64,000 nt of DNA from Minisyncoccota bacterium. GTDB taxonomy: Bacteria; Patescibacteriota; Minisyncoccia; Phycocordibacterales; CSBR16-193. A program made the translations under genes and the position numbers. The stretch is taken from contig JBBDRA010000003.1 in the NCBI GenBank assembly GCA_040905715.1, positions 330,679 through 394,678 on the forward strand, in the 5' to 3' direction. This document shows, piece after piece, positions 1 through 64,000 of this stretch. The first letter of the stretch is position 1. The number at the start of each line of letters is the position of its first letter. Under the pieces are notes generated by a model. That model ran no database searches, was not told the origin of the DNA, and was given only the letters and a program-made list of their open reading frames with translations.

Positions 1-1873
1 CTCGGGCTAGCTCAGTCTTTCCGACACCGGTCGGCCCGAGGAACATGAACGATCCGATCGGCTTTGCGGTAGCCTTCAGTCCGGCTCGGGACCGCCGAAC
101 AGCCTTTGCCACCCGTTCCACCGCTTCCTTCTGACCAACAACTCGCTTAGCCAGCTCGTCTTCCAGGTGTGATAGCTTGTCTGCCTCAGTTTCAAGCATT
201 CGAGTAGACGGGATGCCGGTCCATCTCGATACAACGCGGGCAATATCTTCTTCGGTCACTTCCTCGCGAAGAACGCGCTGGCCCTTCGGAATATCAGCTA
301 GTGCGCTTTGTGCCTCCTTAACCTTCTTTTCGAGCTGAGGTATTTCGCTGTACTGTATTTCGGCTACACGTTCGTAATTACCGGCGCGCTCTTCGCGCTC
401 TTGCTCCGCCTTTAATTCGTCTATTTTTGCAGAAACCTCACGTGTATTCTCAATCATGTCTTTCTCTCGTTTCCATTCAGCTTGTTTAGCGTTAAACGAT
501 TCATTTAGATCTGCCAGGTCCTTCGATACTTGCTCGAGACGGTCTTTGCTTTGTTTGTCTTTCTCTTTTTTAAGAGCCTCGCGTTCGATCTCGAGTTGCG
601 TTATGCGTCGTTTGAGCTGGTCAAGCTCTGTCGGCATGCTTTCCACTTCCATTTTAAGGGTAGAGGTTGCTTCATCTATGAGGTCAACCGCTTTATCCGG
701 AAGAAATCGGGAAGGGATGTAGCGGGCAGAAAGCTTTGCTGCGGCAACCAGTGCAGGGTCGGTAATATGAACCCCGTGATGTACTTCGTACTTTTCTTTA
801 AGTCCGCGCAGGATCGCCACGGTATTTTCTATGGTTGGTTCATCAACAAAGACAGGTTGGTAGCGGCGTTCCAGTGCTTGGTCTTTCTCGATGTGCTCGC
901 GATACTCGCTTAGCGTGGTGGCGCCGATCATGTGTAGCGTGCCACGAGCGAGCATCGGTTTGATCATGTTTGCAGCGTCGACTGCGCCTTCAGCTGAACC
1001 GGCGCCGACGATCGTGTGTAGCTCGTCAATAAAGAGAATGATCTTACCTTCTGCTTTCTCTACTTCCTCGAGTACCGAGCGCATACGCTCTTCAAACTCA
1101 CCGCGGTATTTTGCACCGGCTAAAAGTGAGCCGATCTGCAAGCTCATTACTTTTTTATTCTTGATAGAATCAGGCACGTCGCCGGAGACGATCCGTTGAG
1201 CTAGCCCCTCAACGATGGCGGTTTTACCAACACCCGGGTCACCGATTAGCACCGGGTTATTTTTGGTACGGCGGGCGAGTACCTGCATGACGCGTCGAAT
1301 CTCTTCGTCTCGACCGATGACCGGATCCAACTTTCCGCTATCGGCAAGCGCGGTTAGATCCTGACCGTACTGTTCCAGGACATTGTATTTGCTTTCCGGG
1401 TTTTGATCTTTGATGTTCATAGAGCCACGTACGTTTTCTAGCTTGCTAATAATGGTTTCATACGTAATGCCTGTCTCTTCAAGCAGTTTCTTAGCAGGCG
1501 TATCTGTACTAAGTATGGCGAGTAGGGCGTGTTCGGTCGAGACATACGAATCGTTGAGGCCGGTCATCTCCTTCTGTGCCTGCTCAAGAATAGTTGCAGT
1601 ATCGCGGGAGAGTCGCGGTTGCTCCACCTGCTTGAGTACGGGAAGTTTTTCGACCTCGTTTGTAACCTGCTTGTGAAGTGTTTCAGGGGAGCCACCGGCT
1701 TCTCGAATGAGTGGTGAGAAGATGGTGTCACCGTGCTCTGCTCCTTGCTGAAGCAGAGCATTAAGTAAATGCACTGCCTCGATCTGCGGGTTGCCGTGAG
1801 CTGTGGCGAGCTCAATAGCGCTTTGGAGCGCTTCTTGTGTTCGCTGGGTGTACTGTTCCGGATTGATAGTCAT
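1..1873 (-). CDS. clpB: ClpB disaggregase chaperone, partial. The N-terminus is in the window; the C-terminus runs off the left edge.
   Basis: Minus-strand translation from the ATG at 1873 gives [41 protein letters not shown]. The NBD1 Walker A is [16 protein letters not shown] long coiled-coil middle domain follows. The NBD2 Walker [12 protein letters not shown], lies at nt 1-40. About 400 aa separate the two Walker A motifs, which fits ClpB rather than ClpC. It is absent from the ORF track because no stop codon falls inside the window. Confidence 0.9.
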
Positions 1874-1904
1874 ACTATTATAGACATAAAGTATTATACC
1901 ACAC

Positions 1905-2255
1905 TTGTCAACATTGCCGAGATATAATATGCTCAATCCATCGTTGTTGTTCGTTCTTATAAAACAGATCTCGAAAGGGTGCGAGATGCCACGCAAGATC
2001 AAACAATGGTTCGTCGAACCGATCGGCAGTCACGGCAATTCCTTGATCGCGAACCTTCTGGGAGACGATCGAACTCGTGAGGACATCGTTGGCCCTCGTG
2101 GGTACCGACCAAAGCTTTACGAGTGCACACGCGAGGAGGTTACATCCATCACCCAGTCGGACATCTATGTCCGCGTCTGGAAACAGTACTCAAACGATCA
2201 GTTGGTCCGAGACACAGGCCTAAGCAGGGAGCCCAAAGACACCGCTGATGTTTGA
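1905..2255 (+). CDS. hypothetical protein
   Basis: 116-aa ORF with no recognisable motifs. The start codon is uncertain. Confidence 0.3.
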
Positions 2256-2345
2256 CCTGTATATAATGGTCACTCTTCGCTATACCGCCCGGTTTTATGC
2301 CGTGCGGTTTTTTCTTAGGTTATTATAGTTTACAATAGATAGTAT

Positions 2346-2732
2346 ATGAATGAATTCGAAACAATTTCACGAGATGAGTTAAAAGAGAAGATCGATCACG
2401 AGAGTGACTTTGTACTTATCGATGTTCTTGGCGAGCACTCGTTTGAGCGAGCGCACATACCGGGAGCGATCTCAATAGATGCCCATGATGATAATTTTAT
2501 TTCTGAGATCGAAGCAAAGGTCCCTAACAAGGAAAGTGAATTAGTTATCTACTGTGCAAGTTTTGCCTGTGGTCTGAGTACCGATGTCGCCCGTAAACTG
2601 ATCGAGGCGGGGTACCATGCTGTCGTTGATTTTGAAGGAGGTTTGCGAGACTGGGCACGCGGGGGTTACCTGTTTGAGGGATCAGATGCAGAAGAAGTTG
2701 CTGAGCAATTATCAAAAGATTCAGATCAATAA
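2346..2732 (+). CDS. rhodanese-domain sulfurtransferase
   Basis: Single rhodanese fold with the active-site loop CASFACG and the usual surrounding pattern (VLIDVL...HIPGAI). Confidence 0.8.
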   Translation: MNEFETISRDELKEKIDHESDFVLIDVLGEHSFERAHIPGAISIDAHDDNFISEIEAKVPNKESELVIYCASFACGLSTDVARKLIEAGYHAVVDFEGGLRDWARGGYLFEGSDAEEVAEQLSKDSDQ

Positions 2733-2744
2733 AACACGCTCTAT

Positions 2745-3452
2745 ATGAATGAACATCCTACGTTTTCTCTTGTATGGGTTGTAGTAACAGTGCTTGTGGC
2801 AATTGGCTTAGGGGTTCTTGTGCTTGCCATGATCGTTTTTTCTGGTGATGATCAAATGTCTCCTGTTGATGACGTAGTGGATGAGGGTGTTGACACGAGC
2901 GATTGGCAGACATACACAAGTGACGAGTATGATTTTTCTATCTCGCATCCGTCAGATTGGACGGTTGCCTCGCACGCCCCTACCGACGACAACATTTCTG
3001 AGACCGGTATGATATCGCCTGCGATCAATATATTCCCTGAGGATGCCGATGTATCAGCACCGTTTGATCATCACAATGAAGTGGCTAATGTCTCAGTGTT
3101 TCCCAGCGGAGTTCCAACTGAAGGGGTGGCCGGAGAACAAGAGCAGTCAGGTATGTTGTTTAATACACAGCCTGCCGAGGCCTTTGATTATGTGCTTGAT
3201 GATGGAACGTCATGGGCAACACTCGTTCGGTTTGAAGATGTGCCGGAGAGCTGGGAGCCGTACGGATTTATCTGGGCGCGAGCCGATATCGCTGATCTAG
3301 AAGTAGAGTGTATTTCAGATGGGGAGGTTGTTTCAAGCGAGCAGTGTGATCCGCTTACCGGGGACCGGGTTATTCGATCGGGGTCAGTTGATAATGACCA
3401 GCGAGAGATACAGGAAGAGATCATCAAAAGCTTTGAATTTCATCGGGAGTAG
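2745..3452 (+). CDS. hypothetical membrane-anchored or secreted protein
   Basis: An N-terminal hydrophobic helix (LVWVVVTVLVAIGLGVLVLAMIV) is followed by an acidic extracytoplasmic domain. Confidence 0.55.
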   Translation: MNEHPTFSLVWVVVTVLVAIGLGVLVLAMIVFSGDDQMSPVDDVVDEGVDTSDWQTYTSDEYDFSISHPSDWTVASHAPTDDNISETGMISPAINIFPEDADVSAPFDHHNEVANVSVFPSGVPTEGVAGEQEQSGMLFNTQPAEAFDYVLDDGTSWATLVRFEDVPESWEPYGFIWARADIADLEVECISDGEVVSSEQCDPLTGDRVIRSGSVDNDQREIQEEIIKSFEFHRE

Positions 3453-3507
3453 GTGAAGCTAGTAAACGTTTTACTTTTTTAGAGTAAATGTTGTATACTG
3501 TCGCAGT

Positions 3508-3873
3508 ATGAATGAACAGGAAAATGATCATATAACGCAAGCGCAGCAAGATATGTCCGGGCGATCGTATGAGTCGATTGAACCTGAACCTCAAGCCGGT
3601 CAAAATCCTGCTGGTCAAGATTCACTCGCAGAAAGACCGCGAAAAGGGTTTCTGGAACGATATCGCGCGGGTCGTGTCTTTGGTAGCTTTGTATATGTTT
3701 ACTTTGCGCTGTTCGTCGTTTTCCACGTTGCAGTAGCGCTTGTTTTCCTGATGACCAGCATGAACCCGATGGTTGGTCTTGTTCTTTGGATTATTATGAT
3801 GCTTCTCGGCGGTTTCTCTGTAGTCGCGCTGAGCCTTTGGCGCGATCACTTACGAACATTTTGGGACCGCTAA
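3508..3873 (+). CDS. hypothetical small membrane protein
   Basis: Two predicted TM helices in the C-terminal half. Confidence 0.5.
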   Translation: MNEQENDHITQAQQDMSGRSYESIEPEPQAGQNPAGQDSLAERPRKGFLERYRAGRVFGSFVYVYFALFVVFHVAVALVFLMTSMNPMVGLVLWIIMMLLGGFSVVALSLWRDHLRTFWDR

Positions 3874-3906
3874 GAATAGATAACATAAAATATAATATAA
3901 ATACTA

Positions 3907-4481
3907 TGCAGAATCAGTCACAAAAACAGCAGATCATTATCGCCGTGGTGATGCTGCTCATCGGTTTTTTGATCGGAGTACTCATTACTGCCGGTTGGTA
4001 TCAAGGAAACGATGGTACATCGAATGATATTGATACAACCGATGACACTGAGCAGGTAATGGAAGATGATACTGACGATACGAGCGGTGAAGAAGACAAC
4101 GATCTACCTGATCGATCCTCACTAAATAACAACAGTTCATCGAACACGTCTGGATCAGAGGATGTATCCGTATCCGCGAATGATCAGAGTGCCGGCAATG
4201 AAGTGGTTGTATCAAATGTAGAGGTTGATAGAACAACATGGGTAGCTGTTCGCGAGGGCGTGAACGGTTCCATGGGTAACGTGCTTGGTGCTAAGCGCGT
4301 TGAGCAAGGTTCTCACTCAGATCTCACTATACGATTGCTACGAGGGACTGAGGCAGGTGGAACCTACTTTGTAACACTCTATGAAGACAACGGAGATGGT
4401 GAGTTTAGTCACATCAGCGATTCGTTAGTAGAGGTAGATGGCTCAACAGTGTTTTCAACGTTTGAAGCATCAGCAGAGTAG
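3907..4481 (+). CDS. hypothetical membrane-anchored protein with an acidic low-complexity linker
   Basis: The track ORF starts at 3786 and overlaps the upstream gene. The internal ATG at 3907 (MQNQSQKQQIIIAVVMLLIGFLIGVLI) gives an N-terminal TM helix, then a D/E/T/S-rich linker and a C-terminal globular domain. Confidence 0.5.
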
Positions 4482-4615
4482 TACTGGATGTACGGCACAT
4501 GCCTCCTGTTTGTTTGCGCAGACAGGAGGCATTGTTGTTTTCCGGTTTATCCGTTACCCCATAATTTCATATGGTGTGGAGTGGCGGTAGAATGATCAGT
4601 AACGTATAAACAATT

Positions 4616-5146
4616 ATGAAGATCACGATCTGCGGACTAGCCGGTACAGGAACGAGCACAACCGGAAAAAAACTTGCGAGCGTGCTTGAGTATGAATTTA
4701 TCTCAAGCGGCGGCATTTTTCGTGCGAAGGCTGCTGAATACGGAATGGATCTCCATGAGTTTGAGGATCTCTGTCGTAGCGACGAAAAGTACGACCGTGC
4801 TGTAGATGATGAAATAGCAACAATAGGGAAGAGTAAAGATGATATTGTGGTTGAGAGTCGACTTGCGTGGTATTTTATTCCGGACTCATTCAAAGTGCTG
4901 CTCGTGTGTGATCGTCACACACGAGTTTCCCGGGTTGCCGGACGGGACAAGATCTCACGCAGCGAAGCTGATCAAAAAACTGCACATCGGGAAGATTCTA
5001 TTCGGGCTCGGTTTCGTGATTATTACGGTATTGAACAATTTGACGATGAAGCCAACTTTGACCTGGTTCTGGATACGACAAAAGTGAGCGTATCAAGTAC
5101 GGTGGATTCTATTGCGAAGAAGCTTTCAGAGTTACATTCCACATAG
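4616..5146 (+). CDS. cmk: cytidylate kinase, short archaeal-type form
   Basis: P-loop ITICGLAGTGTSTTGKKLA at the N-terminus. The 176-aa length matches the short CMP-kinase family found in archaea and CPR. Confidence 0.8.
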   Translation: MKITICGLAGTGTSTTGKKLASVLEYEFISSGGIFRAKAAEYGMDLHEFEDLCRSDEKYDRAVDDEIATIGKSKDDIVVESRLAWYFIPDSFKVLLVCDRHTRVSRVAGRDKISRSEADQKTAHREDSIRARFRDYYGIEQFDDEANFDLVLDTTKVSVSSTVDSIAKKLSELHST

Positions 5147-5197
5147 TCGTCAACACCCTTGTGAGGTATCAATGCTATAATTAGCGTAGCACTTTTC

Positions 5198-6454
5198 GTG
5201 TTGCTGTTTAAAGTTACAGACGCTCCTGTGCACAACCAAATGGAACAATTTCTACCATTCTTTCTTATATTGCTTGCCGGCGTTTTTTTCTCGGAAGTAT
5301 TTCGTCGCTTTAATTTGCCGTGGGTAATCGCACTCTTGCTCGCCGGAGTTGTTATCGGTCCTCATGCGGCGGGTTTCATAGAGTTGGACGAAACCCTGAG
5401 TTTTATCGGTCAGATCGGCCTTGTATTCCTGATGTTCATGGCCGGTATCGAGACAAAAATAACGCCGGTACGAGGAATGCGGACTCGGGTTATATTTTTC
5501 AGTCTTGTAAACTCGTTTATTCCATTCGTAGTAGGTGTGGGACTCACTGTCTTTCTGGGTTTTAGTATTCAGGCAGCGCTTTTGGTCGGCATCATCTTCA
5601 TTTCCTCGTCACTGTCAGTGGTTGTTCCGACCCTCACTCAAGTAGGGCTTATTAATAATCGGATGGGGCACCTTATTGTACCTTCGGCGGTACTTCAGGA
5701 TGTTCTTTCTTTGGCTGTTCTTTCGATCGTTTTTCAGGCTGTTGATCCAATCTCCAGCCTGCCGCTACCGCTGTTCTATCTCATCTTATTTAGCTCACTG
5801 TTCTTACTCCGCTGGGTTGTACCGAAGATAGAAACACTCATGACCCAACGATATGTTGATAAGGCCGATATATTTCAGCAACAGTTGCGCATGGTGCTTA
5901 CGCTGATGATCGGCACGGTTATTATCTTTGAGCTATTGGGGCTTCATCCGATCATAGCCGGTTTCTTCGCCGGCCTGATACTCTCAGATACAATTAAAGG
6001 TGATTACTTCAAGGAGAAGCTTCGGGCGGTTAGCTACGGAGTGTTCATCCCTGTTTTTTTTGTTATTACCGGCGCCCGCACGGACGTATCAGTATTTTTT
6101 GAGGCCGGGCGAGCACTCGCCTTAACAGCGTTGATCGTGACAGGTTCGATCATTGCAAAGTTCGGTAGCGGCTGGCTTGCTGCCCGAGCCATAGGAGAGA
6201 AGGGTATTGATGCAACCTTGGTCGCGAGTGCCACCATTCCACAACTCACCACAACCCTGGCCGTGATAACCATAGGCATCGAACTCGGCCTGCTTACTCC
6301 GTCGCTTGTGACCGGTCTTATTACCTTGAGTATTGTAACCACTATCGTGAGTCCGCTGTTGCTGAACGCCCTTGCCGCGGAGCGAAGTAAATTGTGGGAG
6401 CAGTATCTTGCCAAGACCCAGGATCCGGATCAGATCGCAGAACCTACGGTATAG
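5198..6454 (+). CDS. cation:proton antiporter, CPA2 (Na+/H+ exchanger) family
   Basis: Polytopic protein of about 12 TM helices, matching the Na_H_Exchanger pattern (LLAGVVIGPHAAGFIE...GLVFLMFMAGIETK). The true start may be the internal Met at about 5240. Confidence 0.8.
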   Translation: MLLFKVTDAPVHNQMEQFLPFFLILLAGVFFSEVFRRFNLPWVIALLLAGVVIGPHAAGFIELDETLSFIGQIGLVFLMFMAGIETKITPVRGMRTRVIFFSLVNSFIPFVVGVGLTVFLGFSIQAALLVGIIFISSSLSVVVPTLTQVGLINNRMGHLIVPSAVLQDVLSLAVLSIVFQAVDPISSLPLPLFYLILFSSLFLLRWVVPKIETLMTQRYVDKADIFQQQLRMVLTLMIGTVIIFELLGLHPIIAGFFAGLILSDTIKGDYFKEKLRAVSYGVFIPVFFVITGARTDVSVFFEAGRALALTALIVTGSIIAKFGSGWLAARAIGEKGIDATLVASATIPQLTTTLAVITIGIELGLLTPSLVTGLITLSIVTTIVSPLLLNALAAERSKLWEQYLAKTQDPDQIAEPTV

Positions 6455-6549
6455 AAGCTATTCAGTGTTCTCAGGGTTTGTCTGCCGTGATAGTATGCAC
6501 ATATCGCCCAGAAAAGTAACTACAAAGATATCTAATAAAGAATACAAGT

Positions 6550-7626
6550 ATGGATAGACTTAATCAGTATGTGATCGAAACGCTTCAAACCCATTCATTG
6601 TGGGGTAATACGGGGAATGAGTATGTAATAGCTTTTGTGGTATTCTTTCTTTTCTTCGCCATCTTTCGGATGTTTCATCACGCTGTTCTCTGGCGCCTGG
6701 AAATACTGTGCAGCCGAACCTGTACCGATCTCGACGATCTTTTGGTCAAACTGTTGCAAAGTGTGACCGGCTGGTTCTATACGATAGCAGCTGCTTTCAT
6801 CGCCCTGCTTTTTTTGACCGTATCACCTCTGGTCTGGGATATTGCGACCGTAATATTTGTAGTGGCAATTGTTTATCAGGTCGTTCGAGCAGCCGGTATC
6901 GTAGTTGAATTTGTTGTTTCAAAACAGCTTGGAACAAGCGACGGGCAGGCTCATTCGATGATATCGTTACTCAGTAAGGTTGTAAAAACGATACTCTGGG
7001 CTCTCGGTGGACTATTTATACTTTCGAATTTCGGCGTGGACATTACAGCTCTCATTACCGGGCTCGGTGTCGGTGGTATCGCTATAGCGCTTGCGTTACA
7101 AAATATCCTGGGTGACCTTTTTAGTTCGTTTTCGATCTACTTTGATAAACCGTTTGAGGTAGGTGACTTCATTGCGGTAGGAGATAAGCTAGGAACAGTC
7201 GAGAACATCGGTATCAAGACAACTCGCTTGAGATCACTGCAAGGAGAGGAGATAATTCTATCGAACCGCGAACTTACAAATGCTCAGATCCACAATTATC
7301 GCGGCATGAAAGAGTGGCGTGGCGAGATACCGATCGGTGTCACCTATGCTACTGCCCCGGAGGATCTTGACCAGGTGAAGAAGCTTATAACCTCGATCAT
7401 TAACGAGCGATCAGGAGCACGGCTTGATCGGGTCAACGCTGTTACATTCGGTGAATCAGCAATTGATTTTGAAGTCGTCTTTTACTCTGAAACAGATGTG
7501 TTTGCTGATCATCTGGCGACGCAACACTCACTTATCACTGAGATCAAGCGCCAATTTGAGGAAAAGGGTATTGAGATCGCGTTTCCAACTCGAACGGTTC
7601 ACCTGGTAAATCAGCCCGCCTCGTAG
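6550..7626 (+). CDS. mscS: small-conductance mechanosensitive channel, MscS family
   Basis: N-terminal TM helices followed by the MscS beta domain (GDFIAVGDKLGTVENIGIKTTRLRSLQGEEIILSN). Confidence 0.85.
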   Translation: MDRLNQYVIETLQTHSLWGNTGNEYVIAFVVFFLFFAIFRMFHHAVLWRLEILCSRTCTDLDDLLVKLLQSVTGWFYTIAAAFIALLFLTVSPLVWDIATVIFVVAIVYQVVRAAGIVVEFVVSKQLGTSDGQAHSMISLLSKVVKTILWALGGLFILSNFGVDITALITGLGVGGIAIALALQNILGDLFSSFSIYFDKPFEVGDFIAVGDKLGTVENIGIKTTRLRSLQGEEIILSNRELTNAQIHNYRGMKEWRGEIPIGVTYATAPEDLDQVKKLITSIINERSGARLDRVNAVTFGESAIDFEVVFYSETDVFADHLATQHSLITEIKRQFEEKGIEIAFPTRTVHLVNQPAS

Positions 7627-7645
7627 AAGAAGTAGGCAGTTCAAT

Positions 7646-8200
7646 ATGCAGGGTCTTGAACAGGTGATACAGGTCTTGTCCATGGGCGGGGTATGTGTTG
7701 TTCCTACCGATACTGTTTACGGGATCACTGCTTGTGCGCGTAACAAAGACGCAGTTGAGCGGGTCTATCACTGTAAGAGGCGTAGTTCGACAAAACCTTG
7801 TATAGTGTTAATTGACAAGCTTGAACAGCTTGCCGGGTTTGGGGTAATACTTAACTCATATCAACGAGGTGTATGTGACACAATGTGGCCGGGTCCGGTG
7901 ACGCTTGTCCTATCTGTTTTGAGAGAAGGTGAAACACTGGATTGGCTTCATCGAGGCTCGCTCTCGATCGGATTCCGGTTGACCGCTGATCCTGTTATTC
8001 AAAGTATCGTTGCCGAAGTTAGGCCAATCATTGCTCCAAGCGCCAATCCGCAGGGCTCGCCTCCGGCCACTACGGCAGAAGATGCAAGGAGATACTTTGG
8101 CAATAGCGTTGACTATTATGTTGACGGTGGCGTATGTGATACAAAACCATCTACGGTAATCTCGCTTGAGAGTGCTTCGTGTACTGTATTGCGAGAATAG
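7646..8200 (+). CDS. tsaC: L-threonylcarbamoyladenylate synthase, TsaC/YrdC/Sua5 family
   Basis: YrdC fold motifs VVPTDTVYGI and KPCIVLI. The 184-aa length is the single-domain form. Confidence 0.8.
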   Translation: MQGLEQVIQVLSMGGVCVVPTDTVYGITACARNKDAVERVYHCKRRSSTKPCIVLIDKLEQLAGFGVILNSYQRGVCDTMWPGPVTLVLSVLREGETLDWLHRGSLSIGFRLTADPVIQSIVAEVRPIIAPSANPQGSPPATTAEDARRYFGNSVDYYVDGGVCDTKPSTVISLESASCTVLRE

Positions 8201-8251
8201 TGTACCCGAAGAAATATAAACGTATTTATAAAAGAATAATCAAAAATCATA

Positions 8252-8982
8252 TGAGACAAATAGGAGTTGTACTGTTTATAATCGCGCTACTTGTTGTTAT
8301 AGGAGGTCTTATTTACTGGTCGGTAAGCTCAACGCCGGCTTCGCAAGACGCGCAGATCGTTTCTTTTGAGGTCGAAGAGTCTGATCTCGTTGTTGAAACC
8401 CGCGGAGACGTGGCGTCAGTATCGATCTATGGTGTTGTAAATGATACAAACGCAACAGGTACCGCCACGACAAGTGAGGACATACTTATCGGTGAAGCAA
8501 CACAGACAGAGACAGAGACTGCCGAAGGAGTCACTCAGTGGCGCTTGCAGATACCATCAGCACCACTGCCACTGATGGCTGTGTATGCTCAAGCGTACGG
8601 AGAGGATGGTGAGGAGTTGGACCGCGAATCTCTATCCCAAACCGGACCAAGCGAGATCCGTAATGAGCTTTGGGGAGGTGTCGGTCAAACAAATCTTACG
8701 CTCAGTGTAGGAGAGACCGGTTCAGTTGGTGAAGCTGAGCTTACGCTCGAGGAAATAGTAGATGACGCCCGGCCCGAGGGCGGGCTTACTGCTCGAGTGA
8801 CACTTGCACCGGAGGATGAAGAGGCGCAAGAGGTAACACTCTCTACTGATGATGAGCAGGAAACAGTTGGGATGTATATCTTGCAGATCCTTGAGGTGTC
8901 ACCTGAAATGTCAGATGGAACTAAGATAAGTGAAGAGGACTACGAGATTCGATTCCTGGTCTTTAGAGAAGCAAAGCTCTAA
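8252..8982 (+). CDS. hypothetical membrane-anchored acidic protein
   Basis: The internal start MRQIGVVLFIIALLVVIGGLIYW gives a signal-anchor helix followed by a T/E/D-rich domain. The track start at 8179 overlaps the end of tsaC. Confidence 0.5.
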
Positions 8983-9003
8983 TTTTACTTGCATCATAGC
9001 TTT

Positions 9004-9038
9004 TAAAAACATGCCACGTGGATAGTGGCATGTTTTAT
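9004..9038. terminator. bidirectional intrinsic terminator
   Basis: Perfect 12-bp stem (aaaacatgccac / gtggcatgtttt) flanked by A-runs and T-runs. Confidence 0.7.
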
Positions 9039-9104
9039 GTCAGTAACCGTTGACAAATCAAATGGTGGGAGTAGCATTAATTTTGGAATTCGTGTTCATG
9101 GATT

Positions 9105-9587
9105 GTGCTTATGGACAAGCACAGCCGGCCCGGCGGTTTCCGGGATGTACATCTTATGAGGGCATGTCATATGACATCCACCAGCACTTCTGTTAGCGGG
9201 ACGGTTGCTCAAGGCCGGGATGACGATGTGTTCGAGGATGAAGCAATTCATTCTCTTACCAGGATTCCCGCCCCGGGCGACGTCCTTGGGAGGGTTCCTT
9301 TCAAGGAGCTAGAACGAGAGGGGGTCTGGGAGGCGGTTTTGCCGGTTTTCTCGAAGAAAGGGAGCCGCAAGCGCAAGAACGAATTCGTGGTCTTTCGCAC
9401 GATTCACACGCCACCGCGACATCTTCGGAAAGGCGAGGTCGAGCCGATGGATCTGCGTATTCTTCGGCGCGAGGAGTCAGTATCTCGCCGCAAGTGGTGG
9501 GAAGAAGACGAGGACGAGGGCAACGAGTTGGCTCTCTGCCATAACTTCATTGTGGAACTCGCTCCGTCGCCGGCCTCTCACGACTAA
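9105..9587 (+). CDS. hypothetical protein in a GC-rich orphan ORF (could instead be a noncoding locus)
   Basis: 160-aa ORF with GC visibly higher than its flanks. No SD precedes it and no motif was recognised. Intrinsic terminators sit on both sides. Confidence 0.3.
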   Translation: MLMDKHSRPGGFRDVHLMRACHMTSTSTSVSGTVAQGRDDDVFEDEAIHSLTRIPAPGDVLGRVPFKELEREGVWEAVLPVFSKKGSRKRKNEFVVFRTIHTPPRHLRKGEVEPMDLRILRREESVSRRKWWEEDEDEGNELALCHNFIVELAPSPASHD

Positions 9588-9621
9588 CAATTGATCTCTG
9601 CAGAAGAGGGTCAGAAAATAA

Positions 9622-9659
9622 ACCGCACCAGCAACCCTGGTGCGGTCTTTTTTTATTTT
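9622..9659 (+). terminator. intrinsic terminator
   Basis: Hairpin accgcacca-gcaaccc-tggtgcggt followed by a T-run of more than 9. Confidence 0.75.
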
Positions 9660-9698
9660 GGCGTACTTCTCTAGTAGAGATGTTATTGAAGATAGCAC

Positions 9699-10028
9699 TT
9701 AAAGCCCGTCGATCTTGGTTGCTAGTATAAAGTCGTTCTCGGAGAGTCCGCCGATAGAGTGCGTGGAGAGGGTAATAGTTACGTTCTTATAATCGTGGAT
9801 CAAGATATCCGGATGATGTCCTTCCTTTTCAGCGATCTCGCCAATGGCATTAACAAGTGTCAGAGCATCGGAAAAGTCACTGCGGGTAACGGTCTTGGTG
9901 ATAGCTGTTGCTTCACCATTCAGCTGCCATCCGGAAACACACGATAGTTGTTGCTCAGCTGCTTGTCGTGAAAGAGGGGGTACATCACCTTCGCACGGCA
10001 CGCAGTGTTTGTTGGTGAGATCGTTCAT
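9699..10028 (-). CDS. phhB: pterin-4a-carbinolamine dehydratase (PCD/DCoH)
   Basis: Contains the family signature E-x-x-x-HHP-x-(5-6)-Y-x-x-(9-10)-H. Confidence 0.8.
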   Translation of the reverse strand: MNDLTNKHCVPCEGDVPPLSRQAAEQQLSCVSGWQLNGEATAITKTVTRSDFSDALTLVNAIGEIAEKEGHHPDILIHDYKNVTITLSTHSIGGLSENDFILATKIDGL

Positions 10029-10039
10029 AGTGATAGTGC

Positions 10040-10816
10040 TTAGGCGTCTATCTCGGATCCTCGCTCGAGAGGATTGTTTTTGATGGTCTCAATTATTTGG
10101 TCCATATCATCAGTGATCGTGACAATATTCATATCCTCGGGGCTGATCGTTTTTCTTTCAAGAAGATTCTCTCGAATAAATTTATCGAGGTTTTCCCAGT
10201 AGCCGTGATCAACCAAGAAAATAGGAACTTGCTTGATCTTCTTGGTCTGAATAAGGGTTATGAGTTCAAAAAGCTCATCCATAGTGCCGAATCCGCCGGG
10301 GAAGAAGACATATGCTTCTGCTGAGAAGGCCAGTAATACTTTGCGTACAAAAAAGTAGTGAAAATCAACAGATTCTTTTACGTACGGGTTTGTGGATTGT
10401 TCCTTGGGTAGCTGGATGGTCAAACCAAGAGATGTGCCATCTGCGTCACAGGCACCACGGTTTGCCGCTTCCATGATGCCGGGTCCTCCGCCGGTGACGA
10501 TAGAATAATCGAGTTCTGTAACTATTCGAGTCGCTAGCTCTTGTGCACTTAGATAGTCCGGGGCGGTCTCATCGGTGCGAGCAGAGCCAAAGAACGAGAC
10601 CGATCGTTTCTTCTGTTGCTGCAAAAAACGAAAACCGCGAATGAATTCGTCGAGTATTAAGGAGAGTCGATGCTGTTCGTCTGGCGCTATGTTCTCAAAA
10701 AGAAGCGATGTGAAACTAAGTTTTTCTTGATCTGTCGCAGTCTCACCAAGTGTGGTGTCCACTCCTGGTTCAATTGTATTTTTTGTTGCGTTAGGCTCTT
10801 GGTTCGTATCGGACAT
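10040..10816 (-). CDS. LOG family protein (cytokinin riboside 5'-monophosphate phosphoribohydrolase-like) with a roughly 70-aa N-terminal extension
   Basis: LOG motifs GGGPGIMEAANRGA and PGGFGTMDELFE. Confidence 0.8.
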   Translation of the reverse strand: MSDTNQEPNATKNTIEPGVDTTLGETATDQEKLSFTSLLFENIAPDEQHRLSLILDEFIRGFRFLQQQKKRSVSFFGSARTDETAPDYLSAQELATRIVTELDYSIVTGGGPGIMEAANRGACDADGTSLGLTIQLPKEQSTNPYVKESVDFHYFFVRKVLLAFSAEAYVFFPGGFGTMDELFELITLIQTKKIKQVPIFLVDHGYWENLDKFIRENLLERKTISPEDMNIVTITDDMDQIIETIKNNPLERGSEIDA

Positions 10817-10960
10817 GGAGAAAATATTAATCGTATGTCTTTATTGTAGTTGTCGCAGGTGTATATTGCAACCCGATATTTTGATTGATCCAAAACTTTT
10901 TTAAAGACAAGCTATAGAGGTATCTGTAGAGAGTCAACCTGATGTGGTATAGTTTCGCTT

Positions 10961-12982
10961 ATGGAAAAGTTCAAGCTACGCAGTGAATACAAGCCGGCTG
11001 GCGATCAACCCAAGGCAATCGAGGAGCTCTCACAAGGAGTTTTAGATAACCTCGATCATCAAACCCTGCTTGGAGTGACCGGCTCCGGCAAAACCTTCAC
11101 CATGGCCAATGTTATAGCAAATGCGGGTATGCCAACACTGGTTATTGCTCACAACAAAACACTGGCAGCTCAGCTTGCCCAGGAATATCGAGAGTTTTTT
11201 CCGGAGAATGCTGTACATTACTTTGTTTCTTATTATGACTATTATCAGCCGGAAGCGTATATGCCGTCGAGCGACACGTATATTGAAAAGGAGGCACAGA
11301 TCAACGCAGAGATCGATCGTCTTCGCCATGCGTCCACTCAAGCGCTCCTCACTCGCTCTGATGTCATTATTGTTGCATCAGTTTCTTGTATATACGGCTT
11401 AGGTAGCCCTGAGGAATACGAGAAGGTCCACAAGCGTGTTGAAGTTGGGGTGGAGATCACCAGACGTCAGCTGATCAACGGTTTTGTTGATATATATTTC
11501 GAGCGCACAAATGCCGATCTTGAGCCGGGACGCTTTCGGGCTATCGGTACTACTGTCGAGGTAATGCCGGTCAACGAGCGGATCATTTACCGGATCGAGC
11601 TTGTGGGCGATCGAATCGAACGGATACAAAAGGTTGATGCCACAACGCGAAGCATCATAAGTGAAGAGCAGGTGTTTTATTTGTTCCCGGCTCAGCACTT
11701 TGTCACACCAAAGGACGAGAAAGAGCGGGCAGTGAAGCAGATCAAAGACGAGCTCGAAGAGCAGCTGGCGAAATTTAAGCGACAAGGAAAATTACTCGAA
11801 GCAGAGCGGCTTAAGCGCCGCACCAACTATGACATCGCGATGATCCGGGAGATAGGGTATTGCCAGGGTATCGAGAATTACTCCCGACACTTTGACGGGC
11901 GCACTGCTGGCGAGGCGCCACACACGCTACTTTCGTATTTTCCGCATGATGATCAAGGGAATCCGCAGTTTTTAACGATCATAGATGAGTCGCACGTAAC
12001 CGTCCCGCAGATAGGCGGTATGTATGGCGGTGATCGTTCAAGAAAAGAGACACTGGTCGAGCATGGTTTTCGTTTGCCTAGCGCCAAGGATAACCGTCCA
12101 TTAACTTTTGATGAATTTGAGCAGACTGTCGGTCAGCGTATATATACTTCAGCAACACCCTCCGCATATGAATACGAACACAGCAAGAAAGTAGCGGAGC
12201 AGATTATCCGGCCAACCGGTCTGGTTGATCCGAAGATCGAGGTGCATCCGGTCACTGAAACCGAGACCCTGCAAAGCCAGATCAATGATTTTATTGATCG
12301 GGCTGAAAAAGCTATTGCAAAAGGCGGTCGGGTCATCGCAACCACGCTGACCAAGCGTATGGCCGAGGATCTGACCGAGTATCTAAAGGAGCGGGGTGTA
12401 GAGACTCAGTATGTGCACAGCGATATCAAGACGATCGAGCGTATCGATATCCTCACTGCTTTTCGTCGCGGGGAGTTCGATTGCTTGGTCGGTGTGAACT
12501 TACTCCGTGAGGGTCTCGACCTGCCTGAGGTAACGTTCATCGGTATACTTGATGCGGACAAAGAAGGCTTTTTGCGCTCTGAGACATCGTTGATCCAGAT
12601 CATCGGTCGGGCCGCTCGTAATGTTGAGGGTGCTGTTGTACTCTATGCTGACAAGATGACCAAAGCAATGAATTCAGCGATCAGTGAGACAGATCGCCGC
12701 CGAAAAATTCAGCTGGCGTATAACAAAAAGCACAACATCACACCTCAGACGATCAAGAAACAGATCCACGACATTACGGATCAGATGCGGAGCGAGCATG
12801 ACAAGGTCGTTGATCGTGAGTTATTGATTGATCAGCAGTCTGACAAAACGCTCAAGCAGCTGATAAAAGAGAAGGAGAAGCAGATGAATTCAGCGGTAAA
12901 GATCCTGGATTTTGAGACGGCGGCAATTCTTCGAGACGAGATAAAGAAGCTTACAGAGAAAATGCAAAACGAAAACAAGTAA
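10961..12982 (+). CDS. uvrB: excinuclease ABC subunit B
   Basis: 673 aa with the helicase motif GVTGSGKTFT, the beta-hairpin region and the C-terminal UVR domain (ILDFETAAILRDEIKKL). Confidence 0.95.
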   Translation: MEKFKLRSEYKPAGDQPKAIEELSQGVLDNLDHQTLLGVTGSGKTFTMANVIANAGMPTLVIAHNKTLAAQLAQEYREFFPENAVHYFVSYYDYYQPEAYMPSSDTYIEKEAQINAEIDRLRHASTQALLTRSDVIIVASVSCIYGLGSPEEYEKVHKRVEVGVEITRRQLINGFVDIYFERTNADLEPGRFRAIGTTVEVMPVNERIIYRIELVGDRIERIQKVDATTRSIISEEQVFYLFPAQHFVTPKDEKERAVKQIKDELEEQLAKFKRQGKLLEAERLKRRTNYDIAMIREIGYCQGIENYSRHFDGRTAGEAPHTLLSYFPHDDQGNPQFLTIIDESHVTVPQIGGMYGGDRSRKETLVEHGFRLPSAKDNRPLTFDEFEQTVGQRIYTSATPSAYEYEHSKKVAEQIIRPTGLVDPKIEVHPVTETETLQSQINDFIDRAEKAIAKGGRVIATTLTKRMAEDLTEYLKERGVETQYVHSDIKTIERIDILTAFRRGEFDCLVGVNLLREGLDLPEVTFIGILDADKEGFLRSETSLIQIIGRAARNVEGAVVLYADKMTKAMNSAISETDRRRKIQLAYNKKHNITPQTIKKQIHDITDQMRSEHDKVVDRELLIDQQSDKTLKQLIKEKEKQMNSAVKILDFETAAILRDEIKKLTEKMQNENK

Positions 12983-13088
12983 GCGTAAAAGTACAAACAC
13001 AGCAATCTACCGGCCCACATGTGCATAGCTAATTTGCATTTTCTGCTTAAGCTCATTACAATAAACACATTAAATACACGTATCAATT

Positions 13089-13493
13089 ATGGCAGATTCA
13101 AACAAACTTGAAGGCGTTACAGTAATGTGGGTAGAAGACGACAATTTCCTGAGCGAAATGATAGCCAAGAAGCTTAAAGACCAGGGTGCAAATCTTGAAT
13201 TTGCTGCCAGTGGTGAAGACGCGGTGAAGCAACTAGACGAAAGGAAGCCTGACGTCCTTCTTCTCGATATTCTCCTTCCCGGAATGGATGGATACGAAGT
13301 GCTTAAGCAGATGAAACAAAAGGAAGAGCTGAAAGATGTGCCGGTTATTCTATTCTCTAATCTTGGTCAACAGGAAGATATCGACAAAGGATACAAGCTT
13401 GGAGCCGATAAGTTTCTCGTAAAGGCTACTATCGATCTTAATGGTGTAGTTGATGAGATAACGAAACTTCTCAAGGAAAAACAATCAGCATAG
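13089..13493 (+). CDS. stand-alone response-regulator receiver domain (CheY-like)
   Basis: Receiver-domain motifs DVLLLDILLPGMDGYEV and the KPF-like motif (VPVILFSNLG). No output domain is present. Confidence 0.8.
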   Translation: MADSNKLEGVTVMWVEDDNFLSEMIAKKLKDQGANLEFAASGEDAVKQLDERKPDVLLLDILLPGMDGYEVLKQMKQKEELKDVPVILFSNLGQQEDIDKGYKLGADKFLVKATIDLNGVVDEITKLLKEKQSA

Positions 13494-13686
13494 AAAATAG
13501 ACGGGAGTAAAGGAACGGCCTGATCTTGCTGCATATTTATAGCCTCTCTCAAAATGAGAATGAGGGCCTGTTTAGAATGTGTATCCTAGACTCTTACTGT
13601 CAGTCGTGTATGATAATAACCCCGAGTGAATTTCTACGGGGCATTTTGCATTTCCGCCCCATATTTTTTCATAACAGACGAGCTTT

Positions 13687-16494
13687 ATGACAAACGTCAA
13701 TAATAAAAAAGAGAATAAAAAGAAGACTGTGCCCACGAGCAATAAAAAAAACTCAAAAAAGAGTGCCGGAGCAGCTAACAAAGCTGGTAAGAAAAACCCT
13801 ACTAAGCAGGGTGTAGCAAACAAACTCGCAAAAGTACATCATGAGCTTAAACCTGGCGAGTTGGGTGAGGAAAATATTACGGTGCGCGGAGCACGGACAC
13901 ACAACCTTCAGAATGTGACGCTAACTATTCCACGAAACCAGTTGGTGGTATTCACCGGTCTCTCCGGTTCCGGCAAATCATCGCTTGCATTTGATACTAT
14001 TTTTGCCGAAGGACAGCGTCGGTACATTGAGTCGCTTTCGAGCTACGCCCGGCAGTTTCTTCAGCAAATGCAAAAACCGGATGTAGATGAGATCGCCGGT
14101 CTTTCACCGGCCATTTCGATCGATCAGAAGTCTCGCTCTTCAAACCCACGCTCTACTGTGGCGACGATCACCGAGATCTATGACTACTTGCGTGTACTGT
14201 ATGCCCGTATCGGCAAGCCGCACTGTCTTGAGTGCGGGCGTGAGATCGAGAAACTTTCTCACAACGAGATCAAGGAGCTCATTATTGATCGCGTGGAGGA
14301 AAAAAACAGCGCGATTCAGAAAAACGAAAGCAAACTAAGCCTGCCGGTCTATGTTGAGATCTATGCGCCGGTCGTGCGTGGGAGAAAAGGGGAGTACTAC
14401 CAGATGCTGTACGATCTGTTGAACAAAGGGTACAGCAAAGTACGGGTGGATGGGGAGATCAAGGATCTACGTGAACAGATCATTCTCGACAAGAATAAGC
14501 GCCACGACATTGATCTTTTGATCGATCAGATCAATATCACTGATTTTACTGAGGGAAAGACCGACGAGGAGAAAGCAGATCTCAAAGAAGCAGAAGAGCG
14601 ACTTTCGGAAGCGCTCGAAGGGGCCTTGAATGAGACTGAGGGGCTTGTGCGGATAGTGTTCCGTGACAGTGCCGGGGCGCGCAGCGAAGGTGCCGGAGTG
14701 TTAGAAGAATTTATGATGTCTTCGAAATACGTCTGTCCGTATGACGGTTATTCATTTCCGGAAGTCGAGCCGCGGTTGTTTTCATTCAACTCTCCGTACG
14801 GAGCATGTCCGGAGTGTAACGGTCTGGGCACTCGGTTCTTTTTCTCAAACGAGACCTGTCCTGTCTGTAACGGTGCTCGGCTGAGAAAGGAGGCGCTTAA
14901 CGTCACCATTGGCGGAAAGAGTATTGTTGAATTTACCGACCAGTCAAATACAGACGCAAAAGCGTTTCTAGAAGCCATGACCCTGACCAAACGAGAAGAA
15001 AAGATCTCGTCGGTCGTATTTCGGGAGATCGAAGACCGTCTTCAGTTCATGATGGATGTCGGTATCGGCTATCTCACACTCAACCGAAGTGCTAAGACAC
15101 TTTCCGGCGGGGAGGCACAACGCATCCGGCTAGCCACTCAGCTGGGCTCCAAACTTGTAGGTGCTCTATATGTGCTTGATGAGCCGACTATCGGCCTACA
15201 TCCGCGCGACAATGAGCGACTGGTGAACACGCTCAAAAACCTGCGTGATGTAGGAAACACGATAATTGTTGTAGAACACGACGAAGATACGATATTCTCG
15301 AGCGACTACTTGGTTGACATCGGGCCGGGCGCAGGCGTGCACGGCGGCCAGATCGTAGCATCCGGTTATCTTGAGAATCTTCTTGTGCCCGACCTAGACA
15401 ACAAGCAGCTCGTTAAAAAGTCGCTGACCTTGCAATATCTTCGTGGAGAAAAGAAAGTTGAATTGCCGGACAAGCGCCGGACTGCCCAGAAGGGTGCTAT
15501 TCAGATCCGTGGAGGTAAAGCTTTTAATATTAAGAACCTAAGCGTAGACATTCCACTCAATAAACTTATCACGGTCACCGGTGTGTCCGGCTCCGGCAAG
15601 TCCACGTTCGTCTATGAGATCCTCTACAAGAACCTCAAAGCTCGGCTCGAAAAGCGCCACCGTAGTGCTGAGACTTTCAACGCCAAGCGAGTAGAAGGTA
15701 CGGAGTATCTTGGTCGAACGGTTATGATCGACCAGTCGCCGATAGGTCGCACACCGCGATCAAATCCGGCAACCTATACCGGCGCTTTCACACCGATCCG
15801 GGAACTTTTCGCTGAGACAACCGAGGCAAAAGCTCGCGGCTGGAAACCCCGACGGTTCAGTTTCAACGTAAAAGGCGGACGCTGTGAGACCTGCCAAGGC
15901 AACGGCTACATTGCGGTAGAGATGCACTTCCTGCCAACGGTGTATGTACCGTGTGATGTCTGTAACGGCAAGCGTTTTATGAAAGAGACGCTCGAAGTGG
16001 AGTATCGTGGAAAGAATATACACGACGTTCTTCACATGACCGTGGAAGAGTCCATGAAATTCTTTGATGATATTCCTCAGATATCTGATCGACTTCGCTC
16101 ACTCAACGACGTAGGCCTCGGCTACTTAGAACTCGGCCAATCTGCTACCACTCTTTCGGGTGGTGAGGCGCAGCGCGTAAAGATAGCGTCCGAGTTGTAT
16201 CGACAACACACCCAAAAGACCATGTATATTCTCGACGAGCCAACCATCGGCCTGCATTACGAGGACGTGGCAAACCTGATCGTGATCCTGCAGAAGTTAG
16301 TGGAGAAGGGGAATACGGTCCTGGTGATCGAGCATAACATGGACCTTATTAAGAGCTCGGATTATGTTATCGATATTGGACCGGAAGGAGGAGAGGGTGG
16401 TGGAACGATCGTGGCTAAAGGCACACCGGAAGAAGTGGCTGAAGTAGAAAACTCTCACACCGGACAGTATCTCAAACGATCACTGAAAAATTGA
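13687..16494 (+). CDS. uvrA: excinuclease ABC subunit A with a roughly 55-aa lysine-rich N-terminal extension
   Basis: Two ABC modules (GLSGSGKSSLAF and GVSGSGKSTF), zinc-finger Cys clusters and two LSGGE signatures. The canonical UvrA start, VRGARTHNL, begins about residue 56. Confidence 0.95.
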   Translation: MTNVNNKKENKKKTVPTSNKKNSKKSAGAANKAGKKNPTKQGVANKLAKVHHELKPGELGEENITVRGARTHNLQNVTLTIPRNQLVVFTGLSGSGKSSLAFDTIFAEGQRRYIESLSSYARQFLQQMQKPDVDEIAGLSPAISIDQKSRSSNPRSTVATITEIYDYLRVLYARIGKPHCLECGREIEKLSHNEIKELIIDRVEEKNSAIQKNESKLSLPVYVEIYAPVVRGRKGEYYQMLYDLLNKGYSKVRVDGEIKDLREQIILDKNKRHDIDLLIDQINITDFTEGKTDEEKADLKEAEERLSEALEGALNETEGLVRIVFRDSAGARSEGAGVLEEFMMSSKYVCPYDGYSFPEVEPRLFSFNSPYGACPECNGLGTRFFFSNETCPVCNGARLRKEALNVTIGGKSIVEFTDQSNTDAKAFLEAMTLTKREEKISSVVFREIEDRLQFMMDVGIGYLTLNRSAKTLSGGEAQRIRLATQLGSKLVGALYVLDEPTIGLHPRDNERLVNTLKNLRDVGNTIIVVEHDEDTIFSSDYLVDIGPGAGVHGGQIVASGYLENLLVPDLDNKQLVKKSLTLQYLRGEKKVELPDKRRTAQKGAIQIRGGKAFNIKNLSVDIPLNKLITVTGVSGSGKSTFVYEILYKNLKARLEKRHRSAETFNAKRVEGTEYLGRTVMIDQSPIGRTPRSNPATYTGAFTPIRELFAETTEAKARGWKPRRFSFNVKGGRCETCQGNGYIAVEMHFLPTVYVPCDVCNGKRFMKETLEVEYRGKNIHDVLHMTVEESMKFFDDIPQISDRLRSLNDVGLGYLELGQSATTLSGGEAQRVKIASELYRQHTQKTMYILDEPTIGLHYEDVANLIVILQKLVEKGNTVLVIEHNMDLIKSSDYVIDIGPEGGEGGGTIVAKGTPEEVAEVENSHTGQYLKRSLKN

Positions 16495-16533
16495 TCTCAC
16501 TTACAATGTATCGTTCAATAACGATAGAATACT

Positions 16534-16575
16534 AAAAAAAACCCCGCCGGCTTAGTGCGACGGGGTGAGCTTTTG
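16534..16575. terminator. bidirectional intrinsic terminator
   Basis: Hairpin ccccgccggcttagtgcgacgggg with A8 upstream (a T-run on the minus strand) and a T-run downstream. It would terminate both uvrA (+) and the minus-strand RNA candidate. Confidence 0.65.
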
Positions 16576-16830
16576 GGGTTTAGGCCGGACGCAGCCATAG
16601 TTGCGACGCCACTTCTAGGACCGCGGCATATGGAATTGTCTGTGCCTACTTGGTAGTCACACAGTCTGCTCCATAACCTGTGGGCACAGGTTATCCGCGG
16701 CCTGCAGGCCTTCTCCTGTCGTCCAGCAGCATAACCTGGTTGGCTCAGCAACAAGATCTTTCAAGGTCGGTATCTAATCGACCCTTGTTGGACAGAAATG
16801 TACTCCGCCAAAAGCTAGACAAATTTTAAC
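16576..16830 (-). ncRNA. candidate structured noncoding RNA of unknown class; the 5' end is not defined
   Basis: No credible ORF on either strand. The minus-strand sequence is packed with perfect local hairpins (ataacctgtg/cacaggttat; caacaag...cttgttg enclosing ggtcg/cgacc; a palindromic ccgcgg pair) and ends in an intrinsic terminator. Confidence 0.3.
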
Positions 16831-17045
16831 TTAGCGCGCGGTCGCTGTACAGCCAGCACTCGAATTAATTATTTTCTTGTATGTGGATACCAGTATTAAA
16901 CAGCTTTTTTATTAGTGAGATTCCAGTAGCCTAAAAGTGACTGCAGATGACGAAAGCAGAGAGCAAATACGTCAGTTTACTTTTATGCAGAAGGTCTTGA
17001 AAACTCCCTTTGAGTATGTGACTATTAGATTAGGATGGATGCACG

Positions 17046-17444
17046 TTGCATCATAGTAATTCGCACCTCTTACAGGGAGTAGCTGGTATGCCTGACACCG
17101 AAACTGTAGATGGCGTGGTACTGAAGCTCGAAGATCTCAAGGAAGGAGATCGAGTGATAGTGGAAACCATAGGCGAAGAGGCCAAAGACGGAAGCAGGTA
17201 CGAACTGGATGTCCTTAGAAACAATTCACAGGAAGGGGTCATCGTTCACCTGAAGGGCGGCAATGGTGAATTTTCCGAGGGCCAAGAAACGCAGTTGATC
17301 GGCTGCAAGCACCCCGACTCACTGAAGGCAGACACGAAGGTTATTTGCGAGGGGTCTCGCGTTCTTGCGAGGGTTCCGAACTCACCTCGTCGCCTGTATG
17401 TCACGTCGGAGGTGCTCAAGATCGATCTGAGCTCATCGGAATAA
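17046..17444 (+). CDS. hypothetical protein
   Basis: 132-aa acidic ORF. The likely start is MPDTETV at 17088. An intrinsic terminator follows it. Confidence 0.4.
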   Translation: MHHSNSHLLQGVAGMPDTETVDGVVLKLEDLKEGDRVIVETIGEEAKDGSRYELDVLRNNSQEGVIVHLKGGNGEFSEGQETQLIGCKHPDSLKADTKVICEGSRVLARVPNSPRRLYVTSEVLKIDLSSSE

Positions 17445-17478
17445 CTCCGGCTCTGGGCACATTAAACCAATACTACAA

Positions 17479-17520
17479 ACCCCGGACGCAACAGCGTCGC
17501 GGGGTTTTACTGACTTTTTG
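17479..17520 (+). terminator. intrinsic terminator
   Basis: Stem ccccggacgc / gcgtcgcgggg followed by a T-rich run. Confidence 0.6.
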
Positions 17521-17548
17521 TGTAAAACAGATAGGTAATATAGTATGG

Positions 17549-17770
17549 AGGTAGACAGGCGGAAGCACGATGGGGTAGTCGCCGGAGACAACGCAGTGGC
17601 TGAAAATCGCCGGCTAAATCCAGCCAGTAAGCCGTTGGATCTGACGACAAAGCACCGGTCGGCTGATCCCCGGCCGGGCAAAAAGTGAATAGTAAGCCCC
17701 TAAACCCAAGCTTCCTTCCTGACCACCTTTTCGGCTCCCGCTCGTGCCGGAAAGGTGGTTTTATTTTTTT
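17549..17770 (+). promoter_or_regulatory. long structured 5' leader ending in an intrinsic terminator (riboswitch- or attenuator-like), upstream of a small membrane-protein gene
   Basis: Candidate promoter TTGTGT-N15-TATAGT at about 17518-17544. The leader is roughly 220 nt, GC-rich and paired (cgccgg...ccggcg, ccggtcgg...ccggccgg). It ends in accaccttt...aaaggtggt followed by T10 at 17722-17770, about 90 nt before the ATG at 17860. Confidence 0.35.
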
Positions 17771-17859
17771 AACAATCCTAGACTTCAACAATCAGTTTTT
17801 TGTTCAGTTGACTCTGTTTTCTTGAGCTTATACTTCAAAAACTTGCTATACTACTGAAT

Positions 17860-18150
17860 ATGAAAATAAAGAACATACTTCGTATCCTGCTCGGTGTAAT
17901 TCTTATTCTGCTTATACCGCTTGTGCTGCAACTGACGATCGGCTCGGGAGTTGACGGAAATGGCTTTAATTGGATGCCGGGTGATTTTGTGATCATGGGC
18001 GTTCTTCTCTTTGTGGCAGGTCTTGGGGCGCACTTAGCCTGGATAAAATTGGGAAAGTATAGAATCGTTGGACTAGCATTTGCAGCCACAGCATTTCTTT
18101 GGGTTTGGGCCGAACTGGCTGTGGGTGTCTTTACCAACTGGGGGAGTTAG
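17860..18150 (+). CDS. hypothetical small membrane protein (3 TM helices)
   Basis: 96 aa, hydrophobic throughout. Confidence 0.5.
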   Translation: MKIKNILRILLGVILILLIPLVLQLTIGSGVDGNGFNWMPGDFVIMGVLLFVAGLGAHLAWIKLGKYRIVGLAFAATAFLWVWAELAVGVFTNWGS

Positions 18151-18359
18151 TGTGTATTGGTTTAGAACATACTGAATCTGTTTAACACAACGTATCTATT
18201 ACCATATTGCCTACCGACAGACGATGTACGAATTTGCCAGAGTTACGTAAAAAGTTAGTTAGAAGGTCGAAATTCCCACAGTGCACAAACACGGTCGACG
18301 GATTCAATCGTGTTCTTTACCCATAATGACTATGAGTTTTTGTTTTAGCAGGGTAATAT

Positions 18360-19298
18360 ATGCGAATGGAAAACTTTGACGAGAGACATGAAGTGAATGA
18401 GGTTGAGGCGAAGATAGAGCGCTCCACCGTAAACTTTTTCGGTAAAGAAGGTGAGATCTTAGAAGCGGTCAAGAGAGGTAGGGAAAGATTTTTAAATGAT
18501 TCTGAAAATTACGGCGTGCGACCTGAGTGCTTTCGTGATAGAAAAGATGTCGAGGCGGAGGCTTTTATAGCTGCGCTAACTTCTACTGATCAGCAAGAAC
18601 GAGAAAATAAGGCGTATTTTGTTCATGCAATTCATGTACTCGATGATTACTTTGACGAGATTGGCTGGGTCAATGACCCGGAGATATTGTATGAAAATCG
18701 TTCTGATATTGAGAAGGTCCTCAAAAGTCTAGGAGACGTTGGCAAATTCGGTACGAATATGATCGAAAGTGTAGAAGACCATTCATCGGTCAGGAAAGGT
18801 ATTCAAAAAGTCATGTACGGCGGCTTACTTGCCCAAAATTCTTCTGATAAAGAGAAGAGAGGTAAGCTTATTCAGGAGTATGTAAAAGTAGGAACTGAAC
18901 TGATTGACGAAAATTTTACTTCAGATATTGAAAAAATAGATCCAACAGCTTACTTTATGACGAATAAAGTGGCTATGGAATTGATCAATGCAAACGAGAA
19001 GGATCACGATGTGAATGTGTCTGAGGCATGGAATCTTATTTTTACTCCGGCACTTTATTACCATAATCTTTCTGAGGAGGAAAAAAGAGAGGTTTCCGGA
19101 TTTAATAAAGACGAAGAGCCTGATCTGGAAGAAGAAATGATAAAAATGGTCAATCTCGGTTTTTCTTATACCAATGCATTTTCAGATAGTGAAGAAAAAA
19201 GAAAGTTACGAATGGATCAATTTAAATTGGTCTGCTACTCCTTTAAAAAAGTATTGCCTGAAGCAATTTTTGCTGAATATATGAGACACCTGGAGTAA
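18360..19298 (+). CDS. hypothetical protein in an AT-rich orphan ORF
   Basis: 312 aa, K/E-rich, no recognisable domain. Composition is markedly more AT-rich than the neighbours. Confidence 0.45.
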   Translation: MRMENFDERHEVNEVEAKIERSTVNFFGKEGEILEAVKRGRERFLNDSENYGVRPECFRDRKDVEAEAFIAALTSTDQQERENKAYFVHAIHVLDDYFDEIGWVNDPEILYENRSDIEKVLKSLGDVGKFGTNMIESVEDHSSVRKGIQKVMYGGLLAQNSSDKEKRGKLIQEYVKVGTELIDENFTSDIEKIDPTAYFMTNKVAMELINANEKDHDVNVSEAWNLIFTPALYYHNLSEEEKREVSGFNKDEEPDLEEEMIKMVNLGFSYTNAFSDSEEKRKLRMDQFKLVCYSFKKVLPEAIFAEYMRHLE

Positions 19299-19358
19299 GC
19301 ATACGTATTTGTTATTATTTGACTATAAGGTTAGACGCTTGTGAGATACAATAAAGGC

Positions 19359-19886
19359 ATGGAAAAAGCAACATTTGCAGGTGGATGCTTTTGGTGTCAG
19401 GACGCAGTATTTCGGATGCTCAAAGGTGTCCATTTGGTACGCTCCGGCTACTCAGGCGGTGATACGAAAGATCCGTCATACGAAACGGTTTCAGAGGGGG
19501 TAACCTGGCATCGTGAGGCGGTACAGATAGAGTATGATCCAGACGAGATATCGTTTGAAGATCTGTTGGAAGTATTTTGGACCTCGCATGACCCCACGCA
19601 GGTTGGCGGGCAAGGGAGTGATATCGGGCCTCAGTACGAGGCGGCTATTTTCTACCATACTGAGGAGCAGAGAAGCGCTGCTGAGCAATCAAAGCAAGCT
19701 CTCGAGGGCTCAACGGTATATGATGCACCGATCGCTACCGAGATTCTGCCTTACAAGAACTTTTATCCGGCCGAGGAGTATCATCAGGGCTATTATCAGA
19801 ACAATAGTGACGCACCCTACTGTCAGTTGGTGATAAATCCAAAAGTGGAGAAAGTAAGGGAATTGTTTTCTAAAAAATTAAAATAA
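19359..19886 (+). CDS. msrA: peptide methionine sulfoxide reductase MsrA
   Basis: Active site GGCFWC. The track start is a GTG at 19341; the ATG at 19359 is preferred. Confidence 0.9.
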   Translation: MEKATFAGGCFWCQDAVFRMLKGVHLVRSGYSGGDTKDPSYETVSEGVTWHREAVQIEYDPDEISFEDLLEVFWTSHDPTQVGGQGSDIGPQYEAAIFYHTEEQRSAAEQSKQALEGSTVYDAPIATEILPYKNFYPAEEYHQGYYQNNSDAPYCQLVINPKVEKVRELFSKKLK

Positions 19887-19972
19887 CGTCTTACAATAGC
19901 TTCTGCTGGTTTTTATAAAGTAAAAGCGTGTGAGAAACATTCTCACACGCTTTGCTAGTAGGTGTGCCCCCT

Positions 19973-20911
19973 TTAACTGTCACCATTTCCTCTTCGAGAT
20001 CCTTTTCTCTCTAGGACCTCTCCGGCAACGTCAGCAATGTTCATCGCTTGCTCTGATATTCGCTCGCAATGGGTCTTCAACTGCTCAACTTCCTCATTGC
20101 TACGCGAGGCGATCGCCTCGCGTAGTTTTCTTGGGTTGAGATCCGTTAGTGACGCGAGTGTATTTTCGGCAAGCCGATTTACTCGCTGAAATCGTCGGGC
20201 CGGTTGCTGTCGTTGTGGAATCCGTCCGCCGTGCTTCTCGTTCACTTCGTCTATTATCTTACTCGCTCTTGCAACAGAAATGCGCTGCCCGATCAGACGG
20301 TGGGCAACAAGTTGCTGAACCTTGTGGTCGCATTCAGTCAGAAGCCTCGCTATCTGAAGCTTCATTCTGTTTTCAGCCGGAAGTGCCGGATCAATGTATT
20401 TCACCACATCGGGATGGAGCTTAAGCAGACGATAGTAGCTGTGGATCCAGTAAACTGATTTGCCGGTTAGTACCTCGATCTCCTTACCACTGAGTCCGTC
20501 GTGTTTGAGGCGCTCGATACTCCGTGCGATCTCCATCGGCGTATGTTCTTCACGATTGAAGTTTGCCGCAATGGAGAACATAAAGGCTTGCTCTGCGCTT
20601 CTTATGTTCTTCGCGACGAATGCGCGTATCTCAGTTGATTCACGCATCCGCATTGCTCGCCAGCGTCGCTCGCCATCAACGATCTGATAATCGGCTTCAT
20701 CAGATGCTTCGAACGGAACAACAATGATCGGCATAAGTTGGCCGATCGCTTCAACCCCGTCCGCGAAGTGAGCGAGCACCACTTCATCAAAATACTTTCT
20801 CGGCTGGCCGGGGTCGGGGACGACTCGGTCAATCGGGATCATTCGGATGCTTCCAAGAAGCTTTGTGAGTTGAGGTGTGCGTTCTGTGGTCGGAGTAGCA
20901 AACTGGTTCAT
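19973..20911 (-). CDS. ParB/Srx-domain protein (ParB-like nuclease and DNA-binding domains) with no adjacent parA
   Basis: N-terminal ParB box (IPIDRVVPDPGQPRKYF...YQIVDGERRWRAMRM) followed by helical regions. Confidence 0.7.
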   Translation of the reverse strand: MNQFATPTTERTPQLTKLLGSIRMIPIDRVVPDPGQPRKYFDEVVLAHFADGVEAIGQLMPIIVVPFEASDEADYQIVDGERRWRAMRMRESTEIRAFVAKNIRSAEQAFMFSIAANFNREEHTPMEIARSIERLKHDGLSGKEIEVLTGKSVYWIHSYYRLLKLHPDVVKYIDPALPAENRMKLQIARLLTECDHKVQQLVAHRLIGQRISVARASKIIDEVNEKHGGRIPQRQQPARRFQRVNRLAENTLASLTDLNPRKLREAIASRSNEEVEQLKTHCERISEQAMNIADVAGEVLERKGSRRGNGDS

Positions 20912-21124
20912 GTCGAGGGACTCCTCTTCAAGGAACTGTATCTTCTACCCCGGTGGTAGTGTTTCTAAAATGATACTGACAGAAATAATATTGAAATGCA
21001 ACGTGTTCTCTGCGTGCGGTTGTGTATATAAAACTGAGGTGAGGTATTGCGGTGTTTGTCACTGTATGGTTCACTGGCTAATGGATCCTCTTTTTCTCGA
21101 CATTCTTCACAATGGAGGTGCCGT

Positions 21125-21514
21125 ATGCCATATGACGAGTATTGTCCTGCTATCGAGCTTCGCTTTCGTGACAAAATAAAGTTCTGGATGGTATTTCTTC
21201 CGACGTTGGTATTATTTGGGGCCTTGCTCGCTGTTTGCCTCGTTTGGTTGCTTATTGCCTGCGTGCTCTTGTCACCTTTTCTTCTTCCCATCATGGTCGG
21301 AAAGCTTGTAGGACGATGGGTTAAGCGACGGCAGAGCAGGTTGACAGTTCGGTACAACTTCATTTGTGAGGAGGAAACGTGCTCGGGTTTTTGGGTCGTT
21401 GTCCCGCACAGTAGGTGTACATTGTGTGGCGCATTAACGAATATATACGGACAAGACCGTGGAGCAACTCGGCTACAAGAATCTCAACGATTGCGGCGAC
21501 GTTACGTGAGGTAG
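21125..21514 (+). CDS. hypothetical membrane protein with a C-terminal C-x2-C...C-x2-C zinc ribbon
   Basis: Internal start MPYDEY. Two TM helices, then CEEETCSG...CTLCG. Confidence 0.4.
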   Translation: MPYDEYCPAIELRFRDKIKFWMVFLPTLVLFGALLAVCLVWLLIACVLLSPFLLPIMVGKLVGRWVKRRQSRLTVRYNFICEEETCSGFWVVVPHSRCTLCGALTNIYGQDRGATRLQESQRLRRRYVR

Positions 21515-21666
21515 CCTCAATTTTTGCATGTCCTCTATCCAAACCCCTGTTCAAATAGATAGGGGTTTATTTATTAAGTAGATAATCTACAGTAAGGTAA
21601 CTGTAATAAAAGTACCACTGTCGGGTGTCAACAAATGTGTATTAATAGCATCTAAACCTATACAGT

Positions 21667-22113
21667 ATGAAACAAGCCATTATTTGGATAATTATCGTCC
21701 TTATCGTAATAGCGGGTATTATTTGGTTCGTAAACCGCACTGATATCGAGGAACCTCTTGTAAACAATGGGCAGGAGGAAGAGGAGTCTATCGAAATTGA
21801 TTTAAACGAGCAGAATGATTCAGGCGTGTCAGGAACAGCTCTGTTGACCGAGGTTGATGGAGGCACGCGTGTTGAGCTTGATCTAGATGGAGCTCCGGAA
21901 GATATCGCTCAGCCGGCACATATTCATAGCGGAACTTGTGCTGATATCGGCGAGGTTGTGTACCCGCTGGAGTTTCCAATGAATGGTGAGTCCGAGACCA
22001 CGATCAGTGTCTCACTCGATGACCTACGTAATGAGCTTCCACTCGCAATCAATGTGCACCAGTCACCTGAGGAGATCGAGGTATATGTAGCCTGCGGTGA
22101 CATAGAAGAGTAA
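21667..22113 (+). CDS. secreted CHRD-like domain protein
   Basis: N-terminal signal-anchor, then PAHIHSGTCADIG...AINVHQS, resembling the CHRD HIH motif. Confidence 0.5.
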   Translation: MKQAIIWIIIVLIVIAGIIWFVNRTDIEEPLVNNGQEEEESIEIDLNEQNDSGVSGTALLTEVDGGTRVELDLDGAPEDIAQPAHIHSGTCADIGEVVYPLEFPMNGESETTISVSLDDLRNELPLAINVHQSPEEIEVYVACGDIEE

Positions 22114-22155
22114 GTCGATTATTAACCCCGTAAAATCTGTTATTACGAGAATAGA

Positions 22156-22189
22156 AAAAGCGCCGATGCATTCTCGCATCGGCGCTTTT
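22156..22189. terminator. bidirectional intrinsic terminator
   Basis: Stem agcgccgatgc / gcatcggcgct flanked by A4 and T4. It sits between two convergent genes. Confidence 0.7.
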
Positions 22190-22230
22190 GTAATGGTTTA
22201 TGTTCAGCAGGCAATGAATTTCGGTTGTGC

Positions 22231-22797
22231 TCACACGCGGCGACGCCTGAGCAGGAGAGTAGATCCGATAGCAAGCAGTGTCACTGAGGCCGGTTCGGGG
22301 ACGGGATATTCGACTACATAGCCGAACTGCAGATCTTTATCTGCATCATTCCAGCCCACACCTTCGCTTGCCGTGATGTACTGGGCGTCAAACTGGAGTC
22401 TTTCCTCGGAAACAAGGTTGTCGTCAGGCTGACCTGTTCCCCAGTTGGTGTAGTCCCATTGCTCGCCGGTGATCCAGCCCCAGCCATCTTCCGGACCGCT
22501 GGCCGTGGATAGTTGTCTGCCGCCCAGCCACTTGTGATCCAGTGCATCAGAACCAAAAGTGTCATAGAGGAAAAGATTTTCCTCCACTGAGGTGATCGTG
22601 GCCAGGTGGCCATCTACACCCTGGTGGGTTTGATTCATCGCAACTGACGCTGCGGCGATCCAGAAATACGGCTCATTAATCACGTCGTAGTAGTGGTCGT
22701 TGCCGCCGTCAGCGACAGTCCACTGAACCGGAGCAGCCAGCGCATTCGAAGTAAACACCAGGACGATAAAAGTGATCACGAGTCGGATACTGGCCAT
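22231..22797 (-). CDS. C-type lectin-like domain protein with a PEP-CTERM sorting signal
   Basis: Signal peptide, then CTLD-like motifs (WIAAASVAMNQT...GHLATITSVEENLFL...WGWITGEQWDYTNWGTGQPDD). The C-terminus VPEPASVTLLAIGSTLLLRRRRV is PEP plus a TM helix plus an Arg cluster. SD GGAAGGAA. Confidence 0.7.
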   Translation of the reverse strand: MASIRLVITFIVLVFTSNALAAPVQWTVADGGNDHYYDVINEPYFWIAAASVAMNQTHQGVDGHLATITSVEENLFLYDTFGSDALDHKWLGGRQLSTASGPEDGWGWITGEQWDYTNWGTGQPDDNLVSEERLQFDAQYITASEGVGWNDADKDLQFGYVVEYPVPEPASVTLLAIGSTLLLRRRRV

Positions 22798-22936
22798 GCG
22801 AGATTCCTTCCATGAATTTCATGCCAAACTGAGTAAGGTACACTATAAATACTATACGCTGAAATATTTTTTTGTCAAAACAATTCAAGTATGCCGTACC
22901 TAAGTGAAAAAATATCTGTCCTTTATTTTTCTGAAG

Positions 22937-22981
22937 AAAAAGCATAAAAATCCCACAGGCAAGCAAAGCTTGTCTGTGGGA
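22937..22981 (-). terminator. intrinsic terminator of small ORF 1
   Basis: On the minus strand, hairpin tcccacagacaagc / gcttgcctgtggga followed by TTTTTATGCTTTTT. Confidence 0.65.
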
Positions 22982-22999
22982 TGGTTTTGTCACATCAGG

Positions 23000-23185
23000 T
23001 CATTTGTCAGCGGAAGTCCTGTTGCCCTGATCGTCGTCGGCCTGGCTTGCGGCGGGGTCATCGACAGCAGAAAATTGCTGTCGCAGTTTCTGGGGAATGT
23101 CCTCATAAGGCATTCCCATTCGTGGTACATATTGATCCTGACCCTCAGTCACAGGACGCACTTGACCATTGCTGTTTGTGCACAT
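23000..23185 (-). CDS. small hydrophilic protein (61 aa), paralog 1
   Basis: SD GGAGGT lies 7 nt upstream of the ATG. Homologous at nucleotide and protein level to the ORF at 23487..23666 (shared M.T.S...QV....GQ). Confidence 0.55.
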   Translation of the reverse strand: MCTNSNGQVRPVTEGQDQYVPRMGMPYEDIPQKLRQQFSAVDDPAASQADDDQGNRTSADK

Positions 23186-23392
23186 GAGTTACCTCCAAAA
23201 GAACAGAGAAAAGAAAACCAGCCCTTTTCGTAAAGGGCTGGCGCGTATTTCTCAGAAGATGTGATGTATTGATTATTGAGATGCACGAGTAAGCCCTCTA
23301 CCGAGGTTGGTAGATGTGACGATAATCACCACACTGTGCTTACGTATTCGTTGCATTAATTAACATTGTACAAATATCTCTGTATTTAACAA
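23186..23392 (-). promoter_or_regulatory. promoter, leaderless Ile/Val-rich upstream ORF (27 aa) and intrinsic attenuator/terminator ahead of small ORF 1
   Basis: On the minus strand: promoter TTGTTA-N16-TACAAT, predicted TSS at the A of ATGCAACGA (plus-strand position 23356). The uORF is MQRIRKHSVVIIVTSTNLGRGLTRASQ*. Hairpin ccagcccttt/aaagggctgg and a T-run (23197..23241) lie immediately before the SD. Confidence 0.5.
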
Positions 23393-23419
23393 GGGTGGAG
23401 AGAACACAATAGGTGTCTA

Positions 23420-23457
23420 AATAAAAAACCCGATATGTATTTTGCATACATATCGGG
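23420..23457 (-). terminator. intrinsic terminator of small ORF 2
   Basis: Perfect 12-bp stem cccgatatgtat / atacatatcggg followed by T6 on the minus strand. Confidence 0.75.
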
Positions 23458-23486
23458 TAAGAGAGGATGTGAACGACACCAAGACG

Positions 23487-23666
23487 CTAATCCAGCGGCT
23501 GGTGATCAACATGATGACGCCGATCTCTTTCCATCTCCAAACTGAGTTGTTCGTCCAGTCGAGAGGTTGGACGATGGTCGTTTGGCTCCACGCGCACACG
23601 CTGTGTCGGGAGCGGCTGACCGGAAGTACTCTTCGCTACCTGCCTGTCTGTGCTCGTTGTGGTCAT
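23487..23666 (-). CDS. small hydrophilic protein (60 aa), paralog 2
   Basis: Internal Met of track ORF 23487..23693. SD GGAGGTGG lies 6 nt upstream of the ATG. Product MTTTSTDRQVAKSTSGQPLP... Confidence 0.55.
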   Translation of the reverse strand: MTTTSTDRQVAKSTSGQPLPTQRVRVEPNDHRPTSRLDEQLSLEMERDRRHHVDHQPLD

Positions 23667-23934
23667 ATACCACCTCCAAAAGAAAAAGAACAAAATTACT
23701 GCCTATCTGCCGCACCGTACGCTAAACAAAAACCAGCTCTTTGGTGAAGAGCTGGCGCGTATTTCCTAGGAGTTATTGTTACTTAAGAGACACGAGTAAG
23801 ACCTTCACCAGTTGAACTGGTACTACTAAGGTTCTTGACCACAATAATGCTTGTTCGCATAGCTATTTTAGTGGCTACAACTCGTTGCATGTGGAAATTA
23901 TAACGCCACGTATTGAGTTTGCAAGGTGTGGATA
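23667..23934 (-). promoter_or_regulatory. promoter, leaderless Ile/Val-rich upstream ORF (35 aa) and intrinsic attenuator/terminator ahead of small ORF 2
   Basis: Promoter TTGCAA-N16-TATAAT, TSS at ATGCAACGA (plus-strand position 23890). The uORF is MQRVVATKIAMRTSIIVVKNLSSTSSTGEGLTRVS*. The conserved block GAAATACGCGCCAGC, then stem ccagctctt/aagagctgg and a T-run (23724..23755), precede the SD. Confidence 0.5.
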
Positions 23935-23950
23935 GTATTGTAATAGGGTT

Positions 23951-25258
23951 ATGAAACGACAGGATATTGCTAAAAAGCAGCTTCCGGATCAGCCCGGTGT
24001 ATATTTCTTTAAGAAAGGACGGCAAATACTCTACATTGGTAAGGCCACATCCCTTCGCGACCGTGTGCGGAGTTATTTCAGCGGCGACATAATACTCTCT
24101 CGCAGTCATCTTATCCAGCAGATGGTCGAAGAGGCGGTTACGGTTACCTTTCAACAAACTGACTCAGTTCTTGAGGCGCTCGTGCTGGAGGCAGAGTTGA
24201 TCAAGCGGTATCAGCCACTGTACAACACTCGTGACAAAGATAACAAGAGTTTCAACTACGTTGTCGTAACCGATGAAGATTTTCCTCGAATACTTACCGT
24301 ACGAGGTCGTGAACTTGAAAAAATAGAGTATGAACGACCGCTTGCGTCCAGCAAACCATCACGGTCAACCTCCGTATCGGCAATTCTGCGCCGAACTTCT
24401 GTTAAGAGAACCTTTGGTCCGTTTACATCAGGAAGCTCCCTTCAAGAGGGGTTCAAAATAATACGAAGAATATTTCCGTATCGAGACAGAAAATGCATCC
24501 CTGCAGAAGAGCAACGTGATCCACGCAACCCAAAACCATGCTTTAACCAACAGATAGGTCTGTGCCCGGGAGTATGCACCGGCGGGATAACGAAACGGGA
24601 ATACCAGCGACACATTCGCAATATAGTGCTTTTCTTTGAAGGAAAAAAGAAACAGCTTCTTAAGAAACTTACCACACAGATGAATCGTGCAGCGAAGAAT
24701 CAGGAGTTTGAAAAAGCAACTGATATTCGCCGACAGATATATGCACTAACGCATATTAACGATACCGCACTGCTTACCCGTGACTTTTTTGGAAACTCCT
24801 CTGGGAACGGAAAAATATTCCGGGTTGAAGCGTATGATATCGCTCACTTAAGCGGAAGTGCACACGTCGGAGTAATGACGGTGGTGGAAGATGGGGAAGT
24901 GAATACTGACGAATATAGGAAGTTTCGAATACGCGGACAAGAAGGGGTGAACGACACGAAAGCACTACGTGAGATCATCTCGCGTCGGCTCGACCATCCG
25001 GAATGGCGTATGCCGAACCTGATCGTTGTTGACGGCGGAAAGGCGCAGAAAAATGTTGCTACGCGTTTGCTCGAAGATGTTGGTGTGGTGATACCTATTG
25101 TTGCAGTTGTAAAGGATGAACGGCACAAGCCGCGCGACTTGATCGGCAAAGAAGACATCGTAAGAAAACATCAAGACGACATTCTTTTGGCAAATAGTGA
25201 GTCTCATCGCTACGCGATACAGTTCCACCGCCAGCGATTGCGAAAAGGGCGGGAATAG
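23951..25258 (+). CDS. uvrC: excinuclease ABC subunit C, short form lacking the C-terminal HhH domain
   Basis: N-terminal GIY-YIG domain (GVYFFKKGRQILYIGKATSLRDRV). C-terminal endonuclease/RNase H-like domain (RVEAYDIAHLSG). 435 aa against about 600 aa typically. Confidence 0.85.
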   Translation: MKRQDIAKKQLPDQPGVYFFKKGRQILYIGKATSLRDRVRSYFSGDIILSRSHLIQQMVEEAVTVTFQQTDSVLEALVLEAELIKRYQPLYNTRDKDNKSFNYVVVTDEDFPRILTVRGRELEKIEYERPLASSKPSRSTSVSAILRRTSVKRTFGPFTSGSSLQEGFKIIRRIFPYRDRKCIPAEEQRDPRNPKPCFNQQIGLCPGVCTGGITKREYQRHIRNIVLFFEGKKKQLLKKLTTQMNRAAKNQEFEKATDIRRQIYALTHINDTALLTRDFFGNSSGNGKIFRVEAYDIAHLSGSAHVGVMTVVEDGEVNTDEYRKFRIRGQEGVNDTKALREIISRRLDHPEWRMPNLIVVDGGKAQKNVATRLLEDVGVVIPIVAVVKDERHKPRDLIGKEDIVRKHQDDILLANSESHRYAIQFHRQRLRKGRE

Positions 25259-25278
25259 CTGTGATACAATTGGTATGT

Positions 25279-26256
25279 ATGTCCCCACAACTGATCACTG
25301 TTGGTGTGCTCCGCGGCGGTCCGTCCTCAGAGCACGACGTGTCGCTTAGATCAGGCGAGACAATGCTCCGTGAGCTCGGTAAGCGATTTGAAGTGCGCGA
25401 CCTCCTTGTCGATACATATGGTCAGTGGATCCGTAACGGTGTTCCAACTCGGCCGGAGAAAGCCCTCCGACACGTAGATGTTGTTGTGAACGGAATGCAT
25501 GGTGAGTATGGAGAGGATGGGAAGGTTCAGCGACTACTCGACTCAATGGGGGTGCCGTATACCGGTTCCAATGCCTTTGCTTCAGCACTAGCGATAAATA
25601 AAAGTAAAGCACGGCAACACTTGTCAAAACGAAATATCAAACAACCGGTCCATCGCGATATAAGGAAAACTGAGTTATGCCAAGAGCTTGTCGATGAATT
25701 GTTCGAGACTTTTCCGCAACCATCAGTTGTAAAACCGCGTTCGCTTGGTTCTTCAGTAGGGGTTTCGATAGTTCGTACCCGGGATGATCTGCGCAATGCC
25801 CTTGATCACGTATTCACGTTCTGTGAGAACGCGCTTATTGAAGAGTATATTAAGGGAAAAGAAGCAACCTGCGGAGTTATTGACGGATATAGAAACGAGC
25901 GCATGTACGCGTTACCGATAGTCGAGATACGTCCGTCTGACCGCGACTTTTTCGATTATGAGGCAAAGTATGGCGGGTCAACTCACGAGATCTGCCCGGG
26001 CAACTTTACTGAAAAAGAGCGTAAGGAAATGCAACAGATCGCGCGAGATGCCCACACTCATCTGGGGCTGAGACACTATTCACGATCTGATTTTATTGTC
26101 ACTCCGCGACGAGGCGTGTACTTGCTCGAAGTGAATACGCTACCGGGGATGACCCCGGAGTCATTGTTTCCAAAGTCACTCGCTGCGGTTGGGAGCAGTC
26201 TGGAGGAATTCCTAACTTATCTTGTCGGACTGGCTCATTCAGGCGCTCGTCGATAG
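25279..26256 (+). CDS. ddl: D-alanine--D-alanine ligase
   Basis: ITVGVLRGGPSSEHDVSLRSG N-terminus and an ATP-grasp C-terminus. The track start is a GTG at 25261; the ATG at 25279 is preferred. Confidence 0.9.
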   Translation: MSPQLITVGVLRGGPSSEHDVSLRSGETMLRELGKRFEVRDLLVDTYGQWIRNGVPTRPEKALRHVDVVVNGMHGEYGEDGKVQRLLDSMGVPYTGSNAFASALAINKSKARQHLSKRNIKQPVHRDIRKTELCQELVDELFETFPQPSVVKPRSLGSSVGVSIVRTRDDLRNALDHVFTFCENALIEEYIKGKEATCGVIDGYRNERMYALPIVEIRPSDRDFFDYEAKYGGSTHEICPGNFTEKERKEMQQIARDAHTHLGLRHYSRSDFIVTPRRGVYLLEVNTLPGMTPESLFPKSLAAVGSSLEEFLTYLVGLAHSGARR

Positions 26257-26351
26257 TCATTCTTTGCTTTTTTTGAAAAATACTTTAGAATATGATTCTT
26301 GCTAGGGTCGGTAGGCAAAGCCTGCTCCAGCTGCGCTCAGGAAAAATAAAA

Positions 26352-26528
26352 GTAAACTTTTGTTTTCTCTTTCGCTTGTTGGAGTAAGAAAATCTTGCGG
26401 GCCCGGCATTCCAAGGAAATAGAAGTGAACTTCAATTTTGCTTCTCACTTGGGCACGTAAGAAAATCTTTCAAACCCTGCATTCGGATGAAATGATCCGC
26501 CCGAGGCGGACCGTTTCTATCCTCACTT
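26352..26528 (+). repeat. degenerate tandem repeats of about 80 bp upstream of tRNA-Ala that imitate the tRNA 5' flank and first bases
   Basis: ttctctttcgcttgttggagtaagaaaatct..., ttctcacttgggcacgtaagaaaatct..., then tatcctcacttgggcccgtagc, which is the tRNA 5' end. Confidence 0.5.
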
Positions 26529-26604
26529 GGGCCCGTAGCTCATCTGGTAGAGCGCCTCACTTGCACTGAGGAGGTGGCAGGTTCGAGTCCTGTCGGGTCC
26601 ACCA
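26529..26604 (+). tRNA. tRNA-Ala(UGC) with encoded CCA
   Basis: GGGCCCGTAGCTCATCTGGTAGAGCGCCTCACTTGCACTGAGGAGGTGGCAGGTTCGAGTCCTGTCGGGTCCACCA. Anticodon loop CTTGCAC and a G3:U70 pair. Confidence 0.95.
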
Positions 26605-28081
26605 ATATCAAACTTTCGGATTTTTTCCCAACCGATTCGGCGGCGCGTTGCGCCGCAAAGTAGGCAGGCAAAGGGTTTCCGCGCGCTTCGCGCGCGTCCA
26701 AACGGAGGTTCGAGCCAAAGATTTCTTTGGCTATGACCTTTTTGCGGGAAAGGTCATCATCACTTGCGATTTTGACGAGGTTTGAAGCGACTTTTATCCA
26801 ATTCTGGAACGGTTCGAGCCAATCATTCTGCTTTTGCTCAAGTTGGGCAATTTGGCCTTCCAGCGACTTCTTTTCTGAAAGGAGTTTTGCTTTTTTCTCG
26901 CGATATACCTCTCGCTCAATGTCCTGTTCCAAATAACCGTCAAGAAGTCGCTGGAGCTTAATTTCAATATTTTTGATTTTCTCTCTTGCTTCGTCAGCAA
27001 AAGCAGAAACGGATTGGGCGGATTTTTCTTTATCGACTTTCGCCATTTTCAACAATTTTTCCGCCCAATCCGAACGCAAAGAAACTTTTTGAATTTTGGA
27101 TGATAACTGCCGATTTAATTCTTCCTCTCGCACATAGGGTTGCGAGCACTTTTGTTTGCCCTTTTTAGTACAGCGATAGTAAATATGTCCTTTTTGCTTT
27201 TCGGCAGTTATCATCATGCCGCATTCGGCGCAAGAGATAAGACCACAGAACGCCTGCGGTTCATTCTTCTGTTTCTTTCTCGGTCGTCCGCGCTCTTGCA
27301 ATACCTCTTGCGCCGTATCAAAAAGTTTCTTTGTGATGATTGGCTCGTGCTTTCCTTCGTGTATTTCGCCAGCGTAGCGAAATAAACCTGTATAAAAAGG
27401 ATTGGAGAGGATAAAAGTCACCCTCGTCTTGTGGATTCTCTTTCCGCCGCGGGATAGTATCCCGCGTTGCGCCAAAAAGTTAGAAATATCCTCCAACCGC
27501 GAATTTCCTTTTGCGTACAATTCAAAAGCCCCGCGAATAATCCGAGCTTTCTTTTTGTCCACTACAACTGTTTTTGTGCGACTGTCGTTTATATAGCCAA
27601 TAGGCGCAACGCTCGGATATTCGCCCCGCTTAACTTTTTGGCGCAAACCACGCTTCGTATTTTCGGAAAGAGAATCCACATAGTATTTGCTTTGCCCAAA
27701 GGCAATATTGAGCATGAACTTTCCTTGCGGCGTTGACTCAAACCAAAATTGTGGAAACTTCAACGCCGTAATACGCCCGCAATCTAAAAGATAAATAATG
27801 CGCCCGCCGTCAACAGAATTGCGCGCCAATCTATCAGGATGCCAAGCCAAAATCCCCGCGGCCTCGCCTTTTTCAATACGCTCTAACATTTCACCGAATA
27901 TCGGCCGTCCGGGGATTTTAGCACTCTGCTTTTCAATAAAAGTATCAACGATATCTAATTCTTCCTGTTTGGCAAAGGCGCGCAATTCTGCGGTCTGGTC
28001 TTCAATAGAGCGCACTTGTTTATCTTCCACATCGGTGGACTTGCGGGCGTATATGAAAAATTTTGTGTTGTTCATGCTCAT
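26540..28081 (-). CDS. large serine recombinase (resolvase catalytic domain, recombinase domain, zinc ribbon and coiled coil)
   Basis: N-terminal FFIYARKSTDVEDKQ...LARN. Zinc ribbon CGLISCAECGMM...YYRCTKK. Coiled-coil tail. The last roughly 60 codons lie in inverted repeat 1-L and run antisense into the tRNA-Ala 3' end, so the true stop may be earlier or a program-dependent call. Confidence 0.85.
   Translation of the reverse strand: MSMNNTKFFIYARKSTDVEDKQVRSIEDQTAELRAFAKQEELDIVDTFIEKQSAKIPGRPIFGEMLERIEKGEAAGILAWHPDRLARNSVDGGRIIYLLDCGRITALKFPQFWFESTPQGKFMLNIAFGQSKYYVDSLSENTKRGLRQKVKRGEYPSVAPIGYINDSRTKTVVVDKKKARIIRGAFELYAKGNSRLEDISNFLAQRGILSRGGKRIHKTRVTFILSNPFYTGLFRYAGEIHEGKHEPIITKKLFDTAQEVLQERGRPRKKQKNEPQAFCGLISCAECGMMITAEKQKGHIYYRCTKKGKQKCSQPYVREEELNRQLSSKIQKVSLRSDWAEKLLKMAKVDKEKSAQSVSAFADEAREKIKNIEIKLQRLLDGYLEQDIEREVYREKKAKLLSEKKSLEGQIAQLEQKQNDWLEPFQNWIKVASNLVKIASDDDLSRKKVIAKEIFGSNLRLDAREARGNPLPAYFAAQRAAESVGKKSESLILVDPTGLEPATSSVQVRRSTR
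26598..26713. repeat. inverted repeat 1, left copy (116 bp, perfect); its outer end includes the tRNA's last 7 nt
   Basis: Exact reverse complement of 28131..28246, verified base by base over the compared stretch. Confidence 0.85.
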
Positions 28082-28130
28082 ATATTTTTAATTGATTGGG
28101 CAAAGCAAGTACTTAAAATCGCAAGTGATG

Positions 28131-28246
28131 TCGAACCTCCGTTTGGACGCGCGCGAAGCGCGCGGAAACCCTTTGCCTGCCTACTTTGCGGCGCAACGCG
28201 CCGCCGAATCGGTTGGGAAAAAATCCGAAAGTTTGATATTGGTGGA
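28131..28246. repeat. inverted repeat 1, right copy
   Basis: Reverse complement of 26598..26713. The two copies bracket the recombinase gene. Confidence 0.85.
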
Positions 28247-28573
28247 ATTATACGACTTCGCTCGAACGCATTTTGAACAGAACCCCGACTGACGCACGCG
28301 CGGAGCGCGTGGTGGCTCTGAACTAAATCGTACGCTCTCGCCCCGCCCCTCGCCTCCGCTATCGCTACGGCGAGAACCTCGCAGAAATTTTCCCTTACAA
28401 TTTTCTTTTGCGCGCGCCCCCTGAAAAAAATTCTAAAAAGGAAAGGGAAATTTCTGCTCGGTTCCGCCCTCCAAGTATTCGGGCAAGGCGGGGCTACCAA
28501 CGCTCGGACGGCTCGGCATTCCTCCCCCTGACCCCCTCCTGCCGAGCCGTCCTCGCTTCGGGGAACGGGCGGG
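28242..28573. repeat. inverted repeat 2, left copy (about 331 bp, GC-rich, near perfect); abuts and overlaps inverted repeat 1-R by 5 nt
   Basis: Reverse complement of 32236..32566 with a few substitutions. Contains internal palindromes (gacggctcggca/tgccgagccgtc; gcagaaattttccctt/aagggaaatttctgc). Confidence 0.85.
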
Positions 28574-28668
28574 CGGTTATTTACAATAGCGTAATAATTT
28601 AGTATCATTTTAGTAGTGATTGAGAATATCACTTATACCTACTTTAATACTACTAAATTATTAGTCAA

Positions 28669-28866
28669 ATGGCAACAATAGCAGAAAATCTAAGAAAAGC
28701 CCGGAAGAAGGCGGGATTATCGCAAGACAAGCTCGCCCGCGAAGCGGACGTTGCCTACAATACGGTTGTTAAGATTGAATCAGGCGAAAATAAAAATCCG
28801 ACCATTGAAACTTTGCGAAATATCGCAAAGGCGTTGGATGTTTCCGTTGGTGAATTGATTAATTAA
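28669..28866 (+). CDS. XRE-family helix-turn-helix transcriptional regulator
   Basis: LSQDKLAREADVAYNTVVKIESGENKNPTIETLRNIAKAL, a classic Cro/C1-type HTH. Confidence 0.8.
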   Translation: MATIAENLRKARKKAGLSQDKLAREADVAYNTVVKIESGENKNPTIETLRNIAKALDVSVGELIN

Positions 28867-28875
28867 GAATAATTT

Positions 28876-29427
28876 ATGAGCATGTCTAAAGAACAATTTT
28901 ATGCTAAAAAACCACTTGAAATGGTAAAACATGCCGAAGGATTGATAGCCCCTTTCGGACCTTTGTATTGTGCAGACAGAGATTTCCTAACGTTTGAATT
29001 ATTGTTTTTCTATTACTTCGTCTACGACTATAAGATGTTTAGCCAGTTAGACAATGAATTAAGAGGAAAAATCTTGAATGCATTTCTAGAAAAAATTCAA
29101 TCAAGCAGGCCCGATGACTTTCCTGATTTGAAAGCCGTCGATAAGTTTTACGAAAAACGCATTTTTACTTATTTCACAATTACTCAAAAAATTGGGAAAA
29201 TGGGAGAATTTGGCGAAAAATGTGCAGACTATATAAACACTCTCCTTACTTATTCTGAGAAAAACAATGTATTTACCTGCCACAATTTTGATCAGGCCGA
29301 AAAAGAACTGAAGCTCAACATTGAACCAAATAAATACACTGACGAATTGAAAGTGCTACTTACAATATCAAGCTCCCCCATGATGATTCATGGAATTGAC
29401 CCTACAGAAATGGATAAAGGTATTTAA
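28876..29427 (+). CDS. hypothetical cytoplasmic protein (cargo)
   Basis: 183-aa AT-rich ORF. No motif recognised. Confidence 0.45.
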   Translation: MSMSKEQFYAKKPLEMVKHAEGLIAPFGPLYCADRDFLTFELLFFYYFVYDYKMFSQLDNELRGKILNAFLEKIQSSRPDDFPDLKAVDKFYEKRIFTYFTITQKIGKMGEFGEKCADYINTLLTYSEKNNVFTCHNFDQAEKELKLNIEPNKYTDELKVLLTISSSPMMIHGIDPTEMDKGI

Positions 29428-29446
29428 CAATCTAATTGCGTACATT

Positions 29447-30094
29447 ATGGAAAAAGAACAAGAACAAAAGCCAAAACCGAAGCGCGTTGAAGAATTGGAA
29501 TACTTTCCATTCAAGAGTTTTGATGAGCTTAAAAAGCGAGTAAATGAGGGTGTTGCAAATCTTGGTGTTGATAGAAGCGTTGCGCTCCAATGGATTCAAA
29601 ACGGCATTCATTCTACTGGCTGGCAAAGGGCACAAGCTTTGTTTTTAGCTTCCCTAACTTTCATCGTCCCAATAGGTCTGATTATTTACATTATTGTGAC
29701 GCAAACTTGGCTTTTGCTCTTGGCCTTGCCGCTCCTATTGATTGGTTTCTTCATCTTTCATCCTAGCCAAGCGATGATGCTTGGGTCAATACGAAGCGGG
29801 CTTATTTTACTCACTTTTGGAGGATTGATTTGGGGATTCATCAACGGCATTGGCTGGCTCACTGCTCTCACTCTTTCGCTTGCAGTACTTTGGTACGCAC
29901 AGCGTACAATTTATCGCAAAGCCGTTGATGGCTTACTCCGTGCGGCAATACAACACGAGGATTTACTTTGCATTTTGTGGAGCGGTAACGCGTTGAACGT
30001 AACGATGTACAATGGCGATAGCTATTGGTCGAAATGGAAAAAAGAGGGTGGTAAAAATACGCACTATGACACAGGTAATACTTATGACGAATAA
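29447..30094 (+). CDS. hypothetical membrane protein, 4 TM helices (cargo)
   Basis: Internal Met MEKEQEQKPK. Four hydrophobic helices. Confidence 0.45.
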   Translation: MEKEQEQKPKPKRVEELEYFPFKSFDELKKRVNEGVANLGVDRSVALQWIQNGIHSTGWQRAQALFLASLTFIVPIGLIIYIIVTQTWLLLLALPLLLIGFFIFHPSQAMMLGSIRSGLILLTFGGLIWGFINGIGWLTALTLSLAVLWYAQRTIYRKAVDGLLRAAIQHEDLLCILWSGNALNVTMYNGDSYWSKWKKEGGKNTHYDTGNTYDE

Positions 30095-30097
30095 ACT

Positions 30098-31051
30098 ATG
30101 TTGATACTCGGAATAATTTTAACGGTTCTTGGCTTCATTGTTTTTCAATGGGCGGCGAATGCACAAAGCAAGTCGGTTTTTGAGCGACCAATGATTTTTA
30201 ATAGAGCAACTGCCGTAATTATCATCAACCTAATTTGGATAGGACTTTTCATTGGTGGTTTTTATAGCTTATGGCAAGTTAGCCCCAAAATAGTTTTAAC
30301 GATTATTGGTATTTACGCGGTACTATGGATACTAGGTTATTTCATGGGGAGCGAAAAAACAAGGGCGAAAAAGATTTTTAAGATTTATAGACAGCTAAAA
30401 CTTTTTCGTCCTAAAGCAAGTGATGAAGAAATTTTCAGAGAAACAGCCAACGCATACTTTCGAGGTTTGAGGTGGGATGAGGACAAAATCAGAATGACCG
30501 TTGACGCAATTTTTGAGAAAAGGATTGGCAGTAAAGAGGACAAAGACATAAAGGATGTGGCAAGCTCCATTCTGATTTTTGAAAATCCACATGGCGATTT
30601 CATGAGCTATGACTTTAGAAAATCAATGAAGCGTTTCTCAAAGAAACAAAAAGCCATAGATGACGCTTACAATGCAATTATCGGCAATGCACCAAAAGTT
30701 ACAGAACGACCAGATCTATCAGAAAACACAACCAAGTGGATTAAATCCATTGGATTTAATCCAGACGAAATGACCAATGAGCAGCTGGCTGTTTTCTCTG
30801 AAATAGACGACCATGGCAAGAGTAATTGGGCAGTTAGGTTTTTCTATGGCGCTTCTCTTCTTTTTCTGATTTTGGCTGGACTTAGTTTAATAGGTCTGAA
30901 GCTCGGCGGTGTACTTGTATATGGGATAATTTCTTTTGTAATTTGGTATATTGGACACAAAATACAAATGAAGCGGGTTAGCAAAAAGTTTTATGAGGCG
31001 AGCGTAATGAAATACGCGCAAGAACAAGCGGAAAATGGTAACAATCTTTAA
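30098..31051 (+). CDS. hypothetical membrane protein (cargo)
   Basis: N-terminal and C-terminal TM helix pairs flank a charged cytoplasmic domain. Confidence 0.45.
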   Translation: MLILGIILTVLGFIVFQWAANAQSKSVFERPMIFNRATAVIIINLIWIGLFIGGFYSLWQVSPKIVLTIIGIYAVLWILGYFMGSEKTRAKKIFKIYRQLKLFRPKASDEEIFRETANAYFRGLRWDEDKIRMTVDAIFEKRIGSKEDKDIKDVASSILIFENPHGDFMSYDFRKSMKRFSKKQKAIDDAYNAIIGNAPKVTERPDLSENTTKWIKSIGFNPDEMTNEQLAVFSEIDDHGKSNWAVRFFYGASLLFLILAGLSLIGLKLGGVLVYGIISFVIWYIGHKIQMKRVSKKFYEASVMKYAQEQAENGNNL

Positions 31052-31052
31052 T

Positions 31053-31904
31053 ATGGACACAAGCAATACAGCAGAAATCAATAACTATCGCGAAAGCGAG
31101 AGCAAGAAAATTAAAACAAAAACTTTTGTTTTAATTATTCTTTTTGCAATCGTTTTCAGTTTTATTATCAATGACGGGATACGATTAGTTATCCAAAAGT
31201 TTTTAGAGATTCCCTCTGATTCGATAGGACTTGCGCAGTGGGGAGACACATTTTTTCTCCGTATCCTCGCCTCTCTTGTAGCAATGGCGGCGGGAACTTT
31301 TGTAATAGGTACATTTTTGAAAGAAAAAGTGAGGTTAGCAGGAGTAATAGCAGCTCTCCCAGCGACTTTGTTTTGGATTGCAACTTTGATATTTGGAATA
31401 ACTATTGTTTCAGATTATGGATATTCGTTTGAGAGCGTTAAGGCAATGTTGCTATTGCCGGCTATTTTAGCAATCTCATTACCAGTGGTGGGATATTTTA
31501 GCTCCGGGTGGGGTCAAGAGTATCGCGATCATTTTCAAAAACCAAAAAGTGTCCTAGATATAAAGTGGTATCACTGGCTTTGGATTTTCCCATTCTATTT
31601 AAATAAGATTGTCGCTATTTTGCTGTTTAGTATAATTTTGTTGGTACAGTTTGACTTTAGCGAGGGGTGGACTGGAATGTATCCTGGAATTTTAGATTTT
31701 ATAACAAATTGGGGTTATTACTTGGGGAGAATAATTCTACTTTTCATCATCATTGGCCTCTTTTTGTCTGTTAAACATGTCTACACTCTACTTTCGGAAA
31801 AAAGTAAAACCAGAAAAGAGAAGTGGGGTAAGGGAGCGATAATATTTGGTCATGTTTTTCTGTTCTCTATACTTTACGTCCTAATTTTTGGACAGTATTT
31901 ATAA
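31053..31904 (+). CDS. hypothetical polytopic membrane protein (cargo)
   Basis: Internal Met MDTSNTAEI. About 8 hydrophobic helices. Confidence 0.45.
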   Translation: MDTSNTAEINNYRESESKKIKTKTFVLIILFAIVFSFIINDGIRLVIQKFLEIPSDSIGLAQWGDTFFLRILASLVAMAAGTFVIGTFLKEKVRLAGVIAALPATLFWIATLIFGITIVSDYGYSFESVKAMLLLPAILAISLPVVGYFSSGWGQEYRDHFQKPKSVLDIKWYHWLWIFPFYLNKIVAILLFSIILLVQFDFSEGWTGMYPGILDFITNWGYYLGRIILLFIIIGLFLSVKHVYTLLSEKSKTRKEKWGKGAIIFGHVFLFSILYVLIFGQYL

Positions 31905-31911
31905 TTCTATG

Positions 31912-32232
31912 GATTTAAACAAAAAGAAAAACATAGCACTGCTTATTGCCGCCGCTTTCTTGTTCGTGGCTTTGTTTGACGGCTGGCCTTACGGCTTTTT
32001 TACGCTCTTGCGATTTGTGGTGTTTGCAAGCTCTGTGTATGTCGCATGGATGGCGTATGAAGCGCAAAAAGAGAAATGGGTTTGGATTTTCGGATTTCTC
32101 GCGGTGCTTTTCAATCCGTTCATTGTCATTCACCTTGACCGCGAGATTTGGAGTATTATTGATTTGATTGTTGGAGTATTTATGATTGTTTCTCTTTTTG
32201 CGCTAAAATTGGATAAGCCAAAGACAGAATAA
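31912..32232 (+). CDS. hypothetical small membrane protein (cargo)
   Basis: Internal Met MDLNKKKNIALLIAAAF. Three to four TM helices. Confidence 0.4.
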   Translation, partial: DLNKKKNIALLIAAAFLFVALFDGWPYGFFTLLRFVVFASSVYVAWMAYEAQKEKWVWIFGFLAVLFNPFIVIHLDREIWSIIDLIVGVFMIVSLFALKLDKPKTE

Positions 32233-32235
32233 CAA

Positions 32236-32566
32236 CCCGCCCGTTCCCCGAAGCGAGGACGGCTCGGCAGGAGGGGTTCAAGGGGAGGAATGCCGAGCCG
32301 TCCGAGCGTGGAAGCCCCGCCCCGCCCGAAAACTTGGAGGGCGGAACCGAGCAGAAATTTCCCTTTCCTTTTTAGAATTTTTTTCAGGGGGCGCGCGCAA
32401 AAGAAAATTGTAAGGGAAAATTTCTGCGAGGTTCTCGCCGTAGCGATAGCGGAGGCGAGGGGCGGGGCGAGAGCGTACGATTTAGTTCAGAGCCACCACG
32501 CGCTCCGCGCGTGCGTCAGTCGGGGTTCTGTTCAAAATGCGTTCGAGCGAAGTCGTATAATTCCAC
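32236..32566. repeat. inverted repeat 2, right copy
   Basis: Reverse complement of 28242..28573. Together the two copies bracket the cargo operon. Confidence 0.85.
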
Positions 32567-32570
32567 AATA

Positions 32571-32596
32571 AACCCCGCGTAAAGCGGGTTTTTGTG
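32571..32596 (+). terminator. intrinsic terminator after the cargo operon and inverted repeat 2-R
   Basis: Hairpin aaccccgc-gtaaa-gcgggtt followed by a T-run. Confidence 0.6.
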
Positions 32597-32735
32597 TGCC
32601 CGGAACAAGAGCACTGCTGCTCTTGTGTCTGGACGAGAAAGGCGAAGCGATGTCGCGATAGCGACCGTGAGCCCGGCCAGGAGCCCACTTAGTGAATGAC
32701 GAGCGAAACGAGGAGTGAGCTTAGTGAGCTGACGG

Positions 32736-32754
32736 CGAGTCCTGTCGGGTCCAC
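32736..32754 (+). repeat. partial direct copy of the tRNA-Ala 3' end (att remnant, inner copy)
   Basis: cgagtcctgtcgggtccac, identical over 19 nt to the tRNA 3' end. Confidence 0.7.
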
Positions 32755-32878
32755 ACGAACAAAGTGAGCTTGAGTCGAAGAAAGCTCCGGGGGAGCTTTT
32801 GTCAGGACTCGAAAAGGTTCTCCGGCTCAGAGATGACCGAAGAGAGTCGATGAGCGGAAACCTGCACTGATCCTGTAA

Positions 32879-32901
32879 GGATCGAGTCCTGTCGGGTCCA
32901 C
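32879..32901 (+). repeat. partial direct copy of the tRNA-Ala 3' end (attR-like, outer copy)
   Basis: ggatcgagtcctgtcgggtccac against the tRNA's ggttcgagtcctgtcgggtccac: 22 of 23 positions match. Confidence 0.7.
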
Positions 32902-33073
32902 TGTTCCAAAAAACTTCCATATTCATTCGGGAGTTTTTTGTTTGCGCGGTCTCGTGAGTTGTTATTGGTTCAAATATAGTAAGGTCAACAGAATTGACAT
33001 CTATTCTATTCGCGCTAGATTGATAGCGATCGTACTATGTTCTTTACCTACCTCTGACCGAAGGGAATCCGTC

Positions 33074-33334
33074 ATGAACAGAGAAGAAATTTTCGAAAAA
33101 GTCGTGAGTATCGTTGCTGATCGCATGAACGTGCATCCGGACGAGGTCAATGATGATACGAACTTCACTCTCGACCTTTGTGCTGACTCGCTCGACATGG
33201 TCGAACTCGTCATGGAGTTCGAGGAAAAATTTGAGATAACAATACCTGAAGGGGAGACCGAAAGAATCAAGTCTGTTGGTGAAGCGGTCAACTTTATTTT
33301 CGACAGCATCATTTCCTCCTCGGCACAGGCGTAG
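33074..33334 (+). CDS. acpP: acyl carrier protein
   Basis: Internal Met MNREEIFEKVVSIVADRM. Phosphopantetheine-attachment motif LCADSLDMVELVMEFEE. Confidence 0.85.
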   Translation: MNREEIFEKVVSIVADRMNVHPDEVNDDTNFTLDLCADSLDMVELVMEFEEKFEITIPEGETERIKSVGEAVNFIFDSIISSSAQA

Positions 33335-33448
33335 CAGTGGTCGCCCGCAATTTCATAGCCAGTCGATATGTATGTATCGGCTGGTTTTTTGTGTCACTAG
33401 AACAGTACTGCCAACGTGATAGAATGAAATTACTATATAGATAACCTT

Positions 33449-34447
33449 TTGTATTTTATGGCAATGATCGATTCAATTTTAAAATTTCCGGAACAATTCG
33501 ACTATGAACCGGAGATCGAAAATAGCGATGCGCTCGTCGACGAGTATAGGCATTTTGTTCTCGACGGCATGGGTGGATCGCATCTTCACGCAGACCTTCT
33601 CAAAGATCACGATCCGTCGATCGATCTATATGTCCACCGAAGCTACGGCGTACCGCTTGAAGCACATCATCCACCGATAGATGAACTGGAAAAAGATCGA
33701 ACCTTGTTCATTGCCAGCTCGCATTCGGGAAACACCGAAGAGGTGTTGGATTTTGCAGAGGAAGCTCATAAGAAAGGATACCACGTAGCCTGTATAGCTA
33801 CCGGCGGCAAGCTTATTGAATTTGCTCAGAAGAATGATCTGCCGTATATCCAGTTTCCTGATACAGGCATCCAGCCCAGAACTGCTCTCGGCTTCGCACT
33901 CCTCGCGTTGGTAAAGTTCGTTAAGCCGGACCTTCTGTCGGATCTGCACTCACTCAAAAAAGTGATCAACCCTGAATCTGTGCGCGAAAGAGGGGAAGAG
34001 CTTGCAGAACTGCTTAAAGATCATGTCCCGGTTATTTATAGTTCAGCAGATAATAGTGCGATCGCTTACAACTGGAAGATCAAGTTCAACGAGACCGGAA
34101 AGATACCGGCTTTCTATAACGTTTTGCCGGAACTCAATCATAATGAAATGACCGGCTTTGATGTGCAAGACGCAAATAAGCATCTTTCGAAGCAGTTCAT
34201 GTTTGTCTTTCTCAAAGACACAAATGACCACGACCAGATCCAAAAGCGAATGAAAGTATGTGCCCAGCTATATACTGACCGTGGCTTCACGGTCATTGAG
34301 CAGCCGCTGACCGGCAAAACGTATTTCGAGCGAGCTCTTCATTCACTGCTTATGGCTGATTGGGCTGCGCTTAAGACAGCTGAACTTTACGGAACCGAAC
34401 CGGAGCAGGTACCTATGGTGGAGGAATTTAAAAAGAAGATAGCGTAA
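33449..34447 (+). CDS. bifunctional phosphoglucose/phosphomannose isomerase (SIS-domain, archaeal-type PGI/PMI)
   Basis: SIS motif FIASSHSGNTEE and the overall pattern of the archaeal/CPR PGI-PMI family. Confidence 0.75.
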   Translation: MYFMAMIDSILKFPEQFDYEPEIENSDALVDEYRHFVLDGMGGSHLHADLLKDHDPSIDLYVHRSYGVPLEAHHPPIDELEKDRTLFIASSHSGNTEEVLDFAEEAHKKGYHVACIATGGKLIEFAQKNDLPYIQFPDTGIQPRTALGFALLALVKFVKPDLLSDLHSLKKVINPESVRERGEELAELLKDHVPVIYSSADNSAIAYNWKIKFNETGKIPAFYNVLPELNHNEMTGFDVQDANKHLSKQFMFVFLKDTNDHDQIQKRMKVCAQLYTDRGFTVIEQPLTGKTYFERALHSLLMADWAALKTAELYGTEPEQVPMVEEFKKKIA

Positions 34448-34491
34448 AATGTACACCTGCTGCAAAGTACAATCCTTAATGTAACCTGAAT

Positions 34492-35337
34492 ATGTATATC
34501 CTCTTTGACATCGGTGCTACCAAAACACGAATTGCCGCAACCGTTGATCGCCAGACATTTACTGAACCGACAATAATCAAGACACCGGCCTCATTTGATG
34601 AATTCAAAAACACGTTCACTCAGACTGCCCGCGAGCATATCGGCAGTGAATCGATAGACGGCGCAGTTGGTGGGATGACCGGCGCACTCGATAAGGAACG
34701 AGGTGTAATGATCGACTCACCTCATTTGCCGGAATGGAATGGCAGACTCATTTGTGACGAATTAGGCAGCGAGCTGGGTGCACATATAACCATAGAAAAC
34801 GATTCTGCGGTTGTCGGTCTTGGTGAGGCAGTGTATGGAGCCGGGAAGGGATATCGTATAGCAAGTTACGTCACGGTATCTACCGGAGTTGGTGGTGCGC
34901 GTTTTATAAACGGAAAAATAGACGAAAATGCACACGGATTTGAGCCGGGGCGTCAGATCGTGGATATTTCCGGATCGCTCGACGGAGGTAACTCTGACGG
35001 TACCCTGGAAGGTCTTGTTTCCGGGACGGCACTTGAGAAACGATTTGGCATGCCGGCGATCGAGGTGAGTGACCCAAAAGTGTGGGATGATCTTGCTCAA
35101 CAGCTTGCGGTCGGACTGTATAACCTTTCGCTCATTTGGTCACCGGAAGTGATCGTTCTGGGCGGATCAATGATCACCGGAGACCCAGCTATTGATGTTA
35201 CTGCTACTGAAAAAGCATTTCGAGAGAGGATAGAGCAGGTATTCGCTACCGCACCGGACATTAGGAAGGCTGAACTGGGAGATATTAACGGTGTATGGGG
35301 CGCTTTGGCGTATCTCAACAACCTGGACCTGCCTTAG
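34492..35337 (+). CDS. ROK-family sugar kinase (glucokinase-like)
   Basis: N-terminal ILFDIGATKTRIA. Actin-like ATPase motifs ENDSAVVGLGEAVYGAG and VTVSTGVGGA. Confidence 0.7.
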   Translation: MYILFDIGATKTRIAATVDRQTFTEPTIIKTPASFDEFKNTFTQTAREHIGSESIDGAVGGMTGALDKERGVMIDSPHLPEWNGRLICDELGSELGAHITIENDSAVVGLGEAVYGAGKGYRIASYVTVSTGVGGARFINGKIDENAHGFEPGRQIVDISGSLDGGNSDGTLEGLVSGTALEKRFGMPAIEVSDPKVWDDLAQQLAVGLYNLSLIWSPEVIVLGGSMITGDPAIDVTATEKAFRERIEQVFATAPDIRKAELGDINGVWGALAYLNNLDLP

Positions 35338-35392
35338 ATCACGAGCGCAGACGTGATATACTAGGCTTCTAACGATACTAATCATATACACT

Positions 35393-35626
35393 ATGGGACT
35401 TAAAAACTACGTAATGCGGAAGATGATGCAATCGAAACTCAAAGACGCTCCGCCACAGCAGCAGGAAATGATCATGAACTTGGTAGAAAATAATCCGGAA
35501 CTGTTCGAAAAGATCAGCAAAGAAATAAAGCAAGAGATGAAGAACGGTAAGGACCAAATGGCGGCAAGCATGCTCGTGATGAAGAAATACCAAGGTGAAA
35601 TCCAGAAGGCTCTACAGAAGAAATAA
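35393..35626 (+). CDS. hypothetical small K/Q/E-rich protein
   Basis: 77-aa ORF with no motif. Confidence 0.4.
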   Translation: MGLKNYVMRKMMQSKLKDAPPQQQEMIMNLVENNPELFEKISKEIKQEMKNGKDQMAASMLVMKKYQGEIQKALQKK

Positions 35627-35643
35627 AAAGTCAAAAGTAGGAC

Positions 35644-36390
35644 ATGATCATTCGCTATCGATTTAATTTTGCCTTTCAGATTACATTGGGAGCAGCAGCG
35701 TTCGTGGGTGTGCTACTCACTGCAAGTAACACACAGCCCAGTAGTTATCTGTGGCTTGGTGCGGGACTGATTGGCGTGGGGTGTTTTGTATTAAGCGGCT
35801 TTCGTCTACGTCGGAGAATACGAAAAGTTTACATACTTGTCGGTCATCCAAATCCGAACAAAACCTACTCTGATGAATTAGCTAATGCCTACGAACAGGG
35901 GGCTCGTGATAGCGGGTATACGGTCGTGCGTCAGGACATTTCAAAGCTATCATTTGATCCAATCCTCCATAAGGGATATGACGAGATCCAGGAACTTGAA
36001 CCGGATCTTAAGAAGGTGCAGGACAACATTTTGTGGGCCGATCACTTTGTATTGATCTACCCTAACTGGTGGTCAACAATGCCGGCGATCCTGAAGGGGT
36101 TATTCGACCGTATTTGGTTGCCCGGATTTGCGTTTAACTTCCACGCATTTGGCTGGAAAAAGCTTCTTAAAGGCAGAACCGCTCGGGTACTGATCACTCT
36201 TGACAATCATCCCTTGCTAGCTTGGATGGTCTTCGGAGATTATACAAACGAGATACAAAACGCACTGCTTGAGTTTGCCGGTATTCAGCCAGCAGATGTG
36301 ACGCAATTTGGATCTCTTAAATTCCGGTCACAGAAAAGTAAAAAACGTCTTGTCCGGAAGGCGTATCGAATGGGCCGGTGGGCACTGTAA
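35644..36390 (+). CDS. flavodoxin-like NAD(P)H-dependent oxidoreductase (MdaB/KefF-type) fused to an N-terminal 2-TM segment
   Basis: Core VYILVGHPNPNKTYS...ADHFVLIYPNWWSTMPAILKGLFDRIW. The first roughly 55 aa form two hydrophobic helices. Confidence 0.65.
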   Translation: MIIRYRFNFAFQITLGAAAFVGVLLTASNTQPSSYLWLGAGLIGVGCFVLSGFRLRRRIRKVYILVGHPNPNKTYSDELANAYEQGARDSGYTVVRQDISKLSFDPILHKGYDEIQELEPDLKKVQDNILWADHFVLIYPNWWSTMPAILKGLFDRIWLPGFAFNFHAFGWKKLLKGRTARVLITLDNHPLLAWMVFGDYTNEIQNALLEFAGIQPADVTQFGSLKFRSQKSKKRLVRKAYRMGRWAL

Positions 36391-36470
36391 TTTTGATTTT
36401 ACTGATACAAGTTGATATAGTGTAATATGTTCCTTACGAAAACACCATTGGGTCAGAAAGGAGAAACCTT

Positions 36471-36758
36471 GTGACTCTAAACTCTGATGTCGCTCAAAAA
36501 GATCGTGACACCTTAATAAAGGAGTACGAAAAAGAGCTGCGTAAGCACTTCAAGTGGAGAGCGCGGGTGCATCACGACACGAAAAACAAGTTCGAGCCCG
36601 GAGAGTATCGTGGTATCGAAAGCTGGAACAAGATGCACAAACGGCGACTTGCTCAAGACAAGAAGAAGTTTGCTGACCGCCGGCGCAGCCTCGGTCTCCG
36701 CAAGGGCGAAGACGAGGTGATCCAGAACAGGGTTATCCGAGAACTTGGCTTACGATAG
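36471..36758 (+). CDS. hypothetical small basic protein
   Basis: GTG start. 95 aa, R/K-rich. Confidence 0.4.
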   Translation: MTLNSDVAQKDRDTLIKEYEKELRKHFKWRARVHHDTKNKFEPGEYRGIESWNKMHKRRLAQDKKKFADRRRSLGLRKGEDEVIQNRVIRELGLR

Positions 36759-36906
36759 TCGCCCACGGTCAGGGAGAACTTCTCATGCAGCAACGGAATA
36801 CAGCACAGCAGACTCAAGGGTGTTGACCGGTACCCGTCGAAAGATGTGTGCCGGTTTTTTCATTTATGATACGCTATGAGTCCGGAACGTTAATTATAAT
36901 ACTAGT

Positions 36907-38004
36907 ATGTCACTCTCGATCGGAATTGTAGGACTACCAAACGTCGGTAAATCGACGCTTTTTAATGCGTTAACAAAGAAATCAGTCGATGCAGCGAACT
37001 ATCCGTTCTGCACGATCGATCCCGCAGTCGGTGTGGTGCCGGTTCCGGACGAGCGACTCTGGAAGCTCAGCGAATTTAGCAGATCAGAAAACACGCTACC
37101 GGCCGTGGTCGAGTTTGTTGATATTGCCGGACTGGTCAAAGGAGCGGCTGAAGGAGAGGGGCTTGGCAACGCGTTTCTCTCGAATATTCGGGAAGTGGAT
37201 GCGATCGCGCACGTCGTGCGTATTTTCGATGATCCCAATATTGTTCATGTAAATGGAGCGATCGATCCACTTGCGGATATCGAGACGATACACCTCGAAC
37301 TTATATTTGCCGATCTTGATACCGTAAACAAGCGACTTTCATCACTTGAACGCGATGTAAAGCGAGGCGATAAAGCTGCCGTGAAAGAAAATGTCGTGGT
37401 AGCAAAAGTAAAGGAAGCCCTTGAGGCAAGCCAGCTTGTCTCGAGCCTTTCGCTAAGCGAGGAAGAGCGCACTGAGCTTCAGGGGCTCCACCTACTTACC
37501 GCCAAGCCCATCCTTTTTGTTTTAAATAAGCAGTCAGGTGGACAGAATATCGATGAAACTGACTCGGAGAAGTTTACAAATCTCACCAATGCAATAAAAG
37601 AGATGGGGGCGCAGTATGTACTGGTGGATGCCAATATTGAGAACGAGGTAAAGGAACTTGAAGGCGAGGAAAAGCAGACCTTCCGCGAAGAGCTCGGAGC
37701 AAAAGATTCCGGATTTGATTCTTTTATACAGCAAAGTTACGACTTGCTTGGATTGATCACCTACTTCACTACCGGAGAAAAAGAGACACGAGCCTGGACA
37801 ACACACGTCGGAGCAACGGCACCTGAGGCAGGTGCGTCGATTCACTCTGACTTTCAGGACAAATTCATTCGAGCTGACATTATTCAGTGGAATGTACTAC
37901 TTGATGCAGGATCTCGCGCCGCAGCTCGTGACCAAGGACTCATTAGAACAGAAGGGAAGGAATATATTGTGCAAGACGGTGACGTGATAGAGTTTAAGAT
38001 ATAA
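36907..38004 (+). CDS. ychF: ribosome-binding ATPase YchF (Obg-family GTPase)
   Basis: G1 motif [18 protein letters not shown] and a C-terminal TGS domain. Confidence 0.9.
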
Positions 38005-38186
38005 AGCAGATTAAGCAGTCGGACAGATCGGAATCTCTTCGCCTAGTTAAAATAAACACTAAAGACCGGGGTCTTTAGTGTTTATTTGTTACGTATAGGG
38101 GTGTTGTTACCTACAAACACCCGTTTGGCTTGTTTGCTGGCGGTTCCTACTTACGGTATAGTACGAATCACAAACCACGTAGTCAC

Positions 38187-41100
38187 ATGAAGAAATACGA
38201 CCCAAACAAAATAGAAAAAAAATGGCAAAAACAATGGGAGAAAGATGGTATATACAAAACGTCTGAGCGCTCAAAGAAACCTACTCAGTATGTTCTGGAT
38301 ATGTTCCCGTATCCGTCCGGTGAAGGGCTGCACGTGGGTCACCCGAAGGGGTATATTGCCACCGACATCTACTCTCGCTTCAAACGAATGAACGGCTACA
38401 ACGTCCTACATCCAATGGGGTGGGACGCTTTTGGATTGCCGGCCGAGAATTATGCCATCAAAAACAAGACTCAACCCCAGACCGCGGTCAAAAAAAATAT
38501 CAAACGCTATAAAGAGCAGCTAGGAATGATCGGGCTCGACTACGACTGGTCACGTGAGATAAATACAACCGATCCGGAATACTATAAATGGACACAGTGG
38601 ACTTTTCTTCAGATGTACAAAAAGGGATTAGCCTACCAGTCATTCGAGCCGATAAACTGGTGTCCGTCCTGTAAAACAGGGCTCGCCAATGAAGACCTTG
38701 AGACCCGTTCGACAGACTCAGGGCAGGCGGCCGTATGCGAACGATGCGGTTCAGAAGTAGAGCAGAGACCAATGCGCCAATGGGTTTTGAAAATAACCGA
38801 CTATGCCGACCGTCTACTCAAAGACCTGACTGATCTGGACTGGCCGGAGTCGATCAAGGAGTCTCAGCGTAACTGGATCGGACGCTCAGAAGGAGCTGAG
38901 TTCAGTTTTCCGATAACCCAGAAGAACCACTATGTGCTTCTGCACGGCTTTGAAGGTTCACCTAAAAAGAACTTTTTCCCGTGGCTTGCCCGCGAGCTTG
39001 AGAAGCGCGGACATTCGGTCGAGGCGCCGACTCTACCAAAAACAAAGAATCCGGATATCGAGAAGCAGGTCCATCACGTGCTCGACACCTGCCACTTCAC
39101 CGAAAATACGATCCTTGTTGGCCACAGCCTGGGAGGAGTCGTCGGACAGATCATTACTGAACGACTCAAGACACCTATAAAGAAGATGGTCTTAGTAGGG
39201 AGTTTTACCAAACCGAATTTCTTAGATAGCAAAGATCAACCGTTCGTCGATACTTTTAGCTGGAACCTCGACCTCGAGAAAGTTCGTGATAATGCGCGAC
39301 GTATTGTGATACTGCACGATCAAAATGACCCGATCATACCTACTCGAGAAGCAGATATCCTGGCAGAAGCAACTGCCGGAGAACTTCGCTCTGTAGTAGC
39401 ACGAAAAGAGCATTTTTGCGGTCCTCGTGAGCCTGAGATCCTTAACGCATGCCTTGAAGAGGTCAGGGTGTTTACTACCCGGCCCGATACTATCTACGGG
39501 GTAACGTATATGGTCTTAGCTCCGGAGCACGCATTAGTAAATGAGCTTCAGTCAAATATAACAAACTGGCAAGAAGTAACGCAGTACCAAAAAGAAGCAA
39601 ACAAGAAAACTCAGCTCGAACGTACCGCTCAAGACAGAGCCAAGAGCGGTGTTCAGCTCGAAGGTATCTATGCTAAAAATCCGGCCAACGGCGAAGAAAT
39701 ACCGGTCTATATTGCTGACTATGTTATGACCGGCTACGGTACCGGGGCGATCATGGCAGTACCGGCGCACGATGAACGTGACTGGGAATTCGCCAAAGTG
39801 TACGGCCTGCCGATCCGGCAAGTGATACGTCCGGTGAGAGTAGACACAACAAACCCGCCGCGCAAGGGTGCCAAGGTATCTCCGCGATATGTTGTGCACT
39901 GCATCGTTAAGCATCCATCTGAAGACACCGTAGTAACTCTGCGCTGGAAAGAACATGATTGGCAAACACTGATCATTGGCGGAATAGAGAAAGGAGAGAG
40001 CCCGGAAGAAGCTGCTCGCCGCGAGATCTATGAGGAGACCGGCTACAAGAATCTAATACTTGAAGACCAGCTAGGCGACGAAGTCAGAGCGGAATTTTAC
40101 GCAGCCCACAAAGAGGTAAATCGAATCGCGTACACGAAAGCCCTCGTTTTCCGCCTTAGCGATCTTGAAAAAGACGATGTTACTGAGGAGGAGAAAGCCA
40201 AGCATGAGCCGGTCTGGACACCGATCGTTGATCTTGAAAAAACTCTTCGTCCGTGTGCCGAGCTCGACCTGTGGATACATCGTCTTAAAACAGGTAATTA
40301 CGCCTACAGCGGGAAGGGTGAGCTCGTAAACTCAGGCGGCTGGGACGGTATGAGCTCAGACCATGTACAAGACCTGATCACACAGACGGCTAGCGGAGTA
40401 AAACGGGTAACGTACCGTCTCAATGATTGGGTTTTCTCGCGTCAGCGCTACTGGGGTGAACCTATTCCGCTTGTGCACTGTGAACACTGTGGTGTCGTGC
40501 CGGTCCCGGAGAAGGACCTACCGGTTGAGTTGCCGAATGTAAAGAAATACGAGCCGACCGGAACAGGGGAATCGCCGCTTGCTGCTATCGACTCCTGGGT
40601 CAACACAACCTGCCCTGAGTGTGGAGAGAAGGCAAAGCGGGAAACAAACACCATGCCACAGTGGGCAGGAAGCTGTTGGTATTACCTACGCTATATTGAC
40701 CCAAGCAATACAAAGCAACTTGTTTCCGAGAAAAAAGAGCGTCATTGGATGCCGGTCGATATGTATGTTGGCGGTGTTGAGCACGCGACGCGACACTTGA
40801 TCTACGCACGCTTCTGGCACAAGTTCCTCTACGATATAGACGCTGTTTCTACTACAGAGCCATTCGCAACGCTTAAGAACCAGGGAATGATCGCCGGTCC
40901 GGACGGACGAAAGATGAGCAAACGTTACGGCAACATCATAAATCCTGACGATGTGATCAAACAGCACGGTGCGGACTCTTTCCGAACGTACGAAATGTTT
41001 ATGGGGCCGTTCGATCAGGGAGGTGGCTGGAACACTGATAACCTTATCGGGGTTAGGCGTTTTTTGGAAAAGGTGTGGAGACTTCAGGAAAAAGTACAAG

Positions 41101-41606
41101 ATGAAACAACTCATACCAAAACCGAAACAGACAAAAAAATTGAGATTCGAATGCATCAAACCATTCAGAAAGTGACTGAGGACATTGAAACATTCAGCTT
41201 CAACACGGCAATATCAGCCCTTATGGTGCTCGCGAATCAACTTGATAAGCAAGAGAACATTGATCGCTCTGTGTACACTGTTCTTGTCCAGCTTCTCGCG
41301 CCGCTTGCTCCGCATATGTGTGAAGAACTGTGGCTGAATGTGCTTAAAAATAAGATCTCTGTACATACAAGTGACTGGCCGGTGTACGACGAGACGAAAC
41401 TAGTGGAAGACACCGTAACAATAGTGATTCAGGTAAACGGCAAGGTTCGTGATGAGTTTGAGATCAACAAAGACATGCCCGGGGCAGAGGTTATCGCTCA
41501 AGCTAAAGCTCGAGATGCGGTTAAGCGCTGGGTAGGTGATAGCAAGGTTGCTCGTGAGATCTATGTCCCAGGAAAACTGGTAAGTATCGCAACAGATACA
41601 AAGTAG
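38187..41606 (+). CDS. leuS: leucyl-tRNA synthetase carrying two inserted domains, an alpha/beta serine hydrolase and a NUDIX hydrolase
   Basis: Class I HIGH motif (LHVGHPKGY) and KMSKS (KMSKRYGN). Insertion 1, about 38928..39467: YVLLHGFEGS...GHSLGG...HDQNDPIIP...KEH sits between RNWIGRSEGAEF and VFTTRPDT. Insertion 2, about 39840..40400, carries a perfect Nudix box GGIEKGESPEEAARREIYEETGY, after the AVPAHDERDWEFA editing-domain motif and before VTYRLNDWVFSRQRYWG. Total length is 1158 aa against a typical 800-870. Confidence 0.9.
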   Translation: MKKYDPNKIEKKWQKQWEKDGIYKTSERSKKPTQYVLDMFPYPSGEGLHVGHPKGYIATDIYSRFKRMNGYNVLHPMGWDAFGLPAENYAIKNKTQPQTAVKKNIKRYKEQLGMIGLDYDWSREINTTDPEYYKWTQWTFLQMYKKGLAYQSFEPINWCPSCKTGLANEDLETRSTDSGQAAVCERCGSEVEQRPMRQWVLKITDYADRLLKDLTDLDWPESIKESQRNWIGRSEGAEFSFPITQKNHYVLLHGFEGSPKKNFFPWLARELEKRGHSVEAPTLPKTKNPDIEKQVHHVLDTCHFTENTILVGHSLGGVVGQIITERLKTPIKKMVLVGSFTKPNFLDSKDQPFVDTFSWNLDLEKVRDNARRIVILHDQNDPIIPTREADILAEATAGELRSVVARKEHFCGPREPEILNACLEEVRVFTTRPDTIYGVTYMVLAPEHALVNELQSNITNWQEVTQYQKEANKKTQLERTAQDRAKSGVQLEGIYAKNPANGEEIPVYIADYVMTGYGTGAIMAVPAHDERDWEFAKVYGLPIRQVIRPVRVDTTNPPRKGAKVSPRYVVHCIVKHPSEDTVVTLRWKEHDWQTLIIGGIEKGESPEEAARREIYEETGYKNLILEDQLGDEVRAEFYAAHKEVNRIAYTKALVFRLSDLEKDDVTEEEKAKHEPVWTPIVDLEKTLRPCAELDLWIHRLKTGNYAYSGKGELVNSGGWDGMSSDHVQDLITQTASGVKRVTYRLNDWVFSRQRYWGEPIPLVHCEHCGVVPVPEKDLPVELPNVKKYEPTGTGESPLAAIDSWVNTTCPECGEKAKRETNTMPQWAGSCWYYLRYIDPSNTKQLVSEKKERHWMPVDMYVGGVEHATRHLIYARFWHKFLYDIDAVSTTEPFATLKNQGMIAGPDGRKMSKRYGNIINPDDVIKQHGADSFRTYEMFMGPFDQGGGWNTDNLIGVRRFLEKVWRLQEKVQDETTHTKTETDKKIEIRMHQTIQKVTEDIETFSFNTAISALMVLANQLDKQENIDRSVYTVLVQLLAPLAPHMCEELWLNVLKNKISVHTSDWPVYDETKLVEDTVTIVIQVNGKVRDEFEINKDMPGAEVIAQAKARDAVKRWVGDSKVAREIYVPGKLVSIATDTK

Positions 41607-41773
41607 GCAATTTGCCCTTTTGCCAGGTTCGTGATACTGTATAAAAGACAGAAGTAAATCTACGTCAATAGCTTACCAAGGCCTTCCTCAGTGACAGTGC
41701 TCACCGTTTGGCGGCATTGTAATATTTGACACTATTTCCTTTATATGCTTATATTATAGTACGTATTACGAAT

Positions 41774-42820
41774 ATGAAAAAACAGCAAGGAGCCACACTA
41801 TCATTCCAGCCAAAGCAGGTCACCAAACGCCTGCTTTCTGTGCTACCTGAGCGCGCTCGGGATATCCTTATTTGCCGATACGGCCTTGGGAAGAACACTG
41901 ACCGCATGACGCTTGAAGCGATCGGGACCAAATACGGTATCACCCGTGAGCGCGTTCGTCAGATCGAGAACTACGCGATACAGACGATTCGCAAGTCAAA
42001 ACAATACGAAAAAGAGCGAAAAACATTCACTGAGTTAAAGAATCTTCTTAAATCATCTGGCGGTATTGTTGCTGAGCGCGACCTCATGAACATCGTTTCA
42101 CGAAGCATAAGCGTACAAAATCATGTGCACTTTTTCCTTGTTGTAGGCGAAGAATTTACCCGTTACAAAGAAGATGAGAAATTTCATCATCGCTGGCATG
42201 TAGACAACGAGATCGCTGACGAGATCCACGAGGCGCTCGATAAGCTTTACAAAAATCTTAATGACGACGACATTATTCCTGAATCAGAGATGCTGGCTCA
42301 GTTTCTTGACCAGGTGCGCAACACATCTGAAAAATACAAAAACCATGAGATCGCTAAACGATGGCTCGGTATCTCTAAAAAGATCGATCGCAACCCACTT
42401 GGCGAATGGGGAATAGCTCATTCACCAAACATCAACGCCAAGGGAATGCGTGACTATGCCTATCTCGTCCTGAGAAAGCACGGCTCACCGATCCACTTTG
42501 AGGAGGTTGCAAAAGCTATTGAAAAACTATTTAACAAAAAGGCGCACGTTGCCACCACTCACAACGAACTTATTAAGGATTCACGCTTTGTGTTAGTCGG
42601 TCGCGGTCTTTATGCACTCAAGGATTGGGGATACGTCAGCGGAGTTGTGAAAGACGTTATTCAAAAAATACTCCAGCAGAATGGACCTCTCACAAAAGAC
42701 GAGATCATCGACAAAGTAATGAAGGAGCGCTACGTTAAGGAAAATACTATTCTGGTTAATCTTCAAAACCCGCGTTACTTTAAAAAACGCTCTGACGGGC
42801 GATTCGAGAACGCTAAATAA
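41774..42820 (+). CDS. sigma-70 region-4-like HTH protein with a C-terminal winged-helix-like domain
   Basis: N-terminal ARDILICRYGLGKNTDRMTLEAIGTKYGITRERVRQIENYAIQTIRK, as in sigma region 4.2. No regions 2 or 3 recognised. Confidence 0.5.
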   Translation: MKKQQGATLSFQPKQVTKRLLSVLPERARDILICRYGLGKNTDRMTLEAIGTKYGITRERVRQIENYAIQTIRKSKQYEKERKTFTELKNLLKSSGGIVAERDLMNIVSRSISVQNHVHFFLVVGEEFTRYKEDEKFHHRWHVDNEIADEIHEALDKLYKNLNDDDIIPESEMLAQFLDQVRNTSEKYKNHEIAKRWLGISKKIDRNPLGEWGIAHSPNINAKGMRDYAYLVLRKHGSPIHFEEVAKAIEKLFNKKAHVATTHNELIKDSRFVLVGRGLYALKDWGYVSGVVKDVIQKILQQNGPLTKDEIIDKVMKERYVKENTILVNLQNPRYFKKRSDGRFENAK

Positions 42821-42918
42821 TCAATTCTCATTCAAAAAACCACATTTCCTCAGAGGGATGTGGTTTTTTCTATGTAGAAAAAGTGTGAAAGTTGGTGATT
42901 TACTACAAGCTCGGTATA

Positions 42919-44175
42919 ATGACCTCACCTATGATTGATCAACTGCTCTCATTTATTAGTACTCAATACGGTGAATCTGCCGGACTCGTCGCAGAGGTAT
43001 TGCTCGATACCTCTTTTATCTGGATTCCTGTTATCCTCATCATAGGATTTTGGCAGGTCTGGATCCAGTATATTCACGCATACTTTATCAGCAAACAAGT
43101 ACCTGTCCTACTCGAGATACGCATTCCCCGAGAGGTCTCACGCACACCGGCCGCTATGGAGATGGTGTTCAATACGCTCTACCAGAAGAGTCAGCCTCAA
43201 TCGTTTGCGGAGGCGTACTGGGACGGCAAGGTGCCGCCGTGGTTTTCTATAGAATTGGTTTCACTTGGTGGGTATGTCCATCTCTATATCTGGACCTGGC
43301 AAAAATTCAAAAATTTGATCGAGTCACAACTTTACGCTCAGTACCCAAGTATTGAAGTGGTTGAAGCAGAAGACTACTCGACCAAGATCACGAATGATCC
43401 GGAAAAGTTTAATATGGTCGGTTTCCAATGGACGTTTACAAAGCCGGTCGCATACCCCATCAAAACATATATAGACTACGGATTAGACAAGAAGGCTGAC
43501 AAAGAGGAGCAGAAAGATGACCCGCTTACATCAGTACTTGAACTACTCGGGTCACTTAAGCCCAAGGAGCAACTTTGGTTCCAGATCGTGATTCAGGCTC
43601 ACAAAAAAATGGGCATGAAGGACGGTTATGTTTTCCCGCGCCCTGATTGGCGAGCCGAAGCTGAGAGGGAGGCCGGGAAAATACGAGACCAATATTTGGT
43701 CGACAAAGAGAAAGGGCTGTACATGCCTATAACAGAAGCAGATATGGACTCGATCAAGGCTATTCACCGCAGCCTGGACAAGCAAGCCTTTGATGCTGTT
43801 GTGCGAACACTCTATGTTGCTGAAGGTGATAACTTCGATACGGGTACGATCGCCGGACTTCTCGGAGTGATGCAACAATTTAATTCAAACAACATGAACG
43901 GTTTCCGGATCAACTGGAAAACCGACTTCAGCCACCCGTGGAAAGACTTCCGAAATGTTCGCCGACGTAAGAAGGAGCGTCAATACCTCGATGCATGGCG
44001 TCGGCGATCCTACTTTTCTGAACCATACAAGTATTTCAAACAAAAGCCGATCGTTCTTACCACAGAAGAACTTGCAACGATCTTTCATATACCCGGAACA
44101 GTGGTTCAGACTCCAACACTCAACCGAGTAAGTTCACGAAAAGGAGAAGCTCCATCAAACATTCCAACAGAATAA
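42919..44175 (+). CDS. hypothetical protein with 1-2 N-terminal TM helices
   Basis: 427-aa ORF with no recognisable catalytic motif. Confidence 0.45.
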   Translation: MTSPMIDQLLSFISTQYGESAGLVAEVLLDTSFIWIPVILIIGFWQVWIQYIHAYFISKQVPVLLEIRIPREVSRTPAAMEMVFNTLYQKSQPQSFAEAYWDGKVPPWFSIELVSLGGYVHLYIWTWQKFKNLIESQLYAQYPSIEVVEAEDYSTKITNDPEKFNMVGFQWTFTKPVAYPIKTYIDYGLDKKADKEEQKDDPLTSVLELLGSLKPKEQLWFQIVIQAHKKMGMKDGYVFPRPDWRAEAEREAGKIRDQYLVDKEKGLYMPITEADMDSIKAIHRSLDKQAFDAVVRTLYVAEGDNFDTGTIAGLLGVMQQFNSNNMNGFRINWKTDFSHPWKDFRNVRRRKKERQYLDAWRRRSYFSEPYKYFKQKPIVLTTEELATIFHIPGTVVQTPTLNRVSSRKGEAPSNIPTE

Positions 44176-44176
44176 T

Positions 44177-45187
44177 ATGCAGATGTTATTTCAAAATGCA
44201 GCACAGCAAGTAATTTATGGTTTACGATGGCTTGGAGATCATCCTTGGCGTGTTGTTGGTGGAGGTAGTATTGTCTTTTCCTTTGCTCTGGCTACTACTC
44301 TGATCGTTCTTATCTTGCCGTCGCCATATTTTCCCACCGACGAGATAATACACATTGAAGAGGGTACGGGGCTTAACACTATAGCCTTAACACTTGAGCA
44401 AAAAGGGGTAATCCGGTCGGCAAGTATTTTTCGTTACGTGATCGCTATTAGAGGAAATGATAAGAGTATTGTGTCTGGAGACTACTATCTCGAAAAACCC
44501 CTGACCACCTTTGATCTAGCGGATCGACTTGTGAACGGTCACTACAACATGAAGAACCGTGTTGTGTTAATACCGGAGGGATACAACGTTTTTCAAATGG
44601 CAAAACGATTTGATGATCAACTGATAGATTTCGATGTCATAAACTTTATAAAACTTGCTCGTCCGCTAGAAGGCCGACTATTTCCGGACACCTATGAGGT
44701 TCAGCCGACGATATCCGAAGAGCGCTTGATTGAAAAGATGCACACCACTTTTAAAAAACGGATCGAGGAATTAGATGAGGAGATCCAAGCCTTCGACAAA
44801 TCGCTCAACGAGATCATCATAATGGCCTCTATTCTTGAGCGAGAAGCGTATAAAATGGAGGATAGGCGACGTATCGCCGGTGTGCTCTGGCATCGAATTG
44901 AGATCGGAATGCCGCTTCAAGTTGACGCTGTCTTTTCTCACGTGAACGGCAAGCACACGTATCAACTTACCTCAGCTGATCTTTTAGCAGACGACCCTTT
45001 CAATACGTATACCCGTAAAGGACTACCGCCGGCACCAATTGCTAATCCCGGACTCAGCTCAATAGAAGCCGCCGTTACCCCTGTTGAAAGTAACGATCTC
45101 TTCTTTCTCTCAGACAGAAGTGGGAACATGTACTACTCAGAGACACATGATGAGCATGTGAGACTTAAGAATCTATACGTAAACTAG
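44177..45187 (+). CDS. mltG: endolytic murein transglycosylase MltG (YceG family)
   Basis: N-terminal TM helix. YceG motifs EREAYKMEDRRRIAGVLWHRI and LQVDA...NTYTRKGLPPAPIANPG. Confidence 0.85.
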   Translation: MQMLFQNAAQQVIYGLRWLGDHPWRVVGGGSIVFSFALATTLIVLILPSPYFPTDEIIHIEEGTGLNTIALTLEQKGVIRSASIFRYVIAIRGNDKSIVSGDYYLEKPLTTFDLADRLVNGHYNMKNRVVLIPEGYNVFQMAKRFDDQLIDFDVINFIKLARPLEGRLFPDTYEVQPTISEERLIEKMHTTFKKRIEELDEEIQAFDKSLNEIIIMASILEREAYKMEDRRRIAGVLWHRIEIGMPLQVDAVFSHVNGKHTYQLTSADLLADDPFNTYTRKGLPPAPIANPGLSSIEAAVTPVESNDLFFLSDRSGNMYYSETHDEHVRLKNLYVN

Positions 45188-45303
45188 TATTTTATTTTGT
45201 ATATAGTATGTAGTATCCCGGGCACTATTACATATTAACAAGCTAAGCTAGGTACAGTTTACAGACACTAGATACGCCATGCTATTTATGGCATAGTACT
45301 GAC

Positions 45304-46458
45304 ATGCCCAGTGAGAATCAAGATACTCCCCATATTTACGTCGCCCTCTCCGGCGGGGTGGACAGTGCTGTATCCGCAGCACTTCTCAAAGAACAAGGGT
45401 ATCAGGTGACCGGGGCATTCATTAAAACGTGGCAACCGGACTTTCTTGAGTGTCGAGCGCCGGTTGACCGCGAAGACGCGCGACAGGTTGCAGCTCACCT
45501 CAATATTCCGTTTACAACGATCGATCTTGAGGATGAGTACAAACAAGGCGTAGCTGATCTCATGATCGAGGAATACCGATCGGGGCGAACACCGAACCCT
45601 GATGTCCTCTGCAACCAGAAGGTAAAATTCGGTGCCTTTCTTAATGAAGCACTTGCGCGTGGAGCTGACGGCATCGCGACCGGCCATTACTGCAGAAAAG
45701 GACAGCGGCTTACGGATAACACGTCTGAAGTAGGGGAACATACACTTTTGCGAGGTGTCGATACTAATAAAGACCAGTCATACTTCCTATGGACACTGCG
45801 GCAAGACCAACTTTCTAAAACACTATTTCCTGTTGGTGAATACACGAAACCGAAAGTACGAGAACTTGCAAAAAAGTTTGCGTTGCCGGTCGCGACAAAA
45901 AAAGATAGCCAAGGGGTATGCTTTCTTGGCAAGCTTAATATGAAAAGCTTTCTTTCCCACTATATTGATACACAGCCGGGTGATGTTTTAAATCTACGCG
46001 GTGAGAAGATCGGACACCACGACGGAGCTCTTTTCTACACACTCGGACAGCGGCACGGGTTTGAAGTAACTAAGAAAACACCTACGACCGGTGCTTTGTA
46101 TGTGGTTACAAAAAATACTACCTCTAACACCATAACAGTAGCCGAGCAGGACCAGCGCTCAGCGATAGACCAGACTCACGTGCTAACTCTTATGCGGGTA
46201 AACTGGATCGGAGGAGAATGTATCGACGGTGAATACGACGCACAGTTCCGTTACCGCCAACCCACCCGCAAAGTAATTGTAGCAACAGACGAAAAAGGGG
46301 TAACGGTTACATTCGCCGAGCCGCAGCAAGCAGTGTCTCCGGGCCAGTCACTTGTTTTATACAAAGATCAAGAATGTATTGGGGGAGGGATCATCGAGAA
46401 AACAGTTCCGAAAGCTACCTTTCAAAAACCTTTCGAAGCGTTGCAGAGTAACGTATAA
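45304..46458 (+). CDS. mnmA: tRNA 2-thiouridine(34) synthase MnmA
   Basis: PP-loop VALSGGVDSAV and the catalytic Cys region. Confidence 0.9.
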   Translation: MPSENQDTPHIYVALSGGVDSAVSAALLKEQGYQVTGAFIKTWQPDFLECRAPVDREDARQVAAHLNIPFTTIDLEDEYKQGVADLMIEEYRSGRTPNPDVLCNQKVKFGAFLNEALARGADGIATGHYCRKGQRLTDNTSEVGEHTLLRGVDTNKDQSYFLWTLRQDQLSKTLFPVGEYTKPKVRELAKKFALPVATKKDSQGVCFLGKLNMKSFLSHYIDTQPGDVLNLRGEKIGHHDGALFYTLGQRHGFEVTKKTPTTGALYVVTKNTTSNTITVAEQDQRSAIDQTHVLTLMRVNWIGGECIDGEYDAQFRYRQPTRKVIVATDEKGVTVTFAEPQQAVSPGQSLVLYKDQECIGGGIIEKTVPKATFQKPFEALQSNV

Positions 46459-47303
46459 TGCCAACAATGACAGAAAAACAAATCGAGATCATTAAAGCAA
46501 ACGGGGAACGAGAAATGTTTGTCCCGATGAAACTAGAGAACTCACTGCTTAGATCGGGCGCAGAACCGGAGCTCGTTGAAGAAGTTATTGCTCATATACG
46601 TGAGGAGTTAAATGACGGCATGACCACCAAGGAGATATACAAGCATGCTTTCGAGGTACTTGCCAGAAAAAAGAAAAGCGTAGCCAGCCGCTACAGTCTA
46701 CGTAACGCAGTAATAGGTATGGGTCCTACCGGATTTCCTTTTGAGCAATTTGTTGCTCGCATATTTACAGAAAAAGGGTATCAAACTCACACCGGCGTTA
46801 TTATGCGCGGCAAATGCGGCGAGCACGAGATAGACGTTATAGCTCATACAAACGACTCGTTGATCATGATGGAGGCTAAATTTCATAACGAACACGGCAT
46901 ATCGTCCGGGATCAAAACAGCGCTTTACGTCAAAGCCCGTTTTGAGGACCTGAAGGATCAGCCAATACCCGGCATTGAAGGCAGAACCCTTGACCAGGGA
47001 TGGCTGGTAACCAACACAAAATTTACATCCTCAGCAATAGAATACGGCGCATGCGCAGGACTCTCAATGGTAGGCTGGAACTATCCGGCAACAGGCAATC
47101 TACAGGACCTGATCGAAGAGAGCGGACTTCATCCGATCACCTGTCTTACTTCGCTTACCGACACCGCAAAGCGGTCTTTACTTGAAAATAACACTGTACT
47201 GTGTCGAATGGTAAAGGACGATGACGAGCTGCTCCGGGCTGCCGGACTAACCACTGCTGAGATCACGGAGGTCCGGGAAGAAGCAGGTGAGCTGTGTATA
47301 TAA
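46458..47303 (+). CDS. ATP-cone domain fused to a restriction-endonuclease-like (Mrr-type) domain
   Basis: N-terminal ATP-cone (IIKANGEREMFVPMKLENSL...TKEIYKHAFEVL). Central PD-(D/E)xK-like nuclease fold (EHEIDVIAHTNDSLIMMEAKF). Its start overlaps the mnmA stop (TAATG). Confidence 0.6.
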   Translation: MPTMTEKQIEIIKANGEREMFVPMKLENSLLRSGAEPELVEEVIAHIREELNDGMTTKEIYKHAFEVLARKKKSVASRYSLRNAVIGMGPTGFPFEQFVARIFTEKGYQTHTGVIMRGKCGEHEIDVIAHTNDSLIMMEAKFHNEHGISSGIKTALYVKARFEDLKDQPIPGIEGRTLDQGWLVTNTKFTSSAIEYGACAGLSMVGWNYPATGNLQDLIEESGLHPITCLTSLTDTAKRSLLENNTVLCRMVKDDDELLRAAGLTTAEITEVREEAGELCI

Positions 47304-47351
47304 AGCACGCCAACCTCTCTTGAAATACATTCACAAGGGTATATAGTAATA

Positions 47352-47723
47352 ATGGATCTCATTGTCCTTTCACTTGAAGGGGTGCCCATGACAGCATCAA
47401 CGTTAGAAACACGGTATACAACATCCGTAGCAAAATGTGACCGATACACTTCACCGATCGTTAACAAGGCATTCATTCTTCTCGAGTGCCGTCTAGCGCT
47501 TGGCAAACGAAATGCCTATTTTGCACAAACAACGAATGAGGATCTTCTCGTCTACCACTTCGTAGAACACTGTCGAAAGCTACTCGCGCAGTGGTTCGAA
47601 TGTTCATCACATTACGAACGCTGGGTTTTACTGAGCGTACGAAACGAAGAACATCTTGAACAACTTGTCCGGGAAGGGGAGATCGCTGACCATGTCGGAT
47701 GGTTTTCTTATCAAAACACATAG
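47352..47723 (+). CDS. hypothetical protein
   Basis: 123-aa ORF followed by a terminator. Confidence 0.4.
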   Translation: MDLIVLSLEGVPMTASTLETRYTTSVAKCDRYTSPIVNKAFILLECRLALGKRNAYFAQTTNEDLLVYHFVEHCRKLLAQWFECSSHYERWVLLSVRNEEHLEQLVREGEIADHVGWFSYQNT

Positions 47724-47750
47724 CAGTGAGTGACTTTTAGAGTCGCTTAC

Positions 47751-47784
47751 GACGGGCGTCGACACACAGACGCCCGTTTTCTTA
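47751..47784 (+). terminator. intrinsic terminator
   Basis: Stem acgggcg / cgcccgt followed by TTTTCTT. Confidence 0.65.
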
Positions 47785-47808
47785 TACGTTTGATATACTA
47801 GATTAATT

Positions 47809-48057
47809 ATGAATACATTTCGCACTAATGTACTTGCTGTTGTTCGCCATATCCCAAGCGGACAGACGCTATCCTACAAAGAGGTTGCGTGTCGAGCCGG
47901 CAACCCGCAAGCTGCTCGAGCAGTCGGCGCTATCATGCGCACAAACTACGACCCGGATATTCCGTGTCATCGAGTTATTCGATCAGACGGAACCGCCGGT
48001 GGGTATAATCGAGGTGCAGATAAAAAACGAGAGATCCTTGCTCAAGAATCCCTCTAG
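47809..48057 (+). CDS. ogt: stand-alone methylated-DNA--protein-cysteine methyltransferase catalytic/DNA-binding domain
   Basis: Active-site PCHRVI, together with the upstream YKEVA and AVGAIMRTN motifs. 82 aa, with no N-terminal domain. Confidence 0.8.
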   Translation: MNTFRTNVLAVVRHIPSGQTLSYKEVACRAGNPQAARAVGAIMRTNYDPDIPCHRVIRSDGTAGGYNRGADKKREILAQESL

Positions 48058-48124
48058 AGATCTTTGATCAAAAAGTTTTAGAAAATTTTGACACAGCGCT
48101 TTGATACGCTAGTATAAGCTACAT

Positions 48125-49888
48125 ATGACACTTACGTCTGAAGAAATACGCAAGCGTTTCTTACATTTTTTTGAAAAGCGAGGGCACGCAATTCTCCCAT
48201 CGGTATCACTTGTGCCCGAAAACGATCCGTCGGCTTTATTCACAACTGCCGGTGTACAGCCTCTTGTGCCGTACATCCTGCAAGGCTCACACCCACAAGG
48301 CAGACGACTTGCGAGTGTACAGAAATGCGTACGAACCACCGATATTGATGAGGTTGGCGACAAAACACACGCAACTTTTTTTGAGATGCTTGGCAACTGG
48401 TCTATCGGTGATTATTTCAAAGAGGACGCTATTGCGTGGAGCTATGAACTTTTAACCAATGCCGATGAAGGATTCGGACTCGACCCAAAGCGACTGTACG
48501 TGACGGTCTACGAAGGCGACGACGAATCACCTAGGGACACTGAATCTGTAGAATTCTGGAAGAAAGCGGGAGTTCCGGAAGATCGCATTTATTTTTTAGG
48601 TGAGAGTAATTTCTGGAGTGCCGGCGAGAACGGTCCGTGTGGACCAAGTACCGAAATGTTCTACGATCTCACACAGGAGGGTTTAGGGGACCTGACTCCA
48701 GAGGAATTTAAAAAAGCAGACAACGATCAGCAGGTTGTTGAGATATGGAACGATGTTTTCATGGAGTATCGAAAAGAGAACGGAAGAGTCGTTGAAAAAC
48801 TTCCACAGAAGAATGTAGACACCGGATCAGGATTAGAACGCCTCATGGCGGTTTTACAGAATAAAGAAAGTATTTTTGAAACAGATGTGTTTAGGGATCT
48901 AATGCAAGCAGCAGGAGACCTCTCTCAAGACCCGCGAGCACAGCGAATTATAGCGGATCATATAAGAAGCGCCACATTTCTTATTGGCGACGGTGTACTT
49001 CCATCAAACACAGATGCCGGATACATACTTCGCCGTCTATTGCGACGAGCCATCGTTAAAACAACAGCAAAGAACCTTTCAGCTGAAGAGGTATCAGACC
49101 TTGTAGGCGCCGTTACTAAGGTTTACAAAAGTTCTTATCCTGAACTTACTGAGAAACAAGGTAACATTGAACAGGTTATCAAGGATGAAGCTGCCAAGTT
49201 TGAGAAAACACTCCAACAAGGCCTTAAAAAATTAGAGAAGATCGAAGGTGACATTTCCGGGCAGGATGCATTTCTGCTCTTTGCCACCTACGGCTTCCCG
49301 ATTGAAATGACGGCTGAACTTGCACAGGAGCGAGGCATTTCTATTGACAGAGAAGGATTTGAAAAGGAACTTTTAGAACACCAGGAAAAATCCCGAACCG
49401 CGTCAGCAGGGAAATTTAGAGGCGGACTTGGTGGTGGGGGTGAGATGGAAGTTAAGTATCACACTGCAACCCATCTTCTCAATGCAGCACTTCAGCGAGT
49501 TCTTGGTGAGCACGTGCAACAAAAGGGATCGAACATCACCGAAGAAAGACTTCGTTTCGACTTCTCACATAGCGAAAAACTTACTGACGAACAAAAACAG
49601 CATGTTGAGAAACTTATAAATACTTGGATACAAGAGGATCTGCCGGTCACCTGCAAGGAAACAACCGTAGAAGAAGCAAAGGCGGAAGGCGCCCAAGGAG
49701 TATTTGAAAGTAAATACGGCGATAAAGTTACTGTGTATTCAGTAGGAGATGGAGAGACAGTCGCCAGCAAAGAAATTTGTGGCGGACCACATGTTAATCG
49801 AACCGGAGAGTTAACCGGCACTTTTCGAATCAAAAAAGAAGAATCAGCTTCAGCTGGTGTGCGCCGCATCAAAGCAGTACTCGAATAA
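48125..49888 (+). CDS. alaS: alanyl-tRNA synthetase, short form lacking the C-Ala domain
   Basis: Class II catalytic core (FTTAGVQP...FEMLGNWSIGDYFK) and an editing domain with H-x3-H and CGGPH motifs. 587 aa against about 870 typically. Confidence 0.9.
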   Translation: MTLTSEEIRKRFLHFFEKRGHAILPSVSLVPENDPSALFTTAGVQPLVPYILQGSHPQGRRLASVQKCVRTTDIDEVGDKTHATFFEMLGNWSIGDYFKEDAIAWSYELLTNADEGFGLDPKRLYVTVYEGDDESPRDTESVEFWKKAGVPEDRIYFLGESNFWSAGENGPCGPSTEMFYDLTQEGLGDLTPEEFKKADNDQQVVEIWNDVFMEYRKENGRVVEKLPQKNVDTGSGLERLMAVLQNKESIFETDVFRDLMQAAGDLSQDPRAQRIIADHIRSATFLIGDGVLPSNTDAGYILRRLLRRAIVKTTAKNLSAEEVSDLVGAVTKVYKSSYPELTEKQGNIEQVIKDEAAKFEKTLQQGLKKLEKIEGDISGQDAFLLFATYGFPIEMTAELAQERGISIDREGFEKELLEHQEKSRTASAGKFRGGLGGGGEMEVKYHTATHLLNAALQRVLGEHVQQKGSNITEERLRFDFSHSEKLTDEQKQHVEKLINTWIQEDLPVTCKETTVEEAKAEGAQGVFESKYGDKVTVYSVGDGETVASKEICGGPHVNRTGELTGTFRIKKEESASAGVRRIKAVLE

Positions 49889-50004
49889 CCACTCCGGCTC
49901 CTACACTCGACTACTGGGCGTGTATTGATCAATGGTCTTTATGCACACCTAGATAGCACATTACGCATGTTGTATACTAAATACTGTATACACATTACGT
50001 TTTC

Positions 50005-51201
50005 ATGTTCTCCTTTTTTTCAAAAAACGATACGCAGACACATTTTCTAATCGAGTGCGGTAGCGGAAGTGCTGCGTGCGCTCTTATTGTTACTGACGCA
50101 GACCGGAAACCGAAGATCGTGTACCAAAAACGCATTCCTTTTGAAACGCAGGAGAACAAAGACCATCGGGGGACAGTATCTTCACTTACTAAAACACTCG
50201 CTCAACTTTTAAAAGAAGTTCGCTCTACGGGCTTTGAAAAGCTTACCCGACTCGACGCACCGAGAAAACTCAGTGACATTACCGTTACATTTACAGCCCC
50301 TTGGTATGCTGTGCGCACCCCACACATAAGCCAGGATTATAAAGAAGAAAGGGTTATCACGGATGATTTCCTCACAGGTCTTAAAGAACAGGAGAAGCAA
50401 AAGATGGTTGTTAACGGAGCGTCGCTATTCTCTGATGAGTTTCAGAATGAATCTCCGATCATCGTCGAAAGCATTATTCTCCAGTCAAAATTGAACGGCT
50501 ACACGACAGAGAATCCAGTCAATAAGAGAACTACTTCATTTGAGGCTCAACTTTACGTTAGTGCGGTCCAACAGTCAGTTTTAGACAAGATCGAATCTCT
50601 GATCGGCGAGACATTTGATATTTCTAATGTGTCATATCACACACTTCCACTGATCACATTCTTTGCGCTCCGTGATCTCTTCACCACAACTTCAAACGCA
50701 CTCTTTGTTGATATCAGCGGAGAAGCTACAACTATATCTGCCGTTCATGACGGTTCAATTCGAGATGTTTTGTCTTTTACCAAGGGCACACACGGTCTAG
50801 TCCACCACGTTGCCGACACACTTCATATTGGTACCAAAGCAGCGGCTTCCGCACTGGCGATGCATGATCTTTCTGTGCTGAATCCATCGACTCACAGCAA
50901 TATAAATGAGTATATTCAGAAGTACACTCATGAATGGTTTACAGATTTTTCAAATACAGTAGACACTATTAAAGAGAAACATCATGTAGGCAATCGGGTG
51001 GTCATTGTCGCCGGTGTGGGGTTGACGGATTATTTCCACGACCAACTTACAAAACAAAATGCTGGATCAGAAAATGCCAAACATCAGGTGATAGAGCTAA
51101 AAGCCGGGCAACTGGCCAGGCGACTTCGCTTTCCAAAGACATTTCAGCCGGACTCGTTTATCGCACTTGAAGCGATCGTGCTGGCAGACAATGAGCTTTG
51201 A
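50005..51201 (+). CDS. hypothetical protein, possibly with an actin-like ATPase fold (PilM/FtsA-like)
   Basis: N-terminal FLIECGSGSAACALI resembles an actin-fold phosphate-1 loop. Weak. Confidence 0.35.
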   Translation: MFSFFSKNDTQTHFLIECGSGSAACALIVTDADRKPKIVYQKRIPFETQENKDHRGTVSSLTKTLAQLLKEVRSTGFEKLTRLDAPRKLSDITVTFTAPWYAVRTPHISQDYKEERVITDDFLTGLKEQEKQKMVVNGASLFSDEFQNESPIIVESIILQSKLNGYTTENPVNKRTTSFEAQLYVSAVQQSVLDKIESLIGETFDISNVSYHTLPLITFFALRDLFTTTSNALFVDISGEATTISAVHDGSIRDVLSFTKGTHGLVHHVADTLHIGTKAAASALAMHDLSVLNPSTHSNINEYIQKYTHEWFTDFSNTVDTIKEKHHVGNRVVIVAGVGLTDYFHDQLTKQNAGSENAKHQVIELKAGQLARRLRFPKTFQPDSFIALEAIVLADNEL

Positions 51202-51271
51202 TACATTTCCTTCACTTCACAGATAAACATGATCCGCGTTATAATAAAAAAAATAAAGTAACCAACCTACT

Positions 51272-52654
51272 ATGCCAAAAAAAGACATGCAAGACGTTGT
51301 GCCGCCCGAGAGACGCTCTATTCGAAATGTGCCGCTCCCGAAACACAAAGAGAAGGATGCTGAAACTCCCCACTATGGGTCAGGAACTACAGATGAAACA
51401 TCTTCGGCACCAACACCGGGAACCCAACCTGAAAACGAGGGAGAGAAGTATGCCGTGAGACAGCCGATACGCTCTCGGCCACGGCGTCATGTTCCGATGT
51501 GGGGAATATGGTTGGTTACAATAATCTCCTTACTCGTCGTTGTATTTGCGGCGTCAACACTATTTACAAGCGCCAACATTATTGTTACCCCGAAGCAAGA
51601 GACCCACGAGGCCTCTCTTCCACTTTCAGCCGGACCAGATGGTGATATATCCTTTGAAACTGTGTCGATAAGTACAGATGCAAGCACGAAGGTCAGTATC
51701 AGTGGTACCGGCGAAGTATCTGAAGAAGCTGTTGGTGAACTTACTTTATACAATGAGTATACAACCAGTGAGTTTCCACTAATGGTTAATACCCGATTTG
51801 AATCATCTGACGGAAACATCTACCACATAACTGAGGCTGTTCGAATACCGGGCATGACCGAGAACGAGGAAGACACACTTCCCGGACAGATAACCGTTCG
51901 AGTGAGAGCAAGTGAGCCGGGAGAAGAATACAACCTTACAGAGGGAGAACTTACCGTGCCGGGGCTTGTTGGGGATCCGAGCTATGAAGACGTCTACGCA
52001 ATGGTGTCAAGTCCGATCACCGGTGGTTTTGTTGGAGAGCGCGGAATCGTAAATGACGATGATAAAAATCGTGCCGAAGATGAGCTCAGAGTTCTATTAG
52101 AAGAGGAGGCGACCGCAAGCATACAGAGCCAGATCCCGGATCGGTTCATACTGTATCCTGAAACAATTACCATAAGCTTTGGCCCAACTCAGCAGAAGTC
52201 TACTGATGGAGGTGAAGCGACGCTGGAACAGGAGGCCACTGTACGAGCAGTTATGTTCCCACGAGAAGAGCTTGAGCAATTCCTAGCCGAAACACTGCTA
52301 TCAGACGAAGAGGATCCATCAGCTATTCATGTAAATAATCTTAACGATCTATCATTCACTCCAAACAATAATTACAGTCCGCAGCAATCAACAGTTAACG
52401 GCACGCTTTCGGGAAGTGCGGTCTTTGTATGGAACATTGACGAAGACGCTATAAAGGATAGTATAAGCGGACGGGATAAAGGCAGGCTAAAAAGTGCCCT
52501 GTCACGGTTCAGCGAGATCGAAGAAGCTAGTGCCTCAGTACAGCCTTTCTGGCTCATGTCGTTTCCAAGCGACCACGATGACATAACGATCTCTATCCAA
52601 TTAGATAGTGAAGTTGTCAACGAAGAGGACACCGAACCGACCCCTGAATCGTAG
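51272..52654 (+). CDS. hypothetical single-pass membrane protein with a large extracytoplasmic domain
   Basis: Basic N-terminal cytoplasmic tail, TM helix MWGIWLVTIISLLVVVFAASTLF, then a domain of about 360 aa. Confidence 0.45.
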   Translation: MPKKDMQDVVPPERRSIRNVPLPKHKEKDAETPHYGSGTTDETSSAPTPGTQPENEGEKYAVRQPIRSRPRRHVPMWGIWLVTIISLLVVVFAASTLFTSANIIVTPKQETHEASLPLSAGPDGDISFETVSISTDASTKVSISGTGEVSEEAVGELTLYNEYTTSEFPLMVNTRFESSDGNIYHITEAVRIPGMTENEEDTLPGQITVRVRASEPGEEYNLTEGELTVPGLVGDPSYEDVYAMVSSPITGGFVGERGIVNDDDKNRAEDELRVLLEEEATASIQSQIPDRFILYPETITISFGPTQQKSTDGGEATLEQEATVRAVMFPREELEQFLAETLLSDEEDPSAIHVNNLNDLSFTPNNNYSPQQSTVNGTLSGSAVFVWNIDEDAIKDSISGRDKGRLKSALSRFSEIEEASASVQPFWLMSFPSDHDDITISIQLDSEVVNEEDTEPTPES

Positions 52655-52746
52655 GGTTCAATGAGAAACTGACGAAAAAATTTGACAGGGAAAGTGAAAG
52701 TTTGTTAGTATAGCGCTCATCCCTTACAGGAGGTAAGGCACATGTG

Positions 52747-52968
52747 ATGGCAAAAAATGCACAGCAAAAAGAAGAAGTAACTGGTCTCGTGACCGAAGCT
52801 CTACCCAACGCAATGTTTCGTGTTGAACGCGATGACACGAAAGAAGAGATGCTTGCATTTCTAGCGGGAAAGATGCGACTGTATCGTATCAAGGTATTGA
52901 TCGGTGATAAAGTAAAAATGCAGCTTGATCCGTATGGCGGAAAAGCACGCATTACGCAACGACTGTAG
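52747..52968 (+). CDS. infA: translation initiation factor IF-1
   Basis: S1-like fold GLVTEALPNAMFRVE...RLYRIKVLIGDKVK. SD GGAGGT upstream. Confidence 0.9.
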   Translation: MAKNAQQKEEVTGLVTEALPNAMFRVERDDTKEEMLAFLAGKMRLYRIKVLIGDKVKMQLDPYGGKARITQRL

Positions 52969-53041
52969 TATCAGGTATTCTAGAGAACAAGATGCCGGAA
53001 TAACCGGCATTCATAATTCTCTTAGTACCCAACACCACGTT

Positions 53042-53422
53042 ATGAGAATCCTCGGTATAACCATTCCAGACAATAAGCGACTCGAGATCGGTTTGACCGC
53101 GCTTTACGGCGTTGGTTATTCTCGTGCCAGCGATATTCTTGAAAACGCAGGCATCGAGCCCGGTAAAAAGCCGACTGACCTGACTTCGGATCAAGAAAAC
53201 AAGATCCGCGAACAGCTTGAGCAATTTACTCTGGAAGGTGACCTTAAGCGAGAAGTTGGCGGAAACATCAAGCGACTGAAGGATGTTCAGAGTTACCGCG
53301 GAGCGCGCCACACACACGGACTTCCATCACGCGGCCAACGGACAAAGACCAACTCACGCACACGTCGAGGAAACGTACGAAAAACCATGGGTACCGGACG
53401 ACGAGCCGCAGAGAAGAAATAG
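53042..53422 (+). CDS. rpsM: 30S ribosomal protein S13
   Basis: MRILGITIPDNKRLEIGLTALYGVGYSRA...SYRGARHTHGLPSRGQRTKTNSRT. Confidence 0.95.
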   Translation: MRILGITIPDNKRLEIGLTALYGVGYSRASDILENAGIEPGKKPTDLTSDQENKIREQLEQFTLEGDLKREVGGNIKRLKDVQSYRGARHTHGLPSRGQRTKTNSRTRRGNVRKTMGTGRRAAEKK

Positions 53423-53498
53423 ATCGAGATTCTAGACTTTAGGCGCTAGCTTCTACTAACTCCTTAAGCCTAGTATCTAGATCATAGTAACCAGATAT

Positions 53499-53930
53499 AT
53501 GGGAAAGAAAAGAATCGCACAAAAATCAGGAGACGGAAAAAACAAAAAAGCCAAAGCTGGTGGTGTTCAAGCTCCACGCAAAAAGCTGGATGTCGGCCGC
53601 TTGCATGTTGAAGCAACGTACAACAACACAAAAGTTCACCTAAGCGATACAAAAGGCAATGTGATCTGCTGGTCATCATCTGGATCACTCGGTTTTAACG
53701 GAGCCCGCAAGGGAACACCGTATGCTGCAGCAAAAGTAGGCGAACAGATCGGTGAGATCGCCCGTCAAATGGGCGTAAAAGACGTAAATGTGGCCATCAC
53801 AGGCGTTGGTTCAGGTCGAGAATCAGCGGTGCGCGGTTTTGTTTCAAAGGGCATTAATTTGTTAGGGATCGAAGATCTTACACCGGTACCGCACAATGGT
53901 CCGCGCCCGCCGAAAGCACGGAGAGTTTAA
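53499..53930 (+). CDS. rpsK: 30S ribosomal protein S11
   Basis: GRLHVEATYNNTKVHLSD...ITGVGSGRESAVRG. Confidence 0.95.
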   Translation: MGKKRIAQKSGDGKNKKAKAGGVQAPRKKLDVGRLHVEATYNNTKVHLSDTKGNVICWSSSGSLGFNGARKGTPYAAAKVGEQIGEIARQMGVKDVNVAITGVGSGRESAVRGFVSKGINLLGIEDLTPVPHNGPRPPKARRV

Positions 53931-54018
53931 TTACACCTTCTAGGTTTTGAGTTTTAGGCGAATAGAGAAACACCTCACACCTAAAGCTTAGTACCTAGAT
54001 CCTAGCAACCAAGTCAAT

Positions 54019-54636
54019 ATGAAAATTGGACCAAAATATAAGATCGCACGGCGACTCGGAGCAGCTGTGTTCGACAAGACACAGACACAGAAATACGACC
54101 TTGCGCTTCAAAAAAAGGGGCAGCAACGTCGTACCGGAAGACGACCAAAACAATTGTCTCAGTATGGTGTTCAGCTGCGAGAGAAGCAGAAGGCTCGTTA
54201 CTCCTACCTTGTGCCTGAAAAGCAGTTTGCAAACTATGTAAAAGCAGCCATGAGCACGAACGCCGGCACGCCGGCAGACCAACTCTACCAGCGCCTCGAG
54301 ATGCGCTTAGACAACGTAGCGCACCGTCTTGGTCTTGCTCCGACCAAAACAGCGGCTCGCCAGCTCGTGAGTCACGGCCATGTACACGTGAACGGTCGAC
54401 GAAACAACATCGCGTCGCACGGTGTATCCGTCGGTGACGTAATATCAATACGAGAGCAGAGCAAGAACACGAAATTATTTGATAACCTCAAAGAAAGATT
54501 AGAGAATTATAACCCGCCAGCATGGCTTTCATTTGATGAAAATTCACTTACCGGGAAAGTGGAAGGGAGACCGCAACTAAAAGGCGCCGACCTTCTGTTC
54601 GATATCCAAGCAATCCTTGAGTTTTATAGCCGTTAA
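54019..54636 (+). CDS. rpsD: 30S ribosomal protein S4
   Basis: MKIGPKYKIARRLG N-terminus and S4 domain RLDNVAHRLGLAPTKTAARQLVSHGHVHVNGRR. Confidence 0.95.
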   Translation: MKIGPKYKIARRLGAAVFDKTQTQKYDLALQKKGQQRRTGRRPKQLSQYGVQLREKQKARYSYLVPEKQFANYVKAAMSTNAGTPADQLYQRLEMRLDNVAHRLGLAPTKTAARQLVSHGHVHVNGRRNNIASHGVSVGDVISIREQSKNTKLFDNLKERLENYNPPAWLSFDENSLTGKVEGRPQLKGADLLFDIQAILEFYSR

Positions 54637-54656
54637 TCGTTATCTATTATTTAGCA

Positions 54657-55658
54657 GTGCTTATGTCAGATCAAACTATCGTTTTACCTTCGAAGCCAAA
54701 GACCGTATCTGAAGACAACATCTTCGGGCAATACGAGATCAATGGACTCTACCCCGGCTACGGCCACACCCTCGGAAACTCACTTCGACGGATCATACTT
54801 TCATCATTGCCAGGCACGTCTATTACCACCGTTAAGATCGACGGCGTAAACAATGAATTTTCTTCCGTTGAAGGAATACGTGAAGATGTTATTACAGTTC
54901 TCCTGAACCTGAAGAATATTCGTATTCAGATGGATACAGATGAGCCACAAACACTCAAACTTAGAGCTAAAGGCGACAAGACAGTTACCGCCGGTGACAT
55001 TGAAACAACCGGTCAAACAACTATCACTAACCCTGAGCTTGAGATCGCTCACCTGACCGGCAAGAACGCCTCACTCGACATGGAAATGGTTGTTGAGCGG
55101 GGGCTTGGATACGTAGCAAAGGAGGAATTTGAAGGCAATGACCGTGAGATCGGTGTAATTAAACTCGACGCGGTTTTCACACCGATCAAGCGCGTACGCT
55201 ATGAAGTTGAAGATATGCGTGTCGGGGACAGAACTGACTACAACCGACTTCGTCTCTTTATTGAAACCGACGGTACGATCGAGCCGCGCGAGGCTCTCGA
55301 TCGCTCGATCGCTACAATGATCCAGCAGATGCAGGCCTTGACCGGCGAAAACGGATCAGACGAGCCTCAAGAAGCAACTCTTGAATACACACCCTCTGAA
55401 TCATCAGGTGAAACAGCTTCTGAGATAGAACAAGACGAATCAGGCGAGGACGAAACAGAGTTCTTGAAAACCCGCATCGACGATCTAAACCTTTCACAGC
55501 GCACCCTCAACGCACTTGCTGAAGCAAACATACGAACGGTTGGCGGACTTGCGCGAAAGCGTGAAGCTGACATACAGGACATCGACGGCATCGGCGACAA
55601 GGGGATTCAGGAGATCAAGGATCTTTTAAGCACTAAGGGCATTGAACTGAAAGAGTAA
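54657..55658 (+). CDS. rpoA: DNA-directed RNA polymerase subunit alpha
   Basis: N-terminal domain (NGLYPGYGHTLGNSLRRIILSSLPGTSIT) and C-terminal HhH domain (IDDLNLSQRTLNALAEANIRTVGGL). Confidence 0.95.
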   Translation: MLMSDQTIVLPSKPKTVSEDNIFGQYEINGLYPGYGHTLGNSLRRIILSSLPGTSITTVKIDGVNNEFSSVEGIREDVITVLLNLKNIRIQMDTDEPQTLKLRAKGDKTVTAGDIETTGQTTITNPELEIAHLTGKNASLDMEMVVERGLGYVAKEEFEGNDREIGVIKLDAVFTPIKRVRYEVEDMRVGDRTDYNRLRLFIETDGTIEPREALDRSIATMIQQMQALTGENGSDEPQEATLEYTPSESSGETASEIEQDESGEDETEFLKTRIDDLNLSQRTLNALAEANIRTVGGLARKREADIQDIDGIGDKGIQEIKDLLSTKGIELKE

Positions 55659-55712
55659 TCATAGTACATTATGCGCTAACCCGTAGCGTCTAATTATTTA
55701 ACGACCCACGAC

Positions 55713-56063
55713 ATGAGACACCACAAAACACATCGAACTCTTGGACGAGTTTCACGACAACGCAAAGCTTTGCTGTGCTCTCTTGCTCGATCACTGGTTT
55801 TACACGACCGAATCCAAACAACTGAAGCAAAGGCGAAAGAACTTCGTCCATTTGCAGAGAAACTCCTCACCGAGGCAAAGAAGAACACCCAGGCATCGAT
55901 TCGCCGAGTTGAGAACAAGATCGGACCGGATGCGCGTGTAAAGCTTTGTGGCGAGCTCGCGTCTCGCTATCAAGAGAGAGAAGGGGGTTATACGCGGATC
56001 GTGAAGCTTCCATACCGAAAGTCAGACTCGGCCAGCCTTGCAATCATTGAGTTCGTCGAGTAG
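55713..56063 (+). CDS. rplQ: 50S ribosomal protein L17
   Basis: MRHHKTHRTLGRVSRQRKALLCSLARSLVLHDRIQTT. Confidence 0.95.
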   Translation: MRHHKTHRTLGRVSRQRKALLCSLARSLVLHDRIQTTEAKAKELRPFAEKLLTEAKKNTQASIRRVENKIGPDARVKLCGELASRYQEREGGYTRIVKLPYRKSDSASLAIIEFVE

Positions 56064-56079
56064 GATACCCACTATCGTT

Positions 56080-56427
56080 ATGCAAGAACATACTATAAAT
56101 GCACAGAACAGATCACTCGGCCGAGTTGCAAGCGAGGCGGCTAAAATTCTCATGGGGAAGCATGAGCCGTCTTTTGAGCGACACGAGATAGCCCAGGTAA
56201 CTGTACGAATCCAGAACGCTGCAAAAGCAGATATTTCTTCAAAGAAGATGGATGAAAAAGTATACATGAGTTATTCAGGATATCCCGGAGGTCGTACAGA
56301 CCGTACCCGACGCAAAGTTATCGAACAAAAAGGATACGGTGATGTTTTTCGCCGAGCGGTTTACGGCATGTTGCCGGCCAACAAGCTTCGCAAGCAAATA
56401 ATGAAGAATCTCGTCATCGAAGAGTAA
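56080..56427 (+). CDS. rplM: 50S ribosomal protein L13
   Basis: Internal Met MQEHTINAQNRSLGRVASEAAKILMGKH. Confidence 0.9.
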   Translation: MQEHTINAQNRSLGRVASEAAKILMGKHEPSFERHEIAQVTVRIQNAAKADISSKKMDEKVYMSYSGYPGGRTDRTRRKVIEQKGYGDVFRRAVYGMLPANKLRKQIMKNLVIEE

Positions 56428-56455
56428 TATTTTCTATAATATACACGCTACTTAT

Positions 56456-56872
56456 ATGCCATCAAAAGCAACAGCTAAAGACGCCTACTACGAAGCCGTT
56501 GGTCGCCGAAAGACATCGGTCGCCCGTGTTCGTTTGTACCCAAACCATCCGGGCAAGGAATTTACCGTAAATACTCGGGATAAAAAAGATTATTTTCCTA
56601 CACCTGAACTCGACCAAGTCGTCACCCAGGCACTTACCGAAACTGATCTTGCTGACACTTTTGCCGTAAGTGTTATTGTAAGCGGTGGAGGTATTCACTC
56701 ACAGGCGGAAGCAGTACGACACGGTATTGCTCGAGCACTTGAGGAATACGATGAAGAGCTTCGTACCACTTTGAAAAAAGCCGGATACTTCAAGCGAGAT
56801 CCGCGCACCAAAGAACGTAAGAAGTTCGGTCTCAAGAAAGCACGCAAGGCCCCGCAGTGGAGCAAACGATAG
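56456..56872 (+). CDS. rpsI: 30S ribosomal protein S9
   Basis: YYEAVGRRKTSVARVRLYPN...KKARKAPQWSKR. Confidence 0.95.
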   Translation: MPSKATAKDAYYEAVGRRKTSVARVRLYPNHPGKEFTVNTRDKKDYFPTPELDQVVTQALTETDLADTFAVSVIVSGGGIHSQAEAVRHGIARALEEYDEELRTTLKKAGYFKRDPRTKERKKFGLKKARKAPQWSKR

Positions 56873-57026
56873 TTTGCGAGACTGTCTGTGGAAGGGTCGG
56901 AAACCGGTAGGTTTCCGTGAAGGAGAGCAGTGAGTGTAACGAGCGTTGAGAACCGTGGGTTCTCAAAAGAGCGCCTCGCGCTCTGCAATGGTCAAAACGA
57001 TAATTATTTTTACGATCACACCATCA

Positions 57027-57059
57027 AAACCCTCGGGGCCACCACGAGGGTTTTGTTTT
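57027..57059 (+). terminator. intrinsic terminator after the ribosomal-protein cluster
   Basis: Stem aaccctcg / cgagggtt followed by TTTTGTTTT. Confidence 0.7.
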
Positions 57060-57090
57060 ACCCAATTTTTAGGTATCATAGTCTCACCTT

Positions 57091-57729
57091 ATGAGCACAC
57101 ACAAGAAACATCATTCAGAAGATAGCGCAGACCTTGATACGCAAATGGATAGTGAGGCGTTTGATGAAGATATCGAACCGATCCTCGACGATGAAGGAGA
57201 CGCCGGGCAAGCAAAGAAAGACAAGACAGCCAAACTTAAAGAAAAGCTAAAGCATTGTGAGAAAGAAAAGCAGCAGTATCTTGATTCATGGCAACGCGAG
57301 AAAGCTGAATTTCTCAATGCCCGAAAGCGCGATGAGGAAGCCAAGAAACAGGCGGTCAATTTTGCCCGCGAGGATGTGATCATCTCGCTTTTACCGGTGC
57401 TCGATAGTTTTGAAATGGCTTTTGCAGACACAAAAGCCTACAACGATACACCGGAGCAGTGGCGCATCGGTGTAGAACAGATCCACGCGCAACTCCTTAC
57501 CGCGCTCGAGTCACACAACGTAAAGCAGATAAGCCCGGAAGGTCAACCGTTTGACCCTGCATACCATGAAGCCGTGGACCAAACACTTGTACACGAGAAA
57601 GAAAAAGACAATACGATAGTAGAAGTGGTTCAAAAAGGCTATTCAATGAACGACCGAGTTATTCGGTCTGCCAAAGTAAAAGTTGGGGCTCATACAGATA
57701 CCTCGAGCGAAAAAAGAGACGAAGCATAA
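57091..57729 (+). CDS. grpE: nucleotide exchange factor GrpE
   Basis: Coiled-coil N-terminus and GrpE core (REDVIISLLPVLDSFE...FDPAYHEAV...GYSMNDRVIRSAKVKV). Confidence 0.9.
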   Translation: MSTHKKHHSEDSADLDTQMDSEAFDEDIEPILDDEGDAGQAKKDKTAKLKEKLKHCEKEKQQYLDSWQREKAEFLNARKRDEEAKKQAVNFAREDVIISLLPVLDSFEMAFADTKAYNDTPEQWRIGVEQIHAQLLTALESHNVKQISPEGQPFDPAYHEAVDQTLVHEKEKDNTIVEVVQKGYSMNDRVIRSAKVKVGAHTDTSSEKRDEA

Positions 57730-57818
57730 TTTGCAAATGGCTTGACAGCGTGTTATAGTATTAAAGATACATACAAGATACCATTATAGCTAACAACCTT
57801 TAACAACATTCACATACT

Positions 57819-59792
57819 ATGGGAAAGATACTTGGAATCGATCTTGGAACAACAAACTCAGCCATGGCCATTATGGAGGCCGGCGAACCGAAGATCATTG
57901 AGAATGCCGAGGGCAATCGAACAACTCCATCGATAGTAGCGATATCTAAAGGAGGCGAACGGCTTGTGGGACAGCTAGCAAAACGCCAGGCGGTCACTAA
58001 TCCGGAAAACACTGTTTTCGGTATCAAGCGATTTATCGGACACGACTTCGATGATACTGCGGTACAGCGAGATAAAGATATTGTTCCGTACACTATTGAG
58101 AAATCCGGCCAGGGAGGCGTTGAGATCACCCTGGGAGGCAAGAAATACCGACCTGAAGAGATCTCCGCAATGATCCTTCAGAAAATGAAGACGGATGCGG
58201 AAGCAAAACTTGGCGAGACCATCACGGAGGCAGTAATTACCGTTCCTGCGTACTTTAACGACTCACAACGCAAGGCGACCAAGGACGCCGGAAAGATCGC
58301 CGGGCTTGACGTAAAGCGTATTATAAACGAACCGACCGCAGCTGCGCTCTCGTACGGTTTTAATGAGAAGAAGGATCAGAAAATAGCAGTCTTTGACTTT
58401 GGAGGCGGAACGTTCGACATGTCTATCCTGGAAGTAGGAGATGAGGTGGTTGAAGTAAAAGCCACCGAAGGAGACAGCCACCTAGGTGGTAAGGATATTG
58501 ACCAACGGATAATCGATCACCTGGTCAACGAGTTCAAAAAAGAAAGCGGGATCGATATTAGCAAGGACAAACTTGCTCTCCAGCGACTTGATGAGTCTGC
58601 CGAAAAAGCTAAGATTGAACTCTCATCTACACAGGAATCAGAAGTCAATATTCCGTTCATTACCTCAGATGCCGACGGCCCAAAGCACCTGATGATCAAA
58701 TTAACTCGATCTAAACTCGAAGAGCTTGCTCAAGAATTTATTGACCGAGCAATGACCATTACTGAAAACTCACTCAAGAGTTCAAAATTCTCAAAAGATG
58801 ATATAGACGAAGTTGTTCTGGTCGGCGGACAAACACGAATGCCGAAGATCCAGGAGCGCGTTAAGGAATTCTTTGGTAAAGAGCCAAATAAGACCATCAA
58901 CCCGGACGAGGTTGTGGCACTCGGCGCGGCTATTCAGGGCGGTATTATCGGTGGTGATGTTAAAGACGTCCTGTTGCTCGATGTAACACCGCTCACGCTC
59001 GGTATAGAGACCATGGGGGGTGTATCAACGCCGTTGATCGAGCGTAACTCGACCATCCCAACTCAGCAAACGCAGACATTCTCTACGGCTGCAGATAACC
59101 AGCCATCTGTAGAGATCCATGTTCTTCAAGGCGAACGCCCGATGGCGGCAGACAACAAATCACTGGGTCGCTTTATTCTCGACGGTATCCCTCCGGCACC
59201 GCGAGGCACTCCTCAGATCGAAGTATCCTTTGATGTTGACGCAAACGGCATACTGAACGTAACCGCCAAAGACAAGGCAAGCGGGAAAGAGCAGTCTATC
59301 CGGATCGAGGCAACTTCCGGTCTCTCAGAGGAGGATATTCAAAAAATGCAGAAAGAAGCCGAGGAACACGCTGACGAAGACAAGAAACGCAAAGAGGCTG
59401 TCGAAGCACGCAATATTGCTGAGCAACTGATCTATACGGCTGAAAAATCACTTAGTGAACACAAAGACAAGGTACCAGGGGACGTACAGAAATCTATTCA
59501 AGAAAAGATAGACGCAGCCAAAGCAGCGCGTGACAAGGAAGACAACGACGCAGCAGTGATCCAACAGGCCACCGAGGAACTCTCGGCTGAGCTCCAGAAG
59601 ATCGGCCAGCATGTCCAACAAGAATCTGCAAACGCAGAGGCGCAAAGCCAGCCAAAAGCAGACAGCGATCAATCAAAAACCGATGAGAATGTTCGCGACG
59701 CCGAGTACGAAGAAAACGCCGACGAGAATAAGAGTGAAGATAATGATTCGAACGAAGAATCAAAAGGAGAGAGTGAACAAAAAGACAAATAA
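57819..59792 (+). CDS. dnaK: molecular chaperone DnaK (Hsp70)
   Basis: [13 protein letters not shown] and DLGGGTFD motifs, and an acidic C-terminus. Confidence 0.97.
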
Positions 59793-59828
59793 CTCATCTC
59801 AATTTTATTGCCTCATTTATTGTTAAAA

Positions 59829-59869
59829 AACCGCCAACCCGATACGACGGGGTGGCGGTTTTTGTTTTG
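59829..59869 (+). terminator. intrinsic terminator after dnaK
   Basis: Hairpin ccgccaaccc...gggtggcgg followed by TTTTTGTTTTG. A second hairpin, cccgtcct/aggacggg, follows. Confidence 0.7.
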
Positions 59870-60329
59870 CCCGTCCTAAAAAAGAGGACGGGTGGCGTGC
59901 GATCAATTCAGCGAGCTCTCCCTGGGGCTTTGAAATTCGATCTCACTTGCAGGGAGTTTTCGAACAACGTGCGCGCAGGTGTCTCCACAGAAGCACGGAT
60001 TCAAAACGCGACGGTGAAATTCTCTACCGATCCCGAGTGTGAGCTCAACATGATAGCGAGCTCCACCAGGCAATTCGACACACTCAATTGAGGTCATCGC
60101 AAACCAACGATTTTGCCTATTTCCACGGCATGATCTAAACATGCTGATCTCCTCAACACAAGGAATGAAACAATGAGGAACGCCTTATATTTTATACGTT
60201 ACATTGAGTATCAGCGCAAGTTTCAGGACTTGAGTTACAACGTTTTTCGTAGTACCATTGGTCTGTATTAAACGGCGCCACCTCCTTATACGCCACTCTA
60301 TAAATTCGCATACGCTACATAAGCTATCT

Positions 60330-61451
60330 ATGGCAGAAAAAAATTATTACCAAATACTCGGTGTCGAGAAAAAAGCCTCAAAGGATGAGATAAAAAAGGC
60401 TTTTCGAAAGTTGGCTCAAAAATACCATCCGGACAAGAAAGGTGGGGATGAGAAAAAATTTAAGGAAATAAACGAAGCATACAACATCCTTGCCGATGAT
60501 AAAAAACGTGCTGAATACGATTCATACGGCCGGGTGTTTAGCGGTAGCGGTGGTGGCGGAGCCAGTCAAGGTGGTGGATTTGGCGGCTTCGATTTTAGTG
60601 ACTTCGCACAGCAATTTGGTGGCGCTCAGGGCGGCCAAGGTTTCGAGGAGTATGATCTCGGTGACATATTTGGTGAGTTTTTCGGAGGTGGCGCTCGACG
60701 CGGACGCACTCGTCGTGGGAACGACATCGCTATTGATGTAGAACTTGATTTCAGTGAATCTGTTTTTGGCACAACACGAACTGTCCAACTCAAGAAAACG
60801 TCAAACTGTGAAAACTGTCAGGGTACCGGCGCAGAGGCGGGAAGCGGTACCGAAACCTGCTCAACGTGTAACGGGAAAGGACAGGTTCAGGAAGTTAAAC
60901 GCTCTTTCATGGGTACGTTCCAGACAAACCGAACATGCGAGATTTGTCGTGGTAGCGGTCAGGTCCCAAAAACAAAATGCAAAAGCTGTTCCGGAGAAGG
61001 AGTTACCCGGAAAGAAGAAAAGGTAAGCATTACAATTCCTGCAGGCATAGAAGACGGTCAGATGATCCGCATGACCGGCGGCGGGGAAGCAGTTGCCGGC
61101 GGACAGCCGGGTGATCTTTACATTAAAGTACATGTCCGAGCTCATTCCACATTTACAAAGCAAGGTCGTGATCTTTATATGCCGCTCAGTGTTAAACTTT
61201 CTGACGCTCTTCTTGGTGCAACCTACCGGATCGATACACTAGACGGCACAATTGATCTAAAAATACCTCAAGGGGTAACACATGGTGAATTGCTACGTAT
61301 CAAAGGCAAAGGAGTGCCGGTAGGAAACAACCCTTCCGCTTCGGCGAGCAAGCGTGGTGATATTCTGGTCAAAGTACAGATACAGCTTCCACAAAAGCTT
61401 TCTCGGGAAGCAAAGAAAGCTGTTGAAAAACTAAAAGAAGAAGGGATTTGA
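60330..61451 (+). CDS. dnaJ: molecular chaperone DnaJ (Hsp40)
   Basis: Internal Met [13 protein letters not shown] domain with HPD. G/F-rich linker. Four C-x2-C-x-G-x-G zinc-finger repeats. Confidence 0.95.
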
Positions 61452-61525
61452 GACTCATTGAATTATCTAACTACTGATGAGCGGTATCCACACGCCACTT
61501 AATGCAGAGCGTGTATAATTAATAC

Positions 61526-62047
61526 ATGGCTCCGGTTACAAATGTTATAGGAGATGTTATCGATAGAATAACGTCATTTCCCACAGACATTATCGTCATT
61601 GCGGTAATGATCATCGTTCTTTTTATCGGCGCTTTATATGTCGGTCAAAGAAAGTTCACAACAGCTATCATAGCCTTGTATCCGGCAATAGTTGCTTATT
61701 CATTTCTACCACCCTCACTGGTGAACATGGTTACAGACACTGATCCATCCTGGATCAGCTACAGTAGTCAGCTAGGGATATTTGCGGCGCTCTCGATCTT
61801 GTCGTTCATTGTTATCAAAAAATATATCAAGAAGCGATCAATTGAGTCCGGAAAGCGAGACACCGTATTTTCATTTCTCCAAGCATTAGCGGCGTCTGCC
61901 ACTATACTTGCCATTGTTGTGGTCCTTGTTCCGATCGCTCCGGTATACCAACTCTCGTCACTGGTCACAGACCTTATAACAGAGACGACCATTGTCGCCT
62001 GGATGATCGCTCCGCTGGCAGTACTGTATCTATTTTCGCGTGATTAA
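61526..62047 (+). CDS. hypothetical membrane protein (4-5 TM helices)
   Basis: 173 aa, hydrophobic. Confidence 0.45.
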   Translation: MAPVTNVIGDVIDRITSFPTDIIVIAVMIIVLFIGALYVGQRKFTTAIIALYPAIVAYSFLPPSLVNMVTDTDPSWISYSSQLGIFAALSILSFIVIKKYIKKRSIESGKRDTVFSFLQALAASATILAIVVVLVPIAPVYQLSSLVTDLITETTIVAWMIAPLAVLYLFSRD

Positions 62048-62092
62048 TTAACACCTTGTATCTTAGAGACACAACTTCGTACACCCGCAATT

Positions 62093-63142
62093 ATGTCAGA
62101 TAAAGCCTCACAGGAATCAAACTCACCGATCTCCGACCTTCTATCGCGTATTTTCCAGTTTCGTCTTACGATCATTGCGGAGACAATGACCTTATTCATC
62201 CTTTTGGTCATCATTAGTCAGACGCTTTTTCTCGAACACGTTGAAGATGTTATTCTCACGATCATTGTTTTTTCTTTCGCTTCATTTGTTGGTGCCTTTT
62301 TGGTTTACAGTGTTCGCGCACTAGACACCCAGCGAGATGAGAGTGTAAAGCTTGCTGAATATCTTCGAAACGCCAACATCCAGTTGCGTCAGATCGATAA
62401 AATGAAATCAGAATTTGTCTACTTGGCCACACACCAGATCCGGACACCACTCACATCTATACGAGGATATCTTTCAATGATACTAGAAGGCGACTACGGT
62501 CGAGTACCGGAACGCCTTGAATCACCTATACACATGGCTTTTGTCTCAAGTAAAGAGATGGTGGACACCATAGAGTATTTCTTAAATGTTACCCGTATCG
62601 AACGCGGTCAACTTGATTACGATATGGAACTATTCGATATGAGAAGACTTGTTGAATCTACCGCAAATCAAATGAGGCCGATCATTGAACGAGCGGGTCT
62701 CAACATGCACCTCGATATAGACGAGCACAATGACTACACAGTCAAGGGTGACGCTGACAAACTTCGCCAGGTAATAACCAATCTGATCGACAACGGCATT
62801 CAATACACAAAAGAAGGGTCGGTCAGTATCCATCTTTGGAAATACGACGAAAAAGTACGCATTGAAGTAAAGGACACCGGCGTAGGGCTGAGCAAGAAGG
62901 ACAAGGAACACGTCTTCATGAAGTTCGGGCGAGCGGATGATGCGGAAAAATATAACGTATTCGGTGTCGGACTCGGTCTCTATATTTCAAAACGGGTCAT
63001 TAGCGATCACGAAGGGACCCTTCTCGCGTCCTCGCTTGGTCGGGGAAAAGGGACAACCTTTGTTGTAGAGCTTAAAGCTATTTCAACAAAGCAGGAGCAT
63101 CCTAAGGAGAATAAAGAAAACCGGGAAATGAGTAAGATATGA
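62093..63142 (+). CDS. sensor histidine kinase
   Basis: Two N-terminal TM helices. HisKA H-box (ATHQIRTPLTSIRGY). HATPase_c N, G1 and G2 boxes (NLIDNGIQYT; DTGVGL; GVGLGL). Confidence 0.85.
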   Translation: MSDKASQESNSPISDLLSRIFQFRLTIIAETMTLFILLVIISQTLFLEHVEDVILTIIVFSFASFVGAFLVYSVRALDTQRDESVKLAEYLRNANIQLRQIDKMKSEFVYLATHQIRTPLTSIRGYLSMILEGDYGRVPERLESPIHMAFVSSKEMVDTIEYFLNVTRIERGQLDYDMELFDMRRLVESTANQMRPIIERAGLNMHLDIDEHNDYTVKGDADKLRQVITNLIDNGIQYTKEGSVSIHLWKYDEKVRIEVKDTGVGLSKKDKEHVFMKFGRADDAEKYNVFGVGLGLYISKRVISDHEGTLLASSLGRGKGTTFVVELKAISTKQEHPKENKENREMSKI

Positions 63143-63149
63143 TCAGACT

Positions 63150-63914
63150 ATGAGGCATCTTTATCGAACACGAATAGATGATGAGATCCTGGCAGAATTC
63201 TTACCCCCTTCAACTCCTCAAAAACGAACAGAGGAACGAACACGAGTATTGATCCTCGCTCAAGGGATCCCAAGTATTCCGTACAAAGATGATGTTATAC
63301 AGTACTGGTCAGAGCAAGGATATTTTGTTGTATTTCCACGCTACCGTGGCACCTGGGAGAGCCGAGGATCGTTTTTAAAAGAATCACCGACCAAAGATGT
63401 CACCGACACAGTTAACGCCGTTTTTCACCCCCTACGAGATATTTATTCCGGCGAAGAGTTCACTATTGTGCCGGACGCGGTATATGTTCTCGGTTCAAGT
63501 TTCGGCGGGCCGGCCGCATTGTTCAGCTCTTCTGATCCGCGTGTCACTAAAGTGATCGGCCTCTCGTCGGTTATTGATTGGCGAATACCGACTCCTGCGG
63601 AAAGTAACGATGCTCTCAAACAATTTATCACTGAAGGATTTGGTCCGACGTATCGTTTTGACGATACAGACTGGGCTAAACTGGAAGAAGATACACATTT
63701 TTATAACCCGATCACTATGCAGGACAGGATCGATCCTGAGAAAGTATTACTGATCCATGCTGAGGACGATCCATTTTGCCCTGCACAAGCACTCAAAACA
63801 TTTGCAAAAGAAACAGGAGTAACAACAGAGCTCTACGCGCAAGGAGGTCACTTGGGGATATCTGACACATGCACTCTAGAGATACGTACCCGAATCAAAG
63901 CATGGTTCCAATAA
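63150..63914 (+). CDS. alpha/beta-fold hydrolase
   Basis: Nucleophile elbow GSSFGG. Asp and His candidates lie in the C-terminal third (HAEDDPF, GGHLG). Confidence 0.65.
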   Translation: MRHLYRTRIDDEILAEFLPPSTPQKRTEERTRVLILAQGIPSIPYKDDVIQYWSEQGYFVVFPRYRGTWESRGSFLKESPTKDVTDTVNAVFHPLRDIYSGEEFTIVPDAVYVLGSSFGGPAALFSSSDPRVTKVIGLSSVIDWRIPTPAESNDALKQFITEGFGPTYRFDDTDWAKLEEDTHFYNPITMQDRIDPEKVLLIHAEDDPFCPAQALKTFAKETGVTTELYAQGGHLGISDTCTLEIRTRIKAWFQ

Positions 63915-64000
63915 AAATTCCGCAATTCAACGCGTGACATATTTTTCTTTCCACTAAGCGGATAGTTTGCTAGTATTTGACCTATGTCTACAGACTCTAA

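Follow-up and report, generated by a model that had tools for sequence, protein, structure and literature searches.

Two adjacent units on the minus strand of the window (the whole stretch of DNA that was analyzed, 64,000 nucleotides) are each predicted from sequence to form a three-hairpin, ribosome-mediated transcription attenuator, the leader peptide of which would be translated from a leaderless transcript; we assign this reading a probability of about 0.6. The switch most likely reads the translation speed of a tiny upstream peptide. The earlier note had proposed ribosome-mediated attenuation ahead of small non-biosynthetic ORFs in response to Ile/Val; a covarying antiterminator, a retained frame and AUG of the upstream ORF (uORF), and a classical geometry support the attenuation, whereas the Ile/Val signal does not stand as it was worded.

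Leader-peptide attenuation is textbook knowledge for amino-acid biosynthetic operons. The mechanism here is classical, and what is new is the leader family, the host group, and the kind of target gene: the same attenuation logic would operate in reduced-genome Paceibacterota through a leaderless uORF, with orphan mini-proteins as targets instead of biosynthetic genes. The promoter-plus-leader cassette appears portable, in that it is duplicated in the window. If confirmed, the units would indicate that co-transcriptional translation and leaderless initiation operate in CPR bacteria, would offer a handle on what these bacteria sense, and would flag a set of regulated small proteins for study; given the narrow family and the known mechanism, their value is chiefly for annotation and comparison.

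Organization of the tandem units

Each unit consists of a sigma70-like promoter, a uORF, an intrinsic terminator, an SD sequence, a hydrophilic ORF, and a final terminator, in that order (Table 1), and all features that had been listed for the two units are present on the minus strand. The host of the units is a Candidatus Paceibacterota MAG, representing an ultra-small (CPR) bacterium. Terminator-like sites are enriched between positions 22000 and 24500 (10 vs. 2.1 expected); promoter-like sites in the same interval show no enrichment by themselves (5 vs. 3.7 expected), and the unit promoters carry weight only because their position is conserved in homologs. The homology described for the units covers the promoter and leader, including the 15-mer GAAATACGCGCCAGC, which is exact in both, but not the downstream ORFs. 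Several details required adjustment. The hydrophilic ORFs had been given as 60–61 aa, which is right for ORF-B (61 aa), whereas ORF-A has 59 aa, not 60, from its SD-preceded ATG; GGAGGT is present in both units, but in unit A it lies ~45 nt past the T-run rather than directly after it; and termination in unit B, previously placed at 23197, is assigned to a T-run at ~23216..23205.

Table 1. Features of the two attenuator-like units, in window coordinates (L007, L009, and L021 denote leaders in related MAGs).
Feature	Position	Strand	Remarks
Unit A promoter, TTGCAA-16-TATAAT	23897..23924	-	-10 ends 6 nt before the uORF-A AUG; layout recurs in L007, L009, and L021
Unit A ATGCAACGA	23890	-	
uORF-A, 35 codons + stop, MQRVVATKIAMRTSIIVVKNLSSTSSTGEGLTRVS	23783..23890	-	Predicted leaderless; frame kept in five members
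Unit A region 1, anti-antiterminator 5' strand	23872..23889	-	Includes start codon; pairs with 3' half of region 2 (P1)
Unit A region 2, antiterminator 5' strand, GGTGAAGGTCTTACTCGTG	23791..23809	-	uORF-A codons 28–34
Unit A region 3, antiterminator 3' strand, TACGCGCCAGCTCTTCACC	23743..23761	-	Overlaps terminator 5' arm and loop
Unit A attenuator terminator	23723..23756	-	Hairpin 23756..23732, T-run to ~23723
Unit A SD GGAGGT (23677..23672) and ORF-A (23666..23487)	23487..23677	-	ORF-A: hydrophilic orphan protein, 59 aa
Unit A final terminator	23420..23458	-	Hairpin 23458..23428
Unit B promoter, TTGTTA-16-TACAAT	23365..23392	-	-10 ends 8 nt before the AUG; flank TCCACCCTTGTTAAA homologous to unit A promoter
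Unit B ATGCAACGA	23356	-	
uORF-B, 27 codons + stop, MQRIRKHSVVIIVTSTNLGRGLTRASQ	23273..23356	-	
Unit B region 2, antiterminator 5' strand, GGTAGAGGGCTTACTCGTG	23284..23302	-	
Unit B region 3, antiterminator 3' strand, TACGCGCCAGCCCTTTACG	23229..23247	-	
Unit B attenuator terminator	23205..23242	-	Hairpin 23242..23217, T-run ~23216..23205
Unit B SD GGAGGT (23196..23191) and ORF-B (23185..23000)	23000..23196	-	ORF-B: acidic orphan protein, 61 aa
Unit B final terminator, bidirectional hairpin	22942..22982	-	Hairpin 22982..22950

The duplication is restricted to the promoter and leader; ORF-A and ORF-B are unrelated orphans, and their treatment as paralogs was rejected for lack of any similarity between them. 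The downstream ORFs gave no match in Pfam or NCBIfam, and protein searches (with ORF-B, with an ORF-A profile, and against a library of 1.84 billion representatives) recovered nothing beyond the query proteins and the L007 ortholog. The ORF products are fast-evolving, very hydrophilic, and poor in branched-chain residues, and nothing connects these targets with amino-acid metabolism. The interval from the leader terminator to the SD contains no promoter-like site. The neighboring lectin gene was rejected as a target of the units, as it has its own strong promoter and sits after a terminator.

Occurrence of the leader in related genomes

Examination of uvrC neighborhoods by way of eleven UvrC proteins (56–100% identity) gave three further leaders next to uvrC in related MAGs (L007, L009, and L021), the full leader being found in the 74%, the 73%, and one of the 62% UvrC relatives; one locus (L019) belongs to the same strain as the window. 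In a partial version (L027, 58% UvrC), no long uORF is recognizable, but the SD, a small acidic ORF, and the terminator/antiterminator are kept; the leader is absent beside uvrC at six other loci (L011, L020, L028, L030, L031, and L032). The comparison set thus comprises five leaders (window A, window B, L007, L009, and L021) from about four lineages, and behind the leader each of the five members has an ORF of 51–61 aa with a strong SD. A search for the leader elsewhere, which the earlier note had advised, yielded the three relatives but no extra copies by nhmmer in the window and all fetched loci, where opposite-strand matches arise because the antiterminator is a long inverted repeat. The leader family is narrow: its members come from three or four MAG lineages that are related to each other.

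The leaders match no Rfam model, either at the gathering score over the whole window or at E ≤ 10 over 22000..25000. Weak Rfam matches to miRNA or sRNA models fall on terminator hairpins only, and the sole Leu_leader match, at 17 bits where 50 are required, falls on the terminator that follows the lectin gene. Contig collections were scanned with exact patterns only, and all matches were rejected: three in genome contigs (CTTACTCGTGN{15,45}AATACGCGCC), all inside unrelated coding-like sequence without a terminator; seven in metagenome contigs (ATGCAACGN{56,86}CTCGTGYNTCTYAA), all due to chance; and five chance matches in viral contigs (TTTGCTCGTGTNTCTTAA). A literature search found no paper joining Patescibacteria with transcription attenuation.

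The terminator/antiterminator switch

The check for an alternative antiterminator pairing that had been suggested earlier revealed an antiterminator that covaries and cannot coexist with the terminator. Across the five leaders, the antiterminator has 19 pairs, with 86% of cells paired (vs. 24–47% with the partners slid) and both sides altered at 5 pairs, and the terminator helix has 10 pairs, with 96% paired and both sides altered at 4 pairs. The two helices are mutually exclusive because they share ten alignment columns (143–152). Three-way covariation is seen among L007, L009, and L021, in which region 2 reads GGAGGG, GGAGGA, and GGGAAG, and region 3 reads CCCUUC, UCCUUC, and CUUCCC, respectively, with the terminator 3' arm changing as well. 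When either helix is enforced, the predicted energies are 0.4–6.7 kcal/mol apart in all five leaders. The 15-mer GAAATACGCGCCAGC, formerly described as a conserved block, is shared exactly by the two units but is not conserved in the orthologs, and it was therefore rejected as a protein- or ligand-binding box; its role is that of antiterminator 3' strand and terminator 5' arm.

Region 2 corresponds to the last ~7 uORF codons, and the uORF stop codon sits in the antiterminator loop in 5/5 members. Region 1 spans roughly the first 9–17 codons and includes the AUG in 4/5 members. When the 5' part is folded alone, its 5' end pairs with CUCGUG in 5/5, and the upstream segment that pairs best with region 2 likewise starts within the first 11 nt in 5/5 (at nt 11 in L021 and at nt 1–2 in the other four), although for window A and L009 a crude shuffle test gives this 1:2 pairing no more strength than expected by chance.

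The upstream ORF

The uORF is open over 27–35 codons in every member. Frame 0 of the five leaders contains no stop codon, compared with 6 and 8 in frames 1 and 2; for each uORF taken singly, the chance of an open frame is 0.11–0.31. The length differences among members (+21, -6, +3, +6, and -9 nt) are without exception multiples of three. The earlier note had asked whether the frame persists in homologs, and it is kept in the five diverged members with the AUG at the predicted start; these frame-preserving indels disfavor a coincidental uORF. All five members have a -35/-10 spacer of 16 nt and an AUG 6–8 nt past the -10 hexamer, as in both window units, and this geometry predicts a 5' UTR of 0–2 nt. 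No SD precedes the uORF. The uORF transcripts are accordingly predicted to be leaderless (5'-AUG), and uORF translation is inferred from these sequence features. In L021 the AUG is shifted relative to P1, yet its spacing to the promoter is kept.

A run of four to five consecutive Ile/Val codons, reported for both units, is present in the window but not in two orthologs, L007 and L009, which have TVMVK or IVKVT in its place. Every member has at least two central Val codons, and a seven-codon window is rich in Ile, Val, and Leu (22 of 35 residues over the five members), but overall codon enrichment is modest (V 1.7x, T 2.0x, I 1.1x, L 0.8x). Given this modest enrichment and the lack of conservation of the Ile/Val run, Ile/Val limitation is one candidate signal and is not established. 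Between the L007 and L009 uORFs there is no difference at first codon positions, against 6 at second and 8 at third positions, from which it follows that the middle of the peptide is not under purifying selection. A freely varying middle is acceptable for a leader peptide, but it offers no positive coding evidence, and P1 pairing accounts just as well for the conservation of residues at the N and C termini.

Proposed mechanism and alternative explanations

Region 2 has two pairing options: with region 1, made up of the extreme 5' end plus one strand of an internal hairpin, giving an anti-antiterminator in which the AUG is buried, or with region 3, giving an antiterminator of ~19 bp that consumes the terminator 5' arm. 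With no ribosome loaded, 1:2 pairing would form first and the terminator would then stop transcription before the SD of the small ORF; a fast ribosome would reach the UAA in the antiterminator loop and cover region 2, again permitting the terminator. Only a ribosome slowed within about the first 15 codons would cover region 1 and free region 2 for the antiterminator, upon which RNA polymerase would read through into the 59- or 61-aa ORF. In every member the presumed slow zone has two or more Val codons and abundant Ile, Leu, and Thr; from this composition and the slow-ribosome logic, we infer that the sensed signal would be translation speed. Limitation of Val/Ile-tRNA (and possibly Leu- or Thr-tRNA) is the leading candidate for that signal, and the bacterium probably cannot make these amino acids itself. 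More tentatively, and with doubt prevailing, the units might constitute a lineage-specific starvation or translation-speed sensor in an obligately dependent CPR bacterium: leaderless ribosomes stalled on Val/Ile/Leu/Thr codons would report the supply of amino acids taken from the host or environment, the disordered, rapidly evolving, BCAA-poor mini-proteins would represent a previously unknown stress or host-interaction response, and through the tandem duplication the same signal would also reach a second mini-protein unrelated to the first.

The leader could instead, as the earlier note had also allowed, be riboswitch-like or factor-binding, with a P1-closed multi-stem junction that binds a metabolite, tRNA, or protein and stabilizes 1:2 pairing, and hence the terminator, so that the uORF would be a by-product of structure. 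The 5' domain is indeed structured (z-scores of -2.9 and -6.5) and P1-closed in all five leaders, the terminator/antiterminator switch would fit a ligand-driven mechanism equally, and the weak amino-acid enrichment of the uORF, the coincidence of the conserved peptide ends with the P1 strands, and the retention of the switch without a long uORF in L027 all agree with such a leader. We nevertheless consider it unlikely, though a genuine competitor, and in a set of five sequences a new aptamer would still be conceivable: apart from the lack of an Rfam match even at the permissive threshold, the internal hairpins (P2 and P3) and junctions vary in length and sequence among the five sequences, with no conserved unpaired core as in ligand pockets, and both the five indels in multiples of three, with frame 0 alone open, and the L021 promoter, which follows the AUG rather than P1, speak against such a leader.

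A ribosome-mediated attenuator might also take general translation stress as its input, whether from ribosome-targeting antibiotics of neighbors or the host or from reduced capacity for leaderless initiation, such that any slowdown of uORF elongation would induce the mini-proteins. For resistance genes, antibiotics are known to induce terminator read-through in a uORF-dependent manner. The architecture would be identical, no single amino acid is strongly enriched, and the peptide middle varies freely between L007 and L009; against this, neither ORF-A nor ORF-B matches a resistance or rescue family, and the Val codons together with Ile/Leu in the stall window of 5/5 members hint at some codon specificity, which makes this input less likely again. 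Very improbable is the interpretation of the leaders as two stand-alone small RNA genes (~150–170 nt from promoter to terminator), acting in trans or encoding a functional peptide of 27–35 aa, with independent or spurious downstream ORFs. Each leader does have its own promoter and strong terminator, there are precedents for sRNAs derived from attenuators and for leader peptides with a function of their own (PMC6614838; PMC7298713), and ORF-A and ORF-B are orphans of fast-evolving sequence. A conserved, covarying antiterminator would, however, be purposeless in a simple sRNA gene, and the strong SD and small ORF recur behind all five leaders with no promoter-like site of their own; function as a small RNA is moreover compatible with the attenuator and could hold in addition.

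Comparison with known attenuators

By analogy, the closest known system is the leaderless ilvBNC leader of Corynebacterium glutamicum, which has a leaderless, BCAA-rich leader peptide, IlvL (MTIIRLVVVTARRLP), and three hairpins (Morbach 2000, as cited in PMC11857589). The two systems are alike in that the peptide has no ribosome-binding site and a TSS (a predicted one in the window leaders) 0–1 nt from the AUG, contains Ile/Val/Leu codons, and is accompanied by anti-antiterminator, antiterminator, and terminator hairpins, and in that the 5' start codon is tied up in the first hairpin, for which reason initiation would need to be co-transcriptional. The ilvBNC leader differs from the window leaders in having no sequence similarity to them, in the length and composition of IlvL (15 aa, 7 of them BCAA, vs. 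27–35 aa with modest enrichment), and in its control of BCAA biosynthesis enzymes rather than orphan hydrophilic mini-proteins in an organism probably without those pathways.

The enterobacterial attenuators (trp, leu, thr, ilvGMEDA, and ilvBN) share the 1:2 / 2:3 / 3:4 logic, a uORF stop just 3' of region 2, and an intrinsic terminator directly upstream of the regulated cistron. Unlike the window leaders, their uORFs carry an SD, a 5' UTR, and dense runs of cognate codons, they control biosynthetic operons, and none of the Rfam models matches the window leaders. In Deinococcus deserti, fourteen leaderless leader peptides have been predicted (PMC4007540); there too, a short peptide encoded by a 5'-AUG transcript precedes the regulated gene and is interpreted in terms of transcription attenuation, although those peptides are rich in cognate residues and precede aminoacyl-tRNA synthetase and amino-acid biosynthesis genes (PMC4007540), in another phylum and with no homology to the window leaders. 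The polycysteine leaderless short ORFs of mycobacteria have a clear Cys-tract signal, of which the window leaders have no counterpart, and act on translation by unmasking the next gene's ribosome-binding site, whereas the output here would be an intrinsic terminator with a T-run; in common with what is predicted for the window units, they place a leaderless sensory short ORF as first cistron, at which a pausing ribosome remodels the downstream RNA (bioRxiv 10.1101/834739).

Layout of the Tandem Leader Units

Tandem units A and B, each comprising a promoter, a leader with a short leader ORF (uORF), and a mini-ORF (ORF-A or ORF-B), occupy positions 22937..23934 of the minus strand, and all features that the earlier note described there are found in the sequence. 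Terminator-like sites are about 5x commoner in this region than in shuffles, and promoter-like sites, taken alone, are not enriched over shuffles. The Shine–Dalgarno sequence (SD) had been placed immediately after the attenuator terminator, which is true of unit B; in unit A, ~45 nt with a small hairpin separate T-run and SD. This extra segment, whose hairpin is small and GC-rich (CGTACGG(G)TGC...), recurs in the orthologs of unit A at the related loci L007 and L009; it may act as a second structural checkpoint or enhance translation. A pyrimidine tract, TTTTGTTCTTT, directly precedes the SD in unit A and its orthologs; unit B also has one (TCTGTTCTTTT).

Features of the leader units, related loci, and neighboring genes
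Feature	Location	Position	Strand	Detail
Promoter	Unit A	23924..23897	-	TTGCAA-16-TATAAT
Promoter	Unit B	23392..23365	-	TTGTTA-16-TACAAT
ATGCAACGA	Unit A	23890	-	
ATGCAACGA	Unit B	23356	-	
uORF-A	Unit A		-	35 codons, MQRVVATKIAMRTSIIVVKNLSSTSSTGEGLTRVS
uORF-B	Unit B		-	27 codons, MQRIRKHSVVIIVTSTNLGRGLTRASQ
Attenuator terminator	Unit A	23756..23732	-	hairpin, then T-run
Attenuator terminator	Unit B	23242..23217	-	then T-run
SD	Unit A	23677..23672	-	GGAGGT
SD	Unit B	23196..23191	-	GGAGGT
ORF-A	Unit A	23666..23487	-	59 aa
ORF-B	Unit B	23185..23000	-	61 aa
Final terminator	Unit A	23458..23428	-	
Final terminator	Unit B	22982..22950	-	
T-run-to-SD segment	Unit A	23678..23722	-	
T-run-to-SD segment	L007	~3120..3170	-	
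T-run-to-SD segment	L009	~2050..2100	-	
Motif CCATACTATCCACAC	Window	23925..23950		
Motif CCATACTATCCACAC	L007	~3346..3375		
Motif CCATACTATCCACAC	L009	~2280..2310		
Motif CCATACTATCCACAC	L021	~3905..3930		
Leader remnant or variant	L027	2835..2945	-	terminator block GAAATATACACCAGC...
Two small ORFs	L021	3328..3694	-	51 aa; ~61 aa
Cys-rich ORF	L009	1559..1720	+	53 aa
Lectin-like gene	Window	22231..22797	-	188 aa
Lectin-like gene promoter	Window	22878..22851	-	TTGACA-16-TATAGT
Membrane-anchored protein	Window	21667..22113	+	148 aa
Strong terminator region	Window	22156..22189		
tRNA-Ala(TGC)	Window	26529..26604	+	
Serine-recombinase ORF	Window	26540..28081	-	513 aa
Further ORF	Window	28078..28632		

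Orthologous Leaders and the RNA Switch

Exact-pattern scans of genome, metagenome, and viral collections gave chance matches only. The UvrC encoded next to the units, in divergent orientation, matches a protein of a Candidatus Paceibacterota MAG (523-kb contig) at full identity, which makes the host a CPR/Patescibacteria bacterium. Homologs were sought by walking along relatives of this UvrC and looking for a leader divergent from uvrC. Orthologous leaders occupy this same position in three other MAG lineages, L007, L009, and L021 (UvrC 74, 73, and 62% identical, respectively). The element is absent from six further UvrC relatives, and neither the window nor the fetched loci contain extra copies.

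In an alignment of the five leaders (A, B, L007, L009, and L021), the last ~7 uORF codons (region 2; GGUGGAGGGUUUGCUCGUG in L007) and region 3 (UACGAGUCAGCCCUUCACC in L007) form a 19-pair antiterminator helix, in which 86% of cells are paired, vs. 24–47% with partners slid by 1–3 columns, and both sides have changed at five pairs. The terminator helix (3:4) has 10 pairs, 96% paired, with both sides changed at 4 pairs. Because the terminator and the antiterminator 3' strand share columns 143–152, the two helices are mutually exclusive. In L007, L009, and L021, region 2 carries GGAGGG, GGAGGA, or GGGAAG and region 3 CCCUUC, UCCUUC, or CUUCCC, and the terminator 3' arm covaries with both, giving covariation across three strands. 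The block GAAATACGCGCCAGC, which is the antiterminator 3' strand running into the terminator stem, had been called conserved; its sequence in fact differs in the orthologs (GCGCTACGAGTCAGC), and pairing is kept instead. Predicted energies of the terminator- and antiterminator-enforced folds lie 0.4–6.7 kcal/mol apart in all five members, a small modeled gap that meets the need of a kinetic switch.

In all five members, the CUCGUG half of region 2 has the 5' ~25 nt, AUG included, as its partner (helix 1:2, or P1), and the partner of the GGUGG half is an internal strand. The pair GUAAG...CUUAC in A and B vs. GCAA...UUGC in L007 and L009 is compensatory and changes the encoded residue from T to A; thus, RNA pairing is kept there, not peptide sequence. 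In a crude shuffle test, the 1:2 pairing stands out clearly from chance for B, L007, and L021; for A and L009, it is indistinguishable from chance.

The more distant locus L027 (UvrC 58%) retains a homologous terminator block, the antiterminator (a long helix in the predicted MFE structure), and GGAGGT, followed by a 25-aa poly-acidic ORF (MPIAFRRTRPHDEDEPDEDDDDE). It lacks a long uORF, having only a 3-codon mini-ORF (AUGAAAUGCUGA) inside region 2, and may represent either a decayed form of the same switch or a redesign of it for a different input.

A Probable Leaderless uORF

In all five members, the uORF AUG lies 6–8 nt after the −10 hexamer, itself spaced 16 nt from the −35, no SD precedes the uORF, and it ends with UAA within the antiterminator loop. 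Across the five, there are no stops in frame 0, six in frame 1, and eight in frame 2, and the chance of the uORF staying open is 0.11–0.31 per sequence. Every length difference that can be placed is divisible by three: +21 nt for A, −6 and +3 for B, and, relative to L007, +6 and −9 for L021. The L021 AUG is 11 nt farther from P1 than in other members, and the promoter has shifted along with it. Judged from sequence, the open frame, the multiple-of-three indels, and the promoter tracking the AUG make it more probable that the uORF is translated and leaderless than that it is coincidental. Between L007 and L009, the uORF differs at no first codon position, 6 second, and 8 third positions. This speaks against a constrained peptide: its middle can vary freely, as expected if the leader peptide itself is unimportant.

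The motif CCATACTATCCACAC just upstream of the leader −35 is kept in all four lineages. Read on the other strand, this motif (GTGTGGATAGTATGG) contains a −10-like TAGTAT that lies only 10–12 nt ahead of the ATG of uvrC. No SD is present there, which suggests that uvrC itself may be (near-)leaderless; this would agree with leaderless initiation being common in the organism.

Proposed Mechanism and Sensed Signal

From these features, we infer a scheme that follows the classical attenuation model. With the ribosome absent, 1:2 would form first and then 3:4, and transcription would stop before the SD; a ribosome reaching the stop codon would cover region 2, with termination likewise. A ribosome delayed within approximately the first 15 codons would cover region 1 (the 5' strand), and the free region 2 would capture region 3, allowing polymerase read-through. 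The closest described relative of this scheme is the Corynebacterium glutamicum ilvBNC attenuator, in which the leader peptide begins 1 nt from the transcription start site, there is no ribosome-binding site, and the first of three hairpins shields the start codon (PMC11857589). As further precedents, leaderless leader peptides are predicted in Deinococcus deserti (PMC4007540), and mycobacteria have leaderless sensory sORFs that work through translation (bioRxiv 10.1101/834739).

Covariation backs the ribosome-mediated switch proposed in the earlier note, but the Ile/Val specificity proposed with it is unproven. All five uORFs have at least two Val codons, and I/V/L account for 22 of 35 residues in a seven-codon span; however, the run of 4–5 Ile/Val codons is not conserved, the central segments being IIVVKNL (A), VVIIVTS (B), LLIVVKLL (L021), TVMVKNL (L007), and IVKVTNL (L009). 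Whole-peptide enrichment is modest (T 2.0x, V 1.7x, I 1.1x, L 0.8x). Limitation of Val/Ile(/Leu, Thr)-tRNA is the leading candidate for the sensed signal, with a general translation slowdown as a serious alternative. CPR bacteria generally lack amino acid biosynthesis, and a sensor of this kind would therefore reflect what is supplied from outside.

The weak amino acid enrichment, the structured 5' domain, and L027 without a uORF would also suit a leader that binds a ligand, tRNA, or protein, with a coincidental uORF. We regard this as improbable, given that there is no Rfam match, a conserved unpaired core is absent, and the frame evidence opposes it. Nor are the leaders likely to be pure sRNA genes: each leader is followed by a conserved SD-ORF with no intervening promoter, and an antiterminator would be purposeless in such a gene. 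Ribosome-mediated attenuation is thus preferred, and the leaders would represent a narrow, previously undescribed family of leaderless leader-peptide attenuators in Paceibacterota, controlling orphan mini-proteins.

Cassette Duplication and Mini-Proteins

The reported homology between the units covers the promoter and leader (~150–170 nt plus the −35 flank) but not the downstream ORFs. On comparison, ORF-A and ORF-B are dissimilar from one another; neither matches a Pfam or NCBIfam family, and neither has relatives beyond the clade in 5.8 billion clusters or a 1.84-billion representative library. It is therefore the regulatory cassette that was duplicated, not the gene. The regulated proteins contain few branched-chain residues and are strongly hydrophilic, with GRAVY values of −1.2 to −1.7; many are acidic.

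In L021, two successive small hydrophilic ORFs (MCDDNN... and MCTKRT...) follow the leader; the N-terminus of ORF-B (MCTNSN...) can be compared with both, with no significant similarity established. The common Met-Cys-Thr/Asp N-terminus may mark a loose mini-protein family. In L009, a Cys-rich ORF (MNCNKCGKEGDGHKCDMCG...) runs toward the ORF-A ortholog in convergent orientation, and its product resembles a metal-binding protein.

Neighboring Genes

The lectin-like gene has its own near-consensus promoter and encodes a secreted protein. This protein weakly matches C-type lectins (E 0.0033) and ends in a VPEP-TM-RRRR tail (PEP-CTERM E 0.0018), with both scores below the Pfam threshold. It would be unusual for a CPR bacterium to have a PEP-CTERM sorting signal, and its presence would imply that the cell has an exosortase system. 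Convergent with this gene, and sharing its strong terminator region, is the gene for a protein that is anchored in the membrane by its N-terminus and weakly matches the CHRD domain (E 0.004, below threshold). Farther away, a serine-recombinase ORF on the other strand extends with its 3' end over tRNA-Ala(TGC), and another ORF lies behind the recombinase ORF; the arrangement resembles the boundary of a mobile element integrated at a tRNA gene, ~2.6 kb from units A and B.

Follow-up and report, generated by a model that had tools for sequence, protein, structure and literature searches.

A leucyl-tRNA synthetase with serine hydrolase and Nudix hydrolase domains embedded in its editing domain

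The window analysed here is a stretch of 64,000 nucleotides from a Candidatus Paceibacterota (CPR/Patescibacteria) bacterium. Within it lies the gene for a bacterial-type leucyl-tRNA synthetase (LeuRS) that carries two embedded hydrolase domains:

38187..41606 (+), complete leuS open reading frame, 1139 aa plus TAG
38187..38900 (+), N-terminal half of the catalytic Rossmann fold and Zn-ribbon region, to the first CP1 strand (Pfam tRNA-synt_1, aa 12-231)
38331-38342 (+), HIGH motif (HVGH), aa 49-52
38868-38882 (+), RNWIG
38901..39467 (+), insert 1, alpha/beta serine hydrolase domain, aa 239-427 (189 aa; PF06821, YdeN match, AF2, Foldseek)
38943-38948 (+), oxyanion H253-G254
39126-39128 (+), nucleophile Ser314 in GHSLG
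39318-39320 (+), Asp378
39327-39329 (+), Asp381
39411-39413 (+), His409
39468..39827 (+), CP1 editing domain core (PF13603, aa 424-553, 193.5 bits)
39474-39491 (+), T-rich motif TTRPDT, aa 430-435
39768-39782 (+), HDERD with the universal editing Asp532
39828..40298 (+), insert 2, Nudix hydrolase domain, aa 548-704 (157 aa; Pfam NUDIX PF00293, AF2)
39978-40046 (+), Nudix box GGIEKGESPEEAARREIYEETGY, a perfect consensus match
40095-40100 (+), X-loop aromatics F637-Y638
40110-40124 (+), Nudix family motif K642..N645-R646
40299..41129 (+), C-terminal remainder of CP1 (YAYSGKGELVNSG...), then second half of the catalytic domain (alignment to Thermus thermophilus LeuRS)
40428-40454 (+), WVFSRQRYW
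40911-40925 (+), KMSKR, aa 909-913
41130..41603 (+), anticodon-binding helical domain and C-terminal tRNA-binding domain, aa 982-1139 (Pfam Anticodon_1, aa 982-1102, 81.2 bits)

The reading frame is single and uninterrupted across 38187..41606. An initial, sequence-only reading had described an unbroken frame of 1158 aa; the continuity holds, but that length applies from a TTG codon at 38130. The likely start is the ATG at 38187, which gives 1139 aa, because homologs start there (MKKYDPNKIEKKWQ...) and because an independent gene call is also 1139 aa. This call, of an identical gene, comes from a separately assembled Logan contig. GenBank carries the same gene under the label "alpha/beta fold hydrolase", truncated to 890 aa; this form is a late start call at Val250.

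That label could at first hint at separate genes. Nevertheless, an artefact (an assembly chimera, or separate genes masked by a frameshift) is extremely improbable, and no sign of one was found. The frame is unbroken, and the window DNA matches the Logan contig at 100% identity over 13,552 nt. The same protein is present on four GenBank MAG contigs, and the collinear architecture recurs in over 100 homologs that come from different studies. GC content is even along the gene (0.44-0.53 in 500-nt windows).

Apart from the inserts, the protein is a conventional synthetase. It scores 1006 bits against the NCBIfam leuS_bact model (TIGR00396; cut-off 548), and matches T. thermophilus LeuRS (1h3n) with E = 8e-217 in four collinear blocks. 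The CP1 core aligns with T. thermophilus residues 243-363; the product of 40299..41129 with residues 376-578 and then 638 onwards; and the C-terminal part up to residue 874. Residues of roughly 579-637, the leucine-specific domain, have no counterpart. All of the LeuRS motifs listed by the sequence-only reading (HIGH, KMSKS, TTRPDT, the HDxRD editing motif, and the anticodon-binding C-terminus) are present. The HIGH histidines are retained in 119-120 of 121 homologs, and the KMSK residues in 118-121. Within the editing site, T430, T431, R432, T435 and D532 are invariant (121/121), and D434 is found in 120; D532 lies in the editing motif AVPAHDERDWEFA. Judged from the sequence, the synthetic site, the CP1 editing site, and the tRNA-binding domains are all intact, as expected for a working LeuRS.

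Insert 1 lies five residues ahead of the T-rich motif, and takes the place of T. thermophilus residues 240-242, a 3-residue hairpin turn. It matches the Pfam Ser_hydrolase family (PF06821; 37.5 bits, cut-off 22), and its nearest solved relative by sequence is YdeN (1uxo; E = 2e-9). The AF2 model has a pLDDT of 92.9, and Foldseek superimposes it on both YdeN and RBBP9 with a TM score of 0.80. Thus profile, structure-prediction and fold searches agree on the YdeN/RBBP9-type serine hydrolase first proposed from the sequence. The catalytic residues are intact and widely conserved: among 88 homologs, Ser314, His409, and the HG oxyanion motif are each kept in 87, Asp378 in 80, and Asp381 in 64.

Insert 2 lies in the loop following the HDxRD editing motif, where it replaces T. 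thermophilus residues 364-375, a 12-residue loop. The Nudix assignment, including the textbook box, is confirmed by profile (PF00293; 43.4 bits against a cut-off of 21.1), by the AF2 model (pLDDT 95.3), and by fold search. The insert is shorter than the 185 aa or so first proposed: it spans about 157 aa, and the final 45 residues or so ahead of VTYRLNDW are native CP1. Catalytic residues are intact, and their retention among 85 homologs is nearly complete: E604 in 83; R612 in 81; E613 in 84; and E616 and E617 in 82. F637 and Y638 stand at +17 and +18 past the box, and each position is aromatic in 80 of 82 homologs. An X-loop Tyr at the equivalent position is given in the Nudix clan review (PMC5389931) as a mark of ApnA hydrolases. 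The best characterised structural neighbours have polyphosphate chains as their substrates: RppH, DIPP1/DDP1, the diadenosine polyphosphatase Rv2985, Ndx1 (Ap6A), and Ap4A hydrolases; the top match, however, is the uncharacterised 2azw from Enterococcus faecalis, and other Nudix specificities score nearly equal.

The alignment to T. thermophilus LeuRS places both inserts inside CP1, not before and after the editing region as initially thought. A close relative, L083, lacks exactly these two segments, so the insertions are clean; its flanks are 73% and 56% identical. Mean identity among homologs is 37-42% for the inserts versus 67% for the LeuRS core, and retention of the catalytic residues in spite of this indicates that they are under constraint. 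It is nearly certain that this LeuRS holds, within CP1 surface loops, two independently folding hydrolases with intact active sites.

The architecture is not unique. Among the 120 best LeuRS homologs, all 120 contain one or both, and LeuRS proteins with modular inserts are spread over CPR bacteria and some DPANN archaea. Four insertion sites are used: sites B and C lie within CP1, and site A about 20 residues upstream of it. The modules include Nudix, in one to three copies; serine hydrolase, in one or two, sometimes in tandem; HAD_2; a module of roughly 100 aa that matches no Pfam family; and another of roughly 130 aa. In some homologs, the site-C Nudix is swapped for an unrelated module of roughly 100 aa that lacks a catalytic signature. 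Relatives of the hydrolase domain occur in 359 GTDB species genomes, and lie inside LeuRS at about 54 of the 80 best loci. Parsimony over the 120 sequences calls for no fewer than 12 changes in the hydrolase and 23 at site C. In this family, modules have come and gone many times over at the four sites, and this repeated turnover suggests that LeuRS itself can do without them. An IleRS-like protein with a His_Phos_1 insert also was found.

The sequence-only reading knew of no precedent for either fold inside an aminoacyl-tRNA synthetase (aaRS). A literature search likewise found no publication describing a LeuRS with these inserts, but the architecture is common in public sequences. The present protein represents a LeuRS design shared by hundreds of related genomes, for which no description was found in the literature. 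Automated labels already exist, for example 'leucyl-tRNA synthetase/predicted esterase YcpF'.

The distribution of the Nudix family suggests a functional connection with synthetases. It occupies two LeuRS sites (A and C), with up to three copies per protein; copies within one LeuRS are paralogs (per-domain E about 1e-24 to 1e-45). A member lies inside ProRS as well (178.8 bits against the insert profile). The best 150 cluster representatives include about 112 in LeuRS and 2 in ProRS. Eleven members are free-standing, and four of these are encoded directly beside an aaRS gene: three directly upstream of leuS, one of which adjoins an insert-free leuS and so constitutes a split form, and one beside argS. 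Six of the 11 have an aaRS gene no more than two genes away, and seven belong to an aaRS cluster. Estimated binomially, adjacency to leuS has P = 2.5e-6, and adjacency to an aaRS gene of any kind P = 1.6e-3. In the control set of 24 free-standing YdeN-like loci, only 2 have a class-I aaRS gene within 3.5 kb. The Nudix family is probably linked functionally to the synthetases.

Some free-standing members have different neighbours. One adjoins fpg/MutM, and a MutT-like role would therefore suit it. Others adjoin another Nudix or unrelated genes. The P0160 cluster, which includes TatD, a second Nudix, and an HD nucleotidase of the YfbR-like kind, resembles nucleotide housekeeping.

The best overall explanation, to which we assign a probability of about 0.5, is that both modules clean up side products of aminoacylation on the enzyme. 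The Nudix domain would hydrolyse Ap4A-type dinucleoside polyphosphates or a related adenylate-derived nucleotide; synthetases produce such dinucleotides when the aminoacyl-adenylate reacts with ATP in place of tRNA. The serine hydrolase would cleave alpha-aminoacyl esters, acting as a second deacylase alongside the canonical CP1 site. Tethering would place both activities at the source and, in a genome of minimal size, ensure 1:1 expression. Against the model stand the repeated turnover of the modules, the weak co-divergence of the Nudix with the core, and the lack of synthetase linkage among free-standing hydrolase relatives.

The two parts of this model differ in strength. By analogy with known Nudix enzymes, an Ap4A-type substrate may be proposed tentatively, and the gene-neighbourhood and fusion evidence lends some support to a role with Ap4A or the adenylate. 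LeuRS is not known to be a major Ap4A producer. The main source of Ap4A is the aaRSs, and Nudix enzymes split it into ATP and AMP (PMC13627108). Action of the serine hydrolase on aminoacyl esters, a form of the trans-editing-like hydrolysis that had been suggested, is a weaker proposal and rather doubtful; its one gain is the analogy with RBBP9 biochemistry. Valacyclovir is an L-valyl ester. RBBP9 is a valacyclovir-activating enzyme, according to a title cited in PMC7730578. Its catalytic serine traps Leu/Ile, Met, Phe, Tyr, and Trp, with a requirement for a free alpha-amine, and its authors consider amide, ester or thioester substrates possible (PMC8866121). The RBBP9 ligand for the alpha-amine, Glu108, aligns with Gln351 here and with Arg in 62 of the 88 homologs, in a loop whose alignment is uncertain; specificity may therefore differ from that of RBBP9.

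Alternatively, small housekeeping hydrolases (Nudix, YdeN-like, HAD, and others), still active, may simply have been fused into an essential, constitutively expressed gene. They would act on general substrates unrelated to leucylation (nucleotide sanitation or salvage, or generic esters), with CP1 and nearby loops tolerating insertions in streamlined CPR and DPANN genomes. We consider this less likely. Four sites that accept unrelated modules, their frequent gain and loss, and the His_Phos_1 insert in the IleRS-like protein are what it would predict; the Nudix barely co-diverges with the LeuRS core (rho 0.08), free-standing hydrolase relatives show no linkage to synthetases, and the fpg, Nudix, and P0160 neighbourhoods of some free-standing Nudix members also fit. 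It accounts poorly for one Nudix family that recurs with synthetases in three forms (as an adjacent gene, at two LeuRS sites, and in ProRS), with statistics far from chance and clean control loci. Nor would a random permissive scaffold predict the preponderance of LeuRS among the best family representatives. This counter-argument is weaker for the serine hydrolase, for which incidental fusion stands as a full alternative.

The remaining explanations concern the tRNA or the catalytic competence of the inserts. CP1 receives the 3' CCA end of tRNALeu, and the inserts lie within it or, at site A, just ahead of it. Every identifiable module (Nudix, serine hydrolase, HAD) is a hydrolase able to act on terminal groups, and the Nudix family occurs also in ProRS, another tRNA-binding enzyme. 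The inserts could thus form a platform that repairs or licenses tRNALeu before charging: an RppH-like Nudix for 5' triphosphates, Np4N or NAD caps, or toxin-added 3' pyrophosphate; the serine hydrolase for aberrant acyl groups; and HAD for terminal phosphates. This is improbable: its grounds are the location of the inserts and the resemblance of their folds, the Nudix showed no RNA-binding signature, and free-standing members would be without the tRNA-binding scaffold. Less probable still are non-catalytic inserts, ligand-sensing or structural, that serve in LeuRS regulation or protein contacts and would be comparable to the known inactive Nudix-fold sensors. In such sensors the box is typically degenerate; here the box Glu and Arg residues, the catalytic triad (Ser-His-Asp), and the oxyanion HG motif persist in nearly all homologs despite about 60% divergence. 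The homologs with the non-catalytic module at site C would accord with such a role, and non-enzymatic Nudix folds are documented in the clan review (PMC5389931).

How does this enzyme compare with known systems? It shares with bacterial LeuRS (T. thermophilus 1H3N/2BYT; E. coli 4AQ7) the domain order, HIGH, the Zn region, CP1 with its T-rich motif and universal Asp, KMSKS, and the anticodon-binding and C-terminal domains. It differs where the T. thermophilus turn and loop have given way to domains of 189 and 157 aa, and in lacking the leucine-specific domain of about 60 aa.

Insert 1 resembles Bacillus subtilis YdeN (1UXO) and human RBBP9 (2QS9, 7OEX) of family PF06821: a lidless, minimal alpha/beta-hydrolase fold of about 190 aa with a Ser-Asp-His triad, a GHSxG nucleophile elbow, and an HG oxyanion motif. 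However, those proteins are free-standing, sequence identity is just 22-25%, and YdeN, the nearest relative, is itself uncharacterised. Insert 2 shares the canonical fold and complete GX5EX7REUXEEXGU box with polyphosphate-acting Nudix enzymes (RppH; the Ap4A/Ap6A hydrolases Aquifex 3I7U, Ndx1 1VC8, and lupin 1JKN; Rv2985/MutT1; and 2AZW), and the aromatic residues at the X-loop marker position with ApnA hydrolases. Identity to these is at most 24%, and the insert has its own signature (R567, W587, W592, K642, N645, and R646). Unlike known Nudix hydrolases, its family is found mainly as an internal LeuRS domain.

Enzymatic modules attached to or beside synthetases have precedents in ProRS INS/YbaK, AlaX, DTD, and IleRS with an acetyltransferase, the last represented by the NCBIfam model 'ileS_w_GNAT'. 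Those known for editing are dedicated editing folds, whereas a Nudix or alpha/beta-hydrolase fold in such a role was not found in the literature searched. The present LeuRS also differs in retaining its canonical CP1 editing site. It resembles these systems in occurring in both split and fused forms: the Nudix gene adjoins an insert-free leuS in one genome, and is embedded in the synthetase elsewhere.

The leuS gene (38187-41606, plus strand) lies within one uninterrupted plus-strand open reading frame that spans 38130-41606 of the window. The sequence-only reading described an unbroken frame of 1158 residues; the single frame stands, but that length had been counted from an upstream TTG. The ATG at 38187 yields a protein of 1139 residues with the amino terminus MKKYDPNKIEKKWQ. 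Homologs begin at the same point, and an independent gene call on another assembly also gave 1139 residues. All of the leucyl-tRNA synthetase (LeuRS) motifs cited in that reading were found, at verified coordinates:

Conserved motifs of the window LeuRS
aa 49-52, plus strand: HVGH, the HIGH motif; class I signature
aa 228-232, plus strand: RNWIG
aa 430-435, plus strand: TTRPDT, the threonine-rich editing motif, in the CP1 editing domain
aa 528-532, plus strand: HDERD, containing the universal editing aspartate D532
aa 748-756, plus strand: WVFSRQRYW
aa 909-913, plus strand: KMSKR, the KMSKS motif; class I signature

The whole protein scores 1006 bits against the NCBIfam equivalog TIGR00396 (leuS_bact; cut-off 548.4) and only 206 bits against the archaeal model leuS_arch (cut-off 648), and it aligns with Thermus thermophilus LeuRS in four collinear blocks (E = 8e-217). 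The HIGH and KMSKS motifs are conserved in 118-121 of 121 homologs. The CP1 domain is recognized by PF13603 (193.5 bits), and in the 121 homologs TTRPDT (aa 430-435) and D532 vary little or not at all. Profile scores, class I motifs, and CP1 thus place the protein among the bacterial-type LeuRS enzymes, with leucylation and editing as its predicted activities. The leucine-specific domain of about 60 residues is missing: T. thermophilus residues ~579-637 have no counterpart just before KMSKS (window 40890-40925, aa ~903-910).

Two further domains interrupt this core:

Inserted domains of the window LeuRS
aa 239-427, plus strand: insert 1, serine hydrolase of the YdeN/RBBP9 type
aa 548-704, plus strand: insert 2, Nudix hydrolase

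They had been described as flanking the editing region. The inserts are there, but alignment with T. thermophilus LeuRS places both within CP1. In that alignment, insert 1 takes the place of a three-residue hairpin turn (T. thermophilus residues 240-242), only five residues ahead of the threonine-rich editing motif; insert 2 takes the place of a twelve-residue loop (residues 364-375) beyond the HDxRD editing motif. The approximately 45 residues that follow the Nudix domain (YAYSGKGELVNSG...) are native CP1.

Insert 1 matches Pfam Ser_hydrolase (PF06821) over aa 249-400 with 37.5 bits (gathering cut-off 22), and this domain is present in 88 of 120 homologs. By sequence, the nearest solved structure is Bacillus subtilis YdeN (E = 2e-9), with human RBBP9 next. 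An AlphaFold2 model of the isolated domain, computed from an alignment of 30 homologous segments, reached a pLDDT of 92.9; Foldseek matched it to 1uxo (YdeN; TM 0.80, E = 1e-13) and to the RBBP9 structures 2qs9 and 7oex (TM 0.80). As modeled, insert 1 has a minimal alpha/beta-hydrolase fold superposable on YdeN and RBBP9. The GxSxG nucleophile elbow is G312-H-S314-L-G316, with triad partners D378/D381 and H409. Among the 88 homologs, H253-G254, Ser314, and His409 are each conserved in 87, Asp378 in 80, and Asp381 in 64; RBBP9 Asp138 aligns with D381. RBBP9, which shares this Pfam family, captures free hydrophobic amino acids, including Leu/Ile and Met, on its serine, and requires a free alpha-amine (PMC8866121); a title cited in PMC7730578 reports it as a valacyclovir-activating enzyme. 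In a gapped, poor loop alignment, the RBBP9 residue that recognizes this amine, Glu108, lies opposite Q351 here and opposite Arg in 62 of the 88 homologs.

Insert 2 matches Pfam NUDIX (PF00293) over aa 569-686 with 43.4 bits (gathering cut-off 21.1), and its Nudix box, GGIEKGESPEEAARREIYEETGY, agrees with every specified position of GX5EX7REUXEEXGU. Sequence searches return generic Nudix enzymes. The AlphaFold2 model of the isolated domain, from 31 homologous segments, reached a pLDDT of 95.3 and has the alpha/beta/alpha Nudix fold. The box residues are conserved among homologs (n=85): G598 in 81, E604 in 83, R612 in 81, E613 in 84, E616 and E617 in 82, and G619 in 83. ApnA hydrolases are described as having a conserved X-loop tyrosine about 17 residues past the Nudix box (Dunn et al. 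1999, as cited in PMC5389931). At +17 and +18 here are F637 and Y638, each position aromatic in 80 of 82 homologs, as possible counterparts of the ApnA marker tyrosine. The top structural match of the insert is not an ApnA hydrolase. Elsewhere in the 64-kb window, neither insert family recurs, and the Nudix box of insert 2 is the only one.

Could the arrangement be an artefact, or the inserts be inert? Over 13,552 nt, a Logan contig assembled from SRR27977661 matches the window at 100% identity, the same sequence is found on four GenBank MAG contigs from Candidatus Paceibacterota, and GC content is even along the gene. An artefact is accordingly unlikely, and the assembly chimera or split gene about which the sequence-only reading had worried is ruled out by the identical independent Logan contig, the four GenBank contigs, and more than 100 collinear homologs. 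A related LeuRS without inserts (L083) shares 73% identity over its first 255 residues and 56% in its carboxyl-terminal part, and is missing precisely these two inserts. The alternative that the segments are known CP1 variants lacking hydrolase folds is likewise rejected by profile searches, structure prediction, and fold comparison; the fold assignments, including the YdeN/RBBP9 type, proved correct by Pfam, sequence relatives, AlphaFold2, and Foldseek. The idea of an intein or mobile selfish insertion was dropped: a Pfam scan of the whole protein down to E = 0.1 returned none of the intein, Hint, or LAGLIDADG families, and each insert is taken up in full by its hydrolase or Nudix fold. A non-catalytic role is also unlikely. 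Across homologs, the hydrolase averages 42% identity and the Nudix domain 37%, compared with 67% for the LeuRS core. Despite this low identity the catalytic residues of both inserts are almost invariant, so that, judged by sequence, both look like active hydrolases. The synthetic and editing residues of LeuRS are invariant as well, implying that the inserts add to the canonical functions and do not replace them.

The hydrolase insert has misled annotation. In GenBank the gene appears as an 890-residue "alpha/beta fold hydrolase" whose start is placed at Val250, inside the insert (window 38934-41606); the records MEX0673080.1, MEX0924324.1, MEX2564052.1, and MEX1087019.1 all lack the first 249 LeuRS residues. 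Both the misannotation and the name are due to the hydrolase insert.

The best 120 homologs are all long LeuRS proteins, and the named ones come from the CPR lineages Paceibacterota, Woesebacteria, Moraniibacteria, Vogelbacteria, and Parcubacteria. At four sites, the spacing of conserved anchors increases abruptly:

Module insertion sites in the LeuRS family
Site A: about 20 residues before CP1, between "...DYADRLLxDLD" and "LDWPxSIKExQRNWIG"; one or two more Nudix domains
Site B: position of the window hydrolase; can hold two hydrolases in tandem
Site C: position of the window Nudix domain; an unrelated module of ~100 aa possible instead
Site D: between the SRQR motif and KMSKS; a HAD_2 domain or a module of ~130 aa

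Hydrolase and Nudix occur together in 48 of the 120 sequences, the hydrolase alone in 32, the Nudix alone in 33, and the hydrolase with the ~100-aa module in 7. On a neighbor-joining tree of the LeuRS core (n=120), presence and absence require at least 12 changes for the hydrolase and at least 23 for site C.

The contents of the sites vary. Several proteins (P0003, P0004, P0012, P0013, and others) are LeuRS enzymes of 1300-1560 residues with one or two extra Nudix domains at site A. Site-A and site-C domains match one another with per-domain E values of ~1e-24 to 1e-45; the extra domains are thus paralogs of the window Nudix, giving up to three copies per LeuRS. Tandem YdeN-like hydrolases occupy site B in P0100 (429 residues from RNWIG to TTRPDT) and in the LeuRS of locus L038 (two GxSxG elbows). 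Site C holds the ~100-aa module, with no Pfam match and no Nudix box, in P0051, P0055, P0059, P0082, P0084, P0102, and P0106. At site D, four proteins (P0013, P0070, P0098, and P0099) have a HAD_2 phosphatase-type domain between the Zn-ribbon region and "RETNTMPQWAGSSWYY", and P0007 and P0086 have the ~130-aa module following "HCPKC"; from its motif "IKTIETR", one may guess at an ASCH/PUA-like fold.

A scan of GTDB species genomes, with a six-sequence subset as the query alignment, found relatives of the hydrolase domain in 359 genomes. Among the best 80 loci, ~54 lie inside LeuRS and ~24 are free-standing genes of ~185-235 aa with 30-39% identity. Of the loci inside LeuRS, fifteen belong to MAGs labeled Pacearchaeota, Woesearchaeota, or Nanoarchaeota (L002, L004, L005, L007, L008, L010, L011, L013-L016, L038, L049, L050, and L053), and encode bacterial-type LeuRS with the hydrolase insert. 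In the Pacearchaeota locus L005 (positions 33-5777; JACOYM010000074.1), the genes immediately preceding leuS encode Alba and an archaeal tRNA-splicing endonuclease, and the LeuRS scores 921 bits against leuS_bact and 215 bits against leuS_arch. This bacterial-type enzyme with archaeal neighbors indicates that DPANN archaea also use the hydrolase-bearing bacterial LeuRS, and implies that the decorated enzyme moved between CPR bacteria and DPANN archaea by transfer.

The Nudix family is genetically tied to synthetases. Against 1.84 billion cluster representatives, the insert profile matched 163 proteins at E <= 1e-30; the best 150 of these comprise ~112 LeuRS proteins (whole or fragments), 2 prolyl-tRNA synthetases (ProRS), 31 short proteins (<=260 aa), and 5 other longer proteins, two of which contain two Nudix domains. 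One 643-residue ProRS with a ProRS-C_1 domain (L092:2762-4693) has a Nudix domain of the same family (aa 390-533; 178.8 bits against the insert profile) between its anticodon-binding and carboxyl-terminal domains, and a free-standing copy is encoded two genes upstream. The genomic context of 11 free-standing family members was examined:

Neighborhoods of free-standing Nudix family members
P0135, P0156, P0248: directly upstream of leuS
P0206: next gene after argS; an IleRS-like gene with a histidine-phosphatase insert follows two genes on
P0161, P0189: at most two genes from proS
P0160: within a cluster of same-strand genes that begins with metS and ends with leuS
P0191, P0195, P0222, P0230: no synthetase nearby; P0191 adjoins fpg

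The P0135 neighborhood is syntenic with the window, and P0156 adjoins an insert-free leuS, making it a split form of the fusion. By a rough binomial estimate from this small sample (n=11), with some cases from related lineages and an approximate null model, the three leuS adjacencies have P = 2.5e-6 and four adjacencies to any synthetase P = 1.6e-3. The free-standing YdeN-like hydrolases served as a control set: only 2 of 24 loci have a class I synthetase within 3.5 kb. Their neighborhoods show no synthetase enrichment, and only an AddA/UvrD-type helicase-nuclease recurs, in four related loci.

Several of these neighborhoods have features of their own. In the window, the order is Flavodoxin_2-like, YchF GTPase, leuS, Sigma70_r4/HARE-HTH protein, and DUF8128 (35644-38004 and 41726-44175 around leuS); it is kept in a relative with a separate Nudix gene directly upstream of leuS. 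The only tRNA gene in the window is tRNA-Ala(TGC), at 26529-26604. The same-strand cluster in L085 (482-8549) reads metS, one gene, TatD, the insert-family Nudix, proteins of 47 and 149 aa, a YfbR-like HD nucleotidase, a 217-aa protein, a second unrelated Nudix, and insert-free leuS; Pfam recognizes neither the 149-aa nor the 217-aa protein. In L093 (4594-7498), the IleRS-like class I synthetase has a His_Phos_1 insert (1184 aa in the source's gene call, the gene running beyond the locus) and lies two genes downstream of a free-standing Nudix-family member and argS. Synthetases carrying hydrolase modules may be more general in these organisms.

What might the two domains do? The Nudix domain would probably remove a nucleotide by-product that class I and class II synthetases alike produce. 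The leading candidate would be an Ap4A-type dinucleoside polyphosphate, a choice favored by those structural neighbors of the domain whose substrates are polyphosphate chains and by the conserved aromatic residues at the X-loop position typical of ApnA hydrolases. Synthetases form Ap4A-type compounds from aminoacyl-adenylate and ATP, and Nudix enzymes split them to ATP and AMP (PMC13627108). The hydrolase could be an aminoacyl-ester hydrolase beside the CP1 pocket, a plausible second deacylase; by analogy this is a weak proposal, because the alignment shows no conservation of the residue by which RBBP9 binds the amine, and the free-standing relatives have no linkage to synthetases. A broader reading would make the editing domain of CPR and DPANN LeuRS a multi-enzyme quality-control platform, in which the serine hydrolase serves as a second post-transfer editing or deacylation site and the Nudix domain, of a family dedicated to synthetases, destroys a synthetase-derived nucleotide (for example Ap4N, misactivated adenylate, or a modified tRNA end). 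We consider it doubtful, with roughly one chance in five. If true, it would reveal a new class of synthetase-coupled proofreading or sanitizing chemistry, common to bacteria and archaea by gene transfer, and the hydrolase editing site would employ a fold never used before for aminoacyl-tRNA proofreading.

On the main rival view, loops of the essential gene tolerate insertions, and the modules in them are active but ride along as passengers. In favor of passengers are the many kinds of module, the frequency with which they are gained and lost, and the weakness of Nudix co-divergence; the repeated, family-specific return of Nudix to synthetases speaks against them. Processing of tRNA ends is another possible role, suggested by position and by similarity to RppH, and by nothing beyond these. 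The Nudix family behaves as a Rosetta-stone partner of synthetases, fused at several sites, present in ProRS, and encoded separately beside leuS. This pattern provides a concrete hypothesis on how minimal cells handle adenylate-derived by-products such as Ap4A.

The two-hydrolase LeuRS is real and widespread, and apparently undescribed. The sequence-only reading knew of no precedent for either fold inside a synthetase. The full-text literature searched (coverage of subscription journals being incomplete) describes no synthetase with an embedded Nudix or alpha/beta-hydrolase domain, but the sequences themselves have been public for years, for example as a Woesebacteria GW2011 protein in UniRef. 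Should the functional link be true, it would constitute a new kind of synthetase-coupled clean-up or proofreading, account for many misannotated genes, including that in the window, and document a bacterial-type LeuRS common to archaea too. Should the domains be only passengers, they still represent a striking accretion of domains in an essential enzyme.

In either case, an essential synthetase contains two extra, catalytically intact-looking domains of folds not previously tied to synthetases in the literature searched, and the design is widespread among CPR bacteria and DPANN archaea, both of them among the least understood microbial groups. Few enzymes have been studied as closely as the aminoacyl-tRNA synthetases, and in them added domains are a classic route to new biology: editing, signaling, and Ap4A metabolism.
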